Of a stretch of DNA of 64,000 bases, positions 1-64,000 are shown in pieces. Source of the stretch: Spirochaetota bacterium. GTDB lineage: Bacteria; Spirochaetota; UBA4802; UBA5550. The first letter of the stretch is position 1. Each line of letters starts with the position of its first letter. The stretch is taken from positions 2,208,001 through 2,272,000 of the forward strand of contig CAXXHB010000003.1 of assembly GCA_963664815.2 (NCBI GenBank), in the 5' to 3' direction. Both the position numbers and the translations under genes were made by a program. Under the pieces are notes generated by a model. It ran no database searches. It saw only the letters and a program-made list of their open reading frames with translations, and was not told the origin of the DNA.

Positions 1-2043
1 CACCTGGGTGACTGGGAATTTTCATACATGGTTCATTCAAAAACAATAAGTTTAACACTGGAGCATGGAATTACGGTTGATTCTCCGGAAGGGTTTATCG
101 GTCATGCGATGATATGCATTGTACTGTGGAATGATATTAAACTCGGCTCCAGGCTGGGTGATGCGGCATGGAAACTCTCAAACAAGTATGGAAACCTGTC
201 TCAATTAAGCGACGTGGGTCTTCATTACGGTTCCTATATTTTATTCCGGGAAAAGCATTTAAAATATTCACTGGATATATTTCAAAGGGGATTGGATGCA
301 GGATTAAAATCGGGTGAATATCTTTTTGCAGGTTATACCATTAATCATTTAATATTTAACAGAATAGCAACCGGGGAAAATCTGCATTCACTCTTATACG
401 AACTGGATAAAAATCTGACCCTGCTGTGCAAACTGAAAAACGAACTGATCTATGACAATCTTTCCGGAGTAAAAATAATTCTTTCTAACCTGGCCGGACG
501 AACTGAAGACACAGAATGTTTTATTCTCAATGATCTTAAGGAACAGAAATTGCTTGCCTGCTATGATGAAAAAAAAATATTTTTACTTCATGCAGTTTAC
601 GCTCTATACAAATCCATGCTGCTTTATCTTTATGGAGATTATAAAGGATCACTTTTGCTGTGTGAAAATGTTAAAAAATACAACAACGGAATACTTGGTA
701 CTTTTCATATTATTGAATACTATTTTTATCTTGCGCTTAACCTTACGGAATTAATACCGGAAAACAGAGGCTATTATACGCTTCTTGAAGAGCCGGCATT
801 AATGTTTAAAGAATATGCGCTGGAATGCCCCGATAATTTTCTCTGCCGACACCTTCTTATTGAAGCAGAAACAAAAAGGCTGGATAATGACATCTCCGGA
901 GCGATGTCTCTCTATGACAATGCTATCGCATCAGCACGAGAAAATGAGTTTATTCATATTGAGGCGATAGCATGTGAAAAAGCAGGTAAGTTCTGGCTAT
1001 CTTTGAGTAAAAAAGATTTCGCTTCCATTTATTTAAAACGGGCTTACACACTTTTCGGCAAGTGGGGAGCCGACAGGAAGATGGATCATATGAAAAAACA
1101 ATATCCTGATATTTTTCATGAACATTCCGGGCTGAATGAACTCAGCGGATCTGATATATTCGCTCTCCTCAATCATTTTAACCGTATATCATGCAGTCTG
1201 GACATCAATGACCTTCTGAAAAATTTAAGCAGAATTATGCTGTATCATTCCGGCGCAGATATGTTCGCGCTTGCTACAGATCATGATGATAGAATGCTTA
1301 TAAGGATACAGGCAAAACCTGATATTTCAGAGACGGCAGAGGTTATAATGTCATTACCTGTTGAAGAGTGTCACAACGAACAATTTCCTTTGGAAATGCT
1401 TCGCTATATTAAACGTACAAATGAGAAGGAAATCTTTTACGATGGAAACAGCGAAAATATTTTTTATAACACTCCATATATGAAGAAAATCAATCCCGCT
1501 TCAGCGTTATGCATCATGTCTGATGCAGGTTCCTGCAAAGTAATAATGTATTTTGAAAACAGACATTCAAAATATTCTTATAACGGGATAAATAAAACTT
1601 TGCTTAATCTGTTGTCAAAACATGCTTCTATATATTTGCAGAATGCTTTTTATATCCGGGATACCAGCTTTAAAACAGAAGAAACTGCGTTTGTATTTAA
1701 AACTTCCGGCTTGAATAAAGCTATTCCCTATGAAAATATTCTCTATTTTTCATCAAACGGAAGGCATACTTCAGTTTTTTTAAACAGTAAAGTATTAGAT
1801 ATTCCTGTTCTTCTAAAAGATATAGAAAACAATCTTCCGCCTGAATGTTTTATACGTGTGCACAAACAGCATATTATCAACATTAACAATATATCAGATC
1901 TGAAGCGCAATAATAACGGAAGAATATTTGTAAACATCAACAACAGCGTAGCCCTCCCCGTCGGAAGGGCATATTATGAAACCATCAAAGAAAAGCTGAA
2001 TATGCAAATAATTAAAAATCAGATTAAAGAAACAACAAAATAA
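1..2043 (+). CDS. C-terminal part of a large multi-domain sensor (TPR-like/STAND-associated region, GAF, C-terminal LytTR DNA-binding domain); 5' end outside window
   Basis: Frame +1 is open from base 1. It has the 'CPDNF...LLIEAE...LYDNAIASAREN.FIH.EAIACE.AG.FW...AY..F.KWGA' segment typical of kinase-AAA-GAF sensors, and a LytTR signature 'FIRVHKQHIINI...LPVGRAY' at the C-terminus. Confidence 0.8.
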   Translation, partial: HLGDWEFSYMVHSKTISLTLEHGITVDSPEGFIGHAMICIVLWNDIKLGSRLGDAAWKLSNKYGNLSQLSDVGLHYGSYILFREKHLKYSLDIFQRGLDAGLKSGEYLFAGYTINHLIFNRIATGENLHSLLYELDKNLTLLCKLKNELIYDNLSGVKIILSNLAGRTEDTECFILNDLKEQKLLACYDEKKIFLLHAVYALYKSMLLYLYGDYKGSLLLCENVKKYNNGILGTFHIIEYYFYLALNLTELIPENRGYYTLLEEPALMFKEYALECPDNFLCRHLLIEAETKRLDNDISGAMSLYDNAIASARENEFIHIEAIACEKAGKFWLSLSKKDFASIYLKRAYTLFGKWGADRKMDHMKKQYPDIFHEHSGLNELSGSDIFALLNHFNRISCSLDINDLLKNLSRIMLYHSGADMFALATDHDDRMLIRIQAKPDISETAEVIMSLPVEECHNEQFPLEMLRYIKRTNEKEIFYDGNSENIFYNTPYMKKINPASALCIMSDAGSCKVIMYFENRHSKYSYNGINKTLLNLLSKHASIYLQNAFYIRDTSFKTEETAFVFKTSGLNKAIPYENILYFSSNGRHTSVFLNSKVLDIPVLLKDIENNLPPECFIRVHKQHIININNISDLKRNNNGRIFVNINNSVALPVGRAYYETIKEKLNMQIIKNQIKETTK

Positions 2044-2178
2044 ATCTGATACCACCATATAGAGATAGCTTTATATCCGCAGATCGGAATTCCTGAAAAA
2101 TATACCGGCTTAAAATCATAAAAATTCTGTTTTTGTACTTCTCTCTTTTACTATTACTTCGTCTCATCCGACAATTGA

Positions 2179-3045
2179 TCAGATCTTTACATGTTTGATA
2201 AAGGTCCCTTCATCCAGCTCCCGGAATGCCTGGTTCAGCTCTTCACGCTTATTCATTACAATTGGACCGCCCCATGCAACCGGTTCGTTCAGCGGCGCAC
2301 CGGAGAAAAGGACACAGCGCGTACCTTGAGTTTCATGCGCAGTAAGTGTAACAGTATCACCGCCGGAAAGAAGAACTGCCCTCCTGCGCTCATGGAATTC
2401 CTGTTCTGTATGCGCATCAAATGAAACTTTACCGTCAAGAATGTAGACAAAAACTGTGTCCCGTTCCGGAACAGGTATACTGCAGGAATTTCCTGCTTCA
2501 AGCGTGATATCAAGCATGGAAGCATCCACATAGTCTCCATGCATTGCTCCCGGCGTGTTGCGATATACACCGGCAATAACCGATATTCTAACCCCATTTC
2601 CGGTTACAACAGGAATCTTCTCTGCTGTAAGATCCCTGTATACTGGATCGGTCATTTTACTGTTCGATGAAAGGTTTAACCATAGCTGAAGGCCAAGCAT
2701 CCGGGGCGCAGATTTCGGCATCTCCTGGTGTATTATTCCGCTTCCGGCCGTCATCCACTGACAGCCGCCGTCAAGAATGCTTCCCCTGTTCCCAAGGCTG
2801 TCTCCATGTTCTATAATTCCGCTTACCAGATAAGTGACTGTTTCAATACCGCGATGCGGATGCCATGGAAAACCTTTGATATAATCATCAGGATTTACAG
2901 AATCGAATGCATCCAGCATAAGAAAGGGATCAAAATCCTTTACATTCGCAGCTCCGAGAACCCTTACCAGATGTACTCCGGCACCATCAACCGCGGCAGA
3001 ACCGGTAACGACCTTATTAACTTTTCGCTGTTTCATTATAAGCAA
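2179..3045 (-). CDS. Pirin family protein
   Basis: Motifs DPFLMLD, GFPWHPHRGIETVTY, HGDSLGN, QWMTAGSGIIHQE, GPIVMN. Confidence 0.95.
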   Translation of the reverse strand: MLIMKQRKVNKVVTGSAAVDGAGVHLVRVLGAANVKDFDPFLMLDAFDSVNPDDYIKGFPWHPHRGIETVTYLVSGIIEHGDSLGNRGSILDGGCQWMTAGSGIIHQEMPKSAPRMLGLQLWLNLSSNSKMTDPVYRDLTAEKIPVVTGNGVRISVIAGVYRNTPGAMHGDYVDASMLDITLEAGNSCSIPVPERDTVFVYILDGKVSFDAHTEQEFHERRRAVLLSGGDTVTLTAHETQGTRCVLFSGAPLNEPVAWGGPIVMNKREELNQAFRELDEGTFIKHVKI

Positions 3046-3160
3046 GAATCCTCCTGCTGCAGTTTAAATATCTTTTAAAAAATAGCAGATACCGGTAAAA
3101 TAAGCAAACTATTGTTAATACATACCATATTATATTTTTATCTTCTTTATATAAAAATAT

Positions 3161-3191
3161 AAAAAAGGCTGCCAATTCTCAGGCAGCCTTT
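3161..3191 (-). terminator. Rho-independent terminator of pstS
   Basis: Hairpin aaaggctgcc-aattctca-ggcagccttt followed by a T-run on the minus strand, about 20 bp after the pstS stop. Confidence 0.85.
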
Positions 3192-3211
3192 CATTTTAAG
3201 ATGATTTTGTT

Positions 3212-4042
3212 TTACTTTAATGTTATAAAGCCGGCTTCAGAGACAATTTTCTGTCCCTCTTTGGAAAGGAGATAATTTACAAAGGCTTTTGATTCTGCAG
3301 AGTAATTTTTTTCATTAACATACATGAACAGTTTTCTGGAAATAGGATATTTCCCTGTTTTACCATTTGCAAGATTGGCAGGTATACTGTTAACGTCAAT
3401 ACCCTTTATAGAGCTGTCAAGATACCCGAAGCCGATATAGCCTATCGCTTTTTTATTATTTGCAACAGTATTTACAACTGCTCCGTTTGATGCCTGCATC
3501 AGAGAATCCTTTCTTACGTCAGTTTTTTTCATAATATCTTCATTCCAGTATTCATATGTACCTGAACTTGAATCCCTTGAAACAACTACAATTTTCAGAT
3601 CATCTCCGCCGACCTGCTTCCAGTTTGTTATTGTACCGTCAAAGATCTGTTTCAACTGGTCTTTTGACAGGTTTTTAATCTTGTTTGAAGGATGAACTAT
3701 GGGAACTATCATATCATAAGCTATGGTTATTTCCCTGATTTTCATCTTTGAGGATTTTCCCTTCTCTTTCTCTTCAGGTTTCATCTCTCTTGATGAATTT
3801 GCAATATCACATGTGCCGTCAAGAAGTGCTTTTATTCCGTTTCCCGAGCCGCTACCCTCAACTGAAATTCCGATTTCAGGTTTTACCGATTTAAAGGCTT
3901 CAATAGCTTTCATCGTAATCGGCAGAACTGTTGTTGAACCTTTGATAACCACTTTCCCCTTCTCTGATGCATTCACGGCAAAAACAGAGAGTACAACTGC
4001 TGCGACAGACAGCATTGCTATTAATTTTTTTCTTAAAAACAT
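3212..4042 (-). CDS. pstS: Phosphate ABC transporter substrate-binding protein
   Basis: Signal peptide; motifs KGSTTV, GSGSGNGI, DIANSSR, SRDSSSGT, YPISRKLFMY; GGAGG RBS. Confidence 0.95.
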   Translation of the reverse strand: MFLRKKLIAMLSVAAVVLSVFAVNASEKGKVVIKGSTTVLPITMKAIEAFKSVKPEIGISVEGSGSGNGIKALLDGTCDIANSSREMKPEEKEKGKSSKMKIREITIAYDMIVPIVHPSNKIKNLSKDQLKQIFDGTITNWKQVGGDDLKIVVVSRDSSSGTYEYWNEDIMKKTDVRKDSLMQASNGAVVNTVANNKKAIGYIGFGYLDSSIKGIDVNSIPANLANGKTGKYPISRKLFMYVNEKNYSAESKAFVNYLLSKEGQKIVSEAGFITLK

Positions 4043-4095
4043 TTATTTAATTCCTCCTGGAAAAATTTAACTTCGTCAGTAATAGATGTTAATGA

Positions 4096-4134
4096 TGTAA
4101 ATAAAAAATTAAGAAATAATTTAAATTTCGTAAA
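4096..4134 (-). promoter_or_regulatory. Pho-box-like array upstream of pstS
   Basis: Minus-strand hexamers TTTACG, TAAATT, TTAATT, TTTACA at an exact 11-bp period (forward starts 4129, 4118, 4107, 4096). Confidence 0.55.
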
Positions 4135-4261
4135 ATATCGTTTCCGGAAACCGGTAAGTGATAATGAATTTCACTATAATATAAAAAGAGTATGAAAAGC
4201 TAAAAAATGATCCGCCCCGGACAATTTCATCATATTCCATAATTCCTGCATATACAGAATA

Positions 4262-4300
4262 TTTATAATTTCTTAGCATCTGCCTGATATTTTTTTTACA
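4262..4300 (+). promoter_or_regulatory. Pho-box-like array upstream of the 799-aa ligase-like gene
   Basis: TTTATA(4262), TTAGCA(4273), CTGATA(4284), TTTACA(4295) at an 11-bp period. Confidence 0.55.
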
Positions 4301-4337
4301 TAATTCCTGTCTGTTAAACCGGAAAACAGGAGGATTC

Positions 4338-6737
4338 ATGAATCGGATAAGTAACAGAGGATCATGGAAAGATATATTTGATTCCGGAAATTCAGGCCCG
4401 ACTGAATTTCTTGACTCACTGAAATCGGCCGGATTTATCCCATATTCCGGGGATGATTCCACATGCGGCATTGAAAATGAATTCCAGACTGCTGTCTCAG
4501 GTAAAAACTCGGATGTTGACCTTCCCAGGAGTATTAAAGAATCCAATTATCTTAAAAATCTTATTAAAAGAATCAACAGGGGTGATCTCAGTGTAAAATC
4601 ATCAGACGGCTTGCTGGAATACCTCGACAGGAATGAAAAGGGGATTTGGGAAAACAGCTGGGTCAGGTTTCCCAGAAATACTCTTTCAGGTTTTGCCGAA
4701 TCAGTTTTCCGTCACGATCTGAAACAGGATAAAAGCAAACCGGCGGGACCTGACAGGAATGATGCAGATAGCTTTATTATAAAAGAAAACGGGAAAGAGT
4801 TCCTGAGAATACCTGTAAGTTACCTGCTGAAACTTGCTCTTGCCGATTCCCTTGACAGCAGAACATACATTCACCCGGTAATAAGGAATACCGGCATAAA
4901 ATTTCTTGATTCTTATCTTAATGACAATACCTCTCCCGAGATTGTATCATTCTTCCCTGTTAAATGCAGCAATGACACACAGTCATCTCAAAGCATTAAG
5001 AACCAGACATTGAAAAGTTACCTGCTTACGCAGATGCTTGTTCTTTATTCCAATAAAAAATTTGAACTATCAATGAACGGTCAGGATGTATCTTTATATT
5101 TTTCACCGCACCCGCCGGTAAGACAGAAAAAGCTTAATGATCTTATTACTGATTCCTTTTACAGGGAGCTTTTTATGAGCCCATGCCTATCCGGATGGGA
5201 CAGGGGAGAGGAAAAACATTCCTATATGAATCTCTGTCATCAGGTACTGTCACGCAGCAGTCTTAACTCAATTTTAAAGCTGAAGGAGGCGGGAATCGTT
5301 TCAGGAAACAGAGTATACCTCAGGGGAATATCAAATATCAGCCTTGCCAATAATGGAACACATATCAGCATTGGGAGCAGAGGGCTCTCAGGCATGCTGC
5401 AGTCCGGTGAAGCATCCTGTACCATTCAACATGAAAAATACTACGGTGATCTTGCAATAAAGATATTCGAACATTTTATTCCGCTTTTCACAGGTACATA
5501 CAGCGCTTCCCCGTACCGGTTAAGCTTTCATGATTTTCATCCGGAAAAAGTGCTCGGCTTTCTCTCTCACGAGCTTGATTTCACACAGCTGCGGATGATC
5601 TGGAGTATATGGCAGAACAAGGCAGATCTCAAGGTTTTCGGAAATCCCGTACTGCCATCAGGACCCGAATGGTTCGAACAGTACATGTTAAAAACATTCA
5701 GGCTGCGCGGGGATTTCGTCAGCGATTTCAGGATGATAGACTTCCCCGTCTCTTTTCTGAGCACTGACGAAAGTCCGTTATTTAACGGCAAACCCGGTAG
5801 TGACGAAAGACTTAAAAAAGATCTTGCGTCAATGGGAATTTTTGACAGCAAAATGTCGGTTTATACTCTCTACAGAATGAGAAGCAACGCAGCCAGCGGA
5901 TATACAGGATTTGAGGGGAGATACTACTCGCTCTTTGAAAGCCTTCAGAACGATCTTGAAAAAGCCGCTGCAGTTCAGACGCTTATTACCTCACTGGCAT
6001 GGAAATACATTATAAACAACACCGTAACCCACGAACACATCCCTGACACCCCGGGAACTGAAAGTGAAAGAAGACAGATAATTTTCGCCACGGCAATCGG
6101 CCTCCCCTGTTTTTTCATTAAAAAAAATACCCGCAATATTTTTATGAATAAAATAATCTCCATGACCCGGAATACCCGGGGCAGCAGCAGGTATCCCGGA
6201 TATCTCAAAGTCCAGACATCAGACTATCTTGCGGCCCTGGTGAAAATAATAAAAACCGACTCGGCAGACCTGGTTGAATCAATGAACCTTGAAAAAACCA
6301 TAGAGGACCTTGAACTGAGAATCAAAACCCCATCTGAATACTCAGCATCATCACGCATTACAGACGGTATACTAAGAAAAGCGGGAGCACATAACCAGTT
6401 TAAAATTTCCGCCGATGAATTCAATCTCTGTGCTGAAGAATACTACAGGGAAGATCTTCGTATAAAGCATATATATGAAGCATACGAAATTCTTCTGGAG
6501 GAGATTGAGTCAATCGACAGCAGTGAAACCTCTGCCGATCCTGAAATAGCATCCGCGATACAGACATTGATGAGCACAAGAAACCGATCCGGTTTTATTA
6601 AGCTTATGAAATCTAAAACAGCTGAGGGTGATCTTCCGCTTATGTATATAGTTACAATGATACAGCTTCTTCTTGTTCTTCTGTATAAAGAGATGAAATA
6701 TTTTTCAATAACCGGAGTCAAAACAGGCAATGCATAG
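4338..6737 (+). CDS. Uncharacterised protein with glutamate-cysteine ligase/glutamine synthetase-type (carboxylate-amine ligase) motifs
   Basis: CAGGAGG RBS. Ordered motifs TCGIENEFQ (GxExE), TSPE, NNGTHISIG (GxH), PLFTGTYSASPY (cf. LLALSANSPF), YRMR, GFEGR (ExR). The fold call is inferred from motifs only. Confidence 0.6.
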   Translation: MNRISNRGSWKDIFDSGNSGPTEFLDSLKSAGFIPYSGDDSTCGIENEFQTAVSGKNSDVDLPRSIKESNYLKNLIKRINRGDLSVKSSDGLLEYLDRNEKGIWENSWVRFPRNTLSGFAESVFRHDLKQDKSKPAGPDRNDADSFIIKENGKEFLRIPVSYLLKLALADSLDSRTYIHPVIRNTGIKFLDSYLNDNTSPEIVSFFPVKCSNDTQSSQSIKNQTLKSYLLTQMLVLYSNKKFELSMNGQDVSLYFSPHPPVRQKKLNDLITDSFYRELFMSPCLSGWDRGEEKHSYMNLCHQVLSRSSLNSILKLKEAGIVSGNRVYLRGISNISLANNGTHISIGSRGLSGMLQSGEASCTIQHEKYYGDLAIKIFEHFIPLFTGTYSASPYRLSFHDFHPEKVLGFLSHELDFTQLRMIWSIWQNKADLKVFGNPVLPSGPEWFEQYMLKTFRLRGDFVSDFRMIDFPVSFLSTDESPLFNGKPGSDERLKKDLASMGIFDSKMSVYTLYRMRSNAASGYTGFEGRYYSLFESLQNDLEKAAAVQTLITSLAWKYIINNTVTHEHIPDTPGTESERRQIIFATAIGLPCFFIKKNTRNIFMNKIISMTRNTRGSSRYPGYLKVQTSDYLAALVKIIKTDSADLVESMNLEKTIEDLELRIKTPSEYSASSRITDGILRKAGAHNQFKISADEFNLCAEEYYREDLRIKHIYEAYEILLEEIESIDSSETSADPEIASAIQTLMSTRNRSGFIKLMKSKTAEGDLPLMYIVTMIQLLLVLLYKEMKYFSITGVKTGNA

Positions 6738-7740
6738 AAATTTTACAACACATCAGTACATTGAGCGGAAAACCGGGTTTATCAAGGATGAAACCCTTTA
6801 CCACGATAATATTGTTAACCATATTTATTCTGCAGCAAGAGAAAACAGATCTGTTATCTACCGCATGGTTACCTCAAAATACATCACGGATATGCTGGCT
6901 TACATTAACTATGATATTCCCATGGGGAAAAGAATTCTCGGTGGAAGCAGTTTCCTGAAAAATGCAGGGATAGACACAACCGAGTTTCTTGATTCACCCG
7001 AATCACTTGATACAGCCAGAAAATTTTTTGAAAGAAAGATAAAATACAATGAATGCCGGCCCATGCCGGTCGGACAGGGAATTATAGTTTCACCGGCTGA
7101 TTCAAGGATGCTGATAGGTTCGCTCGATGAAACAAGCTGTCTTTTTCTTAAAGAAAAATTCTTCAGTTTCGCAGAACTTCTGGGAAATAAAACTGAATGG
7201 CTTGAAAAGTTCTGCAATGGCAAATACGCCGTTTTCAGACTCACTCCGGAAAAATACCATTACAATCATGTACCTGCATCAGGTGTTGTTTCTGATTATT
7301 ACGAGGTTGACGGTAATTATAATTCCTGCAATCCGGGAGCGGTTACCGCCATAGACGGTGCATATTCAAAGAACAGGAGAACAGTAACAATTATCAATAC
7401 AGATGTCCCCGGAGGTACCGGCGCAGGATTTGTAGCAATGATTGAAGTCGCTGCGCTTATGATAGGGGTTATACAGCAATGCTATTCTGAAAACGGGTAT
7501 GATAATCCTTCTGTAGTAATCAAAGGGATGTTCCTCAGAAAAGGTTCGGTAAAAAGCCTCTTTCGCCCCGGAAGTTCTGTAGATATACTCCTCTTCGAAA
7601 AGGGGAGAATTAATTTTTGTGATGATATTGTTGAAAACTCGCAGAGACGTGATGTCCGGAGCAGGTTCACCGTACACTTTGATAAAGCCCTTGTTGAAAC
7701 CGATGTCGAGGTAAGATCGGAAATAGCCCATATAAAATAA
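6730..7740 (+). CDS. Phosphatidylserine decarboxylase family (pyruvoyl-dependent) protein
   Basis: Motifs FFERKIK, IVSPADS, FRLTPEKYHYNHVP, N.R, IEVAALMIG and the self-cleavage motif FRPGSSVDILLF; overlaps the upstream gene by 8 bp. Confidence 0.88.
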   Translation: MHRNFTTHQYIERKTGFIKDETLYHDNIVNHIYSAARENRSVIYRMVTSKYITDMLAYINYDIPMGKRILGGSSFLKNAGIDTTEFLDSPESLDTARKFFERKIKYNECRPMPVGQGIIVSPADSRMLIGSLDETSCLFLKEKFFSFAELLGNKTEWLEKFCNGKYAVFRLTPEKYHYNHVPASGVVSDYYEVDGNYNSCNPGAVTAIDGAYSKNRRTVTIINTDVPGGTGAGFVAMIEVAALMIGVIQQCYSENGYDNPSVVIKGMFLRKGSVKSLFRPGSSVDILLFEKGRINFCDDIVENSQRRDVRSRFTVHFDKALVETDVEVRSEIAHIK

Positions 7741-7755
7741 AAAAAGGAAAATTTT

Positions 7756-8808
7756 ATGACAGAAATAATATTCATACTATCACTTACAGTAATATTATCA
7801 GCAGTTTACACTGTTTCATTCAGATTACTGCCGGATGAAAAATGGCAGATCTTCGCGACAATACCGCTATATAAAACCGGTGACAACTCATGGCATGGGA
7901 TAAACATCACTTATTACGGTCTGCTCACCGCTACAGGTTATACTCTTGCTTTTACAATCTTTATAATTATGATGTCTGCAGCCGGTACTGATTCACTGTT
8001 CTTACTTGTACTGCTTGCAGCCATACTTCTCTTTTTTATACCATCCGCAAAGATAATGGCGGTTTTAATCGAGAAAAAAAAACATACACTGACAGTCGGG
8101 GGAGCAGTGTTTGTAATGTTTATCCTGGCTCCATGGATCATATCATGCCTTAACAGGGTTTCAATAATTACGCATGATCATCAAACGGCTGATATAGTCT
8201 TTTTCTCTTCACTTATTACTGCATACGCCTTTGGTGAGGGTTTCGGGAGGCTTGCATGTATAAGCTTCGGGTGCTGTTACGGTAAAGCTGTAAGCGAACT
8301 TCCGGTTTTTTTTCAGAAGCTTTTCTCGTATTATAATTTTGTTTATACCGGCAAAACAAAAAAAATATCCTATCACGACAACATGGATGGGGTTAAAACA
8401 GTACCCGTGCAGGCCATTACGGCAGTTCTATATACTGCATCCGGACTGGCAGGCCTGTACCTCTTTCTTGACGGGAAATACCTCTTTTCATTTTTTCTTT
8501 CATTAACCGTTACTCAGGTATGGAGATTCATATCAGAATTTTTAAGAGCTGATTTCAGGGGTTATGGAAATATATCAGCATACCAGGTTATGAGTATTAT
8601 GATTGTGCCATATTACATTATTTATACTTTTATATTCGGCATGCCGGATTATTTAAAACCGTCAATTTCACATGGCCTGAGCTATGTATGGAGTCCGGGA
8701 TTAATTATTCTGCTTTTAATCATGTGGATCGGATGTGTACTATATACCGGTGTCAGCAGTGTTACTGCTTCAACAATATCAATATATATAAACGAGGATA
8801 AAATCTGA
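7756..8808 (+). CDS. Divergent prolipoprotein diacylglyceryl transferase (Lgt)-like membrane protein
   Basis: Multiple TM helices; GEGFGRLACISFGCCYG (Lgt GRLGC...GCCYG signature), PVQ, WRFISEFLRAD. Confidence 0.8.
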   Translation: MTEIIFILSLTVILSAVYTVSFRLLPDEKWQIFATIPLYKTGDNSWHGINITYYGLLTATGYTLAFTIFIIMMSAAGTDSLFLLVLLAAILLFFIPSAKIMAVLIEKKKHTLTVGGAVFVMFILAPWIISCLNRVSIITHDHQTADIVFFSSLITAYAFGEGFGRLACISFGCCYGKAVSELPVFFQKLFSYYNFVYTGKTKKISYHDNMDGVKTVPVQAITAVLYTASGLAGLYLFLDGKYLFSFFLSLTVTQVWRFISEFLRADFRGYGNISAYQVMSIMIVPYYIIYTFIFGMPDYLKPSISHGLSYVWSPGLIILLLIMWIGCVLYTGVSSVTASTISIYINEDKI

Positions 8809-8877
8809 TTTATGTTACGTAATTACTGATGAACTCCGGCCTTATTCCCCTAAAGGGATCACTGAGATATCATTTTA

Positions 8878-8916
8878 TAAACATAATTTTAATAAATTAC
8901 TTATATTTTCTTAACA
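8878..8916 (+). promoter_or_regulatory. Pho-box-like array upstream of the PHP-glycosyltransferase gene
   Basis: TAAACA(8878), TTAATA(8889), CTTATA(8900), TTAACA(8911) at an 11-bp period. Confidence 0.5.
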
Positions 8917-9052
8917 ATATTTATGTTTTTATTAAACAGAAAATGTTTAAGAGTAAAAAACATAACAATTTCTTTATTTTTAGGAATTATTAAAGCGGAT
9001 ATTCATTAAACATCAGGATAAACTGAATTTTGAATTATCACAAGGAGAATAT

Positions 9053-11704
9053 ATGAATTATAAAGAATCTTTCCTGGAGAGGATCAACAGGGAGATGTCG
9101 GTTTTCAATTTTGAACAGTCTCTCCGTTTTCCGAAAGATGACACCCTGACCATAGATCTTCACTGTCATGACAAAAACAGCAGTGAGCCGGATGAAATTA
9201 TCGGAAGAATGCTTAATATCCCTGAAACATGGCTGCCCACTGAAGAGCTTATAGAAACTCTAAAAAACCATAATTGCGACACATTTACAGTTACAAATCA
9301 TAACAACGCCCGCTCCTGTTATGAACTGCAGGATAAGGGATATGATGTACTTACCGGCTCAGAATTCAGCTGCACCGTTCCCGACTACAACACGAAGATA
9401 CATGTTCTTGCATATGGCTTTAACCCTTCGGAAGAGGAAAAACTGCTTAAGTACAGGAATGATATTTACAGGTTTCAGAGATTCGCCCTGGAGAATAATA
9501 TACCGACAATATGGGCACATCCCCTTTATCACTATGAAGAGAATGCGCGTCTGTCGATGGAGTTCTTTGACAAGATGTCTCTTGTATTTGAAAGATTCGA
9601 GGTTATAAACGGTCAGAGAGATACATGGCAGAATCTCCTTGTCAGGAAGTGGGTTGAATCAATGGGGAGTAATAATCTCGAAAAGTATGAAAAAAAATTC
9701 GGTATAAAAGCTGCAGATTACTGCCGTAATCCATACAGAAAAGGAATGTTCGGAGGTTCTGATTCACATATGGGTATATTTACCGGCCTTACCGGAACAA
9801 GGTTATACGTAAATAAACTGGAGGAGAAGCTTAAAATCCGATCGCGCAGTTCACTTGCGCTTGAAGCACTTCTTGACGGAGATTCAGCTCCCTTCGGCGG
9901 ATACAACAACACCGAAAAGATGACAGTAACATTCCTTGACTATTTCTGCCAGATTGTTATAAATATGAAAGATCCAGGACTTCTGCGCCTTCTGCTTCAT
10001 AAGGGTGATACGAAGGATAAACTCCTTTCATTTATGGCAATAAACGGTTTCGCCGAACTGCAGAGACACAAGCTTACAGTTAATTTTCTTACCCTGTTTC
10101 ACCAGTGTCTGAAGGGTGAAACCCCCGGTTTCGCAAAAAAGCTTATGGTGCCAAAAGACTACAAGGATATTTTCACTGAAGCTGCGTCCATGGCCGATGT
10201 CCGGAGGAAAAATCCGGAAAATATGGCTGAATCTTTTGACAGTTCAATAAAAAAAATACATAAATCGCTCTTTGACCTTATGTTCAGCAGGCTTGATTAT
10301 AAACTTAAACAGATGAATATAGAAGGGGGTACTTCGATAAAAGACGCTGAAGAATTCATCAGCACGCTTGAACTCCCTGTTCACTTCCGTAAACTCTTTG
10401 AGATAAGGGGTAAAAAAAGAAAGAACGGGATAACTATTATCAATGCCCCCGACTTTCTTGACGGCCTCACCTTTCCCTTCCTGGCCTCATCAGTAATTGC
10501 TGCCGCTGATTACGCCTCAAGCAGGGTAATGTACAAATCAAGAGAGATGCTGAACGCCTTCTCCGAAAAACTGGATGACCTTAAACTTCCGAAAAAGATG
10601 TTATGGCTCACAGATACATTTGAAGATGGGAACGGTGTATCAATGTTTCTGAGACACATGCTTGACGAAATAAAGGAGAGAAACCTCCCGATAGATATCC
10701 TTGTATGCAGCGAAGCAGTAAATCCGGAAGAGCATCTTGTTGTTATGAAACCTGCAGCGGTATACACACCCTCTTTTTACAAAGAACAGCCGATAAGGAT
10801 CCCCAACATTATGGATATTCATTCACATTTCAGGGATGGGGAATATGACAGAATTCTCTGCTCGACAGAGGGACCGATGGGACTTGTTTCCATTTATCTG
10901 AAAATGGCATATTCTGTCCCGGCATACTTCTTTGTGCATACGGACTGGATTACATTTGCCAGATCAACCCTTAATTTCAGTGACCCGGCAATGAACAGAC
11001 TGAGAAGAATCCTGCGCGGATTTTACAGGTCATACGACGGTGTTCTGGTACTTAACAAGGAGCAGAAAAAGTGGTTCAGCGGTCCTGATATGGAGTTTAA
11101 AAAAACAGAGGTAAAGCTTACCTCTCACTGGGTTGATGAAAAATTCAGAAAAACTGATGCATTAAAATCAGTCATGTTCAGCATCAGCAACGATAAACCT
11201 GTTCTTCTCTATGTCGGAAGAATCAGCGAGGAAAAAGGTGTAAATGAACTCCCGTATATATATAAACGTGTAAAGGAGGAATATCCGGATATGCAGATGG
11301 TAATAGCCGGAAAAGGCCCGGAAGAGGAAAGGCTTAAAACCGAAATGCCCGATGCCATATTCCTCGGATGGGTTGAGCATAATTCTCTTCCTGATATATA
11401 CTCCTCGTCTGATCTTCTGATACTCCCGTCAAGGTTCGATACATTCGGCAATGTTATCGTTGAGGCATTCGCCTGCGGATGCCCTGTGGTTTCATACAAT
11501 ACAAAGGGTCCCAGGGATATAATAGAAAATGAAAAATCAGGTTACCTGGTGAACACGAAAGAGAAAATGGCTGAAGCTGTTATCTCACACTTTAAAAAAG
11601 GAAAGGGGATGAATGCCATGAAAGAAGCAGCATCTGCAAGATCAAAAGATTTTACTGCGGACAGTATTATCGGGAAACTTCTGAAAGATACAGAACTTCT
11701 CTGA
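9053..11704 (+). CDS. PHP-domain phosphoesterase fused to GT4 glycosyltransferase
   Basis: N-terminal PHP motifs IDLHCHD, TNHN, GSEF, WAHP, FEVING, GGSDSH; C-terminal GT4 motifs TDTFEDGNGV, YVGRISEEKG, DTFGNVIVEAFACG. Confidence 0.88.
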   Translation: MNYKESFLERINREMSVFNFEQSLRFPKDDTLTIDLHCHDKNSSEPDEIIGRMLNIPETWLPTEELIETLKNHNCDTFTVTNHNNARSCYELQDKGYDVLTGSEFSCTVPDYNTKIHVLAYGFNPSEEEKLLKYRNDIYRFQRFALENNIPTIWAHPLYHYEENARLSMEFFDKMSLVFERFEVINGQRDTWQNLLVRKWVESMGSNNLEKYEKKFGIKAADYCRNPYRKGMFGGSDSHMGIFTGLTGTRLYVNKLEEKLKIRSRSSLALEALLDGDSAPFGGYNNTEKMTVTFLDYFCQIVINMKDPGLLRLLLHKGDTKDKLLSFMAINGFAELQRHKLTVNFLTLFHQCLKGETPGFAKKLMVPKDYKDIFTEAASMADVRRKNPENMAESFDSSIKKIHKSLFDLMFSRLDYKLKQMNIEGGTSIKDAEEFISTLELPVHFRKLFEIRGKKRKNGITIINAPDFLDGLTFPFLASSVIAAADYASSRVMYKSREMLNAFSEKLDDLKLPKKMLWLTDTFEDGNGVSMFLRHMLDEIKERNLPIDILVCSEAVNPEEHLVVMKPAAVYTPSFYKEQPIRIPNIMDIHSHFRDGEYDRILCSTEGPMGLVSIYLKMAYSVPAYFFVHTDWITFARSTLNFSDPAMNRLRRILRGFYRSYDGVLVLNKEQKKWFSGPDMEFKKTEVKLTSHWVDEKFRKTDALKSVMFSISNDKPVLLYVGRISEEKGVNELPYIYKRVKEEYPDMQMVIAGKGPEEERLKTEMPDAIFLGWVEHNSLPDIYSSSDLLILPSRFDTFGNVIVEAFACGCPVVSYNTKGPRDIIENEKSGYLVNTKEKMAEAVISHFKKGKGMNAMKEAASARSKDFTADSIIGKLLKDTELL

Positions 11705-11705
11705 C

Positions 11706-13313
11706 ATGACTGAAACTCAATGGTGGAAAACCGGGGTAATCTATCAGATATATCCCAGGAGTTTTTATGACAGCAATGATGACGGGATTGGAGACCTTAA
11801 AGGTATTACCGCAAAGCTTGATTATCTTTCATGGCTTGGAATAGACGCCATATGGCTATCCCCGGTAAACAGTTCCCCGATGTATGATTTCGGATACGAT
11901 ATATCCGATTATTATGATATAGATACACGTTACGGCACTCTCGATAATTTTGACGAACTGATCATAAAAGCCCATGAACGCGGTATAAGAATTATCATGG
12001 ATCTTGTTGTCAATCACACATCATATCTTCACAAATGGTTTATTGAATCCCGCTCATCAAGAGACAACAGAAAACGTGACTGGTATATCTGGCACGAGGG
12101 TAAAAAGGGGGAACCTCCGAATAACTGGAAATCAGCTTTCGGCGGCAGCGCCTGGGAGTTTGACAACCATACCGGAGAATACTATCTCCATTCATTCTTA
12201 AAAGAACAGCCCGACCTTAACTGGCGTAACCCGGCCATGAGAAAGTCTGTCTATAAAATGATGCGGTTCTGGCTTGATAAAGGTGTAGACGGTTTCAGGC
12301 TGGATGTTGTCAACTGGTTTGTCAAGGATGACAGATTCCGCAGCAATCCATTCACCATAAAACCCCTTGATCCCGAAAAGCATAAATATGACCGGAACCG
12401 CCCGGAGGTGCATGAATACATTCGTGAACTGAGAGGAGTTATTAATGAATATAAAAGCAGGATGACTGTCGGCGAAGTTTTTACACTCCCGCCGGGAAAT
12501 CCGGAGCTCTCGGCTTCATTTCTGGGAAACGGTACCGATGAGCTGCACCTTACATTTGATTTTTCAATAATGTACAGATTCTGGAACGCAAGGCGTTTTT
12601 ACAAATGTATAAAAAAATGGTCTTCGGTGATTCCGGAAAACGGCTGGCAGTGCAATGTCCTGTCAAATCATGACCAGCCCCGGGGCAGAAGCAGATTTAT
12701 GGGTGGAGCTGATTCCGAAAAACGCGCAAGAGTCGCCGCTGTTTTTCTGCTTACAATCAAAGGCACTCCGTTTTTATATTATGGAGAGGAGCTTGGCATG
12801 AAGAATACCCGGCTAAACAGAAATGAAATAGTTGACCCCTTAGGAAAAAAATACTGGCCGGTATACAGAGGCAGAGACTGTTCCCGGACTCCAATGCTCT
12901 GGTCAGGGAAACATAATGCCGGCTTTTCGCAGGTCAAACCCTGGCTCCCTGTAGACAGCGATTATAAAAAAATCAATGTAAAAACCCAGACAGCCGACAG
13001 ATATTCCATTCTTAACCATTATAAAAACGCCATTCAACTCCGTAAATCCCATAAAGCTCTTTCTGAAGGTGATTTCACACCGCTCCTGAGAGGATTCAAT
13101 AATGTACTCGGTTATTTCAGAATTCATGATAATGAAACTTTTTTTATCATTCTGAACTTTTCGTCTAAAGAAAAGAGCGTTCATGCCGGACACTCTGCCC
13201 AGTGGAGGGTAATGTTATCCACCCACCGGACGCGTTATGAGCATTTCACCTCGTTGAACATGAATCTGGCTCCATACGAGGCTACTGTGCTTATGAGAAT
13301 AGGTGAGCTATGA
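11706..13313 (+). CDS. GH13 alpha-glucosidase / oligo-1,6-glucosidase
   Basis: Motifs WWKTGVIYQIYPRSF, DLVVNHTS, QPDLNW, GFRLDV, GEV, SNHD. Confidence 0.93.
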   Translation: MTETQWWKTGVIYQIYPRSFYDSNDDGIGDLKGITAKLDYLSWLGIDAIWLSPVNSSPMYDFGYDISDYYDIDTRYGTLDNFDELIIKAHERGIRIIMDLVVNHTSYLHKWFIESRSSRDNRKRDWYIWHEGKKGEPPNNWKSAFGGSAWEFDNHTGEYYLHSFLKEQPDLNWRNPAMRKSVYKMMRFWLDKGVDGFRLDVVNWFVKDDRFRSNPFTIKPLDPEKHKYDRNRPEVHEYIRELRGVINEYKSRMTVGEVFTLPPGNPELSASFLGNGTDELHLTFDFSIMYRFWNARRFYKCIKKWSSVIPENGWQCNVLSNHDQPRGRSRFMGGADSEKRARVAAVFLLTIKGTPFLYYGEELGMKNTRLNRNEIVDPLGKKYWPVYRGRDCSRTPMLWSGKHNAGFSQVKPWLPVDSDYKKINVKTQTADRYSILNHYKNAIQLRKSHKALSEGDFTPLLRGFNNVLGYFRIHDNETFFIILNFSSKEKSVHAGHSAQWRVMLSTHRTRYEHFTSLNMNLAPYEATVLMRIGEL

Positions 13314-13337
13314 CTTCACAACCATATTTCAGATTAA

Positions 13338-14138
13338 TCATGGAATCAATATTTTTTCCTTTTCCGGAACTGAATTCATTTCATTATCAGGCACATATAT
13401 TATTTCCGCACCACCCTCACCCTTAAGAAGCCTGAAAGCGTTATCAATGGCGGCTGCAATATCCTTTGCCGGTTCAGAAGATATATCCCCATGACCTGGA
13501 TAAATCTCATTAATCTGTCTTGTCTGAAGTGACTTAAGAGAGTTTATATAATCCCCTATACTTCCCGATTCCGCTATTACCGGAAGTTTTCCACCCGAAA
13601 ACAGAGTATCCCCCGTAAACATGAATTTTTTTTCAGGTTCATAAACACATATTGATCCTGAAGTATGGCCCGGAGTATGAATAATATCAAGGGCATAATT
13701 ACCAAGGTCAATTCTGCTCCTGCTCTCCAGCCATAAGTGAACATGCATCGATATATCATTAGCATCCCCCGACCTGTAGAGAGTTACATACCTGTCATCA
13801 TAGGCCATTTTGGTAGCTGCAAACCTGTGGGCCGCAATAAGCGCATGTTCCTGAAAATACCTGTTTGCTCCGATGTGATCAAAATGTTCATGTGTATTAA
13901 CTACAACATAAATATCCCTTACCTTCATTCCGATATAATGAAGCGATTCCTTCAGATCAGAGTAGTTGCTGTCAAGACCCGAATCGATCAGCATATTACC
14001 CCGGGTTCCCCGTATTACATAGCTGTGACTCCCTCTGTTTTTCCCGCGCAGCCTGAAAACTCCGTCATGAAGCATTTTAACATCTCCTGCAACCACAGTT
14101 TTAAACCTCCATTCCAGCATGGACAGCCGGTTCATCAA
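13338..14138 (-). CDS. MBL-fold metallo-hydrolase
   Basis: Motifs THEHFDHIG, HTPGHT, TGDTLF, PGHG. Confidence 0.9.
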   Translation of the reverse strand: MMNRLSMLEWRFKTVVAGDVKMLHDGVFRLRGKNRGSHSYVIRGTRGNMLIDSGLDSNYSDLKESLHYIGMKVRDIYVVVNTHEHFDHIGANRYFQEHALIAAHRFAATKMAYDDRYVTLYRSGDANDISMHVHLWLESRSRIDLGNYALDIIHTPGHTSGSICVYEPEKKFMFTGDTLFSGGKLPVIAESGSIGDYINSLKSLQTRQINEIYPGHGDISSEPAKDIAAAIDNAFRLLKGEGGAEIIYVPDNEMNSVPEKEKILIP

Positions 14139-14439
14139 AAATAAACAATCTCTTCAGACCGGTTACGTTAAGATATTTTTTTAATGATAATCCCGTTGAC
14201 CGTATTTTCAGAATACCACCCGCCTGCTCCACCTCTTTTTTAAAGGAATTAATCAACGCCACATGATAAAACATCTCTCTTCCATCCTCAAGACCATCGA
14301 CATCGAGAATAACTGTTTCCGGATAGTTGATTTCAAGCCCCCTGATAAATGAACCGGCAGACATAACAGTTCCCCCGTCGATTTTTCCTTTTACTTCAAC
14401 AATTGTATGATCTTTCATCTTTCGGAATTTATAATCCAT
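14101..14439 (-). CDS. STAS-like (anti-sigma antagonist-like) protein
   Basis: Size and the pattern 'IVEVKGKID...VILDV...KEVEQAGGILKI...LNVTGLKRLF'; the canonical phospho-Ser motif DSSG is absent. Confidence 0.65.
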   Translation of the reverse strand: MDYKFRKMKDHTIVEVKGKIDGGTVMSAGSFIRGLEINYPETVILDVDGLEDGREMFYHVALINSFKKEVEQAGGILKIRSTGLSLKKYLNVTGLKRLFIFDEPAVHAGMEV

Positions 14440-14547
14440 TTTTCACTCCATTGGTTTTTTAATGCACTGTAAACATACCAATAAAGCGTCAGTATTTATT
14501 AAGGATATTATCAATTTATAATAAATTTTCACATCCGGACAATTCAT

Positions 14548-16293
14548 TCAAATTCTGAAAAGAGCCACCTTTCCCATAAGCTTTTCAGACATGGCCGTTA
14601 CCTCTTCGGCTCCGGAAGCAAGCTCCTCAGAACCTGAACTGATTACTTCAGTTCCATGATTAATTTTATCCATCAGTTTATTTATCTCCATTACAGATTG
14701 CTTCTGTTCTCTTGTTGTTTTCCTTATTACATCGGACATGTTGCGTATTTCATAAGCCTCCTGCTGTATACTCTCCTTGGTTCCAAGCTGTTTTTTTATC
14801 TGTACCTCAAGCCCTTCTATCCACGCCCTGATATTATTAAAACCCCCGATAATTACCCCTATCACTTTCACAGTTGTTTCAACATGAACATGCGAATCCC
14901 CAAGCTCACGCTCATTGTCTTTTATTATTCTGCTTATTTCATTTATACTTCTTGAAGTCGCATCGGCAAGTTTTGATATTTCACCGGCCACTACTGCAAA
15001 ACCGCGACCTGCATATCCTGCCCTTGCCGCCTCAATTGCCGCATTAAGTGAAAGAAGATTAACGCTGTCCGATATTTCATTTATCATTGTTACAATATTA
15101 TTCATATCAGATGAACGATCTTCAAGCCTTGTAATGCTGCCGAGCATTTTTTTAAGCGACAAATCACCTTTTTCAGCATTTTCCGATATGAATTCAATAA
15201 TCTCAACTGCGTCAGCCGCTTTTTCATCAATACTGTGGATAATCTCCGAAAGAGTGCTCATAATCTGTATGAGATTATTCATTTTCTCAAATTCATTATC
15301 AATCTGAACCGCTACATTTTCTACATCGCCCGTTATCCGCTTTACTGTTTTTGCAACTTCCATGGAAGAATTATTCTGGTCCTCGGCTTTTTCTGCAAAT
15401 GATACCGATATTGCAGAGAGCTCCTCTGCTGATGCAGAAAGATTTATTGAGGTTTCGTTAATTTCTATAATAACTCCTTTTATATTTTTCACGAAGCTGT
15501 TAAAATGACTTACCATCAATCCTATTTCATCCTCAAACTCGGTATGAAGCACAGTGTTAAGATCGCTGTTTGAAATACCTTCAACAATGTCCTGTATAGG
15601 TTTTGAAATATCACGTGCAAACAGAAAAAGCATTCCAACAGCAATAGCCGATATAATCATAGCTGCAATTATGACTTTAATATAAAGAGTAAATATCTCG
15701 TTTCTGATATCTTCGATGTAAACCGATGATCCGACTATAAGATTAAAGGGCTGGTAATATTTCACATATGAGATTACAGTGACTAATCTGGTCACCTCAG
15801 ATTTATACTGTGCATTATACTCTATAAATCCCTCTCCGCTCTTTCTGCATATTTCAATCATTCTGCTGTATGCATCCTTTTTTCCGGCATCAGTGAACGA
15901 AGAAATGTTTTTCCCCACAAGATCCTCTCTGTACGGCATTGAGTTGATTACGCCGTCAGATTTAATCAGCCATACAAAATCCGAATGATCTGCGCCATAC
16001 CTGAACTTTCCTGTATAATAGACTGCCCTGTTCTCAGCTTCATCCACATCCATACGTCCGTTCTCAGATTCAAATTTAAGCGCATCCATAAGACTTATTG
16101 ATATATCTACAATATCCCTGAGCTCTCTTTTTTTCTTTTCCATGCTTTCGGTTTTTATTGATGGTATAAAATATAACATAGTTATTAAGGCAAAAAGAAA
16201 TATGAACGATATACCCATAAAAATAATTTTATTTTTTAATTTTATACGACGCCAGAATCTTATCATATTTTCTCCGATATTCCGTATTATCAA
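14548..16293 (-). CDS. Methyl-accepting chemotaxis protein with periplasmic single Cache domain
   Basis: Two TM helices flanking a Cache-like domain (FRYG...LVGKN...D..GK...GSSVYIEDI), a HAMP, and the MCP hairpin [31 protein letters not shown]. Confidence 0.93.
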
Positions 16294-16477
16294 ATAACAG
16301 CTGATAACGATTTAATAATTCACTGTTCGTTAACTGCTGCAGTTAACAATTCATCAGCTTTACTGATGAGAATATCACCACCTTACCATACCTGACGCTG
16401 AAACAGATAAAGATATGTTAATGGATTATAAAATATATATGAAGATTTACATATGACCTTTACAGATATATCTTTCA

Positions 16478-16506
16478 TTGACAGAAAACGGGAATACTGT
16501 TACAGT
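16478..16506 (+). promoter_or_regulatory. Sigma70-type promoter
   Basis: TTGACA-17 bp-TACAGT with an extended -10 TG. Confidence 0.55.
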
Positions 16507-16512
16507 GTAATT

Positions 16513-16627
16513 CTGAATATACATGAGCTTATCTGTTGTACACGAAACCGGAACACCTGCATTTTGGTACGACAGTGCTCGCCAACCGGGGTGATAGCCC
16601 GTACCGAAGTGTCAGGAGCAAAAAAAT
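16513..16627 (+). ncRNA. Candidate structured non-coding RNA or leader (unidentified)
   Basis: GC-rich island in an AT-rich spacer downstream of the promoter. Helices ctgttgtac/gtacgacag, gagc/gctc and cggg/cccg, plus an alternative ttggtacg/cgtaccga. Confidence 0.35.
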
Positions 16628-16699
16628 AATTCTATGTTGACAAACAAGCTATTTGTCTGTATCAGTTAATTAAAATTATTGATAAAAAATTATTCATCT

Positions 16700-17080
16700 A
16701 TGATTGATATAAGCAAACAGATAACTTTCTGGCAGGATGGGGCTTCTGAAGATTTCGAAGTATCCCGGGAACTAATATTAAATAAAAGAATTCGCCAGGG
16801 ATTATTTTTTCTTCACCTTTCTCTGGAAAAACTGATAAAAGCGCATGTTTGTAAAAATATAGATGACATCGCCCCCAGAATTCATAATTTAACCCGATTG
16901 TCTGAAATGACATCACTCTGCCTTGAGCAGGATTATAAGGATATATTTGCAGAATTGAACGCCTTTAATATTGAAGGGAGATATCCTGATTCCAACATTG
17001 TCCCTGTTTCACAGAATGAAGCAATTGATTATCTCAGTCGTGCTGAAAAGGTATTTAAATGGTTGATGAATCAGTTATAA
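16700..17080 (+). CDS. HEPN domain protein (HEPN/MNT toxin-antitoxin)
   Basis: Motifs FFLHLSLEKLIKA, PRIHNL, IEGRYP; adjacent to an MNT gene. Confidence 0.85.
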   Translation: MIDISKQITFWQDGASEDFEVSRELILNKRIRQGLFFLHLSLEKLIKAHVCKNIDDIAPRIHNLTRLSEMTSLCLEQDYKDIFAELNAFNIEGRYPDSNIVPVSQNEAIDYLSRAEKVFKWLMNQL

Positions 17081-17388
17081 CAATTGTTAAAAATTATTTG
17101 AATAAACTGGAAGACTCCGGATTTGAAAAATGTTTTGCAGTAATTTATGGTTCGCAGGTAACAGGTAGAAGTGACGTCTGGAGTGATATAGACCTGCTTG
17201 TTGTCTCTCCATTATTTGACAGGGGCATCAAAAGGGAACATGTTAATATGCTCTGGCGTATAGCAGCCGGCATAGACAGCCGTATTGAACCCGTTCCCGT
17301 TGGCAGGCTTCAATATGATACAGATGACGGAAATGCCATAATAGAAATAGCAAGACGCCACGGACAAATAATATCACCTGCGGCATAA
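17059..17388 (+). CDS. Minimal nucleotidyltransferase (MNT) antitoxin
   Basis: IYGSQVTG.....SDIDLLVVS motif; overlaps the HEPN gene. Confidence 0.88.
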   Translation: MVDESVITIVKNYLNKLEDSGFEKCFAVIYGSQVTGRSDVWSDIDLLVVSPLFDRGIKREHVNMLWRIAAGIDSRIEPVPVGRLQYDTDDGNAIIEIARRHGQIISPAA

Positions 17389-17414
17389 TATTTTACTGCA
17401 CAGTCATTTCCTTA

Positions 17415-18599
17415 TCACATATACTTCATAATCAGCAGCGACATATCATCCCCCTGCGCATTTCCGAATCTCCAGCTTTTCAGTTCTTCAAAAACAATAT
17501 TTTTAATCTGTTCTATTGCACTTTTACGGTATTTCATTGCAAGGGAGAGTATCTTCTGCTCTCCAAAACACTTGTCTGCCAGGTTAATCTGTTCGGGCAG
17601 ACCGTCAGTATATGACAGAAGCATATCCCCCTGTCCTAGTCTTAATTTCGCTTTAACCGGAACCAGTTCCTTTTTTATTCCAAGAGGAAGATTGTCATTA
17701 TTTGCGGAAGCCTGAGCTGCCGTACCCTCTTTTAACAGGTAAACCATTGAATGCCCCATATCGTACAGGTCAAGTTCCCCTGTTATTTCATTGAAATCAA
17801 TGAATATCCCTGTCAGAAAAATCTCCCCATCAAACAGTCCGTGAATATATGAATTGATTCTGCAGATAAGCCCGTCTATACCGCTGCTGAAATCATAGGC
17901 AGCATACATACTGCTTACCGCCACAGATATCAGCCCGGCATTCAATCCTTTGCCTGAAACATCGCAGAGTGAAATAAACCAGCGTTTATCTCCTATCTCA
18001 CGGACGTACTGGAAATCACCCCCGGTTTCACCCGCCATCATCATATATCCGGCAACAGACATTCTGCGTGACTCAATATAAATTTCATCCCTGACAATGG
18101 CAGAATGAATTCTCCTGGCTGCTTTAAGCTCACGGGTCATCATGTCCGAAAGAAAAAGAACAAGATCAAATGTTGATATTAAGCCCCTGTAACTGTTTTC
18201 CGTATCAATCAGGATATAGAACCTGTTGTATACCGATCTTAACTCATCCGAGAGCTCATCTATGACTGAAAAGGTATTCCTTTTATAATAGATCATTTCA
18301 GCCGGCCTGACTACATCCTTAATACTTTTGTTAAGGTAAAGCTCTCTTCCGAACATCTGTCCTATCAGTGAAAACAGCTCATTTCTTATAATAACACCTG
18401 TAGCCTTGCCGTTTATGTCTGCAACACCAAGCGCCTGCATTCCGCTGTTGCCGGTGAAAATCTCAGCCGCATCTCCTACTGTGCATTCATCAGTTATATA
18501 ACAGGCAGTGGATATCCTTTTGCAAATAAGCTCGCCGCCGCCATTCTCCCTTTCAACTGACTTTAGTATGCTGTTTATCAATTCCGGTGTTGTTTTCAT
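17415..18599 (-). CDS. CBS-pair + SpoIIE/PP2C protein phosphatase
   Basis: N-terminal CBS-like repeats; GGDF, DVSGKG, GH, YTDGL, DDMS. Confidence 0.88.
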   Translation of the reverse strand: MKTTPELINSILKSVERENGGGELICKRISTACYITDECTVGDAAEIFTGNSGMQALGVADINGKATGVIIRNELFSLIGQMFGRELYLNKSIKDVVRPAEMIYYKRNTFSVIDELSDELRSVYNRFYILIDTENSYRGLISTFDLVLFLSDMMTRELKAARRIHSAIVRDEIYIESRRMSVAGYMMMAGETGGDFQYVREIGDKRWFISLCDVSGKGLNAGLISVAVSSMYAAYDFSSGIDGLICRINSYIHGLFDGEIFLTGIFIDFNEITGELDLYDMGHSMVYLLKEGTAAQASANNDNLPLGIKKELVPVKAKLRLGQGDMLLSYTDGLPEQINLADKCFGEQKILSLAMKYRKSAIEQIKNIVFEELKSWRFGNAQGDDMSLLIMKYM

Positions 18600-20331
18600 T
18601 GTTCTCCTGATTATTCTCCTGACCTTTCAATAAGTTTATATTTTTAACAAGGAGAACCTGATTCCCTTTCGAATTATACCGCACCTCGTCAAAAATACTT
18701 TTTACCATCGCTATACCTCTTCCATGCATAAGACCTAGTTCAGCCGTTTCATCGCTTATCACTGACAAATACTTCCTGTGATTGAATCCCTTCCCCTGAT
18801 CGGTAATCTTGTACACGGCCTTCTCTGGTGATATCATGTATTCAATCCGTACCCTCTTCTCCCTGAAATCGGGATGTCTCTGCCGTTCATTAATAAAATC
18901 AAAATATCTGTCTGACAGTATCGCCTCTGTTTTCTCATCAAACGATATATTAAGGTTTCCATGCTCTATAGAATTCAGAATAATCTCTCTAAGCCCTATC
19001 CTTATTACAGTGATATCGCTTTTATCAATATACTTCTGCAGGTTGTTTGTTATTCTGTGTGATATATCATCCGCTTCGAAGAGAAGATTTTTTATCATAT
19101 ACTCGCACTTCTCACTTATAAATGCCTCGGTAAACCTGTCATCCGTCAGCTTAACCGCTTTTCCTATTATCTCTTTTTTCCCGTCTATCTCAATAAATTC
19201 CAGATTTATCATAAACTCCACAGGCTCTATCAGGTTCGGAGTCTTTAACTGGGCATTGAATTTCAATGCCCTGTTCTCTTTTCTCGATTCTTCAAGTTTT
19301 TCTGTCACAATTCTGCGAAGTATTGTAGCATCAGTAAGTTCATCACATATAAGGTCAATCAATCTGAACTTTGTAACTGCATCAGGACTTATTTTAAGCT
19401 GTGTTTTAATTGCGTCATTGGCAGTTACAAAATACCAGTCGGCATCAAGGGTAAAAATGATATCCGTTGTACCCTCAACTATCTGTCTGTATTTTTTTTC
19501 AGATACAGATAACAGCCGGTTTTTATCTTCAATTTCATCTTTTGATAAAATAAGTTTATTCTCGGTAATTTTATGTTCATCAATCTCTTTTTTAAGGGAA
19601 GTATTCGCTTCAACATACTCCCTTGTTCTCTCCTGCACCATTTTCTCCAGTATATTATGTGTTTTAAGCAGCCTTCTTCCCATCTGTCTCCCGTAATAGA
19701 TTAAAAGAATAATAAATATAATGGTGGACATCACAACTATAACCAAATAACGGCTGTTTACAAAGAAGCTTTGTCTGACACCACCCTTTTCAATTCTCGA
19801 TGCAATGTCAGTGAGGGAATTCAGAAGCTCATTTTCTATTCCTCTGGTAACGACAATTTTTTCATGAACATTTTTGAAATTTCTGTTTTCCATATCAGCT
19901 ATGTGATTCGTAAACTGCAGTGTCATGCTCTTATGAATCAATCTGAGCTTCTCTATATCATCCGATATCTCCTTTTCTCCGCTGTTCTGAAGTTTGAGAT
20001 TGAATAAAATATTCTGAACACTCTCGGATTTTTTTGAAAACTCATGAAAGTTGATCTGAAATTCGGAATAGCTTCCATCCGATATAAGTATATTATTCCA
20101 TGCTATTACCTGTTCATGCAGCGCAATCTGCGCGCTTCGTGCCAGACTTATACCCATATAATTTTCAGAGAGATCATTCGAGGTTCCGAAGATTGAATAA
20201 ATACCAAGAGCTGCATTCAATATAAATATTATAAAAAATGCCGTTAATCCGCCGCTGATCAGCATGTATGTCTCATTCTTTTCGCTGCTGAAAAATTTTT
20301 TTAATAATAACAAATCTTTTATCTTCTTCAT
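18553..20331 (-). CDS. Membrane sensor with PAS and RsbW-like HATPase (anti-sigma/Ser kinase) domain
   Basis: Two TM helices, coiled coil, PAS (YRQIVEGTTDIIFTLD), C-terminal LREIILNSIEHGN...ITDQGKGF...HGRGI...YNSKGNQV; no His-box. Confidence 0.8.
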   Translation of the reverse strand: MKKIKDLLLLKKFFSSEKNETYMLISGGLTAFFIIFILNAALGIYSIFGTSNDLSENYMGISLARSAQIALHEQVIAWNNILISDGSYSEFQINFHEFSKKSESVQNILFNLKLQNSGEKEISDDIEKLRLIHKSMTLQFTNHIADMENRNFKNVHEKIVVTRGIENELLNSLTDIASRIEKGGVRQSFFVNSRYLVIVVMSTIIFIILLIYYGRQMGRRLLKTHNILEKMVQERTREYVEANTSLKKEIDEHKITENKLILSKDEIEDKNRLLSVSEKKYRQIVEGTTDIIFTLDADWYFVTANDAIKTQLKISPDAVTKFRLIDLICDELTDATILRRIVTEKLEESRKENRALKFNAQLKTPNLIEPVEFMINLEFIEIDGKKEIIGKAVKLTDDRFTEAFISEKCEYMIKNLLFEADDISHRITNNLQKYIDKSDITVIRIGLREIILNSIEHGNLNISFDEKTEAILSDRYFDFINERQRHPDFREKRVRIEYMISPEKAVYKITDQGKGFNHRKYLSVISDETAELGLMHGRGIAMVKSIFDEVRYNSKGNQVLLVKNINLLKGQENNQENNENNTGIDKQHTKVS

Positions 20332-20387
20332 AATCAGTTTGAGCTCCTTTGCATATGAGCAATACTCAATGGAGGTAATCCGGATTT

Positions 20388-20415
20388 TATAAGGATTATG
20401 TTTAAAAATTGTTAA
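20388..20415 (-). promoter_or_regulatory. Pho-box-like array upstream of the PAS-HATPase gene
   Basis: Minus-strand TTAACA, TAAACA, CTTATA at an 11-bp period (forward starts 20410, 20399, 20388). Confidence 0.5.
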
Positions 20416-20477
20416 AAACCCTTTTTTTATAAAGCCGGATCAGCGGCGAATAAGTCAGAACAGCGGATTAATAATAA

Positions 20478-20505
20478 TTTATAAAAACTTAACATGATCT
20501 TTATT
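20478..20505 (+). promoter_or_regulatory. Pho-box-like array upstream of the porin gene
   Basis: TTTATA(20478), TTAACA(20489), TTTATT(20500). Confidence 0.5.
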
Positions 20506-20642
20506 AAATCTAAAAACTGCTCTTCTAAATTCCTGCATGAACATATGGCCGGCATAACATCAGAAATCAATAACACGTATCAGATATTATGTTGTTCATA
20601 ATTTTTTTAATTCTAAAATTTAATAAAAAACAGGAGATTCAA

Positions 20643-21959
20643 ATGAAAAAATTTCTGACAATCTGCATGGCACTTCTTTTTGCAGGCAGTGCATTTGCAC
20701 AGGAGGGAAAAACCGAAGAAAAAAAAGGACCCGAATTCAAATACAGCATATGGGCAAATGCATTTGCTGTAACCGAAGAAACGGCCAAAAAAGATGAAGA
20801 AAAGCAATATTCAAACATCAGAATAAGGCCGATGTTTTCACTCAGTAATGAAAATGTCTCTGTTGTAACAAGATTAGAGATTGACCAGTATTTTGGAGCG
20901 AAATATTCAGCTACAGGGAATGATGTTTCCTATGCAGACCCTGATGGAGATGAAAAAGCCGTTGAAGTTAAATGGGCGTACATCAATGTAAAAGACATGA
21001 TTATGCCTGGCCTTTCCATGACAGCAGGACTTGCGCCATATAAGTACTCAGTCGGTTTCGACAATGACATGCCTCTCTTTAATCTTGTTTACGATGCAGA
21101 TATGTTTAAAATTGACCTCTCTTATATAAAATTTGTTGAAGGTTCAACAACAGATACAAGTGCCGCAGTTGCAGCAACTTCGACAGAGGGTGTCAAAGCT
21201 AAAGATGATGCTCAGGCGTATGCTGCAAAATTACCTGTAAAGCTTGGCGACATTACCGTAACTCCATCTGTTCTCTATTTCACAGGTGACAATAATGTTA
21301 CAAACTCAACCGGTACAGCTTTAGGTTATACTTCAAAACTAACTATGCCGGCACTTGGCGTAAAGGCTAAACTCGGCGATATTTCACTTGATGGAGACTT
21401 CCAGTACATAACAGGAGAAACAAAAGACAATTTAACTTCTGTAAAAACCGATGTTGCGGCTTACGCGGCTTTTGTTAATGCAGGTTTCAAAGCTTCCGAC
21501 ACTCTCAAGCTGAACGTTTTCGGCCTTTATTCAACAGGGGAAGACGATAAAGCTGATAAAACCACTTCATTCCAGACAGCCTGCCAGGATGAAATTGAAG
21601 TGGGACCTATGTTTATCATCAACGACAATGGTCTTATCACACAGGTCGGCATTTCAAAAGAATATGACAAAATTACTGAAGGTCTTATAATGTTTGGTTT
21701 TTCAGCAGAAGCTAAACTTGACAAGCTTACAGCTCTTGCACAGGTGGCATATGCTAAAACAGCATCTGACAAAGTTGTTAAAGATACAGCTCTTGGAACT
21801 GAAATTGACCTCAGACTGTCATATGAAGTTGCACCCAAAACCTCTCTCTGGGTTGAAGGCGCTTACCTTGCAGGAGGAAAGTATATTGAAACAACAAACA
21901 CTGCAAGTGGTGACCAGAACCCGATGTATTATGCAGCAGGTTTATTGACAAGTTTCTGA
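20643..21959 (+). CDS. Outer-membrane beta-barrel porin (alginate-export/phosphate-porin-like)
   Basis: CAGGAG RBS before ATG 20643; signal peptide ending AFA; alternating beta strands; LGTEIDL.LSY motif; C-terminal Phe. Confidence 0.75.
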   Translation: MKKFLTICMALLFAGSAFAQEGKTEEKKGPEFKYSIWANAFAVTEETAKKDEEKQYSNIRIRPMFSLSNENVSVVTRLEIDQYFGAKYSATGNDVSYADPDGDEKAVEVKWAYINVKDMIMPGLSMTAGLAPYKYSVGFDNDMPLFNLVYDADMFKIDLSYIKFVEGSTTDTSAAVAATSTEGVKAKDDAQAYAAKLPVKLGDITVTPSVLYFTGDNNVTNSTGTALGYTSKLTMPALGVKAKLGDISLDGDFQYITGETKDNLTSVKTDVAAYAAFVNAGFKASDTLKLNVFGLYSTGEDDKADKTTSFQTACQDEIEVGPMFIINDNGLITQVGISKEYDKITEGLIMFGFSAEAKLDKLTALAQVAYAKTASDKVVKDTALGTEIDLRLSYEVAPKTSLWVEGAYLAGGKYIETTNTASGDQNPMYYAAGLLTSF

Positions 21960-22016
21960 TATTTCACATATTTAAAGATAAACAATTTTTCATAAATCAT
22001 TGTGCTCCGTCATCCT

Positions 22017-22042
22017 GGGATCTCTTTTTGAGATCCCTTTTT
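22017..22042 (+). terminator. Rho-independent terminator after porin
   Basis: gggatctc-ttttt-gagatccc followed by a T-run. Confidence 0.8.
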
Positions 22043-22122
22043 ATTAATAAAATTTAATATTTATCCCCGTATTGATCTATGTACTTTCCGGGTTTTTTCC
22101 CGGATTTAATCCGGAATGGGAT

Positions 22123-22161
22123 TAAATATAATATTTACAATTTCTTTATTATTTCTTTAAA
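22123..22161 (+). promoter_or_regulatory. Pho-box-like array upstream of pstC
   Basis: TAAATA(22123), TTTACA(22134), TTTATT(22145), TTTAAA(22156). Confidence 0.55.
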
Positions 22162-22210
22162 AATTATGATATTGTAGTATTAAGAAAAACAATATTTTCA
22201 TTACCGACAG

Positions 22211-23155
22211 GTGTATAATAAGAATATGACAGTAATACATGATAAAAATAAAAACAGTAATATAAAATTTAAAAAGCATAACAGCATATATTTTGATATT
22301 ATTATAGAAAAATTCTTTTATATTGTCGGTTTTTCATCACTTCTTGTACTTTTGACAATAATGATTTTTTTAATAAAAGAGGGTATCCCCCTTTTTAAAG
22401 AGATAAGTATTTCTGATTTTATCCTTGGAAAAGAGTGGTATCCCACAAGCAGTAATCCGAGGTTTGGAATTCTGCCGCTGATAATTTCCTCTGTTTATAT
22501 TACTTTAATTGCCTCTGTAATAGCTATTCCCCTGAGCCTCTCTGTAGCAATATATATCGCAGAGCTTGCAGGGAATACGATGAAAGAGATTGTCAAACCG
22601 GCTGTTGAGATAATCGCCTCGATACCATCGGTTATTGTCGGTTTTTTCGGCATGGTTGTCGTTGCACCCTTTTTAATGGAACATTTTGATATTGATTCAG
22701 GGTTAAATCTTCTTAATGCCTCTCTGATGCTGGCATTTATGGCTATTCCGACAATTGCGAGTATTTCGGAAGATGCAATATCATCTGTACCGATGAGCCT
22801 TAAAGAAGCCTCATATGCACTTGGAGCTAACAGATGGCAGACTATAATTTATGTTACCATACCGGCTTCATTGTCCGGCATATGGACGGCAATAATTTTA
22901 GGCATTTCAAGAGTAATCGGCGAAACTATGATTGTGCTTATGGTTGCAGGGGGGGCATCAGTTATACCCGACTCTGTATTCAGTCCTGTCCGTCCATTAA
23001 CTTCAAATATCGCCGCTGAAATGGCCGAAGCGTCAGTCGGCGGAACACATTACAGGGCGCTTTTTGCAATAGGGATAATTCTTTTTATAATTACATTCAT
23101 TTTCAATATAATAGCAGATTATCTGTCAAATAAATATAAATTCAAGACGGGTTGA
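22211..23155 (+). CDS. pstC: Phosphate ABC transporter permease PstC
   Basis: Motifs GKEWYP...FGILPLI, IPSVIVGFFG, EASYALGANRWQT, SRVIGETM. Confidence 0.95.
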   Translation: MYNKNMTVIHDKNKNSNIKFKKHNSIYFDIIIEKFFYIVGFSSLLVLLTIMIFLIKEGIPLFKEISISDFILGKEWYPTSSNPRFGILPLIISSVYITLIASVIAIPLSLSVAIYIAELAGNTMKEIVKPAVEIIASIPSVIVGFFGMVVVAPFLMEHFDIDSGLNLLNASLMLAFMAIPTIASISEDAISSVPMSLKEASYALGANRWQTIIYVTIPASLSGIWTAIILGISRVIGETMIVLMVAGGASVIPDSVFSPVRPLTSNIAAEMAEASVGGTHYRALFAIGIILFIITFIFNIIADYLSNKYKFKTG

Positions 23156-23231
23156 TTTAAAAATACAAATGGAGTGACATTTAAATTTACTCATTCTATG
23201 GCTGAGTGATATAATACAGGATATAATTATT

Positions 23232-24086
23232 ATGAAAACTAAAGCAGATATAATTCAAAGCACCGGTTTTGCATTTGTACGCGCAGGAACACTGATTGTT
23301 ATTGCATCTCTTTTCCTTATACTGGGATTTATTTTTATTAAAGGTTTCTCAGCGCTCTCATGGGAATTTATAAGTGAAATGCCTAAAAATGAAATGACTG
23401 CTGGCGGTATTTTACCGGCAATAATAGGTACTTTTTATCTTATGATAGGTTCTTCAGTAATTTCGATACCGGTTGGTATAATTACGGCCATTTACCTTAC
23501 TGAATATGCAAACAGTCCAAAGATAGTAAAGGTGATAAGACTGGGGATTAATAATCTGGCAGGCGTTCCATCTGTAGTATTCGGGTTATTCGGCTTGAGT
23601 CTTTTTGTTATATTTCTTGATTTCGGAACTTCAATCCTGGCAGGATCTCTTACTCTGGGGCTGCTTAATTTGCCTGTAATTATAAGATCCACCGAGGAGG
23701 CTTTACAGGTGGTCCCCGGCACATACCGGGAAGCATCCCTCTCCCTCGGGGCAACAAAATGGCAGACAATCTACAAAATCATTCTGCCAAATGCCCTCCC
23801 CGGCATTATGACAGGGATAATGCTCTCTCTCGGACGTGCAGCCGGGGAAACTGCCCCCGTCATGTTTACAGCCGCTGCATTTTATACTCCCGATCTTCCG
23901 GTTTCAGTATTCAATCAGACGATGGCTCTTCCATATCACATTTATGTAATGGCTACCGCCGGAACACATATACAGACTACACGGCATCTGCAATACGGAA
24001 CAGCGATTGTACTTATCGGGCTTGTACTGGTATTGAACATGACAGGTCTTATTCTGAGATACCGGTTTAAAAAGAATCTCCGGTAA
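23232..24086 (+). CDS. pstA: Phosphate ABC transporter permease PstA
   Basis: Motifs GGILPAIIGT, LAGVPSVVFGLFG, EASLSLGATKWQT, RAAGETAP. Confidence 0.95.
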   Translation: MKTKADIIQSTGFAFVRAGTLIVIASLFLILGFIFIKGFSALSWEFISEMPKNEMTAGGILPAIIGTFYLMIGSSVISIPVGIITAIYLTEYANSPKIVKVIRLGINNLAGVPSVVFGLFGLSLFVIFLDFGTSILAGSLTLGLLNLPVIIRSTEEALQVVPGTYREASLSLGATKWQTIYKIILPNALPGIMTGIMLSLGRAAGETAPVMFTAAAFYTPDLPVSVFNQTMALPYHIYVMATAGTHIQTTRHLQYGTAIVLIGLVLVLNMTGLILRYRFKKNLR

Positions 24087-24124
24087 TATTGTTTATATTA
24101 TCTTCCGGAAATCTGAAGACTGCT

Positions 24125-25564
24125 TCAGGTTTTTCGTGCGACAATAATTGTGATGTCATCCCCCTGTCTGGTGTCTCCTGCAAAACTATCCAGAGAATTT
24201 ACAATATGATCAAGTAAACTCTCTGCAGTATCACCCGAAAATGATAAAAAAGCGTCTGACAGACGTGGAATTCCGAACTGGTAACCTTCATCATTTCTGC
24301 TTTCAATAAGACCATCACTGTATAATACAAGATAATCACCCTTGTTAACACTAAACTTCAGCGATATATATTTCTTTTTATTCTGCGTGATGCCTATTGG
24401 GTGCCCCTTGAATGAATCTGAGGAGTCTCCGATTACACTGACTTTTTTTTCAGACTGCTGATACCATAATATATCGGGATGGCCGGCATTGACATATTCA
24501 ACATTATTATCCTTCATCCGCAGCAGCAGACCGGTAATATACAGATTAACCTCTTCAAGCTGGTCAAAGAGATCCGAATTCGCATATTCAAGCACATCAC
24601 CCAGATCTGATGATCCCGAATTGTTGAAGTATGTATAGATTACCGGTTTGGCAAGAATGGTGATCAGGGCAGCTGCCACTCCATGACCTGAAACATCAAA
24701 TAGTGATACACCCTTGAGAGAATCCCCTTTTGAATAGAAATCATAAAAATCTCCCGAAACAGCGCCATAAGGTTTTGTTACAAACGCTATATCCCAGTCA
24801 CTGATCTCCGGAACCTTACGCGGGAATATTGCGCTCTGAATTTCATTCGCCAGGTTCATTTCTATTTCAGTCAGATGCTGTTCATTTACCAGTCGGTTAT
24901 TCGCAGTTGACAGTTCATTATAAAGAATCTGAAGACCGTTCCGGGCCCTCTTAAGATCTCTTCTTCTTTTATTCATATAGTAGGCTGCCACAGAAATAAG
25001 TATAAAAGCCGGGATAAGGCAAAGAGCAAAAAATGTCTCTCTCTCAAGTGATCCCGGCTGCCCTGCAATCTTGATTGAATACCACACTACTGAATAATAA
25101 CATACAAGTGTTGAAATTGACATGCTGAGCGACTGGAGGGCATTTGTATATGAAAGAACAATGGTTACTGCAGTAAACCCGTTCAGTATTCCGAGAAATC
25201 TCATTTCGCCGAGCCAGAAAACCCATATACAGAAAGCCGCAAGGAATGTTGAAAGATATGCAATGAATATTGCCAGTTCATACCAGACATATCTTATTTT
25301 AGTCACATATGTGATCAATGTGAAAATCATTGTCAGCAGCAGAACACAGGAGCTTATAAAAAAAGTTTTATTATAGGTCAGATCTGTAAGTCCGTAATAA
25401 ATAGCGGAATGTGTTTCAATTGTAGCTATAATATATCCGATAAATACAAGGAAGTTACCGCGTAAAAAAAGAAGATACCTGTCGTGCGGAGTCTCCGTTT
25501 TAAGAAACGATAAGCAGGATTTCAACCTTTCCCGGAGTAAATATTTATGAACAGCGTTTTTCAT
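24125..25564 (-). CDS. Membrane-bound SpoIIE/PP2C protein phosphatase
   Basis: N-terminal TM bundle; VSGDFYDF, FDVSGHG, NAGHP, YSDGL, DDIT. Confidence 0.9.
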   Translation of the reverse strand: MKNAVHKYLLRERLKSCLSFLKTETPHDRYLLFLRGNFLVFIGYIIATIETHSAIYYGLTDLTYNKTFFISSCVLLLTMIFTLITYVTKIRYVWYELAIFIAYLSTFLAAFCIWVFWLGEMRFLGILNGFTAVTIVLSYTNALQSLSMSISTLVCYYSVVWYSIKIAGQPGSLERETFFALCLIPAFILISVAAYYMNKRRRDLKRARNGLQILYNELSTANNRLVNEQHLTEIEMNLANEIQSAIFPRKVPEISDWDIAFVTKPYGAVSGDFYDFYSKGDSLKGVSLFDVSGHGVAAALITILAKPVIYTYFNNSGSSDLGDVLEYANSDLFDQLEEVNLYITGLLLRMKDNNVEYVNAGHPDILWYQQSEKKVSVIGDSSDSFKGHPIGITQNKKKYISLKFSVNKGDYLVLYSDGLIESRNDEGYQFGIPRLSDAFLSFSGDTAESLLDHIVNSLDSFAGDTRQGDDITIIVARKT

Positions 25565-25681
25565 CTTTTTCTCTTTATCATTATTATTAAAATTTGTTTT
25601 TAATCAGCCTGATATGTAATATAACTGCAATTCAGGGTTAATACATTCATTTTATCAGTCTTGTATTATTAAAAACAATCA

Positions 25682-27121
25682 TCAGGTTTTACCCGCTACA
25701 AATAGCGTAATATCATCCGGCTGTTGCATCCGGCCGGTGAAACTGTTCAGCGAATTCATTATATCATCAAGTTTCCCTGCGGCATTAACAGAATTTGATG
25801 ATTTAATTGCTTCAATAAGGCGATTTGTGCCGAAAGGTTCCCCTGAATCATTCCGGCTGCCTGTGAGTCCGTCACTGAAAAATATGAGAAAATCACCAGG
25901 TTTTATTTCAAAATTCAAAACCCGGTAATGATCATCCTGTGAAGCAATCCCTATAGGCGCTCCCTTGAATCTGTCAGATGAATCTTTTATAATATGAACT
26001 GTATTTCTGCGTGCTTTTAAATACAGCAGATCGGGATGACCGGCATTTATATATTCAATTTCATCTCCGTTAATCCGAAGCACAATTCCCGTAATATAGG
26101 GATTTACCTCGTCAAGTTCGCCGAGAATTTCAACATTTGCAGATTCGATCACCTTCCCCAGTCTTTCGTTTTTATTAATGTTAAAATATTTAAACAGCAT
26201 TGGCCTCACCAGAATGGTTATCAACCCCGGCGCAACACCATGCCCCGAAACATCGAAAAGCGATATCCCTTTAAGCGAATTTTTTTCAGTATAAAAATCA
26301 TAGAAATCTCCGGAAACCGCACCTGATGTTACAGTTTTAAAGGCCAGGTCCCAGCCGGTTATATCGGGGATTTTGCCGGTGAAAATCGAATCCTGAATTT
26401 CTCCGGCCAGTTTCATTTCAATATCAGTCAGAACCTGTGACTGCTGTATCTCTATATTTGCTTTTGCAAGTATATTATTCAGTTTCTCAAGTTCTGAAGA
26501 TACTTTCAGAAGCTCATTTCTTTTTCTGTCCATGTAATATGCGATAAAAGTGATAAGAATAAATGCCGGGACAAGGGAAAAACATAGAAATATTTCTTTT
26601 TCAACTGTACCTGGCTGCCCTGCAACTTTTATTGAATAGATCGCTACATTATAATAACAGACCAGAATGCTGGAGGATATAATAAAAGCCTGTAAAAGGT
26701 TAATGTAAAATAAAAGTATGGTGATTGTTGTAATAGCGTTAATGACTGCAAGAAGCCGGAGCTCTCCGAGCCTGTATTCCCATACAGAGAAAGCGGTTAC
26801 AAAAATAACAGCATAAACTGCAAAACCTGCCCACTCATACCATACATGAACAGATTTCTTAACAAGCGGGGTGAGCGAAAGAACTGCTGTTATGAACAGT
26901 ACGAGTAAACTGAAATATATTGATTGTTTTATAGGTACCTTGTGCAGACCGATATATATTGCGGTTAATGTTTCAATTATTGCGATCAACGAACCAGTCG
27001 TAATCAGCATATTACCACGCCTTATCAGGGAATACCTTTCGGGAGAAACTTCGGATTTCAGGTAGGATAAAGCTGAATTTAACCATCCCCTGATAATATA
27101 AAATGATACAACTCTGTTCAT
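25682..27121 (-). CDS. Membrane-bound SpoIIE/PP2C protein phosphatase (tandem paralog)
   Basis: Same length (479 aa) and motifs as the neighbour (YSIK.AGQPG, VSGDFYDFY, SLFDVSGHG, NAGHPD, SDGL, DDIT). Confidence 0.9.
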   Translation of the reverse strand: MNRVVSFYIIRGWLNSALSYLKSEVSPERYSLIRRGNMLITTGSLIAIIETLTAIYIGLHKVPIKQSIYFSLLVLFITAVLSLTPLVKKSVHVWYEWAGFAVYAVIFVTAFSVWEYRLGELRLLAVINAITTITILLFYINLLQAFIISSSILVCYYNVAIYSIKVAGQPGTVEKEIFLCFSLVPAFILITFIAYYMDRKRNELLKVSSELEKLNNILAKANIEIQQSQVLTDIEMKLAGEIQDSIFTGKIPDITGWDLAFKTVTSGAVSGDFYDFYTEKNSLKGISLFDVSGHGVAPGLITILVRPMLFKYFNINKNERLGKVIESANVEILGELDEVNPYITGIVLRINGDEIEYINAGHPDLLYLKARRNTVHIIKDSSDRFKGAPIGIASQDDHYRVLNFEIKPGDFLIFFSDGLTGSRNDSGEPFGTNRLIEAIKSSNSVNAAGKLDDIMNSLNSFTGRMQQPDDITLFVAGKT

Positions 27122-27424
27122 TAAAATTCACTTCCAGATAATTTTAAAAGCCTGACACCCCTATCACGTACTAATAATAATAAAACGATCTTACTTAATA
27201 ATTATAATAAAAAAAATCAATAGAAAAACAGATTTATAAAATTTTTTTATACCGGCTATTATTTTCAATTAATTATTTTTTAATTTTTTTAATATAAAAG
27301 CTCAATTTTCTCCGCAATCAAAGGCGGCGTAGAGATATAGTTATTCATTTTCAGACAATATATTTAATAAGAAATTATTAGTGATTATTTTCAATTAAAC
27401 AAATAACCGGATAACATTGTCATT

Positions 27425-29278
27425 TTGTTGACAGAAGATAATTCCATCTGCAACGTTAACCGGATGAAAATGAATCCGGAAAAAATTAAAGATATTCTTA
27501 CACGGCTCCCGCATGAACCTGGCGTATACCTTATGCTTGGCAGTGATGGTTCAATTATTTATATCGGGAAGGCCAACTCTTTGAAGAAGAGAGTAACATC
27601 CTATTTCCGGAAAAAAGACCATGATCCCAAAACATCAATTCTTGTAAAAAACATTGAAGATATAGAATATATTGTAACCGCAAGCGAAATAGAAGCCCTG
27701 CTGCTTGAAAGCAACCTTATAAAAAAACATAAGCCCAAATTCAACGTAAGGCTTAAAGATGACAAGAGATACCCATATATAACCATAACGCTTAATGAGG
27801 ACTACCCCAGAGTAATCTACACAAGAAAGATAAACCGGAATACCGACAAGTATTTCGGGCCATACACCGATGCAAAGGCAGCCAGAAACAGCGCCGCAAT
27901 GATAAATAATTTATTCAAGCTCAAGACCTGCGGGAAGACTCTCCCGCTTAAAGGAAGCGAAAGGCCCTGTATAAACTACCAGATAAAAAAATGTTCCGGC
28001 GCTTGCAGGAATGTTATATCAAGGGAGGAATACAGGGAGCTTATTAGCGATGCTATAAGATTTCTCGAAGGGAATATCGACCCTGTAATAAACAGCCTCA
28101 ACAACAGGATGAAAGAGTATTCTGAAAAAATGAACTTTGAGAAAGCGGCATCAGTAAGAGATATTATTTTTGATATTCAGAAAATATCGCAGTCACAGAA
28201 TGTTGATATTCCCTCAGTGGCTGAACAGGATTGCATAGGAACCGGAATTTTCGGCGGAGAAGGTATTGTTGTACTCTTTGAATTCAGGCACGGCATACTC
28301 ACCGGGAGGAAAATCAACATATTTGATAACGCGGAATATACCACCCCCGAGGAGATTCTCCGTGTTTTTTTGCTGGACTATTACAGGGACAAGGAGATCC
28401 CGACAAAGATTGTGACCGAATATTCCATACCGGACAGTAAGCTTATAGCGGAACACCTGTCTTTGATCAGCAGAAAGAAAATTTCACTGGTACAGGCAGG
28501 GTCGGAGGATGATAAGGGAATTATCCGCATGATCCGCAAAAATATCGATATAATAGCCGCCGACCGAAGGGCAACGGAAGAAAACAATCCCGCTGCCGGA
28601 CTGATCGAACTTAAAGAGGTACTGCATCTTGACAGTGAACCTGCAGTTATGGAATGCTTTGACATTTCAAACCTCCAGGGAACTGATTCAGTTGCATCAA
28701 TGGTACAGTTCAGGCTCGGGAGAGCGGATAAAAACAACTACAGGAGGTATAAAATCAGGGGTTATGAATCAGCCAATGATCCCGGTATGATTCATGAAGC
28801 TGTTTCCCGCAGGCTTCAGCACCTGGTTAATGAAAACCTTGAACTCCCCGACCTTATTGTAATAGACGGCGGCCCGACACAGCTTACCAGGGCTATCGAG
28901 GCAGCCTCAAATTTTAACCTTGATCTGAAAATAGTATCAGTTGCCAAAAGGTTTGAAGAGATATACACCGCCCCTGACCGGCCCCCCGTAAGGCTCCCGG
29001 AAAACTCCCACGCGCTCAGGCTTATCCAGAGGATAAGGGATGAGGCACACAGGTTCGCGGTTACATACCACAGGAATCTGCGTGATAAAAAAACCACCGC
29101 ATCAATTCTTGACAGCATACCGGATATTGGGGAGAAAACACGTAAACTCCTTATTAAACATTTCGGTTCACCTGAAAAAGTAAAAGAAGCCTCCGTTGAG
29201 GAACTTTCATCAGTTGAGGGGATAGGGGAAAAGACAGCATTAAAGATTCACACATTCTTCAGCAACAGTTCTGCATAA
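27425..29278 (+). CDS. uvrC: Excinuclease ABC subunit C
   Basis: GIY-YIG (PGVYLM...IYIGKA), UVR (NFEKAA), ECFDISN, LIVIDGG, RDEAHRFA, C-terminal HhH; true start may be a few codons later. Confidence 0.97.
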   Translation: MLTEDNSICNVNRMKMNPEKIKDILTRLPHEPGVYLMLGSDGSIIYIGKANSLKKRVTSYFRKKDHDPKTSILVKNIEDIEYIVTASEIEALLLESNLIKKHKPKFNVRLKDDKRYPYITITLNEDYPRVIYTRKINRNTDKYFGPYTDAKAARNSAAMINNLFKLKTCGKTLPLKGSERPCINYQIKKCSGACRNVISREEYRELISDAIRFLEGNIDPVINSLNNRMKEYSEKMNFEKAASVRDIIFDIQKISQSQNVDIPSVAEQDCIGTGIFGGEGIVVLFEFRHGILTGRKINIFDNAEYTTPEEILRVFLLDYYRDKEIPTKIVTEYSIPDSKLIAEHLSLISRKKISLVQAGSEDDKGIIRMIRKNIDIIAADRRATEENNPAAGLIELKEVLHLDSEPAVMECFDISNLQGTDSVASMVQFRLGRADKNNYRRYKIRGYESANDPGMIHEAVSRRLQHLVNENLELPDLIVIDGGPTQLTRAIEAASNFNLDLKIVSVAKRFEEIYTAPDRPPVRLPENSHALRLIQRIRDEAHRFAVTYHRNLRDKKTTASILDSIPDIGEKTRKLLIKHFGSPEKVKEASVEELSSVEGIGEKTALKIHTFFSNSSA

Positions 29279-29475
29279 TGACTTTTTGGCAATACAATGC
29301 AGATAAAAATTCTCATTATATATATTTTCACAGTTACAGCATTTTTTATACCTCCTGCAATATCGTAAACATAATAATATTGCATATTCAATTGTAAAAA
29401 AGTTTATGAATTATTATTGAAAAACAATTGACTTTATTGCTTATAAAAAAGAGATGTATATTATGTTTCAGACAT

Positions 29476-29549
29476 CGGGGCGTAGCGCAGTCCGGTAGCG
29501 TACTTGAATGGGGTTCAAGTGGTCGCTGGTTCAAATCCAGTCGCCCCGA
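29476..29549 (+). tRNA. tRNA-Pro (GGG)
   Basis: Cloverleaf with acceptor stem CGGGGCG/CGCCCCG, anticodon arm cttga-atGGGgt-tcaag and T-arm GGTTCAAATCC; CCA not encoded. Confidence 0.95.
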
Positions 29550-29579
29550 AATTAAAGCCTGATTATATCAGGCTTTTCT
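29540..29579 (+). repeat. attL-like direct repeat (tRNA 3' end + terminator hairpin)
   Basis: 40 bp gtcgccccgaaattaaagcctgattatatcaggcttttct, identical to 37812-37851; contains the hairpin aaagcctga/tcaggcttt. Confidence 0.9.
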
Positions 29580-29639
29580 CGTCTTTACACATAACAGACT
29601 ATTTTCGGGTTTTGCCGTTGCACGTATGTTGCACACTTT

Positions 29640-30014
29640 TCAAATTACCTTTTTAAGCCGTACAACATTATCCATAAGACCTGCCTTTTTCTGAAGATCT
29701 GACCGTGCAAACATAGCATATCTTTCCTGAGTAGTTTGAATAGACTCATGCCCTAATAGAGTCTGAATATCTTCTAAACTTACTCCTTGATCGAGTAAAG
29801 TCTGAGCATATATATGCCTGAGATCGTGGAAATGTAAATCTGTCCCATCGCCAATTTTACCGAAAGACACTTGACTTAATAATTTATGCCATGACTTTCT
29901 GAGAATATCTGATGTATAATTACCTACTACAAAATCAGTTTTATTATGCATTTGTGAATAATATGCTATCAGGCACTTTTTATCAGTTAAGTTCATGAAT
30001 GTTCTTCCACACAC
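29640..30014 (-). pseudogene. Truncated tyrosine recombinase/integrase (C-terminal catalytic fragment)
   Basis: FHDLRH...IQTLLGH....TTQERYA present; the N-terminal two-thirds, including the first catalytic Arg, is missing. Confidence 0.85.
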
Positions 30015-30154
30015 TTATAAATATTTTTAAAATACTTTTTAAAGCCATTAGTAACATATTGTTTTATGGTTTTTATGCTATACTATATAGTTTAAAAGTT
30101 TGACTATTCAACTCATTGGTACTTTATGCGTAAAATCCGGACGGTTTAAGCCTT

Positions 30155-31228
30155 TTATGTTTTTCTATTGAATCCATTCTTCTTAGACATATGTTCCTTC
30201 CAGAAACTGACTGCAAGACTTAACCATCCTTCTGCATCTGTACCGGTACCAAGTCCGAAACCATGACCGGCATTCTTAAATCTGAGGTATTCAACTTCTA
30301 TTCCGGCATCCCTTAAGTTTTGGACCCGTCTATCAACAATTGATATATTCGCAATTCCGTCATCTGCACTGACTGTAATAAATGCAGGCGGAAAGTTTTC
30401 TGAGTAAGTCGATTGACCGGTATAAGCAATGACAACGGTGGAAGGTTTGGGGAGATTGCTCCCGCCGTAACCTGCTAAACCGCTTAAAGCAATGTTACCA
30501 ACCATTCTTGCTCCAGCCGATCCTCCCCATAAGGAATAATTTTTTGTAGTGACTCCAAGTTTATCTGCATTCCTGAAAATATAAGTTATTGCAGCTGCAA
30601 GGTCTTCAGTAGCCTTTCGTTCACTGCCAATGCGATACCGGATCACAAAAGCGTTTAACCCTTCTTTGTTTATTTCCTGTGCCAGAGGAAACCCCTCGTG
30701 AAGAGAACCAACATAAGAAAATCCGCCTCCAGGGCTGACTACGGCAAACGGGGCTCCCGGTTTTCCACGGGAAAAAAACAGCCCGGTATTCCTTTTCCCC
30801 CGATCCTGATACTTCTGCTGTTCAGTATAAAAATCATAAAATATGGTTTTACCTTCATTTACCTCATCAACCATATAATTGATCGCACCCGTTACAATAT
30901 CAGGCCGCACATGACCATGATAAGGCATTAGAGAGCCGACATTAAGTATTCGTGTATTATAATATCCCGAGTTATCATCCCACGGTAATAGCAGTTCACC
31001 AAAACCTTTAAAAGCCGGGTGATTCACAATATCATGGATATAATAATCGGCTGTTAAATACGTGTTCATATTTTCGTTATCTTTTTCAATGTTTTTATCT
31101 GTAGAACTAAAAGCATCTGTTATAGTACAATTCAAAAGAAAAAGCATCATTACACTGCGAACAAAAACAGGTAAAAGTATTTTTAACCTGATTACTGCTG
31201 AGCTGTACTTTTTATTAACGGATTCCAT
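30155..31228 (-). CDS. Alpha/beta hydrolase (esterase/lipase-like)
   Basis: PGGGF oxyanion motif, GGSAG nucleophile elbow, GHGFG. Confidence 0.85.
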   Translation of the reverse strand: MESVNKKYSSAVIRLKILLPVFVRSVMMLFLLNCTITDAFSSTDKNIEKDNENMNTYLTADYYIHDIVNHPAFKGFGELLLPWDDNSGYYNTRILNVGSLMPYHGHVRPDIVTGAINYMVDEVNEGKTIFYDFYTEQQKYQDRGKRNTGLFFSRGKPGAPFAVVSPGGGFSYVGSLHEGFPLAQEINKEGLNAFVIRYRIGSERKATEDLAAAITYIFRNADKLGVTTKNYSLWGGSAGARMVGNIALSGLAGYGGSNLPKPSTVVIAYTGQSTYSENFPPAFITVSADDGIANISIVDRRVQNLRDAGIEVEYLRFKNAGHGFGLGTGTDAEGWLSLAVSFWKEHMSKKNGFNRKT

Positions 31229-31247
31229 ATTTTTAATTTAACATTAG

Positions 31248-32396
31248 TTATTTGTTGTATTGCTCATCACTGACATGCTCCATCCACTTAACAGTAGAAC
31301 CATTTCCGGGCTCGGAAATTGCCACATGAGACATGTCACTGTCAGGAGCAGCACCGTGCCAGTGACGTTTATTAGCCGGAATCCATACTACATCTCCCGG
31401 CATAATCTTCTGCACAGGCTCACCTTCGGATTGCACCAGGCCGTGGCCTGTAATAACGATCAAGGTCTGTCCATAAGGATGAGTATGCCACGCTGTACGT
31501 GAACCTGATTTAAAATTTACAACTCCTCCGCTATAGCTGTTTGGTATTTCTGATGCGAATATGGATTCAACTGTGACATTACCTGTGAAATAATCTGATG
31601 AAGCCTTTACCGGCTCAGCCTTTTTAATTACTTTTACAGCTTGCATGCCGGCCGCTGTGTAGGTAGAGCCCTGCAATTCACCAAGAACAATAGCAGCCCT
31701 TTCAGCAGTGTCAGCACCGACATTGTTTTTTAATATTATAATATACTCCTTAAGTTGTGATTCGCTATATCCTGTATTTATCGCGATTTTTAGATGCGAT
31801 TTCAGTTGTGCTTCAGTTCCAGTCATAGCTGCTAAAGTGCTGATTGTCACAAGTTCACGTTCCTGATGTGTTAATACATCACGGAAAAAAATATCAGCAA
31901 AAAGGTGCTCAACCAGAAACCTGTCAATAGCCGGTACAAATACCTGATAGCCCCCTTTAGGTTTTGACATATCTGTTCCGACAAGATTGTTTCTAACTTT
32001 ATTGCCGTAGGTAAATTTATCAAATCCTGCAGGAACATGACTTGCTTCCTTTCCGGACTTGTCCTTTATACCTTTCGCTTTCCGTTCATCCAGTACGGTC
32101 ATAAAGGCGTTGATTCCATTCAATGAACGGGGAAAACCGGCATAAGCATAGATATGAACAAGTATTTCTTTAATCTCATTGATGGTCAATCCATCATTCA
32201 ATCCTTGATTCAGGGCAATTTTCAGCTTGCTGATTTCACCGTTCGCTGTGAATGCGGCAATTGGTACTATTTTTTGTTCTTTTATGCTAAGTTTATCACT
32301 GCCGGTGTTCTGAGCATTGGAGACTGCAGCAATGCTGAACAAAGCAAGAAACAGTGCTGTAATAATTTTAGATATTTTTCTTTTCATTGGGATCAC
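31248..32396 (-). CDS. Carboxymuconolactone decarboxylase-like domains fused to cupin
   Basis: Signal peptide; CMD motifs EIKEILVH.YAYAGFPRSLN and ERELVTI; cupin motifs TAWHTHPYGQ and HWHGA. Confidence 0.85.
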   Translation of the reverse strand: MIPMKRKISKIITALFLALFSIAAVSNAQNTGSDKLSIKEQKIVPIAAFTANGEISKLKIALNQGLNDGLTINEIKEILVHIYAYAGFPRSLNGINAFMTVLDERKAKGIKDKSGKEASHVPAGFDKFTYGNKVRNNLVGTDMSKPKGGYQVFVPAIDRFLVEHLFADIFFRDVLTHQERELVTISTLAAMTGTEAQLKSHLKIAINTGYSESQLKEYIIILKNNVGADTAERAAIVLGELQGSTYTAAGMQAVKVIKKAEPVKASSDYFTGNVTVESIFASEIPNSYSGGVVNFKSGSRTAWHTHPYGQTLIVITGHGLVQSEGEPVQKIMPGDVVWIPANKRHWHGAAPDSDMSHVAISEPGNGSTVKWMEHVSDEQYNK

Positions 32397-32449
32397 AACC
32401 TCTTATATATTTCGCAGCACTATCTTTCCGGAATGTGCTGCATTATTAT

Positions 32450-33562
32450 TCAGTTCAATCCTTTCTTTTCTAAAAACTTGTACATCTGGTCTGCTATTTC
32501 ATCATTATTCAGATCAGACATCGGGAAATGTGTATTCCCTTTAATACCAATCTCCGGTAAATGAACAACTGTGACATCACCGCCGTGACTGTTTACTACG
32601 TCCCTCCATTTCAAGGCTACCTCAAGAAATACACGCCATTGTTCCTGTCCCGGATTCTGTGAAGACTTTTTGGGAATATTATCTCCGTAATAGATGATAA
32701 TAGGAATCCTGGTGAGCTTCATAAATTCAGCCATTGGCACAACAGCAGGGTTGATGGTACGGCCTGAGAGTTTTATTGATTCAGGTGCTTCACCTTCGGG
32801 AAAAAGAAAATCTCCACCCGGTTCAAAGGAAACTATTCCCTGTATGTTGCTATTTCTGATTGCGCTGCGCCATCCGGGTCCGCCGCTTTGCGAGTGGGTT
32901 ATGAGAATACCCTTTCCGACTTTATTGAACAGTTCTGATACTGCCGTTATATTTAACTCAGCATTATAGGGTCCCGTATTTGGAACCATCTGACGAAAAA
33001 ACTGATCAAGAGCTGTTGGATCTTTAGAAAACTGAACTCCGGAATAAAAATCGGGCCAGGCACCAAGACGGAAAATGCCGAACCATAATTGTTCGTCCGG
33101 GGTAGAAGTTAACGTAACCGGTTCAATGCTGCGTGACGCACGTCCCCTCCGGGGCTGATCGATCAGATAAACACCGTATTGTTTACGCAGAAAAATATTC
33201 TGAAATCCTTCACGGCCATCCGGCGTGGTTTCCCACGTTTTTGCTGACTGCCCATGCCCATGCCAGAATACGAGCGGAAATTTACGCGCTTTATCCGGGA
33301 TCTGATAGGATACATATGCATGGTCTCCGTGAAATGTCTGACCGTCAGCGCTGACGCCGTTGGGGTTGTAAGAACCTTGTTTTATCGGATCAAAAACCCC
33401 CGGTGCTTTTATTACTGTTCCACCAACAGCGAAACTTCCCTGCTTCTGAATGATTATTGGTGCGGTTTTGCCGCTGTTATCGGCTAATGCAATCGATGTA
33501 AGATTCGCTCCGATGAGAATAAGCGTTAATGTAACAATTAAATTTTTTAATTTTTTAATCAT
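32450..33562 (-). CDS. Secreted alpha/beta hydrolase
   Basis: Motifs WETTPDGREG, DQPRRG, THSQSG, GNTHF. Confidence 0.85.
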   Translation of the reverse strand: MIKKLKNLIVTLTLILIGANLTSIALADNSGKTAPIIIQKQGSFAVGGTVIKAPGVFDPIKQGSYNPNGVSADGQTFHGDHAYVSYQIPDKARKFPLVFWHGHGQSAKTWETTPDGREGFQNIFLRKQYGVYLIDQPRRGRASRSIEPVTLTSTPDEQLWFGIFRLGAWPDFYSGVQFSKDPTALDQFFRQMVPNTGPYNAELNITAVSELFNKVGKGILITHSQSGGPGWRSAIRNSNIQGIVSFEPGGDFLFPEGEAPESIKLSGRTINPAVVPMAEFMKLTRIPIIIYYGDNIPKKSSQNPGQEQWRVFLEVALKWRDVVNSHGGDVTVVHLPEIGIKGNTHFPMSDLNNDEIADQMYKFLEKKGLN

Positions 33563-33573
33563 AATCCGCCTCC

Positions 33574-34665
33574 TTATTTAAGCGTATTGCTGTAGAATTG
33601 GATCAACTTATCCATGGCTTGATTCACATATTGCGGTTTCCAGTAGGTTTGTATGTGTGTTGCACCATCAATTAAAAATAATTCTTTGCTTTTCGCATTG
33701 ACTCCCTTTTTAAAAGCATCCTGTGTCATATACAGTGAGTCTGCTTTACTGCCGGCAATCATCAGAAGTGGCTGATTTATCAAATCCATATTGCTGGCAG
33801 CATCAAAATTCATTAATGAGAGCAGGCTGCTCATGGTGTATCTGAATGTTGAATTAGGGTGAGCGTGAGTTTTGCCGTAGTATTCAAACCCTTCACGATA
33901 CAAATCAAACGGAAGCTTGGCAATTTGATCATCAGTCAGTTTGGTATCTGCTGCATAGATAATCCCGCCCCCTGCCGCTTCTTTTGCACGGGCATCAGAG
34001 GCTTGCTGTAAACGTTCCTGTATGGTAGATACTTGCGAGTCAATGAAGCCGTTTCGTCTCACAAGGCCTGTATTAAACATGCTCAATGTGGCAACTGCTT
34101 TAAAACGTTTGTCGGTTTGGGCTGCTTTTAAAGAATAACCTCCACCGCCACATATACCAAGTAATCCTATACGTTGACTATCGACTCCAGCGTATGTGCT
34201 GATGTAGTCTGCCATGCCGTGTATGTCTTCTATACGATTTGCAGGCTTGTCCACATTTCGCGGTATACCGCCGCTTGCGCCTTGATACGCTGCATCAGCG
34301 GCAATGGTAATATAACCCTGTTCAGCAAGACGTTGAGCATATAGTCCGGCCACTTGTTCTTTCACTCCACCGTTAGGGTGTGCCACCACTACTGCCGGAT
34401 ATTTTTTCCACCGGCTATAGTCTGCAGGTGTATAAATGTTAGCTGAAATATCAATACCATTCAGTTTGTACCTGACGGTGTGAATATTTACTTTACCTTT
34501 TACATTCTTTTCAATCGCATCTGCATATACCAGAGTAAATGGGTTTTGTTTAAAGTCTGATGCCATTAATTCACAGGATATAATACCGATGATTGCAGCC
34601 AACAACATTGACGGGTACCATCGTTTTTGAGTTATTGATTTATTCATAATGGTAAACATCATCAT
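33574..34665 (-). CDS. Alpha/beta hydrolase (YcjY/dienelactone hydrolase-like, Cys nucleophile)
   Basis: Motifs HPNGGVKEQ, GICGGGGY, GATHIQTY. Confidence 0.85.
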   Translation of the reverse strand: MMMFTIMNKSITQKRWYPSMLLAAIIGIISCELMASDFKQNPFTLVYADAIEKNVKGKVNIHTVRYKLNGIDISANIYTPADYSRWKKYPAVVVAHPNGGVKEQVAGLYAQRLAEQGYITIAADAAYQGASGGIPRNVDKPANRIEDIHGMADYISTYAGVDSQRIGLLGICGGGGYSLKAAQTDKRFKAVATLSMFNTGLVRRNGFIDSQVSTIQERLQQASDARAKEAAGGGIIYAADTKLTDDQIAKLPFDLYREGFEYYGKTHAHPNSTFRYTMSSLLSLMNFDAASNMDLINQPLLMIAGSKADSLYMTQDAFKKGVNAKSKELFLIDGATHIQTYWKPQYVNQAMDKLIQFYSNTLK

Positions 34666-34725
34666 CTCCTTTTAATTTGATTTTTGTTAATCTTAAAATA
34701 ATTATAACAAAGTCTTAAATAATAA

Positions 34726-34762
34726 GGTAGACCGATACTGCTGTATTATTGCCTATTCCTCT
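34726..34762. promoter_or_regulatory. Putative AraC-family operator, copy 1
   Basis: GGTAG-N18-TTGCCTATTCCTCT; matches the copy at 36321-36357 with identical spacing. Confidence 0.6.
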
Positions 34763-34903
34763 ATAATTTAGAAAAAAAATTAAAATTATCAAACTGACGG
34801 ATATCATATCAATGTCATTGTAGTCCAATCATCAATGCCCGTAATTTATTTGTATCTTATTATTACCCAGTCTGTTTAGATATTTTTCAGATATATATAA
34901 GTC

Positions 34904-35539
34904 TTATCCTAAAAAATTGGTAAATACCGGAGTTTCCTTTTCCGGTAGTGAGATACCATGCTCAAGAGCGTATTTTTTACACTTCAAAAAGAATGCCATA
35001 TTCCGGCCCAGAACACGCATTGTATACATACCTTCTTTATCCTGTCTCACTTCTTCCGGGCTGTTACCATATACCTGATTCCAGTATCTTGAAGAAATAA
35101 TAGGCATCTCATGCAGGCCGAAGTATTTATTCATCTGATCATATGTAGCAGTTGATCCTGCTCTCCTGGCGGATATCACAGAGGCTGCTGGTTTCAGATA
35201 AAACATTTCGTTTGCATTTCCGCAAAATTCAGAATAAAATAGTCTATCCATAAAGGAAGTCATACCTCCGCCGGCGGCAGCATAATGGACTGGAGTTCCG
35301 AATATAAATCCATCACTGCCTTTTGTGATTTCACGAAATTCATTTACACTGTCCTGAAAAATACATTTTCCCAGTTCAATACATTTCATGCAGGCAATAC
35401 ATCCGCTGAGCGGCTTGCTCCCGATCCAGAATATTTCCGTGTTAATATTTTCACTGTTTAATACTCCCGCCACCTCAGATAATGCAGTGTATGTGCATCC
35501 TTCCTTGTGAGGGCTTCCGTTTACTAACATTACTTTCAT
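34904..35539 (-). CDS. Flavodoxin-like iron-sulfur flavoprotein
   Basis: Motifs NGSPH..GCT, CIACMKC....KC, GTPVHY, SARRAG. Confidence 0.88.
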   Translation of the reverse strand: MKVMLVNGSPHKEGCTYTALSEVAGVLNSENINTEIFWIGSKPLSGCIACMKCIELGKCIFQDSVNEFREITKGSDGFIFGTPVHYAAAGGGMTSFMDRLFYSEFCGNANEMFYLKPAASVISARRAGSTATYDQMNKYFGLHEMPIISSRYWNQVYGNSPEEVRQDKEGMYTMRVLGRNMAFFLKCKKYALEHGISLPEKETPVFTNFLG

Positions 35540-35559
35540 ATTACAACTCCTTCTGTTTT

Positions 35560-36225
35560 TTAATATCCCAGTTTTTTAAGCCATGCGATAATGTCATACC
35601 TGGCTTGTTGAACGCTGTTTCTTGATACGCTATATCCGTTTCTTATTACTTTTGCTGCAGGTTCAAGTTTTTCAATTGTGTTTATTGTATCCGAAAAACC
35701 ACTCCCCCCATGTGTGTTAAATGGTATAATTTTTTTATCTTTAAGATCATAACCATCAAAAAATGAGTAGAGTATCATCGGCATATCTCCCCACCAGTTC
35801 GGGTATCCGATAAATATTGTATCATATTTTTCCAGATTTTTAATTCGCATTTTTATTTTAGGACGGGTGTTATTTTTCTTTTCTTCACGAGCCTGTTCTA
35901 CAAGTGTTTTATGAAATAAAGGATAGGGAATTTCAGGTTCTATTCGATAGATATCACCGCCGGTATATTCTTGTATCACAGATGCAACATACTGTGTATT
36001 ACCCATTACTTTTCCATTAACAACGACTACACTGTTATCTTCTTCTCTGGACATATTATCTGGATTTGTTGTTTCCGGCATGGAGAAATAGACGATCAGT
36101 ATTTTGTTTTTATTCTTTGTAATTTCTTTCTGTTTATCGTGCGATGAGGCATATGTGTTACTGTAATCAGTTATCCCGGGCAGTACAAATGCAAGTAGTA
36201 GTGCTATCATATATTTTATCTTCAT
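35560..36225 (-). CDS. Flavodoxin (signal-peptide-bearing)
   Basis: Motifs ILIVYFS, GNT, YDTIFIGYPNWW, PFNTHGGSG. Confidence 0.88.
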   Translation of the reverse strand: MKIKYMIALLLAFVLPGITDYSNTYASSHDKQKEITKNKNKILIVYFSMPETTNPDNMSREEDNSVVVVNGKVMGNTQYVASVIQEYTGGDIYRIEPEIPYPLFHKTLVEQAREEKKNNTRPKIKMRIKNLEKYDTIFIGYPNWWGDMPMILYSFFDGYDLKDKKIIPFNTHGGSGFSDTINTIEKLEPAAKVIRNGYSVSRNSVQQARYDIIAWLKKLGY

Positions 36226-36320
36226 ATTTATTCCTTATCCTCCTTTTGTCCGGTTCTTTTACCAGCTTTTAGTTTTTCTATAATCCATTATGTGTGTTAT
36301 AATGCAATATTTTGAGTGAC

Positions 36321-36357
36321 GGTAGATTAATTCTGTCTGATTGTTGCCTATTTCTCT
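36321..36357. promoter_or_regulatory. Putative AraC-family operator, copy 2
   Basis: GGTAG-N18-TTGCCTATTTCTCT in the divergent flavodoxin/AraC spacer. Confidence 0.6.
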
Positions 36358-36425
36358 CTTTTGATATAAAAAAATTGACATTAAGTTGAAACATTCATTT
36401 CCTTATAATATCATAGATTACGATA

Positions 36426-37376
36426 GTGAAGGTATATATGATTAATGACACAACTACTCTAAAAGATGCAGTCTATGAACTGGCAAAAAGTATTGAACGA
36501 TTAACCGAACATGGTGAGTTGAGGACTACTTCTATTCAGGGTCTTTCTCTATTCCGTAAAACTGAAACATCAGAGCCGCTGACCGGGATGTATGAACCGG
36601 GTGTCTGCCTGATAGCACAGGGAGCTAAACGTGTACTTTTAGGGAGAGATACATTCATATATGATACGAATTATTATCTGTTTTCAGGACTCCCTCTGCC
36701 TGTAACAGCACAAATAATTGAGGCAAGCCAGAAGGCTCCATATCTGGGACTTCGGTTAACCTTTGATTATAGTGATATCACAAAGCTTATGATTGAAAGC
36801 CAGCTACCGCCACCAAAACCAGAAAAAACAGAGCGTGGAATGGCTACAGGTATGCTGACTCTTCCTCTTGTTAATGCTTTCCAGCGTCTGATTGATCTTT
36901 TAGACAATGAGCAGGATATCCCTTTTCTCTCTCCTGTTGTTCAGCGTGAAATATTTTATAGACTGCTCGTGGGGGAACAGGGGAGGAGACTTCGCCAGCT
37001 TGTAGTTGCGGGCTCAGCAAGTCAGCAGGTCGCGGAGGTTGTTGCATGGATTAAATCCAATTTTTCAAAATCGATACGGATTGAAGATCTTGCAGATATG
37101 GCCGAAATGGGTGTATCAACCTTTCATCATCATTTTCGGGAAATGACAGCTTTAAGTCCGTTACAGTTTCAAAAAAGATTAAGACTGCAGGAAGCGCGAA
37201 GGCTGCTGCTGACGGAAAATATCGATGCAGCCACTGCTGCATTTCATGTAGGGTATGAGAGTCCTTCACAATTTAGCCGTGAATATGGTCGTCTCTATGG
37301 TGTTTCACCGATAAGAGATATCGCTGCCCTGCGAAGCGAATCCACAGATATTTTAGCAGAGCAAGTTTACCCTTAA
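36426..37376 (+). CDS. AraC family transcriptional regulator (YqhC-like)
   Basis: Motifs YEPGVCLIAQGAK, REIFYRLL, SPLQFQKRLRLQEAR, VGYESPSQFSREYGRLYG. Confidence 0.93.
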   Translation: MKVYMINDTTTLKDAVYELAKSIERLTEHGELRTTSIQGLSLFRKTETSEPLTGMYEPGVCLIAQGAKRVLLGRDTFIYDTNYYLFSGLPLPVTAQIIEASQKAPYLGLRLTFDYSDITKLMIESQLPPPKPEKTERGMATGMLTLPLVNAFQRLIDLLDNEQDIPFLSPVVQREIFYRLLVGEQGRRLRQLVVAGSASQQVAEVVAWIKSNFSKSIRIEDLADMAEMGVSTFHHHFREMTALSPLQFQKRLRLQEARRLLLTENIDAATAAFHVGYESPSQFSREYGRLYGVSPIRDIAALRSESTDILAEQVYP

Positions 37377-37811
37377 CATCAGTACCTGAATTATTTGAAT
37401 TGTAAACACCCTGTTTTACTGAGTTGATCAGGGTTAAAACAATTCTCTCAAATTTATCAACAATTCCCGATATTATTAAATCCCCGTTTTTTATACAGCC
37501 CGTTACCAGAGGTTCAGCTTTACTCAATTTCTACCTGTCTTGTAATCGCCTTATTAATGAGACCTATTACTTTCTTTCAAACTTCGATATAATTCGTGCT
37601 CCATTCCGCCTTTGTCACGTCCCTTGCGAAAAAGCAAGAGCCGTGCCAATCGGCGAAGCTGACCGGTTCCACACTTATTCCTTTACTTCTTTTCTTTAAG
37701 TTCATAAAACCCAACATCCACCGCGTCCCCCGCCACCCTAAGTAAAGGTAAATTTTTACCTCCAGGGCGGTGCTTGTTTAAGTTTAAAACTCAAATGTCC
37801 AGAAAAATCCG

Positions 37812-37851
37812 GTCGCCCCGAAATTAAAGCCTGATTATATCAGGCTTTTCT
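37812..37851 (+). repeat. attR-like direct repeat of tRNA-Pro 3' end
   Basis: Identical to 29540-29579; imperfect similarity extends a few bp upstream and about 40 bp downstream. Confidence 0.9.
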
Positions 37852-37923
37852 TGTCTTTAAATATAACAGACACTCTTCAGGAATCACCGTTGACCAAATA
37901 TTTAATACCTTGCAAACAATACT

Positions 37924-39444
37924 TTAAGCAGTTAATCCCATTTCTCTGATAATAAATCCTGTAAAAGGTTTTATATCGTTATCCGCAGCCACTAAATCCA
38001 GTGATTTCATATATTCTGTTCTTTCGGTTACACGAATTATAGTCCATGGATAACCGGAGGAAACAAGCATCAGATTCATCAGAAATCTTGCGAGCCTGCC
38101 GTTTCCATCCATATACGGGTGTATATATACAAAGAAATAGTGTCCGAGCACAGCTCTCACTGCTCCACTCTCTTCATTCTGAAGCAGGTCAAAGAGTGTT
38201 TCCATGGCATCAACTACAGACTCATACGGAGGAGGAATATGCACAGCGTCTTTGATAAAAACCGGATTTCTTCTATACCCCACAAGATCAGAGGTCTTCA
38301 AAATACCCGCCTGAATCATCGGGAAGAATAACTCACTATACCAGTGTGGTAAACTATCCTTAAAGATGGTTCCGGCATCTGCACCCTTCAATGCAGCCCC
38401 TGCACTTTTCAATACTGCATCATAGGCGAGAGAGTAACCTTTAGCTGCAAGTGCATCACGCTGATTGTTGTCAGACTTGTTTTTGTCAGGATTCCACTCT
38501 CCGGACCTGATTCTTTTTATCAGATAATCTGTGACCCTGTAACCCTCAATCGAAAGAGAATGATAAGCATCTTCATCAACCTTTTCCCTGATTCTGTTTA
38601 TTATTGTATCAGAATCAACACCCTGCATCCTGATTAAAGGTTCGGGAAACAGTTTAATTACATCACCTCTGAAGTTATTCCACATGGTAATAATCCGCGG
38701 TGAATATGGCGATCTGAAGCTTTTAAGCCCGATTGAAGGGACAAACCTGACAAAAGGATTCATCGGTTTAACAGAAAACCCGGCCAGCTTCATATCCCTT
38801 ATAACAGTCTGAGAAGCAGAGCTGTTTCCGGCTTCCAGATAAGCCCCGGCAATTCTTTCGGCAGATGCTATACTTCCTGTATCAATGAGTACTCTTGTTA
38901 TATCAGACACAGATTCAATCATGGATAACGCAATTTCAATATTCTGCGCTTTATTCTGATAATATGATGGAGGAGCCTTAACTACAGAGTAAGGGAGAGG
39001 CATTAGGTTTATTCCATTAATGCTGTTAAGATTTTCAGGTATGGCTTTATTATCCTGATACAACAGCACTGTTACTCCATGGGGCAGATGCACTGTGGTA
39101 TTGCTGCTGTCTCTTGTGAGAATAATAATCTGTGCCGGTATGGTTGTTTCCCCGGCATAAATATCAAGAGATGACTGCGGAGAGAGGCAATACCCATTTT
39201 CACCAAAACGATCAGCCATATACTGTCTGACAAAGGGCCAGTACACACTGAACCAAGCAGTGCTGCTGCCTGATGACTCAGGTGAAACGAGCATATACCA
39301 GCCCCTGACGATTCTTTCAAGAAATCCGGCATTTGTCAGTATTTCCCTTGATCTTACAGAAAGATTATCTGAAGAGATAATCCCTTCATCACTCACCCCC
39401 CTGGCTTCTTCAAGAGCTTTTGCTATTCGTTCATTCAATTCCAT
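37924..39444 (-). CDS. Fic/DOC family protein with long N-terminal domain
   Basis: Fic motif HPYMDGNGRLAR; AYHSLSIEG. Confidence 0.9.
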   Translation of the reverse strand: MELNERIAKALEEARGVSDEGIISSDNLSVRSREILTNAGFLERIVRGWYMLVSPESSGSSTAWFSVYWPFVRQYMADRFGENGYCLSPQSSLDIYAGETTIPAQIIILTRDSSNTTVHLPHGVTVLLYQDNKAIPENLNSINGINLMPLPYSVVKAPPSYYQNKAQNIEIALSMIESVSDITRVLIDTGSIASAERIAGAYLEAGNSSASQTVIRDMKLAGFSVKPMNPFVRFVPSIGLKSFRSPYSPRIITMWNNFRGDVIKLFPEPLIRMQGVDSDTIINRIREKVDEDAYHSLSIEGYRVTDYLIKRIRSGEWNPDKNKSDNNQRDALAAKGYSLAYDAVLKSAGAALKGADAGTIFKDSLPHWYSELFFPMIQAGILKTSDLVGYRRNPVFIKDAVHIPPPYESVVDAMETLFDLLQNEESGAVRAVLGHYFFVYIHPYMDGNGRLARFLMNLMLVSSGYPWTIIRVTERTEYMKSLDLVAADNDIKPFTGFIIREMGLTA

Positions 39445-39812
39445 ATCATTTACTATAAATTAAATTCCGGTTTTACCAGAAATTAAACTCTCAATATTAA
39501 TTAAACCAATGGTCAAATTACAGTAATTGTCAGCAACTGACGCTGGTTCAGCGTAACATAGCCATATTTTACACGGTTTTTAATCTTAAATAATCAATGT
39601 AGCGGTATTTACTATAAATTACAAGCTTTATTTTATAGAAATTAAACCAGCCAATTACTATAAGTTATATGACTATATTTGAAAAATATAATATCTTCTG
39701 CCTGATTCTCTGTGGATTGTTTTTTAAAATCTTTTAAATTGCAAGACATCTAAGGCCAAAAATCGCGGCTCTTCTGTCAGCATCGGGAAGCGGGTATTCG
39801 GAAATAGCAGAA

Positions 39813-40292
39813 TTGCTGATTTCAAACGGAGCTGATGTCAATGCAAAATCAGATGACCAGTTAACTCCATTGATGATCGCATCAGGTTGTAACCAGTATT
39901 TAAAATGGGAATGTGCCGTGAATAATTACAAGGTGATCAGCCTCCTTCTTGAAAAAGGAGCTGACGTTAATGCAAGGTCAAAATATGGTTCAACTGCACT
40001 TATGTTCGCTGTTGATCAGGAATTCTCGGAAGCTAATCCCTACAAAGATGCTGTAGTTCTGATGATATCAAAAGGAGCCGATGTAAATGCCAGAACAAAT
40101 GACGGGATGACCCCATTGTTATATGCATTATGGAAAAGAAGAAATACTGACGTTATAAGGGTACTGATAAATAAAGGCGCTGATGTAAATGTAAATTATA
40201 GTGACGGCGAGAGTATGTTAAAGTACGCGAAGCGGACAATGTATGATCCGGAATATGTTAATCTTCTACAAAATGCCGGAGCCAGAGAATAA
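39813..40292 (+). pseudogene. Ankyrin repeat protein, probably 5'-truncated
   Basis: Repeated GADVNA...TPLM.A units; the ORF begins mid-repeat at a TTG with no clear RBS. Confidence 0.65.
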
Positions 40293-40556
40293 AACGCAAA
40301 AATCCCTTGCAGTTTAACAGCGGGAATTATTTAGATTACATCGATGTCCATATGTTTTTTTATCAGCAAATCAATCTGACTTATAACCAGGTTTTACTTC
40401 TTGAAATTTATTCTACTTTAGCTTTGACATGGGAGTTTGACTCACCGCAAAATTGTATTACTTTACAATAATGACAATAAAAGTGCTTAATCATTCTTGA
40501 CAAAAAGTTAACTACATGCACATACTTTATTAAGCTTTATACTATAAAGGTTAAAA

Positions 40557-41864
40557 ATGAAAAAAATTTCCGCTATCGCTTTAATAATGTCAGTCATTGC
40601 CCTCTCCTTTCTTTTTGGCAATGGTGGTAATGTTTACAGTGATGGTTTCAAAAGCTCGGGAAATATAACCCTGTCACAGGCAAAGAATATATCCCTGATA
40701 AGGGAAGACCTTTATATTACATTGAAACAGGATTTAGTTGAAGTAAATGTTACTTACCAGCTTGATAATCGAGATGTTGATCAAACAATAAAATACGGTT
40801 TTCCTTTCAGAGTGGATAATAATTACAGTAGTTCAGGTGAAGATGACTGGATTCCGGTATACAGGATCAGTTTAAATAATAAACGGTTAACATATAATAA
40901 AAAAATTTATAATAATAATGTTAAATCAAAAGAGGGTCTTAATGAGAACGAAATAATCAGGTGGCACTTATCTGATTTACCCCTGAAGAATGGGATTAAT
41001 AGGATAGAAGTTAGTTATTCAATAAAACCGTATAAAGCTGATATAGATAAACCAGACCCTGTATTTGAATATGATTTTAAACCTGCGGCTACCTGGGATA
41101 ACGGTATAGTTAAAGAAATAAAAATTACACTGGACAGGTCAAATATAAATGAACCGGGGATGGAAGTTTATTACTCCGGCTTCAATTATAACAACGACCG
41201 GAAACAGGATAAAATTATTATTATAAAAAACAATGTAGATCTGTTCAAAATGGAAAATATTATAGCCTATTATAATTTCAGTGAATACAGATTTAATAGA
41301 GATTTTTCATTTAAAAATAGTATTTCAAATAGGAATATAAACAAAATTACTGCATCGAGTACATTATCCATGAAATATACAAAGGCAAATCTTATTGATG
41401 AAGATTTTAATACATCCTGGGTTGAAGGCAAAGCAGATAACGGAGTAGGTGAATGGATTGAGGTTGAGTTTAATAACAAAGGGGATGGTCTGCCGAATTT
41501 TGTTGGTATTATGAATGGCTATTATCAGAATGAAGAACTATATTACGCAAATAATCGGATTAAATCTTTGAAATTAACAATAACAGAACACATACAGCCG
41601 GAAGAGATGAGTAGTGCAGAATTAAAACTGGGTTATGTCGAATATAAGTTTGACGAAATTATTGAGCTACCTGATTTAAAATATGTTAAACCGGATATCC
41701 AGAATGCCAGCAAATATCTTTCAACGTTACATACTAATCCTCCCGGAACTCAGGACAGAATGTACACTTTAGGAATAAAAAAAATCAGATTTGAAATTCT
41801 TTCAGTTTACCCTGGTAAAAAGTATAACGATACATGTATAGCAGAGTTGCTCACTTTTAAATAG
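40557..41864 (+). CDS. Secreted protein: DUF4424-like N-terminus + C-terminal discoidin/NADase-type glycan-binding domain
   Basis: Signal peptide; ISLIREDLYI, FEYDFKPAATW; C-terminal TSWVEG..NGVGEWI...NGY..YYANNRIK...ILSVYPGKKYNDTCIAEL. Confidence 0.6.
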   Translation: MKKISAIALIMSVIALSFLFGNGGNVYSDGFKSSGNITLSQAKNISLIREDLYITLKQDLVEVNVTYQLDNRDVDQTIKYGFPFRVDNNYSSSGEDDWIPVYRISLNNKRLTYNKKIYNNNVKSKEGLNENEIIRWHLSDLPLKNGINRIEVSYSIKPYKADIDKPDPVFEYDFKPAATWDNGIVKEIKITLDRSNINEPGMEVYYSGFNYNNDRKQDKIIIIKNNVDLFKMENIIAYYNFSEYRFNRDFSFKNSISNRNINKITASSTLSMKYTKANLIDEDFNTSWVEGKADNGVGEWIEVEFNNKGDGLPNFVGIMNGYYQNEELYYANNRIKSLKLTITEHIQPEEMSSAELKLGYVEYKFDEIIELPDLKYVKPDIQNASKYLSTLHTNPPGTQDRMYTLGIKKIRFEILSVYPGKKYNDTCIAELLTFK

Positions 41865-42026
41865 TTAAATATTCTTTATTGTGTTCGATATTTATCGGAT
41901 ATAAATCATCTGACTCCCTCTTACACTCTCACAATACAGTTAAGATATTACAAGCCTGTGATGCTTCAAAAACACGGATTAAGAAATTCTATAATTTTTT
42001 TCCTTAAATCTTTAAATGAAATTTCA

Positions 42027-42254
42027 TTAAACTGCAGCAGGATTCGCTTTGCAAATATCAATATATGATGACAGGTTATCATAATCAAAATCTACTAGTT
42101 TATATATACCTGGTTTTACTTTTTCTATCAGGTTTTCATCAAGTAGTTTCCTGATATACAAGGTATGCACTTTATTTTTTAAAAGTTCTTTAAGAGTAGA
42201 GTATCCGTTATTTTGAATGAATACTTCTTTGATTTCTTTTTTTATATCGTTCAT
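42027..42254 (-). pseudogene. Truncated AbiEi-like type IV antitoxin (N-terminal wHTH only)
   Basis: NNGY.TLKEL...LIEKVKPGIYKL pattern; stops at 'PAAV', where the AbiEi C-terminal domain would begin. Confidence 0.6.
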
Positions 42255-42577
42255 ATAAATTCGTTTTAAATATTAAAAAAAAGAATTTTTTTAAAATAGA
42301 ACAATAATATATTTAAACATAATGAATCTAAAACGATCTATATCCTTTTATAAAAATAAAATTTCAGAATAAATGTTTACACAACTAAGGAGAGAATACG
42401 TCTCTTACTGTCTGATAACTATGAATCGCTGGTTTTTATCTAGCCTTCAAATGGCTAATGAAAAACTTATTTAATCATCCTTCCATCGTCTCATCAGCTG
42501 AAAAAGCCTTGACTTATGTGTAGTATTGAAGCTTTATTGGATTGCTCGCTAAAGAGACATATCATAGTGGAGAGCTT

Positions 42578-43168
42578 ATGGGGATTGATTTATTACCGGA
42601 GTTTGTACGAACTAACTATGAAGTTCATGAATGGAAACATGCCTGTGCAATCCTTAAAGAAGATTTCCCGGACGAATGGAACGATATAATTGCAGTATTG
42701 TCAGCTTTCAGGCTGAAGAAAAGCTGGATTATCAATCCCGGCGGAAGAAAATCACAGATATCTGAATCTATAGACTCTTTTCTATACAACAGAAACTGGG
42801 TTGAAAAAGAGTTTAAAACCAGAGTCGTTGTTGATGACCTGTCAATGGATGCCCCGACTCACAAAGTGGACTGTTTTAAAAACAGGGTTGCAGTTGAAAT
42901 TGAATGGAACAATAAAGATCCTTTTTTCGACAGAGATTTAAACAATTTCAGATTGCTGTTTGATCTTCGGGCAATCAGTATCGGAGTAATTATAACAAGA
43001 TGTGATGACTTACAGGATATATTTAACGAATTAGGACGTGGAACGTCATATGGCGCATCCACTACACATATGAACAAACTTCTCCCCCGCATTGAAGGGG
43101 GAAGCGGAGCTGGTTGTCCAATACTGGTTTTCGGAATTTCTAAAAATCTTTATTCAGAGGATGAATAA
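42578..43168 (+). CDS. BglII/BstYI-family restriction endonuclease-like protein
   Basis: GGAG RBS before ATG 42578; PD-(D/E)xK-type THKVDCFKNRVAVEIEWNNKDPFFDRDL; paired with a methylase. Confidence 0.8.
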   Translation: MGIDLLPEFVRTNYEVHEWKHACAILKEDFPDEWNDIIAVLSAFRLKKSWIINPGGRKSQISESIDSFLYNRNWVEKEFKTRVVVDDLSMDAPTHKVDCFKNRVAVEIEWNNKDPFFDRDLNNFRLLFDLRAISIGVIITRCDDLQDIFNELGRGTSYGASTTHMNKLLPRIEGGSGAGCPILVFGISKNLYSEDE

Positions 43169-43170
43169 CA

Positions 43171-43821
43171 ATGAACGCATCTGATGATTTATTAAAAAAG
43201 GTCGGTACAAAAAAATTTTCAACCATATTGGCAGATCCGCCATGGCAATTTCAGAACAGAACAGGAAAAATGGCTCCGGAGCATAAGCGCCTCTCCCGTT
43301 ATCCGACAATGACTTTACAGGAAATCAGGGATTTACCGGTAAGTGAAATTGCAAATGAAACCGCACATCTGTATTTATGGGTTCCGAACGCGCTGCTTCC
43401 TGAAGGTCTGCAGGTTATGGAGAGCTGGGGTTTTACATATAAAACCAATCTCATATGGTATAAGATAAGAAAAGATGGCGGACCTGACAGAAGAGGTGTC
43501 GGATTCTATTTTCGCAATGTAACAGAGGTAATTTTATTTGGTGTCCGCGGGAAAAAAAATTTGCGCACATTACAACCGGGCAGAAGCCAGGAGAATATAA
43601 TTTCATCGATAAAGCGTGAGCACAGCCGTAAACCGGATGAACAATATGATTTAATTGAAGCCTGCAGTTCCGGGCCTTTCATTGAGCTTTTTGCCAGGGG
43701 TCCAAGAAAGGGATGGTTTAACTGGGGAAATCAGGCTGAAGAGTATTCTCCCGATTGGGACACATATTCAAATCATTCACAATCAAAGACAAATTCCATA
43801 AAACAAAAAAAAGCTATATAG
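43171..43821 (+). CDS. MT-A70 (Ime4/METTL3-like) N6-adenine methyltransferase
   Basis: Motifs ILADPPW, HLYLWVPN, WGFTYKT, REHSRKP, IELFAR, WGNQ. Confidence 0.9.
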   Translation: MNASDDLLKKVGTKKFSTILADPPWQFQNRTGKMAPEHKRLSRYPTMTLQEIRDLPVSEIANETAHLYLWVPNALLPEGLQVMESWGFTYKTNLIWYKIRKDGGPDRRGVGFYFRNVTEVILFGVRGKKNLRTLQPGRSQENIISSIKREHSRKPDEQYDLIEACSSGPFIELFARGPRKGWFNWGNQAEEYSPDWDTYSNHSQSKTNSIKQKKAI

Positions 43822-43891
43822 TTTTAATTTTTTAACATATAAATCAGTGTAAAATAAACAATTATTGTTTTGCTGCCAGCTTAGCAACGAT

Positions 43892-44782
43892 TCAGAACTG
43901 TTTAAAATCAAGCGGAATATCCCTGTCTTTAACCAGTATCTGAACAGCTTTCTCTCTTATTGTTTCCAGATGCTCAGGTTTTTCCATATACCCGACATTC
44001 ATCTCATTGAAATAATTTTTTCTTTCCTGTGATATGTCACTGGAAAAAAAGAGGAAAAATTCATTTAAGTCAGGGTACAAATCTCTGGACTTTTCAAAAA
44101 ATGTTATTCCATCCATTGTAGGCATATCGATATCTGAGATGATCAGTTTGTACCGGTTTTCCTGTAATTTAATAAATGCTTCAGTTCCGTCATATGCTTT
44201 ATCAATGTTTCCGATCTTCGAAAGCACACTAGCAAGTAACTCTACTATTAACAGATTATCATCAACCAGAAGTATTTTATCCTTCCAGACAGGTTTGAGT
44301 TTTTTATATTTATCTGTAATTTCCTTAAATTCAGGGCGGTTTTCATAATAAACTTCTACTTTATATTTATGATTCTGTATAGCCTGGCCTATATTTTTAA
44401 ATTCATCAATATCATTTTTTAATGATTCAACTACATACAGAAAAATATCGTTCCATTCTGAAAATTCAGCATTGATAATTGACTCACAAAGAAATGATCT
44501 GGTTAAAGTTCCTGCGGCCAGATGATGATTTAATCCGTCTAAAATACTTTTAATCCTTTCATCTATCTCTGAATCAATAATGACAGCAGCCTCATATCCG
44601 GCATTACCCTTATAATAATCACCTGCCCTGTCCATTATATAAAAATGCAGAGCTTCATCATCGGCGAGGTCATCAAGAAAAATTTTTAAATCTGTATCAT
44701 CGTGGAAATAATCAGCTGCTTTCCGGTAAATACTTTCAATCCTCTTTTCGTTATTTGCCAGCCAGGTTATTATATCTATCAT
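43892..44782 (-). CDS. Ferritin/rubrerythrin-like domain + response regulator receiver
   Basis: N-terminal E..(Y)...DEALH pattern; C-terminal ILLVDD, ISDIDMPTMDG, EKP. Confidence 0.8.
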   Translation of the reverse strand: MIDIITWLANNEKRIESIYRKAADYFHDDTDLKIFLDDLADDEALHFYIMDRAGDYYKGNAGYEAAVIIDSEIDERIKSILDGLNHHLAAGTLTRSFLCESIINAEFSEWNDIFLYVVESLKNDIDEFKNIGQAIQNHKYKVEVYYENRPEFKEITDKYKKLKPVWKDKILLVDDNLLIVELLASVLSKIGNIDKAYDGTEAFIKLQENRYKLIISDIDMPTMDGITFFEKSRDLYPDLNEFFLFFSSDISQERKNYFNEMNVGYMEKPEHLETIREKAVQILVKDRDIPLDFKQF

Positions 44783-45011
44783 ATTATCAGCGCTTCGATT
44801 AAATCAAACGTAGATTTCTGCCAGGTAAACAAACGGGTAATCCCCATAACAAAATTCTGTCTAATCCATTATTTTCTGAAAAATTTTCCTGCAGAATCAT
44901 TTTCACAATCCTTCTATGTTCTGCAGGAATACCAGTTTAAAACCAATTGAATGAGTGTCAAGCAGTTCAACATGGTCAAACAGAAATAAACCGGCATTAA
45001 ATAAATTATTT

Positions 45012-45920
45012 TTATTTAACCGGTTTAAAACTGAATCCATCACCCTCCTTCATAACATGCCCGATTCCGGGGAATATTATGTGCGCTCCGGCAATAAAGA
45101 ATCCCTCAGAGCTTGCCCTGTTCAGAATCATCTTTCTTACTTCTGCTGCTCTATTAATATCTTTATCATAAACAAGGGAGATCTCAGGATGCGGAAACTG
45201 CATCAATGTAATATGCAGAAAATCACCTGCCATCAAAAGCCTCTCCCCTTCTGATTCAAATAAATAACCGACATGCCCCGGAGTATGACCCGACATCTTA
45301 ACAGAAGTGACCCCTTCAGTGATAACTCCGCCGGGAACAAAAGATTCAACCCTTCCGGAGTATATTTTAAGAGCTTTATTGGCTGTTTCAAAATAACTTT
45401 TCATGTTTGAGGGGAGTGATTTAATGGCATTATCATCAAATGCTGCAATTTCATTTTTTGAGAAAAACAGTTTAGCCTTCGGGAATACAGCCTTCCCGTT
45501 ATTAATAAGACCACCTACATGGTCCAAATGCGCATGAGTAATAAGTATTATATCTATATCATCAGGTTTCAATCCGGCTTTCTTCATGTTTTCCAGCATT
45601 TTCCCCTTTCGTGAACCCTCGGTCCCCAGGCCGGAGTCAATCATAATATTCTGTTTACCTGTTTTAACAACAAAGACATTAATAGAGCTCTTAAGTTCAC
45701 CTTCAGGCATATATTTTTTAATTAATGCGGGATCTCCATTTTTAACCAGATCTGATTTCATCACAGAAGATAAATCAAGAAGTGAAATGACTTCAAATTT
45801 ACCAAGCTTCATGCTGTAGTTTTCTGCAGTCTTTGAACTGCACATTGTTTCTGAAGAGAGCAGAAGAGAAACTGCCGCAACTGAAAAAATAACGGTTTTT
45901 AACGTTTTCATTAACCTCAT
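45012..45920 (-). CDS. Secreted MBL-fold hydrolase (methyl-parathion hydrolase/AHL-lactonase-like)
   Basis: Signal peptide; THAHLDHVGG, GHTPGH, AGDFLH, GAHI.FPG. Confidence 0.88.
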   Translation of the reverse strand: MRLMKTLKTVIFSVAAVSLLLSSETMCSSKTAENYSMKLGKFEVISLLDLSSVMKSDLVKNGDPALIKKYMPEGELKSSINVFVVKTGKQNIMIDSGLGTEGSRKGKMLENMKKAGLKPDDIDIILITHAHLDHVGGLINNGKAVFPKAKLFFSKNEIAAFDDNAIKSLPSNMKSYFETANKALKIYSGRVESFVPGGVITEGVTSVKMSGHTPGHVGYLFESEGERLLMAGDFLHITLMQFPHPEISLVYDKDINRAAEVRKMILNRASSEGFFIAGAHIIFPGIGHVMKEGDGFSFKPVK

Positions 45921-46224
45921 AATTCTGACTCCTGTTTTTAAATTTTCTTTTTTATAATTTATAATTTATAATTTTAGTACTGTCAACTTTATAAATTTAC
46001 TGGAAAACTGCTTCCTGAAACCTGATAATAATATAAATCTTCTGAATACGATTACAGGATTAAAGAATTTTCAGAATTTTCTGCAGACAGGGATATAGGA
46101 CACGAACATACATACATCGTGCATCAGATGAATCAGATATAATATTACAGCAGATTTATGACAAATATCACAATCTGTTTACAGAGTATTCAGTTTCGCT
46201 TCAATTACACCTCAAACACCTTAC

Positions 46225-46770
46225 TTACAGCTTTAAACGCGCGTTTTTCTCTGTCGGTAACGGTGTTGAAACGGTATTGAAACGGTTTTCAACAGGGTCT
46301 ATATACTGCCTGTGTCCCGCTTTAACAGATTTACTTTTATCTTTTGCTGCATTAATATTACTCTGTCCATCTGCTGATCTGCTGTTTTCTGAACAGAAAA
46401 AGGTATATTCTGTAACCTCGCCTGAAGCAGATGCGACCACTGCACCCTCTGATCCGCCGCTTCCCGATGGAGATACCGGTGAGCCGGGTGCAATTCCACG
46501 AAGGTATTCCGACATAAAGAGATTATACCCTGACTTTCTCTTCCTCTTTGCCCTTGCTCTGTAAATGGCCTTCTCCTCCTCAGGGAGTACCTGCCATGCC
46601 TTTACACTGCCGCCGAAATTACCCCTGCATTTCACCTGGGGCTCTGTACGCGGATTCTTAGGAATTGTGCGTGCTTTAATGTAGATTTTGCCATAGCGCC
46701 TGTAAAGCACAAGATCGCCCATACCTCCATGCGCAGTTCTTAAATAGGGATGAAGCTTTACTTTTGCCAT
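46225..46770 (-). CDS. Basic hypothetical protein with HMG-box-like segment
   Basis: AGGAG RBS; PKNPRTEPQ...KAWQVLPEEEKAIYRARA...SGYNLFMSEY; low-complexity C-terminus. Confidence 0.55.
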   Translation of the reverse strand: MAKVKLHPYLRTAHGGMGDLVLYRRYGKIYIKARTIPKNPRTEPQVKCRGNFGGSVKAWQVLPEEEKAIYRARAKRKRKSGYNLFMSEYLRGIAPGSPVSPSGSGGSEGAVVASASGEVTEYTFFCSENSRSADGQSNINAAKDKSKSVKAGHRQYIDPVENRFNTVSTPLPTEKNARLKL

Positions 46771-47180
46771 ACATTTACACTCCTTTTTATTTTATATTGA
46801 GATTTATGTCTCTTATAACCAGTGCGGAAAAGCAAATGACATGGGGCAAGCAGAATTTTTAAAAATTTTATGTGTTAAAAACCAGATTTATCAAAGATGG
46901 TGTTCTGCCTTGCCCCTTCTGGGCGCCCGAGCGTAGCGACAAAGTACCCTTGGGGTAGGTGCGGGGACTGATGAATCCCGGCTGCTGAAGGTATACTATA
47001 CAGACAGTGTGTACACAAAATGTAATGTTTAAAACCCACTTTATCAAAGAGGTTATCCGACTGTTTATGAATTTAAAGTTCAATAAATATTATCGGTTGT
47101 GTTACTGCGGATATAGTTCAGCCGGTAATGAGATTTAATGTCAAAATTCATTACCGGGGCAAACATCAATAGTATGCCGG

Positions 47181-48209
47181 TCACCGGGTGACAACAATAC
47201 GGAAACCAAGGCCATATCCGGAATCCGTGGGGCTGCTGTTGGTTCTGGAGGGTAAAAGAATATCTTTTTCTTCACCCAGGAAAGGGCCGCCGCGTTTGGA
47301 GCGATAAGTCCCATATGCCGGACCTGTCGGATTAATTGTCGGACTTTCAGAATAATATTTTTCACTGTACCAGTCCATACACCACTCATTGACATTTCCA
47401 ATCATATCGTATAAACCGAAAGCATTCGGTTTCTTCTCTCCGACAGGATGTGTTTTACGTTCAGAATTTGCAAGGTACCAGCAGTAATCACCGTTCAATT
47501 CATCTCCCCAGTAGAATTTTGTAGTTGTACCGGCACGGCAGGCATATTCCCATTCTGCCTCGTATGGCAATCTTACCTTCACATTATACTTTTCGCCGAA
47601 TTTTTTACAGAACTCCATTGCATTGTTCCAGGTTACCTTTTCAACGGGGAGATTATCACCTTTGGAATTACTCGGGTTTGTTCCCATAATCTCCTGATAC
47701 TGCTTCTGGGTAATCTCATATTTATCAATCCAGAAACCATCCACTGTAACCTGATGAACAGGTTTTTCATCAGGATTGCCGGTATCCGAACCCATCATAA
47801 ATGTTCCACCCTTGATATATACCATCTCTACATTTCCGATCTTCTCAACCGCTCCCAGTTTAGCGGTTAAACTTTTATTCTTGTCAGGTTTGACATCTGT
47901 GTTTACATCATCTTTGCTGAATCTGGAAACCGTCATTCCCTTATTCAGACTGGCCGGCTTACCCTTCCCTTTTATCCTGCATTTTGCAACTGTCTGCATT
48001 GGAAATGTCACCTCCAGTTCCAACTTGCCGTTTTCAGTTTCAACCTGAAGCCGGTCGCCAATTTTTATATCCGTTCCGGGCTTTACATTTACTATAACTT
48101 CTTTGCCGGCAGGGTTTATACTGCCTATTTCACCAATTTTGTTCCCTGCTGCAGCTGATATTCCAGTCAGCAGTAACACCATGAATACATACAAAAAAAC
48201 TCTTCTCAT
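47181..48209 (-). CDS. FGE-sulfatase (SUMF1/C-type lectin fold) domain secreted protein
   Basis: GGAG RBS before ATG 48209; signal peptide; GGTFMMGS, EKPVHQV, RLPYEAEWEYACRAG, NAFGLYDMIGNVNEWC, GFR. Confidence 0.9.
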   Translation of the reverse strand: MRRVFLYVFMVLLLTGISAAAGNKIGEIGSINPAGKEVIVNVKPGTDIKIGDRLQVETENGKLELEVTFPMQTVAKCRIKGKGKPASLNKGMTVSRFSKDDVNTDVKPDKNKSLTAKLGAVEKIGNVEMVYIKGGTFMMGSDTGNPDEKPVHQVTVDGFWIDKYEITQKQYQEIMGTNPSNSKGDNLPVEKVTWNNAMEFCKKFGEKYNVKVRLPYEAEWEYACRAGTTTKFYWGDELNGDYCWYLANSERKTHPVGEKKPNAFGLYDMIGNVNEWCMDWYSEKYYSESPTINPTGPAYGTYRSKRGGPFLGEEKDILLPSRTNSSPTDSGYGLGFRIVVTR

Positions 48210-48611
48210 AGAAAGTAACTCCATAAATAATAAAAATTTATAATAAAAACTCCTAAACTTTTTATAATATAAATATTCTATTTTCAACACTACCAAAGGT
48301 GACGTTTAAGAATTAATCGTTCATTATAAACTAAAAAACATCTCAGGTAATTAATGCTGAATGAATTTATAATTACAAGGCACCATGATTTTCTGTTTGT
48401 CAATAATGATTTTTCTTTCAGCCCCACTTTGCATGCGAATCAATTGTTTTGATATATTACTTATTGATTTGACAACATTATAACCGGAATAATTTCTTCA
48501 ACGACACCGGCAATGCCGCTGATAACCGACGGAATGATAAAAGCAGTTACATTATATTTTTTATTTGACGCTGAGGATTAACTTCATATTATTATATCAG
48601 AGAGGATAATT

Positions 48612-48911
48612 ATGAAAAAAACAGCATTAATACTCATCAGTCTTGCAATGATTCTTCAGGTCATTCAGTGTTCTTCAACAACGTCATCTACTAAACCGAA
48701 AGCAGCACCGGCAGATCCGGTTGTCGAAGCATGTAAAAAGGACTGTACTGCCGCATATGGACAGTGTATTCAGAAAGCCGGCAAAAATGAATCTAAAAAA
48801 ACAGCCTGCACCAATACCATGGTTAACTGTTCTGCAAAGTGCGATACAAAAGCAAAAGGCTATAAAAAACCGGAACCAGCCGGCAAGTACCATAAATCAC
48901 CCGAAATATAA
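48612..48911 (+). CDS. Small Cys-rich lipoprotein
   Basis: GAGGA RBS; lipobox-like VIQC; C-x3-C-x6-C...C-x6-C-x3-C helical hairpin pattern. Confidence 0.7.
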   Translation: MKKTALILISLAMILQVIQCSSTTSSTKPKAAPADPVVEACKKDCTAAYGQCIQKAGKNESKKTACTNTMVNCSAKCDTKAKGYKKPEPAGKYHKSPEI

Positions 48912-49127
48912 CATTGTTTTTCACAGCATATTGCTTCACCGCCAGTCTGCGGCGAAGCAGTTTTTTCTGACCAAAGTTTTTAAAACCACAAAGAGTCTTA
49001 AAAAACATTCCGGACAATAAAACCGCATTTATGATCATTTTATCATTGACAACAGCGTGTTGAAAAAAGGTAATTTTCATAAATTCTTTAATAATCAACA
49101 TGGCCTGATTTAATGGAGGATTATGTA

Positions 49128-49718
49128 ATGTTAAAAAATACATTTATAATAATCTGTCTTGTCATACTCCTCTCATCCGCAGCAAATGCCGATACCGGTA
49201 TCAGTGTCGAGGCATTTTACAAAAACATCACTTTAATCGATGCAAAGAATCAGAATGGAGGGGGCGGCACCATTCTGATTGACATGAACAGCCAGACCAA
49301 AGCTGCATTCAGCGGATCATACACTGCATATAAAGAAACCAGTAATATTGCAAGAAAAGACTTTGATGTCAGTTATTCACACGCGACATACTTTATAGGT
49401 ATTTTATATGAACCCCCTGTCGAATTTCTTGAAAGACACAATTTTGTATGGAGAAATTCCCTGTATGGCGGATACAGCAGAACTGAAGTGAAAATTGAGG
49501 GGTTGAAGGATGCCTCTGCTGAAGATTCAGGTTTTGCCATGGCGCTTAACACAGGAATAGGTTATAACCTTACACAGCATATCCAGCTTTTCGCAGATGC
49601 AGGGTGGCAGCATTCCTTTTATCAGGGTGACCTGAATGATTCCAATATCAGCGGCTTCCAGGTATTTGCCGGGGTAAGATATTCATTATCCGGTTCAAAA
49701 TCACTGGAGGATTATTGA
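49128..49718 (+). CDS. Outer-membrane beta-barrel protein (OmpA/porin-like)
   Basis: GGAGG RBS; signal peptide ending ANA; amphipathic strands GIGYNLT..IQLFADAGW and FAGVRY. Confidence 0.7.
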   Translation: MLKNTFIIICLVILLSSAANADTGISVEAFYKNITLIDAKNQNGGGGTILIDMNSQTKAAFSGSYTAYKETSNIARKDFDVSYSHATYFIGILYEPPVEFLERHNFVWRNSLYGGYSRTEVKIEGLKDASAEDSGFAMALNTGIGYNLTQHIQLFADAGWQHSFYQGDLNDSNISGFQVFAGVRYSLSGSKSLEDY

Positions 49719-49720
49719 TT

Positions 49721-50815
49721 ATGAACAGAATATTAAATAAAACCGTAATAATCATCTCTTTATCCGCTGCAGTTTTTATTATATTGTCATGTGACGGTGC
49801 CTTTGATGCTGCAAAGCAGAAACTGCTGGCTGACGGCCTTATATTATCGGGAGCAGTTAACACCTTCGCGGGATCAGGCACTGCCGGATTCACTGACGGC
49901 ACAGGAACATCTGCAACTTTTAATCAGCCCTGGGGTATAACTTCAGACGGAACAAATTTATATGTGACGGAATTTTTAAATCACAGTATCAGGAAGGTAG
50001 TAATTGCTACCGGAGCGGTAACAACCCTTGCCGGAACAGGATCTTCCGGAAGTACAGACGGCACAGGAACTGCCGCCAGCTTTAATTATCCTGAAGGTAT
50101 TACTACAGATGGATTGAATTTGTATGTATGTGACAGCGCCAATAACAAACTAAGGAAGGTAGTAATCTCAACCGGCGAGGTTACCACATTTGCAGGAACA
50201 GGCACCGCGGCGAGTGTTGACGGCACAGGAACATCCGCAAGTCTTAACAATCCAAGTGCATTAACAACTGACGGAACAAACCTCTATGTTGTAGATTGGG
50301 GGAGCAGTAATATCAGGAAGATAGTGATAACAACCGCTGTGGTAACAACAATTGCCGGGGCAGGATCTGCCGGAAGCTCTGACGGCACAGGAACTGCTGC
50401 CAGTTTTAGTTCCCCCGAGGGAATAGTTACAGATGGAGTAAATCTCTATGTGAGCGATAGTTACAATTATAAAATAAGAAAAATAGTAATATCTACCGGT
50501 GTGGTAACAACATTTGCCGGGACAGGTTCTGCGGCGAGCGTTGACGGCACGGGGACATCCGCAAGCTTTAATCGTCCAGGCCAGATAATTGAAGATGGCG
50601 TTAATCTGTATGTAACCGACAGATACGGATATAAAATAAGAAAGATAGTTATATCCACCGGTGTTGTGACAACTGTTGCAGGATCAGGTACTGCGGCCAG
50701 CGTTGACGGCACAGGAGCATCCGCAAGCTTTAATCTGCCAACCGGTATAGCATCAGACGGTATATTTCTTTATGTTGCTGACACTAATGGCTATAAAATC
50801 AGGGTAATACAGTAA
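49721..50815 (+). CDS. NHL-repeat beta-propeller lipoprotein
   Basis: Lipobox ILSC; six ~54-aa repeats 'AGxGxAGSxDGTGTxASFNxPxGITxDGxNLYVxDxxNxKIRKIVIxTGxVTT'. Confidence 0.88.
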   Translation: MNRILNKTVIIISLSAAVFIILSCDGAFDAAKQKLLADGLILSGAVNTFAGSGTAGFTDGTGTSATFNQPWGITSDGTNLYVTEFLNHSIRKVVIATGAVTTLAGTGSSGSTDGTGTAASFNYPEGITTDGLNLYVCDSANNKLRKVVISTGEVTTFAGTGTAASVDGTGTSASLNNPSALTTDGTNLYVVDWGSSNIRKIVITTAVVTTIAGAGSAGSSDGTGTAASFSSPEGIVTDGVNLYVSDSYNYKIRKIVISTGVVTTFAGTGSAASVDGTGTSASFNRPGQIIEDGVNLYVTDRYGYKIRKIVISTGVVTTVAGSGTAASVDGTGASASFNLPTGIASDGIFLYVADTNGYKIRVIQ

Positions 50816-50994
50816 TCCGCATTTATATGTTATGCTTTAACCTTGAAGTATTTAATAAAAGCCTATAATCACCGGGAAAAATCATATAATCCATAAGCTA
50901 CTCCTCACCAGGTAACCACATATGTTCCACCATGGGGCCTTATGACGCGATATTGGCAGTTATAAGTTTTTCGTTAAATAAAATAAAATAAAAT

Positions 50995-51093
50995 AAAAAA
51001 CCCGGCATTAAACCGGGCAACAGAGGAGGAGCTTTACAGGAAGATTTTTTTATTCTTTACCATTTATATTGCATTACATTCATGCTCTTTATA
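50995..51093 (-). ncRNA. Candidate small RNA with anti-SD-like CUCCUCCUC and intrinsic terminator
   Basis: Minus-strand promoter TTGACA(51127-51122)-16-TATTAT with TG extension; terminator cccgg/ccggg + T-run at 51017-50995; no real ORF. Confidence 0.45.
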
Positions 51094-51593
51094 CGTGACA
51101 TAATATCAAACACTTTTAAAATGTCAATTATATAACTATACTCCATAAAAAAAATTACTTTTTTCATAAAAAATTACCGTTAATTCTATAAATAGAAATT
51201 GTTTTTAAAGAATCCCGGGTGGAACTTTTTATTAATTTAATGGGCCGTAATATATCAGCGACAGCATAACAATGAAATTTTTTACATAGTCTGTATATAG
51301 CCCGTTATTTATAAACTCATTTTATTATTTACTGATGCAGTTTGTACCGGATTTCATTATAATTTTTTAACGAAAAGAGTTTGACTTTATACAGGATTGT
51401 AATATTTAATTTTTTGTACCTAAGTTTATATATTTGATTTACCGGTTAATCAGTCCAAGATGTTTGGTAATATTCAGTACGAATAACACTGAGAAGTACT
51501 TATGGAATTAATACATTTTTTTACATAATCCTGACTCATTCTTTATAAGCATTTACTATCTTGAAAATCTGTAAATAAAACAGGAGTACAAGA

Positions 51594-54500
51594 ATGGCAG
51601 CTATTAATATTTTTAAGAAAGGAATATGGGTTTTAATATCGTTTATTGCCGCTGTTTCTCTTTCGGTAATTGCAGGATTCCTGAACCCCGGAGAAAAGGT
51701 TAATGCAATCTGGCTTATTGTTGCTACTGTATGTATATTCGTAATTACTTACAGATTTTACGCTGCATTTCTTGCCTCAAAGGTTCTGGTTTTTGATGAA
51801 ACAAAAAAAATGCCCTCTGAAACAGTGAATGACGGTGTAGATTACTACCCCATGAATAAATGGGTTCTGTTCGGGCATCATTTCGCAGCTATTGCCGGGG
51901 CCGGACCTCTTATAGGGCCGACGCTTGCCGCACAGTTCGGTTATCTTCCCGGGTTTCTCTGGATACTTGTAGGGGCGACTCTTGCAGGAGCCGTCCATGA
52001 CATGGTCATTCTGGCGGCATCAGCACGGCATAACGGACAATCACTTGCCCAGATTGTAAGAGATGAGATAGGAACCTTAAGCGGATTTGTTCTTGCCCTG
52101 ATCATTATCTTCAATGTTGTAGTTGCTGTCGCCGGAGCCGCACTCTCTGTCGTTAATTCACTCAACATGAACTCCTGGGGAACCTTTACACTCCTTATTA
52201 CTTTCCCGATTGCAATCTTTATGGGAATCTATATGCACTTCCTCAGAAAGGGTAAAATCATGGAGGTCAGCATTATTGGCGCATTGCTGCTTCTTGTTGC
52301 AGTATTCCTCGGAAGCCGCATGCCGGGATCTTCATTAGCTCCATTTTTTACAATTGATAAAAACAGACTTATTATTTACCTTGGTATCCTCTGCTTCATA
52401 TCCTCTGCCCTGCCCATATGGCTTCTTCTGGTACCCAGGGATTATATTTCAGCATACCTTAAAGTCGGAACATTTCTTCTGCTGGCTGTTGCCATAGCCA
52501 TAAACATGCCGGTTCTGGAGATGCCGAAAACGACACAGTATATAGCAGGCGGGGGACCAATCGTCCCGGGAACACTCTTCCCTTTTCTTTTTATTACGAT
52601 AGCCTGCGGGGCAATTTCAGGATTTCACGGACTTATATCCTCCGGCACTACGCCGAAAATGATCAAATCAGAAAAGGATATACCCCTTATAGGTTTCGGT
52701 TCAATGCTCGTTGAGGGGTTTGTTGCCGTCATAGCCCTTATTGCAGCATCCATACTCATACCTGGCGATTATTTTGCCATGAACACAAAACTCTCACCCG
52801 AGATACTCTCTTCAATGGGATTTCCCATATCTAAAATACAGGAACTATCACAGACAATAGGACTGCAGCTTCAGGGAAGACCGGGTGGAGCAGTCTCCAT
52901 AGCTGCCGGAATGTCGGTACTTCTGTCATCTCTTTTCGGTGGAAAAGCGTCACTGCCCTACTGGTATAATTATTCACTGATGTTCATCGCGCTTTTCATT
53001 CTTACACTTGTAGATGCCGGAACCAGGGTCGGCCGTTTTATGCTTCAGGAGATAGGAGGGACAATCTATAAGCCCTTTTCAAATCACCAGAATGAGTTTA
53101 ATATTATCATTACAAGTCTTATCATAGTTCTTATGTGGTGTTACCTGCTTTTTACAGGAAACATCTCCACCATATGGCCGATGTTCGGCATCGCCAACCA
53201 GATCCTTGCGGCTACCGCCCTTGGTGTAGGCACCACGCTTTTAATCAAGTCTGACAAGGTTAAATATATCTGGATAACTGTACTGCCGATGTTGTTCATG
53301 CTTATAACTTCATACATCGCGGCATGGCAGCTTGTATTTATATTTTTTGAAAATGCCTCAAAATCCCCGAATCCTTCAGATGCCTTTCATCTGAGGATGA
53401 ATGCATCGCTTATTATTTTTATAGCAGTTCTCGGGATTATCGTTATTGCAGATCTCTTTTACAAATGGCACGGTTATTTTAAAACCGGTACAGATATAAA
53501 CCTTAAGGATCTTTTTATCCGGCTTAAAAACAATATTATCAGCAGAATCCCGAAAAGGACCAGCATCCTTGCAAAGCTGCTGTCATTTCTTATTGCCACA
53601 CTTATCATCAGTTTCGCAGTAATTTACTTTATTTTTAACGTTTCATTTTCAGGATACAGCGAATATGTAATGAAGAAATCTGAAGCACTTCTTATGGAAA
53701 AATACAGCTACATGCTGCAGAACAACACCGAAATGGCAGTGTCTCTTGTGTCTTCAATATATAAACAGAAGAATATATCCGAAGCGCAGAAACTCAAACT
53801 CTCACAGGAATTGGTCAGACAGCTCCGCTATGGCAACGACGGTTATTACTATGCTTATGAAAACAGTACCGGAAAAAACCTTATACATGGTTTGAATAAA
53901 AATCTTGAAGGGAAAAACCTCTGGAATATGCAGGACCCTGCCGGTAAACAGTATATTATAAGGGAGCTTGACGATGTGGCAAAAAACAATAAAGTTTTTC
54001 TTGAATTTTTCTGGAGCAAGCCCGGCGTGGAAGGTATTTACCCGAAACTTGGAACTGCTATGAACGTTCCCGGAACCAATATGTGGCTTGGTACCGGCGC
54101 TTATATTGACGATATAAACAAAAGTAAAACCGAGTTAAGGGCAGCCATTAATAAAATAACCGCCGGGACAAGGCTCAACTTTCTTCTGGGATTTCTTATT
54201 ATTACACCAATCGCGATAATGATTATTATATTTCTTTCAAGAAATATCACTAATCCCATCAAGCACCTTATTACCTCCACCGAAGCGGTATCATCGGGGA
54301 ATTATAACGTAAAAATTGATGCCAGGACTCATGACGAGATAGGCAAACTTGCTGTTACCTTTAACAGCATGACTGTTACCCTGAAGGATCTCACCGAAAA
54401 CCTTGAGCTTAAAGTGGAGGAAAGGACCTCTGAGCTTCAGGAAACCATGAACAAGCTCAACGAAATGAATACTATACTCGGTTCACTTTCAGATAAGCTG

Positions 54501-55691
54501 TCAAAATATATTCCTCCTCAGCTACGGGAGATGATTTTCAACGGAAAGCAGGAGGCAAAGATCGCCTCTTCAAGAAAGAAACTTACAGTATTTTTTTCAG
54601 ATATCAAGAATTTCACACAGACAACAGAGAGAATGGAAACCGAATCACTTACGGATCTTCTCAACAGTTACCTCAACGAAATGTCACAGATTGCAATAAA
54701 GCATGGCGCTACAATAGATAAATTCGTCGGTGATGCCATTCTTGTATTTTTCGGCGATCCTGAAACAAGGGGTGAGCAGAAAGATGCTGTAGCCGCCGTT
54801 GATATGGCGCTGGAGATGAAGTCACGGCTGAGATATTTACAGACCCAGTGGTATGAGAAAGGTATAGTGGAACCATTCCATGTCCGCATGGGTATAAATA
54901 CAGGATACTGTACTGTGGGTAATTTCGGCAGCGATGCAAGAATGTCATATACCATTATCGGTTCTCAGGTAAACCTGGCCAGCAGGCTTGAAAGCTCATC
55001 AGAACCGGACAACGTGCTTATTTCTCACGAAACATATTCACTTGTTTCACATAAATACTACTGCCTTGAGAAAGAGGGTATCATGGTTAAGGGGATAGAC
55101 CACCCCATTAAAACGTACCAGGTTGTTGATTCACATGAGAATCTTAAAAAACAAAACAGGCTGATCGAAGAACGTACAACAGGATTCAATATCAGCCTTG
55201 ACCTTGAAAACATGAGAACAGAAAACAGGGGAAAGGCACGCAGGGTACTAACAGAAGCTCTTCAGCTGCTTGGCGAAGCGGAAGGGGAACCGCTTAATAT
55301 GATTGTTTCCAGTGTAATTAAAACAGTAAAAAAAGAGACCATATCATTAAACAGCGGATTTTCAGTGGATACCGGTGATTTGATATTTCCGGGTGACGCA
55401 TCCACCCTTTCCGCAATACTTCATGATCTGGTTTATAATGCAGTTCTTCTTTCGGGAGATGAAGGCAATATAACAATAAGCGCCGAAGCCGAAAATGGTT
55501 CAACAGTGATACGGATAACAGATTCAGGTCAATGGCTTGACAGGGACGATATTAAAAGCCTTTTTGCCGATGGAGATACACCAGGGAGTTTATCAGGCAT
55601 TAAAGCAGGAATCAGAAAACTTAACGGACACATATCCTCAAAACGCAACCATGAAGGGGGTAATATATTTATTCTGACAATACCCGGCTGA
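51594..55691 (+). CDS. cstA: Carbon starvation protein A (CstA/BtsT-family transporter) fused to Cache-HAMP-class III adenylate cyclase and a degenerate HATPase domain
   Basis: CstA motifs VLFGHHFAAIAGAGPLIGP, PRDY, FITIACGAISGFH, SSGTTPKM, DAGTRVGRF, IWPMFGIANQ. Then TM-Cache-TM, HAMP (DEIGKLAVTFNSM) and cyclase motifs FFSDIKNFT, DKFVGDA, RMGINTG, YTIIGSQVNLASRLE. One uninterrupted ORF. Confidence 0.9.
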   Translation: MAAINIFKKGIWVLISFIAAVSLSVIAGFLNPGEKVNAIWLIVATVCIFVITYRFYAAFLASKVLVFDETKKMPSETVNDGVDYYPMNKWVLFGHHFAAIAGAGPLIGPTLAAQFGYLPGFLWILVGATLAGAVHDMVILAASARHNGQSLAQIVRDEIGTLSGFVLALIIIFNVVVAVAGAALSVVNSLNMNSWGTFTLLITFPIAIFMGIYMHFLRKGKIMEVSIIGALLLLVAVFLGSRMPGSSLAPFFTIDKNRLIIYLGILCFISSALPIWLLLVPRDYISAYLKVGTFLLLAVAIAINMPVLEMPKTTQYIAGGGPIVPGTLFPFLFITIACGAISGFHGLISSGTTPKMIKSEKDIPLIGFGSMLVEGFVAVIALIAASILIPGDYFAMNTKLSPEILSSMGFPISKIQELSQTIGLQLQGRPGGAVSIAAGMSVLLSSLFGGKASLPYWYNYSLMFIALFILTLVDAGTRVGRFMLQEIGGTIYKPFSNHQNEFNIIITSLIIVLMWCYLLFTGNISTIWPMFGIANQILAATALGVGTTLLIKSDKVKYIWITVLPMLFMLITSYIAAWQLVFIFFENASKSPNPSDAFHLRMNASLIIFIAVLGIIVIADLFYKWHGYFKTGTDINLKDLFIRLKNNIISRIPKRTSILAKLLSFLIATLIISFAVIYFIFNVSFSGYSEYVMKKSEALLMEKYSYMLQNNTEMAVSLVSSIYKQKNISEAQKLKLSQELVRQLRYGNDGYYYAYENSTGKNLIHGLNKNLEGKNLWNMQDPAGKQYIIRELDDVAKNNKVFLEFFWSKPGVEGIYPKLGTAMNVPGTNMWLGTGAYIDDINKSKTELRAAINKITAGTRLNFLLGFLIITPIAIMIIIFLSRNITNPIKHLITSTEAVSSGNYNVKIDARTHDEIGKLAVTFNSMTVTLKDLTENLELKVEERTSELQETMNKLNEMNTILGSLSDKLSKYIPPQLREMIFNGKQEAKIASSRKKLTVFFSDIKNFTQTTERMETESLTDLLNSYLNEMSQIAIKHGATIDKFVGDAILVFFGDPETRGEQKDAVAAVDMALEMKSRLRYLQTQWYEKGIVEPFHVRMGINTGYCTVGNFGSDARMSYTIIGSQVNLASRLESSSEPDNVLISHETYSLVSHKYYCLEKEGIMVKGIDHPIKTYQVVDSHENLKKQNRLIEERTTGFNISLDLENMRTENRGKARRVLTEALQLLGEAEGEPLNMIVSSVIKTVKKETISLNSGFSVDTGDLIFPGDASTLSAILHDLVYNAVLLSGDEGNITISAEAENGSTVIRITDSGQWLDRDDIKSLFADGDTPGSLSGIKAGIRKLNGHISSKRNHEGGNIFILTIPG

Positions 55692-55806
55692 CGTTTCTGT
55701 CAGCCTCATTGTCATCACGGGTTACTTAAAATATTCCGCCATCATCAGACAGAATATGTTTTTTATTTAAAACAAACCAAAATATTCCGGTATTTATACA
55801 GCCGGC

Positions 55807-56160
55807 CTATTTTGGTTTTGTTGTTTTTTCCCCGGACAAATCCTTCGGCAATTCTTCAGGCAGCTCTTCCATAATCAAAGTTCCATTTCCCTGGATATCA
55901 ACAGCCCTTTTTGTATCCATATCGAGAATTGTTATGTCAAGAATTCCGGATTCATCATCATGCGTGCGGGAAATGGAACATTTAATATTCTTTGAAAAAA
56001 GAAGCTCCCCGTTATTATTATAATACTTTACAGATCTTAAAATTCCTTTATCCTTCTCTAAATCAGATCTATACTCCAGGATATCTTCCTTCTTACTGCA
56101 GGATGATATAATTAATACTGCCGGCATTAACAATAATAAAATATTCCTTTTTATATTCAT
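55807..56160 (-). CDS. Hypothetical lipoprotein
   Basis: Signal peptide with lipobox ISSC. Confidence 0.65.
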   Translation of the reverse strand: MNIKRNILLLLMPAVLIISSCSKKEDILEYRSDLEKDKGILRSVKYYNNNGELLFSKNIKCSISRTHDDESGILDITILDMDTKRAVDIQGNGTLIMEELPEELPKDLSGEKTTKPK

Positions 56161-56377
56161 CTACTTTCCCTTCCCGGTGTATTTTTTTAAACGGAAATAA
56201 AGCATCAGAACTATTTTTTTATTAAAACATGCTGTCAAGTAATTAAATTGCCTTTTTTAATCCGGTATTTGCGATAAAACCGGCATATGTTTACCATGGT
56301 CAATAGCTTCAGATGCTGCTTTTAAATACCTCCATCATATTTAACTAATCTATCTTAATATTTTCATTTAAAAAACA

Positions 56378-58615
56378 TCATGCCCTTTCTACACTACATG
56401 GAACAAAACGGTGAATCGGAGTTCCCACCATATCCCTGTTGGTACTCTTTGTCAGCCGGTTTACGTTAATACCGTACACAACATCACCATATAAAAGCCC
56501 AAATCCGTGTGGAATAAGAACTGTACCTTTCCGCACCTGTCCGGATACCTCCAGTTCACCGGTATCGCTTCCGGCCTCAGTTGTAACCCTGACATTCTCT
56601 CCATCAGACAATCCAAGATGTTCCGCATCAATGGGGCTTATTGCCACAGTGCATGCCCGTTTCCCTCTGTTCCACTCCTGATCACGCATAAGACTGTTCG
56701 CATTATAATCCATATGCCGCCCGGCATTGAGAATAAAAGGAAAACCTTCAGGCATTTTAAGTTCTATCTCTTCAGTTGAAGGATTAAGCAGCTTTAGCTC
56801 CTCCTCAAGTTCAGGAATATAAAGTTCAATCTTACCGGATTCGGTTTTTATATTTTTAAAATTCTTTTCCGTGTCAACCCTTCCTATCATAACCCCCTGA
56901 GGATTATCAAGCAATGTCTGGAATATCCTCTCACCGATATCAGGTCCTTTGGCAAATCCTGCCCTTTCTGCATTTTCCCTTAGCTCTTTCGGAGCAGATG
57001 CCAGTATCGCCCAGAAAGCTGAAAGATTTGCGCTCCCCATTGCCCTCCCCAGCGTCTTTGCAAGGATAAACGGCCTCTGTTTTGCAGCTTCAGGGTTATC
57101 CTTTATCCATCCCATAAGCTTCATTATAAAGGCAAGACGGTTACCTTTGGCTGCCTCATATAGTTCCGCCGGGATTTCAGGTATCAGCCCAAGTTTATCC
57201 GCAATCAGTGTATGTATCTCAGCCGCTTCAAGACACTGCTCCGGCGGTTCAACAACAGGTTTTCTTATGTGATAATATATCTCCGGATAGTTATATGGGT
57301 AAAAGGTGCTTTCCCATGATTCGAAATATGTCTTGCATGGCAGTACATAATGGGCTAAACGCGCTGTTTCACTCATTACAATCTCATTTACTACAAGAAG
57401 ATCAAGCCTGCTGAAAGCCTCCTCGTATGCCGTTGTATCGGGAAACGCTCTCAGGGGATTGCAGGCGCTTACAATCATGGCCCTTAACCTCTCAGGGTTG
57501 TCGCTGAGAATTTCCTCAGGCACAACAGAGGGTGGATAAGACCCCGCCGCCGCAGGGGGCATATTTGTTGCCGTTGTTTTCCATATTTCAGGTTTACGTT
57601 CATCCGCGTGAAAACCCAGCGGCATAACAAACCCCGGTATAATGTTGCCGCCCGGCACACAGAACCTGCCGCACAATGACCCGAGAATATGCAGCAGATA
57701 TGAGTTAAGCACGCTTTTGCGCCCCATGTAGATTCCGAGGTCCGGATGAAATGACCACTGTCTTGTTGACATCAGCCTGCAGAGATTATGCACCTCTTCA
57801 TATTCAAGCTCACATACTTTCAGTGCATTCTTTACATCAAAATTATTAAAAAACGGTAAAATCTTTTCCCAGCCTGTTACATGCTCATTTATATAATCGC
57901 GTTTTTCCCATCCTTCTCTGATTATAATTGAAATCATTGCCTTTATCAGCAGGGCGTCAGTCCCCGGACGTACTGCAAGATGTATATCGGCTATTGCAGC
58001 CGTTTCATTTTTTCTCGGATCAATAACGACAAGCAGCCGGTTTTTATCATTGCTGAACTCCCTGAGGGTTACCCTTGCCCGCGGTATCTGGTGACTCTGC
58101 ATTCCATTCCATCCCCAGGCAACAAGCATATCCGTATTATGTTCATCCGGCCCGGTAATATTATACTGCTTCCCGAATACGCGGCCCTGTACCCACCATT
58201 GCCCGCTGAATTCCTGCCCACCCGGCGAATAGTAATACTGCGAACCAAGACTTCTGAGAAGCTGCAGACCAAATGCAGTCTCGCCATGTCCTGCCTGTGC
58301 TGCCCCACCCATGTAGGCAAGGCTTCTCGGTCCGTAGGACTTTAAAACAGACTTTATCCTTTCAGCAATATCTCCTGCAGCCTCATCCCATGTTACAGGT
58401 ATAAAATCATTCCCCTTTCTTTTGAGAGGTTCTGTTATTCTATCCTTAGGATACTGGTGAGTCATCACATTCATCCCCTTCCTGCATATATAACCGAGGC
58501 TTCTCGGATTATCCTTATCCCCTCTTACCTTTACCATTTTGCCGTTTTCAACAAGCGCCTCAAGACCGCAGTTCTGAGTACAGAGTACACAGCATGTTTT
58601 CAGCCAGTTTTCCAT
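56378..58615 (-). CDS. Molybdopterin-dependent oxidoreductase (DMSO reductase family, 4Fe-4S)
   Basis: GGAGG RBS before ATG 58615; CxxCxxxC...C cluster (CVLCTQNC...ICRKG), VIDPR, RPGTD, C-terminal MopB_CT. Confidence 0.9.
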   Translation of the reverse strand: MENWLKTCCVLCTQNCGLEALVENGKMVKVRGDKDNPRSLGYICRKGMNVMTHQYPKDRITEPLKRKGNDFIPVTWDEAAGDIAERIKSVLKSYGPRSLAYMGGAAQAGHGETAFGLQLLRSLGSQYYYSPGGQEFSGQWWVQGRVFGKQYNITGPDEHNTDMLVAWGWNGMQSHQIPRARVTLREFSNDKNRLLVVIDPRKNETAAIADIHLAVRPGTDALLIKAMISIIIREGWEKRDYINEHVTGWEKILPFFNNFDVKNALKVCELEYEEVHNLCRLMSTRQWSFHPDLGIYMGRKSVLNSYLLHILGSLCGRFCVPGGNIIPGFVMPLGFHADERKPEIWKTTATNMPPAAAGSYPPSVVPEEILSDNPERLRAMIVSACNPLRAFPDTTAYEEAFSRLDLLVVNEIVMSETARLAHYVLPCKTYFESWESTFYPYNYPEIYYHIRKPVVEPPEQCLEAAEIHTLIADKLGLIPEIPAELYEAAKGNRLAFIMKLMGWIKDNPEAAKQRPFILAKTLGRAMGSANLSAFWAILASAPKELRENAERAGFAKGPDIGERIFQTLLDNPQGVMIGRVDTEKNFKNIKTESGKIELYIPELEEELKLLNPSTEEIELKMPEGFPFILNAGRHMDYNANSLMRDQEWNRGKRACTVAISPIDAEHLGLSDGENVRVTTEAGSDTGELEVSGQVRKGTVLIPHGFGLLYGDVVYGINVNRLTKSTNRDMVGTPIHRFVPCSVERA

Positions 58616-58754
58616 TATATTTTCCTCCGGGTTATTATCAAATGCATCTTTATACAATTATAAATACCTGAATGGTAAAATCTCACCAGGTATTCCTTAT
58701 ATATTAATTAACTCTTCTTTTATTTACCATAGAATAAGAATATTTTTCATCCGG

Positions 58755-58774
58755 GACATACCATCCGGTATGTC
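58755..58774. promoter_or_regulatory. Palindromic TetR operator upstream of the molybdoenzyme
   Basis: GACATACC-atcc-GGTATGTC; same core as the palindrome at 59385-59416. Confidence 0.7.
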
Positions 58775-58788
58775 GGCAGGCATAAAAA

Positions 58789-59382
58789 TTATTTCACCTT
58801 TATCCCTTCAACAAGTGTTAAAACAAGTTCAACCGCATGATCTAAAAATCTCTTTTCATCCCTTACCTTCGACAGTGCAAGGCCCCCTTCGATCAGTGAA
58901 AAAAGATTCATTGAAAGTCCCTCTGCATCGACAGAGGGACTTATTTCATTATCTGATTTACCATTTTCTATTATGGTTTTCAGAGTATTCTGCCAGAAGT
59001 CGATAGATCTGTTGACACGGTTTTTAATCAGCACATTCCCGTCATCCGAATCTATAGCCGCATTCATCAGAGGGCATCCACCTATTTTTCTCATTGAATC
59101 ATAGTTGTTTCTGAATGTTTCTGCAAAAACCGAAAGTTTATCACAGGAACCTGTTTTTCTGTTTATAGCTGAAAAAACAAACTTTGTCACCATGTTAAGG
59201 TTGTATTCAAGCGCAGCTAAAGCGAGTTCATCCTTGTTCTCAAAATAGTGATATATCGCCCCTTTTGTAAGACCTGTATATTCGAGCACATCAGCAAGAG
59301 ATGTTCCTTCATATCCGTGTTTGTTAAAAACCGGAGCTGCCGTTTCTATTATAAAATCCCGAGTATGTTCCGACTTTTTCAT
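58789..59382 (-). CDS. TetR/AcrR family transcriptional regulator
   Basis: FNKHGYEGTSLADV...GLTKGAIYHYFENKDEL HTH; GGCPL; probable start ATG at 59382. Confidence 0.93.
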   Translation of the reverse strand: MKKSEHTRDFIIETAAPVFNKHGYEGTSLADVLEYTGLTKGAIYHYFENKDELALAALEYNLNMVTKFVFSAINRKTGSCDKLSVFAETFRNNYDSMRKIGGCPLMNAAIDSDDGNVLIKNRVNRSIDFWQNTLKTIIENGKSDNEISPSVDAEGLSMNLFSLIEGGLALSKVRDEKRFLDHAVELVLTLVEGIKVK

Positions 59383-59384
59383 AC

Positions 59385-59417
59385 TGACATTACATACCAA
59401 TCGGTATGTAATGTCAA
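59385..59417 (-). promoter_or_regulatory. TetR autoregulatory operator overlapping a leaderless promoter
   Basis: Perfect 14-bp inverted repeat TGACATTACATACC-aatc-GGTATGTAATGTCA; minus strand reads TTGACA-17-TGTAAT-6-ATG. Confidence 0.75.
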
Positions 59418-59632
59418 GCAGATAATATCTTAAATGCATAAAACTGCCGCTTATTATCTCATATAATCTTTCCGGTTTTTCAGAATATCTGTATACATAC
59501 ATTGATAAAAATTTTAATTTTATCTCTTTTTACAGCTCTCTTCAACAGAAAAATGATTGTATCTCACCGGGGAGTTCAGCTAATTAACACCCTATACTAT
59601 AATATTTAAATAATACAGGAGAATACACTTTA

Positions 59633-60019
59633 ATGAAAAGAATTCTACTCTCAGGTATAACACTGTTTTTCTGTTTAACCGCATTATCTTTTTCCGCTGA
59701 TAACATTAAGACAGTTAATTATAATGATCTGCCAAACGGAGCAAAAGAGGTTATTACAAAGATAAAAGCGGGTTCCACAGAGTGGGCATTTGTCAAAAAC
59801 GACGGGGTTCGTTTCGGGAACCGGGAGAAACATCTTCCTGCTGACCATAATGTTTCATATAAAGAGTACACCGTCTGCACAGACAGAATGAACAAAGAGT
59901 TAAAAAAGGGGAAACGGCCCAACCGTGGTCCAAACCGTATAGTACATGATGTCAGCAACGATATCTACTACTACACTGATGATCACTACAGAACGTTCAG
60001 GAGAGTTGTATTTAAATAA
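59633..60019 (+). CDS. Secreted barnase/RNase Sa-family guanyl-specific ribonuclease
   Basis: Signal peptide; FGNREKHLP, YKEYTV, NRIV, YYTDDHY.TF catalytic E/R/H pattern. Confidence 0.9.
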   Translation: MKRILLSGITLFFCLTALSFSADNIKTVNYNDLPNGAKEVITKIKAGSTEWAFVKNDGVRFGNREKHLPADHNVSYKEYTVCTDRMNKELKKGKRPNRGPNRIVHDVSNDIYYYTDDHYRTFRRVVFK

Positions 60020-60426
60020 TGAAAACCATTGAACAGCTGGTCAAGACCATAAGGGAAGGCTCCTTCACCCGCGGAAGTAAACTCATTGCAGAAGCAGAAG
60101 CCGGCGGAATTCATATTTTTTATTTCAGCGGTAAGTCAATTGCAGACGAAGAGAGTTTTTTCAATACTGCAAAAACCGTTATGCGGCTCCCAGGTTATTT
60201 CGGTTACAACTGGGATGCCTTCGAGGAATGCATCAATGACCTGAGCTGGATCCCGGCGCAGGGTTATATATTTATTTACGATAATACCTCTGTATTCTTT
60301 TCTAAGCATCCCAAAGATGCAGAGATATTAACCGGCATACTTGATGATGCCCGTAATAATTTCAGAGGGTCAGAAATATCATTTGAAGTTATCCTGGCGG
60401 ATGGAGATGATCTTTCAGCTGCATGA
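60019..60426 (+). CDS. Barstar-family RNase inhibitor
   Basis: LPGYFGYNWDAFEECINDLSW motif; overlaps the RNase stop codon by 1 bp. Confidence 0.9.
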   Translation: MKTIEQLVKTIREGSFTRGSKLIAEAEAGGIHIFYFSGKSIADEESFFNTAKTVMRLPGYFGYNWDAFEECINDLSWIPAQGYIFIYDNTSVFFSKHPKDAEILTGILDDARNNFRGSEISFEVILADGDDLSAA

Positions 60427-60435
60427 AAGAGGCTT

Positions 60436-62742
60436 TCAGCCATGTTGACCATGCATATGTGTTAAAAACAGTTTACAGATCCCGGGATCAAACTGAATAC
60501 CTGCATTGCTCTCTATCTCCTTTAATGCATTTTCTGCAGATACAGCCCTGCGGTATGGCCTTTCAGTGGTCATTGCCGTATATGCGTCAGCAATGGCAAG
60601 AATTCTTGACTGAAGCGGGATATCAAGGGCTTTAATTCCCCTTGGGTAACCCCTGCCATCCCATCTTTCATGATGTGCCAGCACGTAATCGGCTAATTTC
60701 GCATACTCATTAACTGAAGATAATATTCTGTAACCATGCTCACTGTGACGCTTAACTTCATCAATGGCATACCCGCTTAAAGGCTTAGTACTGTTTAAAA
60801 TTTCTTCAGCTATGGCGATATTACCGATATCATGCATCATCCCCAGTGTCTTCAGTTCGAGTATCTCCTCCCCCCTTAAATTCATTTCTTTACCGATAAC
60901 AGCGCACAGTTCGCTTACTTTTTTAGCGTGAAGCTCTTCTCCGGGATTTTTACTGTATAATGTATTCTTTATAGTTTCTATAGTCTGGTGTTTTATAATA
61001 TTACTTTCAGAGAGTTTCTCTTTGTACATCAAATCTTCGGCCTGTTTGTAAATATCGGTTATATCCTGTTCATCGGATTCTTTGGCCGCAAGGCCGAAAG
61101 ATACCGAGACAGGCAGAATGCCGGCCTTTTCACCATGCATAGATATTTTAATCCGCCGGACAATAGTTTCAGCTGTAATTCTGTCAGCACCGGGCAGAAT
61201 AATTACAAATTCATCGCCGCCTGTTCTGGCAATGATATCATCCGAACGGCACTCTTTTTTTAAGACACCTGCCGCTTTCCGAAGAAGATTATCCCCGGCC
61301 AGATGTCCGAAAACATCATTTGTAAGCTTCAGTCCATTGACATCACCTACCACCAGCGTGATGGGTAGATTTCTTTTTGTATCAAGTCTCCGAAGCTCCT
61401 CCTCAAAAAACCTGTGGTTATACAGGCCTGTCAGGTGGTCATGGAATCCCAGATGGGCTATCTCCAGTGCGCTTTTAAGTTCCCTGTTTACTCTTTCCAG
61501 GTTAGTGTTTAAAATATTTATTCTGTCAGCAAGCGCAATAGAGAGAAGCACGGCTTCTATAACCGCGGCTATCTGAAAATTGTAGAAGGTAAAGTTATTA
61601 TAAGGAAGAACACTTTTAAATGTCAGTGAAAAGACTATTGTTCCGGCTAAAAAAACGAATGATGCCCATATATAAAACCTGGCATTCCTGTTTCCCCGTC
61701 TGAAAGCCGTTATTCCAGTAATCATTAATACAACAGGAACAACAAGTCCCATGGTTGTAAAATAATTAATAATCTTACTGTACTCAAACAGGAAAACGCC
61801 TGCAGATAATCCGAGTGAGACAATAATTAAAATATTAAGAATGGTGTCAATTACCGGCATAATCTTCCGTGTTGAGAGGAAAGTCTTTGCGAATAACATT
61901 GCAAATGCAGAGCTGACACCCAGAAAAAAGAGCGTTAAATATGTTGACACAACAGGATTCTGCCTGAAAAAGAACTCGGTCGTAAGCCGGTTCACTGCTG
62001 AGAAATACAATGTAATGGTTAAAAGATACAGCAGATAATAAAAACGCGACTTTTCCCTGAGGAATATACACAGAAAGAGGTTGTAAAGGAATAAACCTGT
62101 CATAACGCCATAGAACATCCCGAAGAGAATAAGCTGATAAAACAGTTTACTGTCCAGTTCATCTTTCTGAACAACTTTAAGCGGTATAAAATATGGTGAT
62201 TTTGATTCGACACGCAGATAAAATGTCGATGGTTCACGATCCAGCGCAGGGAGACTGAAAACCACATTTTTGTATACCAGTTCATTCAGTCCAAGAACCT
62301 TCAATGTCCCGCCTGACTGCCTGATCCATCCGTCTTTTCCGTATTTATCTTTTTTTACCGGGGTATATAAATCGGCGTAATAGACATATTGAGTACCCAT
62401 GTCAAGAAAGCGGGCAGTCCTGTCGGCTCCGCTTTCAATACCGGCAGACTGAAGAGTAAATCTTAACCAGAAGACCGATCTGCTGAGTCCAAGATTTATA
62501 TTTTCTTTTTTATGAGTGTAAAATTCACCATTATAGCTCCCGGAGCTGACCTCTGCAATACCAAGCTTTCCCTCCTTATCCTCAAGAATCTCAACATGCC
62601 TGCCAAGAGAAATACCAGGTGTTCCATTATCTATATTTACAGCATCCAGAGCCAGTGCGTTTTTCAAGGGGAATGTATATACAATCAGGTGGAAGGCAAT
62701 AATAACCTGTAATAATGAACGTGTATGGATAACTCTATTCAT
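60436..62742 (-). CDS. 7TM-DISM sensor fused to GGDEF and HD-GYP domains
   Basis: 7TMR-DISM extracellular region (FWLRF) and 7 TM helices; RSDD..ARTGGDEF; MHDIG, HHERWDGRGYP, QFDP. Confidence 0.9.
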   Translation of the reverse strand: MNRVIHTRSLLQVIIAFHLIVYTFPLKNALALDAVNIDNGTPGISLGRHVEILEDKEGKLGIAEVSSGSYNGEFYTHKKENINLGLSRSVFWLRFTLQSAGIESGADRTARFLDMGTQYVYYADLYTPVKKDKYGKDGWIRQSGGTLKVLGLNELVYKNVVFSLPALDREPSTFYLRVESKSPYFIPLKVVQKDELDSKLFYQLILFGMFYGVMTGLFLYNLFLCIFLREKSRFYYLLYLLTITLYFSAVNRLTTEFFFRQNPVVSTYLTLFFLGVSSAFAMLFAKTFLSTRKIMPVIDTILNILIIVSLGLSAGVFLFEYSKIINYFTTMGLVVPVVLMITGITAFRRGNRNARFYIWASFVFLAGTIVFSLTFKSVLPYNNFTFYNFQIAAVIEAVLLSIALADRINILNTNLERVNRELKSALEIAHLGFHDHLTGLYNHRFFEEELRRLDTKRNLPITLVVGDVNGLKLTNDVFGHLAGDNLLRKAAGVLKKECRSDDIIARTGGDEFVIILPGADRITAETIVRRIKISMHGEKAGILPVSVSFGLAAKESDEQDITDIYKQAEDLMYKEKLSESNIIKHQTIETIKNTLYSKNPGEELHAKKVSELCAVIGKEMNLRGEEILELKTLGMMHDIGNIAIAEEILNSTKPLSGYAIDEVKRHSEHGYRILSSVNEYAKLADYVLAHHERWDGRGYPRGIKALDIPLQSRILAIADAYTAMTTERPYRRAVSAENALKEIESNAGIQFDPGICKLFLTHMHGQHG

Positions 62743-62987
62743 CTATGTTCTCTTGCAGCTTCTTTTATGAAATCAGTATCAATCGAATTATGCTCTATTA
62801 ATTGCTTATACAGATAAAGATAATTCAGATCAGCATGTTAAAAAAAACTGAATAACATAGCTGATAATTGTCTGGCATGAAATATAAGTATGTACATTGC
62901 GTCCAGTAATTTTATTTTAAAAATACTATTATATTCAATGAATAATTTATTATTTTAATCTGCAATCTCTGACCCGAATTAAATTAC

Positions 62988-63067
62988 AAAAACTCTGACT
63001 GAATCAGAGTTTTTTGCAATACACTTTTTTTATAATACACTTCAGGATTATCCTGAAGTGTATTATA
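62988..63067. terminator. Two tandem inverted repeats downstream of the enoyl-CoA hydratase (terminator-like)
   Basis: aaaaactctga-ctgaa-tcagagttttt (62988-63014) and a 17-bp stem tataatacacttcagga-tta-tcctgaagtgtattata (63031-63067). Confidence 0.6.
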
Positions 63068-63093
63068 TATTTCCAGTAAATCCGTTAATTCAG

Positions 63094-63864
63094 TTATTCA
63101 CCCTTAAATTCAGGCTTTCTTTTTCCCATAAAAGCGGTTATACCCTCTTTCATGTCTTTTGTACCGAAAAGAACTCCAAGCTCCTCCCTTTCCATTTTTA
63201 AATGACGTTCCGGCGACAATCCCGGCGCTGCCGATGTTATTTTCAGCAAAGCCTTCACAGCAAGAGGCGGACGCACAATAAGCTCACCTGCAAAGGCCAG
63301 GGCGTCATCAAGCAGTTTACCATCTTCGCATAAACGGTCAACCAGTCCAAGTGATAACGATTCTTCAGCCTCAAACTGCTTCCCGAGAATCATATATTCC
63401 AGCGCTTTTGACTTTCCAATAAGCTTCGGCAGCCTCAGTGTTCCGCCATAACCCGGAATAATACCGAGATTGGTTTCGGTTAGCCCTATGCGTGCCCCTT
63501 TTTTCATAAACCTGAAGTGGCATGCCAGCGCGAGTTCACAGCCGCCCCCCAGCGCCGGGCCGTTTATCGCGGCTATAACCGGCTTTGGATAATCTTCAAT
63601 TTTATTCCATATATCCTGCCCTCGTTTCAGAAAATCAACTACACTGAAGTCGCCGTTTCCTTCCGACAGGTCTGCCCCGGCACAGAACGCTTTATCGCCT
63701 GTCCCGGTAATAATCAATGCCCGGACATCATAGCCCTTTTCATTGGCATCAAGAAGTTTCCTGATCCCTTCAAAAACAGAATGACTCAGCTGGTTTGCCT
63801 TCGGCCTGTTGATTGAGATTATTCCCACCTGACCCTTTAACTCAAATAAAACCGGTTCATCCAT
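63094..63864 (-). CDS. Enoyl-CoA hydratase/crotonase family protein
   Basis: Motifs AFCAGADL, KPVIAAING.ALGGGCELALAC, ETNLGIIPGYGG, AF.GKRKPEF. Confidence 0.95.
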   Translation of the reverse strand: MDEPVLFELKGQVGIISINRPKANQLSHSVFEGIRKLLDANEKGYDVRALIITGTGDKAFCAGADLSEGNGDFSVVDFLKRGQDIWNKIEDYPKPVIAAINGPALGGGCELALACHFRFMKKGARIGLTETNLGIIPGYGGTLRLPKLIGKSKALEYMILGKQFEAEESLSLGLVDRLCEDGKLLDDALAFAGELIVRPPLAVKALLKITSAAPGLSPERHLKMEREELGVLFGTKDMKEGITAFMGKRKPEFKGE

Positions 63865-64000
63865 CTTTTCTCTCCTTGGCTTTTATATTATTTTATTTTT
63901 TTAAAATACCTGACAGCTGCAAAAAATATTTTTCTCAGATTATAAGTATATCCATAGTATTACAAGAATTTTTTATATAAGTCTGAAGTAATAATATACT

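Follow-up and report, generated by a model that had tools for sequence, protein, structure and literature searches.

A conserved three-gene unit adjoining phosphate-uptake genes in a Spirochaetota bacterium probably makes a membrane lipid that contains cysteine but no phosphorus under phosphate scarcity

Three co-directional genes on the + strand, at positions 4338-8808 of the 64,000-nucleotide stretch of a Spirochaetota genome that was analysed here (the window), adjoin phosphate-uptake genes and probably serve to make a cysteine-containing membrane lipid without phosphorus under phosphate scarcity. They encode a 799-aa carboxylate-amine ligase, unrelated to ATP-grasp enzymes, with the GCL/PafA/glutamine-synthetase fold (4338..6737), a 336-aa pyruvoyl decarboxylase that is a paralogue of the PSD family (6730..7740) and a 350-aa membrane transferase with the Lgt fold (7756..8808). 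The ligase and PSD-like genes overlap by 8 bp and a gap of 15 bp separates the PSD-like from the Lgt-like gene, which confirms the coordinates and the coupling given in the initial annotation. That annotation had read the trio as a route to a phosphorus-free lipid by ligase, decarboxylase and Lgt-like enzyme, and its interpretation is supported, the computational checks having matched the prediction. We put the probability at roughly 0.55 that the trio is a phosphate-starvation operon which turns phosphatidylglycerol into a phosphorus-free, zwitterionic thioether aminolipid by the following steps, of which we infer the substrates, the order, the topology and the induction. The ligase would use ATP to couple glutamate, through its gamma-carboxyl, with the amino group of a cysteine that is either free or already lipid-bound. 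The PSD-type pyruvoyl decarboxylase would then remove the alpha-carboxyl of the gamma-glutamyl residue, leaving a 4-aminobutanoyl-cysteine head group. Finally, the Lgt paralogue, its active site towards the cytoplasm, would move the diradylglyceryl group of inner-leaflet phosphatidylglycerol to the cysteine thiol, and glycerol-1-phosphate would be released inside the cell, where its phosphate could be reused.

A survey of 80 related loci, which belong to Leptospirales, Spirochaetia, Desulfobacterota, Brocadia, NC10 and Bacteriovoracaceae, showed the trio to be conserved as a unit across phyla. The PSD-like gene is the next gene after the ligase, on the same strand, in all 71 loci with at least 1.3 kb of downstream sequence. 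The Lgt-like gene follows it within 1.5 kb in 62 of the 64 loci whose downstream sequence extends to 2.8 kb or more; in the remaining two it lies further downstream on the same strand. Neighbours of the trio are enriched in pst, phoU, phoB-like and phoH2 genes and in genes for a long GT4 glycosyltransferase and a Zn phospholipase C. Pst or PhoU genes are near the trio in 17 of the 80 loci; 31 loci have at least one of Pst, PhoU, PhoH2 and a PhoB-like regulator, and 23 have the long GT4 or the Zn phospholipase C. At least one member of these classes was present in 49. The frequency of pst/pho genes near the trio is far above what chance would give for a single-copy operon.

Known Pho-regulated phospholipid replacement proceeds through PlcP with the Agt glycosyltransferase, through BtaAB (betaine lipids) or through OlsBA/OlsF (ornithine lipids). 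The trio shares the physiological logic of these routes, and pst/pho genes, a phospholipase C and a GT4 glycosyltransferase are found nearby. However, its enzymes differ, its proposed product has a thioether-linked amino acid head group, and diacylglyceryl would pass straight from phosphatidylglycerol to its acceptor, with no intermediate of free diacylglycerol. These same neighbours (pst/phoU/phoB-like genes, Zn phospholipase C and GT4) fit poorly with products that keep their phosphorus, and a literature search gave no matching lipid of that kind. It is therefore unlikely that the trio modifies phospholipid head groups instead of replacing phosphorus, for example with the ligase attaching an amino acid through an amide bond to phosphatidylserine or phosphatidylethanolamine, the PSD paralogue decarboxylating the product and the Lgt-like enzyme moving diacylglycerol to a hydroxyl or amine acceptor. 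Such a scheme would agree with the phospholipid nature of the known PSD-family substrate and with the change, in the Lgt-like enzyme, of the HGGL motif that is proposed to bind the lipobox (available sections of PMC4728403).

The ligase has more than 2,854 homologues. It matched no Pfam or NCBIfam model, none of 24 family members matched a GCL family even at E <= 10, and hhalign of the family against the GCS2 alignment gave a probability of 0.14%, i.e. no profile-profile similarity. All of the GCL-superfamily motifs that had been claimed for it nevertheless occur in its sequence, and across the 24 aligned family members they vary little or not at all (G44-x-E46-x-E48, W104-E105, G340-x-H342, Y388-S-A-S-P392-Y393-R394, R419 and E526-x-R528), and these acidic, His and Arg motifs run in the order of those of GCS2. 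The GCS2/GshA/PafA fold that had been expected was found by VIA-align of an AlphaFold model (pLDDT 72, pTM 0.80). PafA aligned at Z 11.9 over 361 residues (rmsd 4.0), followed by Dop at 11.9, GshF at 10.9, YbdK at 10.7 and GshA at 10.3. Rows 1-13 were carboxylate-amine ligases throughout, and the next unrelated fold scored Z 4.4. The fold is thus common to GshA (1V4G), GshF (3LN7), YbdK (1TT4) and PafA/Dop (4BJR, 9CKU) over 308-380 residues at Z 9.8-11.9, whereas the trio ligase is about 300 residues longer than known glutamate-cysteine ligases and PafA/Dop. The substrate is not readable from the model because two stretches rich in invariant residues have pLDDT < 50. We propose that the enzyme forms the gamma-glutamyl-cysteine amide. 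As a canonical GshA is also encoded in the genome (433 bits), a second gamma-Glu-Cys synthetase needs a reason, such as a lipid-bound substrate.

The assignment of the second protein as a pyruvoyl PSD-type decarboxylase was borne out by PF02666 (E 9.4e-39, 133.6 bits) and by an intact G-S-S cleavage motif, G281-S282-S283, which is invariant in the family together with D124, H177 and H180. Like E. coli Psd (6L06/7CNW), with which it aligns over residues 90-252 (E 1e-12), it belongs to PF02666 and has the GS[ST] motif of self-cleavage as well as conserved Asp and His residues. Unlike E. coli Psd it lies far under every PSD equivalog cut-off (best NCBIfam model, 151 against 371), its gene is the third PSD copy of the genome, and that gene is always linked with the ligase and Lgt-like genes. 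Because the genome has two other, stronger PSD genes (207 and 187 bits) and another Lgt (150 bits), the PSD-like and Lgt-like genes of the trio are extra paralogues. The role proposed for the decarboxylase is the removal of the alpha-carboxyl of the gamma-glutamyl residue, or of that of cysteine.

PSD enzymes act on lipid-linked serine with a free amine, of which S-glyceryl-cysteine would be the closest analogue, and this chemistry argues for another order of the same reactions. The Lgt-like enzyme would first produce S-diradylglyceryl-cysteine, the PSD-like enzyme would convert it to S-diradylglyceryl-cysteamine, and the ligase would add glutamate via its gamma-carboxyl. The intermediates would be sulfur analogues of phosphatidylserine and then of phosphatidylethanolamine, and the product would carry an isomeric gamma-glutamyl-cysteamine head group of the same formula, C7H14N2O3S, so that the match by formula described below is identical. 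The GshA already encoded in the genome would agree with a ligase dedicated to lipid-bound amines, and PafA and Dop, the top structural neighbours of the ligase, act on macromolecular amines. The gene order ligase-decarboxylase-transferase, on the other hand, lends no support to this sequence of events, which we regard as possible but doubtful.

The Lgt-like protein passes the PF01790 cut-off (36.6 bits against 24.9) and scores 32.6 with the NCBIfam Lgt equivalog, whose cut-off is 334. Its model (pLDDT 87.8) has the fold of E. coli Lgt, 5AZB, as indicated by Foldseek (E 4.6e-4, prob 1.00) and VIA (Z 12.6, 236 of 284 residues aligned; next Z 4.8). The Lgt residues that had been singled out, G164-R165-L166 and R257..E261..R264, are invariant in the family, as are the equivalents of Y26, R143, G154, R239, E243 and R246 of the E. 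coli enzyme (Mao et al., 2016; available sections of PMC4728403). The two reported motif losses were also found, TLTVGG standing for SFHGG and VPVQAIT for HPSQLYE of E. coli, in a mapping made by motif and via the genome's own Lgt, not by direct residue alignment to E. coli. His103 is therefore missing, but to call the enzyme catalytically altered, as was done initially, is too strong, since the equivalents of R143, R239, E243, R246 and Y26 are present. Cys occupies the N146 position, and the region aligned with E151 reads G-C-C-Y-G, without an acidic residue. In the available sections of PMC4728403 the tested substitutions at H103 and E151 inactivate E. coli Lgt. The presumed housekeeping Lgt of the genome itself likewise lacks His103 and has a Cys in the signature motif. 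We propose that the Lgt-like enzyme transfers the diradylglyceryl group of phosphatidylglycerol to a thiol.

According to the same sections of PMC4728403, proteins are the only known Lgt acceptors, and this would agree with a dedicated protein lipidation, in which the Lgt paralogue lipidates the Cys of a cytoplasm-exposed protein or peptide and the PafA-like ligase and the decarboxylase tailor it. PafA and Dop are also the top structural neighbours of the ligase, by a narrow margin. However, the Lgt-like enzyme has Val at the equivalent of His103, for which binding of the lipobox peptide is proposed there. None of the other gene families occurs with the trio in over 19 of the 80 loci, and the window has no ORF in the interval from pstS to the ligase gene. 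Such a function is very improbable.

The proposed transfer to the cysteine thiol would take place on the cytoplasmic side. The catalytic side of E. coli Lgt is periplasmic and negatively charged (available sections of PMC4728403). In contrast, the catalytic-side loops of the Lgt-like family are rich in Lys and Arg: in every one of 24 sequences that side has a K+R count of 14-24 and the opposite side one of 0-4. The catalytic-side loops of the genome's own Lgt are poor in K/R. By the positive-inside rule alone, this suggests that the active site of the Lgt-like enzyme faces the cytoplasm. It further differs from E. coli Lgt by one extra transmembrane helix at each of its N- and C-terminal ends, and in being encoded by a second copy beside another Lgt in the genome.

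Subtraction of CO2 from gamma-Glu-Cys gives C7H14N2O3S, and subtraction of the thiol H as well gives C7H13N2O3S+, with a computed m/z of 205.0641. This ion equals the head-group ion (C7H13O3N2S+, m/z 205.064) of the BACys ("N-butyramide cysteine glycerol") lipids of Desulfatibacillum alkenivorans PF2803T (Ding et al., PNAS 2024, PMC11181052). In the available parts of that paper, BACys lipids are seen at low phosphate only, they take the place of PE, PG and CL alongside glucuronosyl lipids, and their DAG/AEG/DEG cores are those of the phospholipids. The proposed trio product, which like BACys would be phosphorus-free and contain sulfur and nitrogen, is isobaric with it, and BACys is most simply its identification; at least two other isomers have the same head-group formula. 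The head-group structure is a tentative MS2 assignment in those parts of the paper, a butyramide unit plus a cysteine unit, and this reading fits 4-aminobutanoyl-cysteine better than the glutamyl-cysteamine of the other reaction order. The initial annotation did not recognise a described route. This holds for the genes, but the lipid class was reported in 2024 (PMC11181052, as far as available); a literature search found no paper naming BACys genes. The logic of a peptide head group, diacylglycerol from phosphatidylglycerol and a decarboxylation fits this orphan lipid class induced by phosphate limitation. That work is on chemistry only, the available parts of the paper naming no genes, and the BACys producer is a sulfate reducer whereas the organism of the window is a spirochaete relative. 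D. alkenivorans was absent among the 120 matches listed of 2,912 for the ligase. As no more than 54 of the 201 genomes sampled from the order to which Desulfosarcina widdelii belongs have the ligase, the presence of the trio in D. alkenivorans cannot be assumed.

Divergent from the trio lies pstS (3212..4042, - strand), which encodes the phosphate-binding protein of an ABC transporter (TIGR02136, 270 bits, cut-off 206.6; PF12849, E 1.3e-47). It is not followed by pstCAB, the next gene on its strand encoding a pirin. The AT-rich control region of 295 bp common to pstS and the trio (4043..4337) contains a segment, ~4258-4308, that hardly differs from the sequence preceding the trio in L001, a related genome with a ligase of only 74% identity. 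A Pho-box-like array had been described here. Four hexamers can indeed be read at an exact 11-bp period (TTTATA 4262, TTAGCA 4273, CTGATA 4284, TTTACA 4295), but no E. coli-type Pho box rises above chance, the best match in the window to the E. coli consensus being 9/14 with a shuffle mean of 9.1. A better sign of shared control of the trio and pstC is a 16-mer. Searched as the degenerate pattern ATATTTAYAATTTCTT, it has two exact matches in the 5.2-Mb genome, against one for the reversed control pattern. The copy ATATTTATAATTTCTT (4259..4274, + strand), a candidate operator or promoter element, ends 63 nt before the ligase start, and the second copy, ATATTTACAATTTCTT (22131..22146, + strand), ends 64 nt before the start of pstC. 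The same 16-mer also occurs upstream of the trio in L001. The permease genes pstC (22211-23155) and pstA (23232-24086), both on the + strand and both with PF00528, were matched in tblastn by PstC/PstA-type neighbours of other trio loci at 291 and 124 bits.

Downstream of the trio, with no terminator-like site found between 8808 and 9053, a gene at 9053..11704 on the + strand encodes an 883-aa protein with PF00534 and PF13439, the GT4 part occupying residues ~527-875. Its N-terminal domain of ~520 aa opens with a DLHCH motif and may be PHP-like. This part had no Pfam match, and a minority of the members of its nearest Atlas clusters carry PHP_C or PHP (score 0.94), which is no more than a lead. 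The protein is a candidate partner of the trio that may make an accompanying glycolipid. In 17 of the 80 loci a relative is encoded no further than 8 kb from the trio, and this company of a long GT4 gene, here as in those loci, resembles the occurrence of BACys together with glucuronosyl glycerolipids in the available parts of PMC11181052.

The three genes are encoded as open reading frames on the plus strand: the ligase gene (4338-6737, 799 amino acids), the PSD-like decarboxylase gene (6730-7740, 336 amino acids, PF02666) and the Lgt-like transferase gene (7756-8808, 350 amino acids, PF01790). They are co-directional, the first two overlapping by 8 bp and the last two being separated by a 15-bp gap. 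ORF and family-model checks agreed with the coordinates and gene calls made for 4338-8808 in the initial annotation, in which this trio was proposed as a phosphate-starvation route to a phosphorus-free lipid. On the minus strand a PstS-family phosphate-binding protein is encoded by pstS (3212-4042; TIGR02136, 270 bits against a cut-off of 206.6), and pstS and the trio diverge from a 295-bp AT-rich spacer. The genome contains one more Lgt gene (150 bits) and two more PSD genes (207 and 187 bits), so the Lgt-like and PSD-like genes of the trio are extra paralogues. It also encodes GshA (433 bits).

The ligase matched no model in Pfam or NCBIfam. Its more than 2,854 homologues are ~50% identical even across phyla and nearly all are named 'hypothetical protein'. 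In an alignment of 24 members the motifs G44xE46xE48, W104-E105, G340xH342, SxSP392-Y393-R394, R419 and E526xR528 were invariant or nearly so, which upheld the motif list on which the assignment to the glutamate-cysteine ligase (GCL), glutamine synthetase and PafA superfamily had been based. None of the 24 sequences matched the GCL families PF04107 (GCS2) or PF04262 (Glu_cys_ligase) even at E<=10, and all Pfam matches at this threshold were scattered chance matches. Comparison of the family by hhalign with an alignment of five GCS2 sequences, taken from the genomes of five relatives, gave a probability of 0.14%. Neither the ligase sequence nor the family profile found anything in the PDB below E 0.8.

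An AlphaFold model of the ligase was made from the 24-member alignment (pLDDT 72, pTM 0.80); the stretches 324-347 and 465-530, which are rich in invariant residues, had a pLDDT below 50. Foldseek returned nothing for this model at E<=0.001, its best row by TM being GshF (3ln6). In an exhaustive VIA-align search the first 13 rows were all carboxylate-amine ligases (Z 4.9-11.9), followed by an unrelated fold at Z 4.4. They comprised PafA (Z 11.9, rmsd 4.0 over 361 aligned residues), Dop (likewise Z 11.9), GshF (Z 10.9), YbdK (Z 10.7), GshA of E. coli (Z 10.3), the GCLs of plants and yeast and five glutamine synthetases. The expected GCL/PafA fold was detected by VIA-align (Z 10-12) only. As modelled, the ligase has this fold, yet its family is absent from current libraries; it is new to them in the sense that the fold is shared with GCL/PafA while membership at the sequence level fails. 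From the order of the motifs and the fold we infer that the acidic, His and Arg motifs are equivalent to the catalytic residues of GCL. The C-terminal helix, hydrophobic here (KD19 1.94) but only amphipathic in most relatives, was considered as a membrane anchor, and no such role is claimed.

The PSD-like protein is a member of PF02666 (133.6 bits, cut-off 22; E 9.4e-39) and aligns to the PSD structures 7cnw and 6l06. D124, H177, H180 and the pyruvoyl-forming G281-S282-S283 are invariant in its family. It scored well below every NCBIfam PSD equivalog cut-off (best NF001941, 151 versus 371) and, judged by these cut-offs, would not be orthologous to bona fide PSD.

The Lgt-like protein cleared the PF01790 cut-off narrowly (36.6 versus 24.9 bits) and failed that of the NCBIfam equivalog NF000778 (32.6 versus 334), and is therefore a member of the Lgt family and not an equivalog. 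PDB sequence searches with the protein and its profile did not reach E. coli Lgt. Its model (pLDDT 87.8) matched 5azb in Foldseek (E 4.6e-4, probability 1.00) and was aligned by VIA to E. coli Lgt (5AZB) with Z 12.6 and rmsd 4.0 (236 of 284 residues aligned); Z was 4.8 for the chain ranked next. The seven-helix Lgt fold is present in the model, its core flanked by an additional helix on either side (2-27 and 314-331).

The residues of the Lgt-like protein were mapped, via the genome's own Lgt encoded outside the window, onto the E. coli numbering in the accessible text of Mao et al. (2016, PMC4728403). Y54 (Y26 in E. coli), R165 (R143), G176 (G154), R257 (R239), E261 (E243) and R264 (R246) are kept and were invariant in 24 Lgt-like sequences. 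His103 of the HGGL motif was indeed missing, as the initial annotation had noted, being replaced by Val114 in T-V-G-G. The signature reads G-R-L-A-C168-I-S-F-G-C173-C174-Y-G176; C168 stands at the position of N146 and G-C173-C174-Y-G makes up the E151 region. The E. coli signature G142RLGNFINGELWG154 has both N146 and E151, whereas the Lgt-like protein has neither. According to the accessible text of Mao et al. (2016, PMC4728403), the substitutions H103A/N/Q/R/Y and E151A/Q inactivate E. coli Lgt, the HGGL motif is proposed to bind the lipobox, and the catalytic side faces the periplasm and carries negative charge. The genome's own Lgt (150 bits) likewise has no His103 (Tyr) and has Cys for N146, so that the changes at these two positions are not by themselves proof of inactivity of the Lgt-like protein.

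The loops of the Lgt-like protein contain 14-24 Lys and Arg residues on the catalytic side versus 0-4 on the opposite side, in all 24 family members. In the genome's own Lgt the catalytic-side loops are poor in Lys and Arg, the pattern being that of E. coli Lgt. Because of the positive-inside rule these counts predict that the active site of the Lgt-like protein faces the cytoplasm; it would not share the periplasmic active site of Lgt. An ATP-dependent ligase and free cysteine are cytoplasmic. The genome's only other Lgt, presumably the housekeeping one, lies ~735 kb downstream of the window (L081, the region of this gene, 1495-2262; G000:C3) and carries Tyr at the essential His103. Its signature is GRLGCHASGDGCYG versus GRLGNFINGELWG, and it looks like a member of a Cys-type Lgt subfamily.

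A scan of species-representative genomes confirmed at least 573 loci, the best 80 of which were analysed. These belong to Leptospirales, Spirochaetia, many Desulfobacterota, Brocadia, NC10 and Bacteriovoracaceae. The PSD-like gene came next after the ligase gene on the same strand at all 71 loci for which at least 1.3 kb downstream was available, and the Lgt-like gene followed within 1.5 kb at 62 of the 64 loci with at least 2.8 kb; at the remaining two (loci L049 and L078) it lay further along the same strand. Within these best 80 of 573 loci the trio is kept as a unit across phyla and, at part of them, lies among pst/pho genes, as had been supposed from the single genome. At Syntrophales-type loci a DksA-like gene stands between the PSD-like and Lgt-like genes. 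At Geobacteraceae loci (L022, L029, L035, L043, L046, L051, L055, L059 and others) the Lgt-like gene is followed directly by one gene for a DUF2062 membrane protein and one for a Zn-dependent phospholipase C (PF00882).

All flanking ORFs of the 80 loci were clustered and representatives annotated. The neighbours included histidine kinases (19 of 80 loci), an OmpR-type regulator with PhoB as best model (284.5 bits, cut-off 296.2; 18), a ~815-amino-acid GT4 glycosyltransferase like that at 9053-11704 of the window (17), a DksA-like protein (13), PhoU and DUF2062 (12 each), PstB (11), PstS, PhoH2 and Zn-dependent phospholipase C (10 each) and PstC/A (8). Among these best 80 of 573 loci, Pst or PhoU was found beside the trio at 17, any phosphate-related neighbour at 31, GT4 or phospholipase C at 23, and at least one phosphate or GT4/phospholipase C neighbour at 49. 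The chance that a single-copy pst operon lies within 8 kb of a random gene is put at well under 1%, a value that we estimated rather than computed as a control. The distribution of the cassette is patchy. Of 201 genomes sampled from the order to which Desulfosarcina widdelii belongs, 54 had the ligase, as did 8 of the 41 genomes around that of the window, itself counted.

Control by phosphate was examined upstream of the trio, where a Pho-box-like array had been described in the initial annotation. The scan used a Pho box consensus of the E. coli type. In the 320 nt around the ligase start its best score was 9/14, the mean of the shuffles; over 69 upstream regions 27 scored at least 10, versus 251 of 1,380 shuffles, a modest excess only. 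Upstream of the trio no E. coli-type Pho box rose above chance. A stretch of about 50 nt in front of the ligase gene is almost unchanged in a related genome, where ligase identity is only 74%, and the 16-mer ATATTTAYAATTTCTT inside this stretch has two exact copies in the 5.2-Mb genome, a reversed control pattern having one. The first copy ends 63 nt before the ligase start and the second (22131-22146) 64 nt before the pstC start. With one mismatch allowed, nine sites were found versus five for the reversed control, most of them not placed at promoters. The 16-mer, shared at a like distance from both starts, is a candidate control element and may be a sign of common control of the trio and pstCA. 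The 14-nt direct repeat TTNCATAATTCCTG (4235 and 4296) was rejected as a regulatory motif: its four other genomic copies read on the opposite strand as what is probably a ribosome-binding site plus ATG. Sigma-70-like sites were no more frequent by consensus scan than in shuffles.

Downstream of the trio, with no terminator between them in a consensus scan, an 883-amino-acid protein is encoded (9053-11704) in which an unassigned N-terminal domain of ~520 residues is fused to a GT4 glycosyltransferase. The N-terminal domain opens with a DLHCH motif, and a minority of the members of its nearest Protein Atlas clusters carry PHP_C or PHP, which is a lead only. This arrangement suggests a phosphoesterase-plus-glycosyltransferase route to a glycolipid. 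Two bases past its stop codon a GH13 alpha-amylase-family gene was found (11706-13313; PF00128, E 4e-149), for which the best NCBIfam rows were under their cut-offs.

As far as the accessible text of Ding et al. (PNAS 2024, PMC11181052) describes it, phosphate-limited Desulfatibacillum alkenivorans swaps PE, PG and cardiolipin almost completely for two lipid classes, glucuronosyl glycerolipids and new sulfur-containing aminolipids, tentatively N-butyramide cysteine glycerols (BACys). The same text gives a BACys head-group ion of m/z 205.064 (C7H13O3N2S+), cores that are diacyl, acyl/ether or diether as in phospholipids, and spectra read by the authors as a C4 amide unit plus cysteine; it names no genes for BACys. 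Full-text literature searches found no paper naming the genes of the trio or linking the three families, and 'butyramide cysteine' in the 2024 paper only. D. alkenivorans was not among the 120 matches listed of 2,912 to the Desulfosarcina widdelii ligase, which is no evidence of absence.

By calculation gamma-glutamyl-cysteine minus CO2 is C7H14N2O3S, and after loss of the thiol hydrogen C7H13N2O3S+, m/z 205.0641, which agrees with the ion reported for BACys. The three enzyme types of the trio fit those that would be required to build a BACys-like lipid from phosphatidylglycerol. The GCL-fold ligase would form the head-group amide. A pyruvoyl decarboxylase needs a free alpha-amino acid, and the PSD-type enzyme would decarboxylate such a unit. 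The Lgt-type transferase would form the thioether between the diradylglyceryl group of phosphatidylglycerol and the cysteine thiol; moving the diradylglyceryl unit as a whole would account for the phospholipid cores of the new lipids. The GT4 gene beside the trio would suit the glucuronosyl lipids. An isobaric head group would arise if S-glyceryl-cysteine were decarboxylated to cysteamine and then gamma-glutamylated. This alternative is in close analogy to phosphatidylserine and would explain a second, larger ligase in a genome that already has GshA. A head group of 4-aminobutanoyl-cysteine S-linked to glycerol is favoured because of the C4 amide and cysteine read from the spectra.

With the 4-aminobutanoyl-cysteine head group, the reading to which we give a probability of about one half is that an Lgt-fold enzyme, inverted in the membrane, has come to act on a small thiol of the cytoplasm in place of proteins. 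Acting with a GCL-fold ligase of a new family and with a PSD-type decarboxylase that has also been retargeted, this enzyme would convert phosphatidylglycerol to S-diradylglyceryl 4-aminobutanoyl-cysteine in one transfer step, and glycerol-phosphate would be freed within the cell. Such a route would be the first for lipids of the BACys type, would stand under phosphate control and would occur in more than 500 species, most of them anaerobes (at least 573 loci). Phosphate-triggered replacement of phospholipids is already known; the enzymes and chemistry would be new.

Phospholipid replacement is a major microbial strategy under phosphate scarcity, and PlcP/Agt, BtaAB, Ols and Sqd are used as gene markers for phosphorus stress in environmental data. 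To our knowledge, the sulfur-aminolipid route of 2024 has so far had no gene marker for the anaerobes of sediments, groundwater and digesters. If the trio is the BACys route, it would give genes to an orphan lipid class and a function to a large family of 'hypothetical proteins' 800 residues long, and an Lgt fold would act on small molecules from the cytoplasmic side. The proposed head-group structure would be revised to decarboxylated gamma-glutamyl-cysteine, and the pathway would be directly testable in any LC-MS laboratory.

The phosphate genes of the genome are spread over ~100 kb. An orphan pstS adjoins the trio, pstC and pstA (22131-24086 region) lie 13 kb downstream, and pstB, phoU, a PhoB-like regulator and a second pstS are found ~38 kb past the end of the window (G000:C3:2309068-2312477). 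Two genes upstream of the orphan pstS, a 671-amino-acid protein (28-2043) combines a long N-terminal part without assignment with a LytTR DNA-binding domain at its C-terminus. Directly upstream of the pstC promoter element is a 456-amino-acid ORF (20589-21959) with no Pfam match at E<=1e-5. Three paralogous SpoIIE/PP2C-type phosphatases are encoded at 17415-18599, 24125-25564 and 25682-27121; one of these genes follows a HATPase_c_2 anti-sigma-type kinase gene (18553-20331), and two are tandem copies of 479 amino acids.

Follow-up and report, generated by a model that had tools for sequence, protein, structure and literature searches.

The open reading frame at positions 51594-55691 (+ strand) of the window, which is the whole 64,000-nucleotide stretch of Spirochaetota DNA that was analyzed, encodes a single protein of 1365 residues (P0001), in which a CstA-family carrier part is followed by a membrane-bound sensor adenylate cyclase. 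The combination of CstA with a signaling cyclase is without earlier description, and the protein is rated as a variant on known kinds, namely sensor cyclases and transporter-sensor "transceptors" such as CbrA. In the reading that is preferred here, at a confidence somewhat better than even, it is a single inner-membrane protein, generated by an ancient end-to-start fusion, in which a cAMP sensor that answers to a carboxylate is tethered to a carrier. The widespread carriers of the CstA family are still little understood; whether they transport peptides or pyruvate is in dispute. The fusion may couple the uptake of small organic acids directly to cell signaling.

Domain architecture of the fused protein

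The reading frame (51594-55691, stop codon included) starts with an ATG, which is 7 nt downstream of a Shine-Dalgarno-like AGGAG (51582-51586), and has no internal stops. The order of the domains is CstA, a transmembrane helix, sCache_2, a second transmembrane helix, HAMP, a coil, a class III cyclase and a HATPase_c-type tail, all on the + strand. An Rfam search over 48000-60000 gave no matches at E ≤ 0.1, a look for RNA runs containing the gene listed none, and the scan for promoters and terminators was at background level (20 seen versus 18.4 expected and 8 seen versus 4.9 expected, respectively).

The carrier part comprises residues 1-635 (51594-53498), as judged from Pfam, the alignment and the AF2 model. 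The Pfam CstA profile (PF02554, TC 2.A.114) matches residues 37-574 (51702-53315) with an E value of 3e-197 and 657 bits, versus a cut-off of 27, and is covered end to end (positions 1-558 of 560). The cut-off of NF011590, the NCBIfam equivalog model for CstA as the pyruvate/proton symporter of E. coli, is missed (559.7 versus 1188 bits), and therefore the substrate of E. coli CstA is not transferable to this carrier. In the AF2 model of the CstA part (pLDDT 87.5) there are 17 long helices ahead of the linker; for E. coli CstA, 18 helices are predicted (PMC7730263, in extract). The modeled fold is LeuT/APC-like, with SGLT (SLC5) carriers among the structure matches, and a sequence search of the PDB found no CstA-family structure. 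CstA is the best-conserved part of the fused protein (89% identity, pN 0.059), and it keeps 143-145 of the 188 columns that are invariant in 116 CstA proteins, a biased set that is mostly from one actinobacterial group. The replacements at these positions include E465 to isoleucine and H459N, and most of the replaced residues are likewise changed in the nearest stand-alone CstA (G035). The CstA part is probably a working carrier.

The sCache_2 sensor domain, predicted to be periplasmic, is found at residues 701-845 (53694-54128; PF17200, 109 bits versus a cut-off of 25). It is flanked by two hydrophobic segments, at residues 658-683 (TM18, 53565-53642, the first transmembrane segment of the sensor, identified from hydrophobicity and the model) and at residues 860-884 (TM19, 54171-54245). 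The predicted pocket residues are Tyr751, Tyr753, Tyr755, His765, Phe805, Trp807 and Lys818. The closest solved relatives are the Vibrio parahaemolyticus structures 2QHK and 4EXO (E values of 5e-21 and 2e-19). The pocket of 4EXO contains pyruvate, of which the keto group is bonded by Tyr70, and in PscD the carboxylate-bonding residues are Tyr90, His103, Tyr143 and Lys156 (PMC5062169, in extract). Tyr755 aligns at the Tyr70 column of 4EXO, and three of the four PscD residues are kept (Tyr751, His765 and Lys818), with Phe805 at the position of Tyr143, when considering a HMMER alignment in which a shift within the β-strands is possible. Glu804 is at a column where 4EXO has a tyrosine, one earlier than the Tyr143 column of PscD. 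The proposed ligand is a small, pyruvate-like carboxylate (C2-C3).

The HAMP domain (residues 880-931, 54231-54386; Pfam, 50 bits) is joined to the cyclase by a helical connector, placed between the Pfam domains at residues 932-992 (54387-54569), of which the identity among the fused proteins is 74-82%. The catalytic domain of the class III (Lys/Thr type) adenylate cyclase covers residues 993-1177 (54570-55124; Guanylate_cyc, PF00211, 102.9 bits versus a cut-off of 21.9). All six catalytic residues are present and are the same in the aligned structures of Pseudomonas aeruginosa CyaB (3R5G) and the Spirulina cyclase (1WC0). We take Asp1003 and Asp1047 to be the metal-binding residues, Lys1043 and Thr1120 to specify adenine, and Asn1127 and Arg1131 to act on the transition state. 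The cyclase looks catalytically intact and of the ATP type.

The segment after the cyclase, residues 1178-1266 (55125-55391), consists of a β-hairpin and two helices, as seen in the profile search and the model. It is followed, at residues 1267-1364 (55392-55685), by an orphan histidine-kinase-type ATPase (CA) domain, of which the G1 and G2 boxes are degenerate and for which the HATPase_c score is 33.1 bits in this protein (range 33-37, versus a cut-off of 26.4). The asparagine of the N-box (Asn1282) is kept. At G1 the sequence is DSGQW, versus DSGKGI in ZraS and ThkA, and at G2 it is GSLSGI, versus GTGLGL in the same two proteins. The model of the tail matches the CA domain of ThkA (TM 0.79, rmsd 2.3 Å), and a match with ZraS is found at an E value of 2.6e-11. 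A HisKA-type domain was not found in either genomic copy of the gene at E ≤ 10, and a phospho-acceptor His motif is absent from residues 1178-1266; the protein is thus not a histidine kinase. Our guess is that the tail serves ATP binding or docking.

This architecture is in agreement with the sequence-only reading that preceded the analysis. The single 1365-residue frame without a stop at the junction, as claimed there, is confirmed by the ORF reading and Pfam, and the proposed CstA extent (about residues 1-625) is close, with the alignment to a 650-residue stand-alone CstA reaching approximately residue 635. The intact ATP-type cyclase is borne out by the identity of the catalytic residues with those of 3R5G and 1WC0, and the "degenerate HATPase-like tail" lacking GxGLG is indeed a kinase-type ATPase domain, with the GSLSGI sequence at G2. 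The interpretation given there, in which one carboxylate is both taken up and sensed and is wired to cAMP synthesis, is upheld in part; pyruvate as the ligand, transport by the CstA part and an effect of this transport on the cyclase are its hypothetical elements.

The junction and the integrity of the reading frame

The fusion junction is a K/R-rich linker, residues 626-657 (53469-53564), with a short helix at residues 637-651, and is predicted to be cytoplasmic from the count of lysines and arginines. Models with the linker inside give a K/R tally of 27:6 or 25:8, those with the linker outside 8:25, and a cytoplasmic linker together with a periplasmic Cache domain is the likely topology. Stand-alone sensors start at approximately query residues 651-654, where the fused proteins have no methionine; the start codon of the sensor is lost in all fused genes. 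With 54-67% identity, the linker has the lowest conservation outside the tail region, and it is under purifying selection (pN 0.17 versus pS 0.66).

A second full-length copy is present in the same genome (G000:C3:482234-486328), being 80% identical and having the same five Pfam domains. Between the two copies pS is 0.72 and pN is 0.11 overall, with saturated synonymous sites, and in all of the parts for which dS could be computed pN is far lower than pS; every part is under purifying selection. A third, distinct fused sequence (P0002) is from another assembly, and a fourth (L017) is from a Leptospirales MAG, in which residues 497-1259 are in one frame through the junction. The L017 copy has a 1-nt frameshift in a T-run within CstA and a 100-N gap, and this frameshift could be due to decay or to an error in the assembly.

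It could be argued that there are truly two genes, joined by an assembly or sequencing artefact or belonging to a decaying pseudogene. Contigs from the runs X4 and X5 do break on either side of the junction, at 53355/53367 and at 53546-53549, and L017 has its frameshift and gap. The comparison of contigs shows, however, that the latter breakpoint falls on a HinfI site, GAATC (53545-53549, not strand-specific), and that three of the five loose ends at these breaks are from the same chromosome, 26 kb, 263 kb and approximately 950 kb away, at GATC or GAATC. These breaks are therefore ligation chimeras, and a split form of the gene, or an insertion, was rejected as their explanation; X4 and X5 appear to be proximity-ligation libraries. 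The other two loose ends, both of X4, have no match in the genome of the window. The junction is bridged without differences over 52800-54300 by contigs of the runs X1 and X3, which are from two studies, the L017 frameshift is near residue 501, away from the junction, and the same frame is held by the diverged second copy and by the third sequence from elsewhere. An artefact is consequently considered very improbable, and the fusion proposed from the sequence alone is upheld by the bridging contigs, the four in-frame fused genes and the purifying selection.

Origin and distribution of the fusion

In the phylogenetic tree the four fused genes group together (support 100/100), with P0125 as their sister (support 96/96); P0125 is a sensor cyclase that stands alone and has this tail as well. 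The fused clade being single and its sister being a stand-alone sensor that already has the tail, the tree shows a fusion of single origin, in which CstA was joined once to a pre-existing sensor. A search for the same architecture in related genomes, as the sequence-only reading had suggested, finds the fusion to be rare: of the 122 genomes in the order, 2 have it, and five have stand-alone sensors of this family, which do not adjoin cstA. The fused genes are the only CstA-plus-signaling proteins found in two very large protein collections, in which cluster representatives that are fragments can hide fusions, as is the case for the paralogue.

Besides the differing helix counts, the missed equivalog cut-off, the replaced residues of the CstA and Cache parts and the frameshift of L017, two observations on distribution and context count against the preferred reading. 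The fused gene is absent from all seven genomes of the same genus and is thus dispensable in the lineage. No shared neighbor genes were found among the three fused loci, the stand-alone sensors of G015 and G022 and the stand-alone CstA of G035, and so the neighborhood gives no pathway support. The search for the genomic context of P0125 gave none among 38 candidate stretches of genome contigs, and among 99 stretches of metagenome contigs only one, with 29% identity.

Proposed mechanism, alternatives and known systems

In the preferred reading an intact secondary carrier of the CstA family (residues 1-635) and an older sensor adenylate cyclase would have become one polypeptide. Class III cyclases and HAMP domains act as dimers, and the fused protein would also work as a dimer. 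A small periplasmic carboxylate would bind to the Cache domain, and the signal would pass via TM19, HAMP and the connector, altering the synthesis of cAMP, for which the numerous cNMP-binding proteins encoded in the genome may be the readers (25 cNMP_binding matches, of which 23 are above the cut-off). The CstA part would still carry its substrate, possibly pyruvate or peptides by analogy with the characterized members, and the sensor may be biased, via the 32-residue tether to TM18, by the carrier's state of occupancy or by its conformation, in which case cAMP would report external supply and uptake together. A carrier and a signaling domain are within one polypeptide, as in transceptors; the transceptor label is used here as a hypothesis, and a periplasmic Cache domain could sense alone. 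An extended version, in which the cyclase has three inputs (external carboxylate via Cache, uptake flux via CstA and the TM17-linker-TM18 segment, and ATP via the tail), is regarded as unlikely. If true, cAMP would carry information on the supply of the nutrient, its uptake and the energy state of the cell, reversing the enterobacterial logic in which cstA is switched on by cAMP-CRP.

It is also possible, if somewhat unlikely, that the two parts are merely co-expressed and co-located, such that the sensor module acts alone, CstA transports independently (possibly peptides) and the tether carries no signal. The stand-alone sensors away from cstA show that the module can do without a carrier, conservation of the linker is poor, and other CstA fusions join peptidases (P0008; P0122-P0124), partners that suit simple metabolic convenience. 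Counting against this are the frame being kept in four genes through saturated synonymous divergence, the loss of the sensor's start codon in all of them and the selection on the linker itself. That the CstA part is dead in transport, and has become a second ligand sensor or a scaffold that supports the cyclase dimer in the membrane, is rated as quite improbable. Some of the polar residues that the family conserves are replaced, among them Glu465 and His459, and non-transporting membrane modules regulate other cyclases, for example MASE2 in CyaB; nevertheless, CstA is the part with the highest conservation and a full-length profile match, and most of its replacements are common to the stand-alone CstA of G035.

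A natural fusion that is under selection, and that involves a sensor whose nearest solved relative has pyruvate in its pocket, is "Rosetta stone" evidence that carrier and sensor share a stimulus. Being a single-gene system, it offers a way of following signaling from carrier to enzyme in E. coli, with cAMP as a simple measure of the output. It is also a pointer to carboxylate-driven cAMP signaling in uncultured Leptospirales; these have many cyclases and cNMP-binding proteins and, to our knowledge, almost no known signals.

When compared with known systems, the closest protein is P0125 (737 residues, from a metagenome), which has the same sCache_2-HAMP-cyclase-HATPase_c order and is 57% identical over residues 654-1363, but lacks CstA and has its own methionine just ahead of TM1. 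The catalytic domain of P. aeruginosa CyaB (3R5G) aligns over 195 residues (E value of 1.7e-80) with the same metal, Lys/Thr and Asn/Arg residues, whereas Cache, HAMP, CstA and the kinase-type tail are absent from CyaB, whose membrane module is MASE2. The E. coli pyruvate/H+ symporters CstA and BtsT (TC 2.A.114) are of the same Pfam family and are likewise multi-helix secondary carriers, with a length of 701 residues versus approximately 635 in the fused protein. E. coli cstA is activated by cAMP-CRP (PMC7730263, in extract); the link with cAMP in the fused protein would run in the opposite direction, and within the same polypeptide. The sCache_2 sensors 2QHK/4EXO, Anaeromyxobacter dehalogenans 4K08 and Pseudomonas syringae PscD (5G4Y) belong to the same family as the Cache domain of the fused protein (E values of 5e-21 to 3e-6). 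The latter retains their pocket residues (Tyr, His, Trp and Lys), including the tyrosine contacting the keto group in 4EXO, and has phenylalanine in place of one of the four residues with which PscD bonds carboxylate. The domains of the known sensors feed chemoreceptors, whereas the Cache domain described here precedes a cyclase. In CbrA, an SLC5-type carrier is joined to a histidine kinase, and in Ks-Amt5 an Amt domain is joined to a histidine kinase (PMC13022988 and PMC5764959, in extract), so that carrier and signaling enzyme are in one chain, as in the fused protein. The latter differs from both in having another carrier family, a cyclase instead of a kinase as output, and a separate periplasmic sensor domain in between, and thus the short list of bacterial carrier-sensor fusions gains a new carrier family and a second-messenger output.

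Domain architecture and predicted folds

The fused gene (window 51594-55691, + strand) is a 1365-codon open frame with an ATG start, which is preceded by AGGAG 7 nt upstream. The sequence-only reading of its product, P0001, as a single CstA–Cache–HAMP–cyclase chain with a HATPase-like end is borne out in all its described features. The Pfam matches are, in this order, CstA (residues 37-574, E 3e-197, 558 of 560 profile positions), sCache_2 (residues 701-845), HAMP (residues 880-931), Guanylate_cyc (residues 993-1177) and HATPase_c (residues 1267-1364, 33 bits at a cut-off of 26.4), and the Cache domain is bracketed by the strongly hydrophobic segments 658-683 and 860-884. The K/R tally is 27:6 or 25:8 for the models that place the linker on the inner side of the membrane and the Cache domain on the outer side, compared with 8:25 for the opposite model.

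The AF2 model of the CstA part (residues 1-700, window 51594-53693, model me39de5305fe8; pLDDT 87.5, pTM 0.87, 51 sequences) has 17 long helices, of which two are broken (89-115 and 329-348). Its matches are foremost carriers of the LeuT/APC fold (NKCC1, E 2e-7; also LeuT, SGLT and CAT), the TM scores being 0.3-0.6. A sequence search of the PDB copy gave no CstA structure. A LeuT/APC-like carrier fold is predicted with high confidence by the modelling. The model of the C-terminal tail (AF2, pLDDT 80, four sequences) resembles the CA domains of histidine kinases (TM 0.79 with ThkA; E 2.6e-11 with ZraS), in agreement with the earlier description of a degenerate HATPase-like domain. The tail is not a kinase, because its G1 and G2 boxes are degenerate and a HisKA match is absent even at E<=10.

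Reality of the fusion

The architecture of the fused gene is real, selected and rare. The same genome (G000) has a second full-length fused copy without a stop (C3:482234-486328), which is 80% identical to P0001 and has the same five domains, its neighbours being unrelated to those of the window gene. The identity between the two copies is 89% in CstA, 67% in the linker, 76% in Cache, 80% in HAMP, 88% in the cyclase, 53% in the post-cyclase segment and 60% in the ATPase tail. Because the synonymous sites are saturated (pS 0.72, pN 0.11) and pN is far below pS in each part, including the tail and the linker, these sequences indicate that the duplication is old and that both copies are maintained by selection. 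Another assembly provides a third distinct fused protein, P0002 (1367 aa, 79% identical), and a fourth fused gene is found on L017, a contig of an uncultured Leptospirales bacterium. The L017 copy has residues 497-1259 in a single frame right across the junction; it is frameshifted by 1 nt in a T-run near residue 501, and its tail contains a gap of 100 N. Among named sequences, the fused gene and the neighbouring molybdopterin oxidoreductase are closest to those of uncultured Leptospirales or 'Spirochaetes' MAGs, so the window probably belongs to an uncultured representative of Leptospirales.

The junction, a K/R-rich linker, is bridged by contigs of the sequencing runs X1 and X3 (two studies), which are unbroken over 52800-54300 and show 0 differences there; this also speaks for a real fusion, although one or the other run may be the source of the window's assembly. 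The contigs of runs X4 and X5 are broken at 53355/53367 and 53546-53549, exactly around the junction, where a HinfI site, GAATC, is located at 53545-53549. These breaks could be taken as an argument against the fusion. The X5 sequence preceding 53546 maps to the same chromosome at a distance of 26 kb, where it ends in GATC, the X4 sequence following 53549 is located 263 kb away, immediately after another GAATC, and the X5 sequence following 53355 begins with GATC and is located about 950 kb away. Because they are placed elsewhere on the chromosome at GATC or GAATC, three of the five loose ends are restriction-site ligation chimeras. We infer from this that both runs come from proximity-ligation libraries, in which case the breaks would not count against the fusion. 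The remaining two loose ends, both of X4 (at 53367 and 53546), have no match anywhere in the window's genome and could stem from a different organism that was present in the sample. P0127, a protein of 348 aa from a 1332-nt Logan contig, matches residues 693-913 with 100% identity in its first 221 residues and diverges thereafter; since its contig equals the chimeric X4 contig in length, it is probably a product of the ligation chimera and no real variant.

Rarity and origin of the fusion

With the full-length query against a collection of 5.8 billion clusters, one other fused cluster is found among the 120 matches listed. The cluster of the paralogue is represented by a 148-aa fragment and hence is absent from these matches, and further fused proteins may be hidden likewise behind fragment representatives. 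Proteins longer than 1120 aa with a CstA part number six in all, including two cyclase fusions. The others are P0008 (1453 aa), in which CstA is joined to a peptidase S9/DPP-IV, and P0122-P0124 (1152 aa), in which it is joined to a gamma-glutamyltranspeptidase; such fusions are consistent with some CstA proteins acting in peptide handling. Of 122 genomes in the order, only G000 (twice) and G088 have a match that spans the junction; the seven genomes of the same genus have none. The stand-alone sensor is found in 5 of the 122.

When residues 641-1365 are scored against 1.84 billion cluster representatives, the best match outside the query's own cluster is P0125 (737 aa, 57% identical, query residues 654-1363), a stand-alone sCache_2–HAMP–cyclase–HATPase_c protein, followed by P0126 (578 aa), which is without the tail. 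None of the 27 long matches (at least 800 aa, P0001 excluded) among the 150 listed has CstA by Pfam. In the sensor-part tree (10 rows, both outgroups long-branched, branching order inside the fused clade not resolved), the four fused proteins form one clade (support 100/100) with P0125 as its sister (96/96), the tail-less sensors being outside. The stand-alone sensors begin at query residue about 651-654, and the nearest stand-alone CstA (G035; 650 aa, 52% identical) is aligned to about residue 635, a stretch that includes the YKW-G motif following the final helix; in the alignment, none of the fused proteins has a Met where the sensor formerly began. The clade, its tail-bearing sister, these start and end positions and the absent Met together indicate that the fusion arose once, an entire cstA being attached end to start to a sensor cyclase already bearing the tail.

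Sensor, cyclase and comparison with known systems

The nearest solved relatives of the Cache domain are the sensor domain of a V. parahaemolyticus chemoreceptor (2QHK/4EXO, E 5e-21 and 2e-19), followed by 4K08 and PscD. According to PMC5062169, the 4EXO pocket contains pyruvate, with Tyr70 bonded to the keto group, and PscD binds C2 and C3 carboxylates by Tyr90, His103, Tyr143 and Lys156, with Trp92 and Trp145 on either side. In the alignments, the P0001 pocket residues are Y751, Y753, Y755, H765, F805, W807 and K818, where Y755 is in the column of 4EXO Tyr70. F805 is in the column of PscD Tyr143. The earlier reading of a pyruvate-responsive CstA–Cache–cyclase is supported in part: the fused architecture is real, and the ligand is plausibly a small carboxylate, pyruvate being one candidate.

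P. aeruginosa CyaB (3R5G) matches the cyclase domain over 195 residues (E 1.7e-80). D1003, D1047, K1043, T1120, N1127 and R1131, which we take to have the catalytic roles, are identical in CyaB and in the Spirulina cyclase 1WC0, upholding the proposed ATP-type cyclase with intact catalytic residues; because of these six identities, the substrate is likely ATP and the product cAMP. In such modules, signals pass from Cache via the membrane helix, HAMP and connector to a dimeric cyclase, and here a Cache signal would pass via TM19, HAMP and the connector to the cyclase dimer. That the carrier may influence the cyclase is something we only infer. Genome G000 has 25 cNMP-binding matches, which are candidate readers of cAMP. 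At 45012-45920 (-), 6 kb from the cyclase gene, the window encodes a protein of the metallo-beta-lactamase fold that weakly resembles class II cAMP phosphodiesterase (E 4e-4, below the cut-off). The gene at 60436-62742 (-) encodes a 768-aa 7TMR-DISMED2/7TMR-DISM membrane sensor with GGDEF and HD-GYP-type HD_5 domains, a predicted c-di-GMP enzyme near the cAMP gene. The gene of a barnase-type ribonuclease (PF00545, 59633-60019, +) is immediately followed by that of a barstar inhibitor (PF01337, 60019-60426, +), with an overlap of one base.

The second fused copy, the paralogue (L011:6229-10329, -), is oriented divergently from a gene at L011:10669-13548 (+), encoding a 959-aa single-chain two-component protein with 7TMR-DISM, HisKA, HATPase, receiver and LytTR domains. 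In E. coli, btsT is reported to be controlled by BtsR, a LytTR regulator (PMC10653868); the proximity may reflect a link or be coincidence. CstA and BtsT of E. coli, for which 18 helices are predicted, are symporters of pyruvate and H+, and cAMP-CRP activates cstA (PMC7730263); compared with E. coli CstA, the P0001 part belongs to the family, with a score below the equivalog cut-off. No description of a CstA–cyclase fusion was found in the literature searched, and the combination of a CstA carrier and a cyclase output with a separate periplasmic sensor between them is new. Carrier–sensor fusions are reported for CbrA (PMC13022988) and Ks-Amt5 (PMC5764959), but these have other carriers and a kinase output, whereas in P0001 the carrier is CstA, the output is a cyclase and a periplasmic sensor intervenes.
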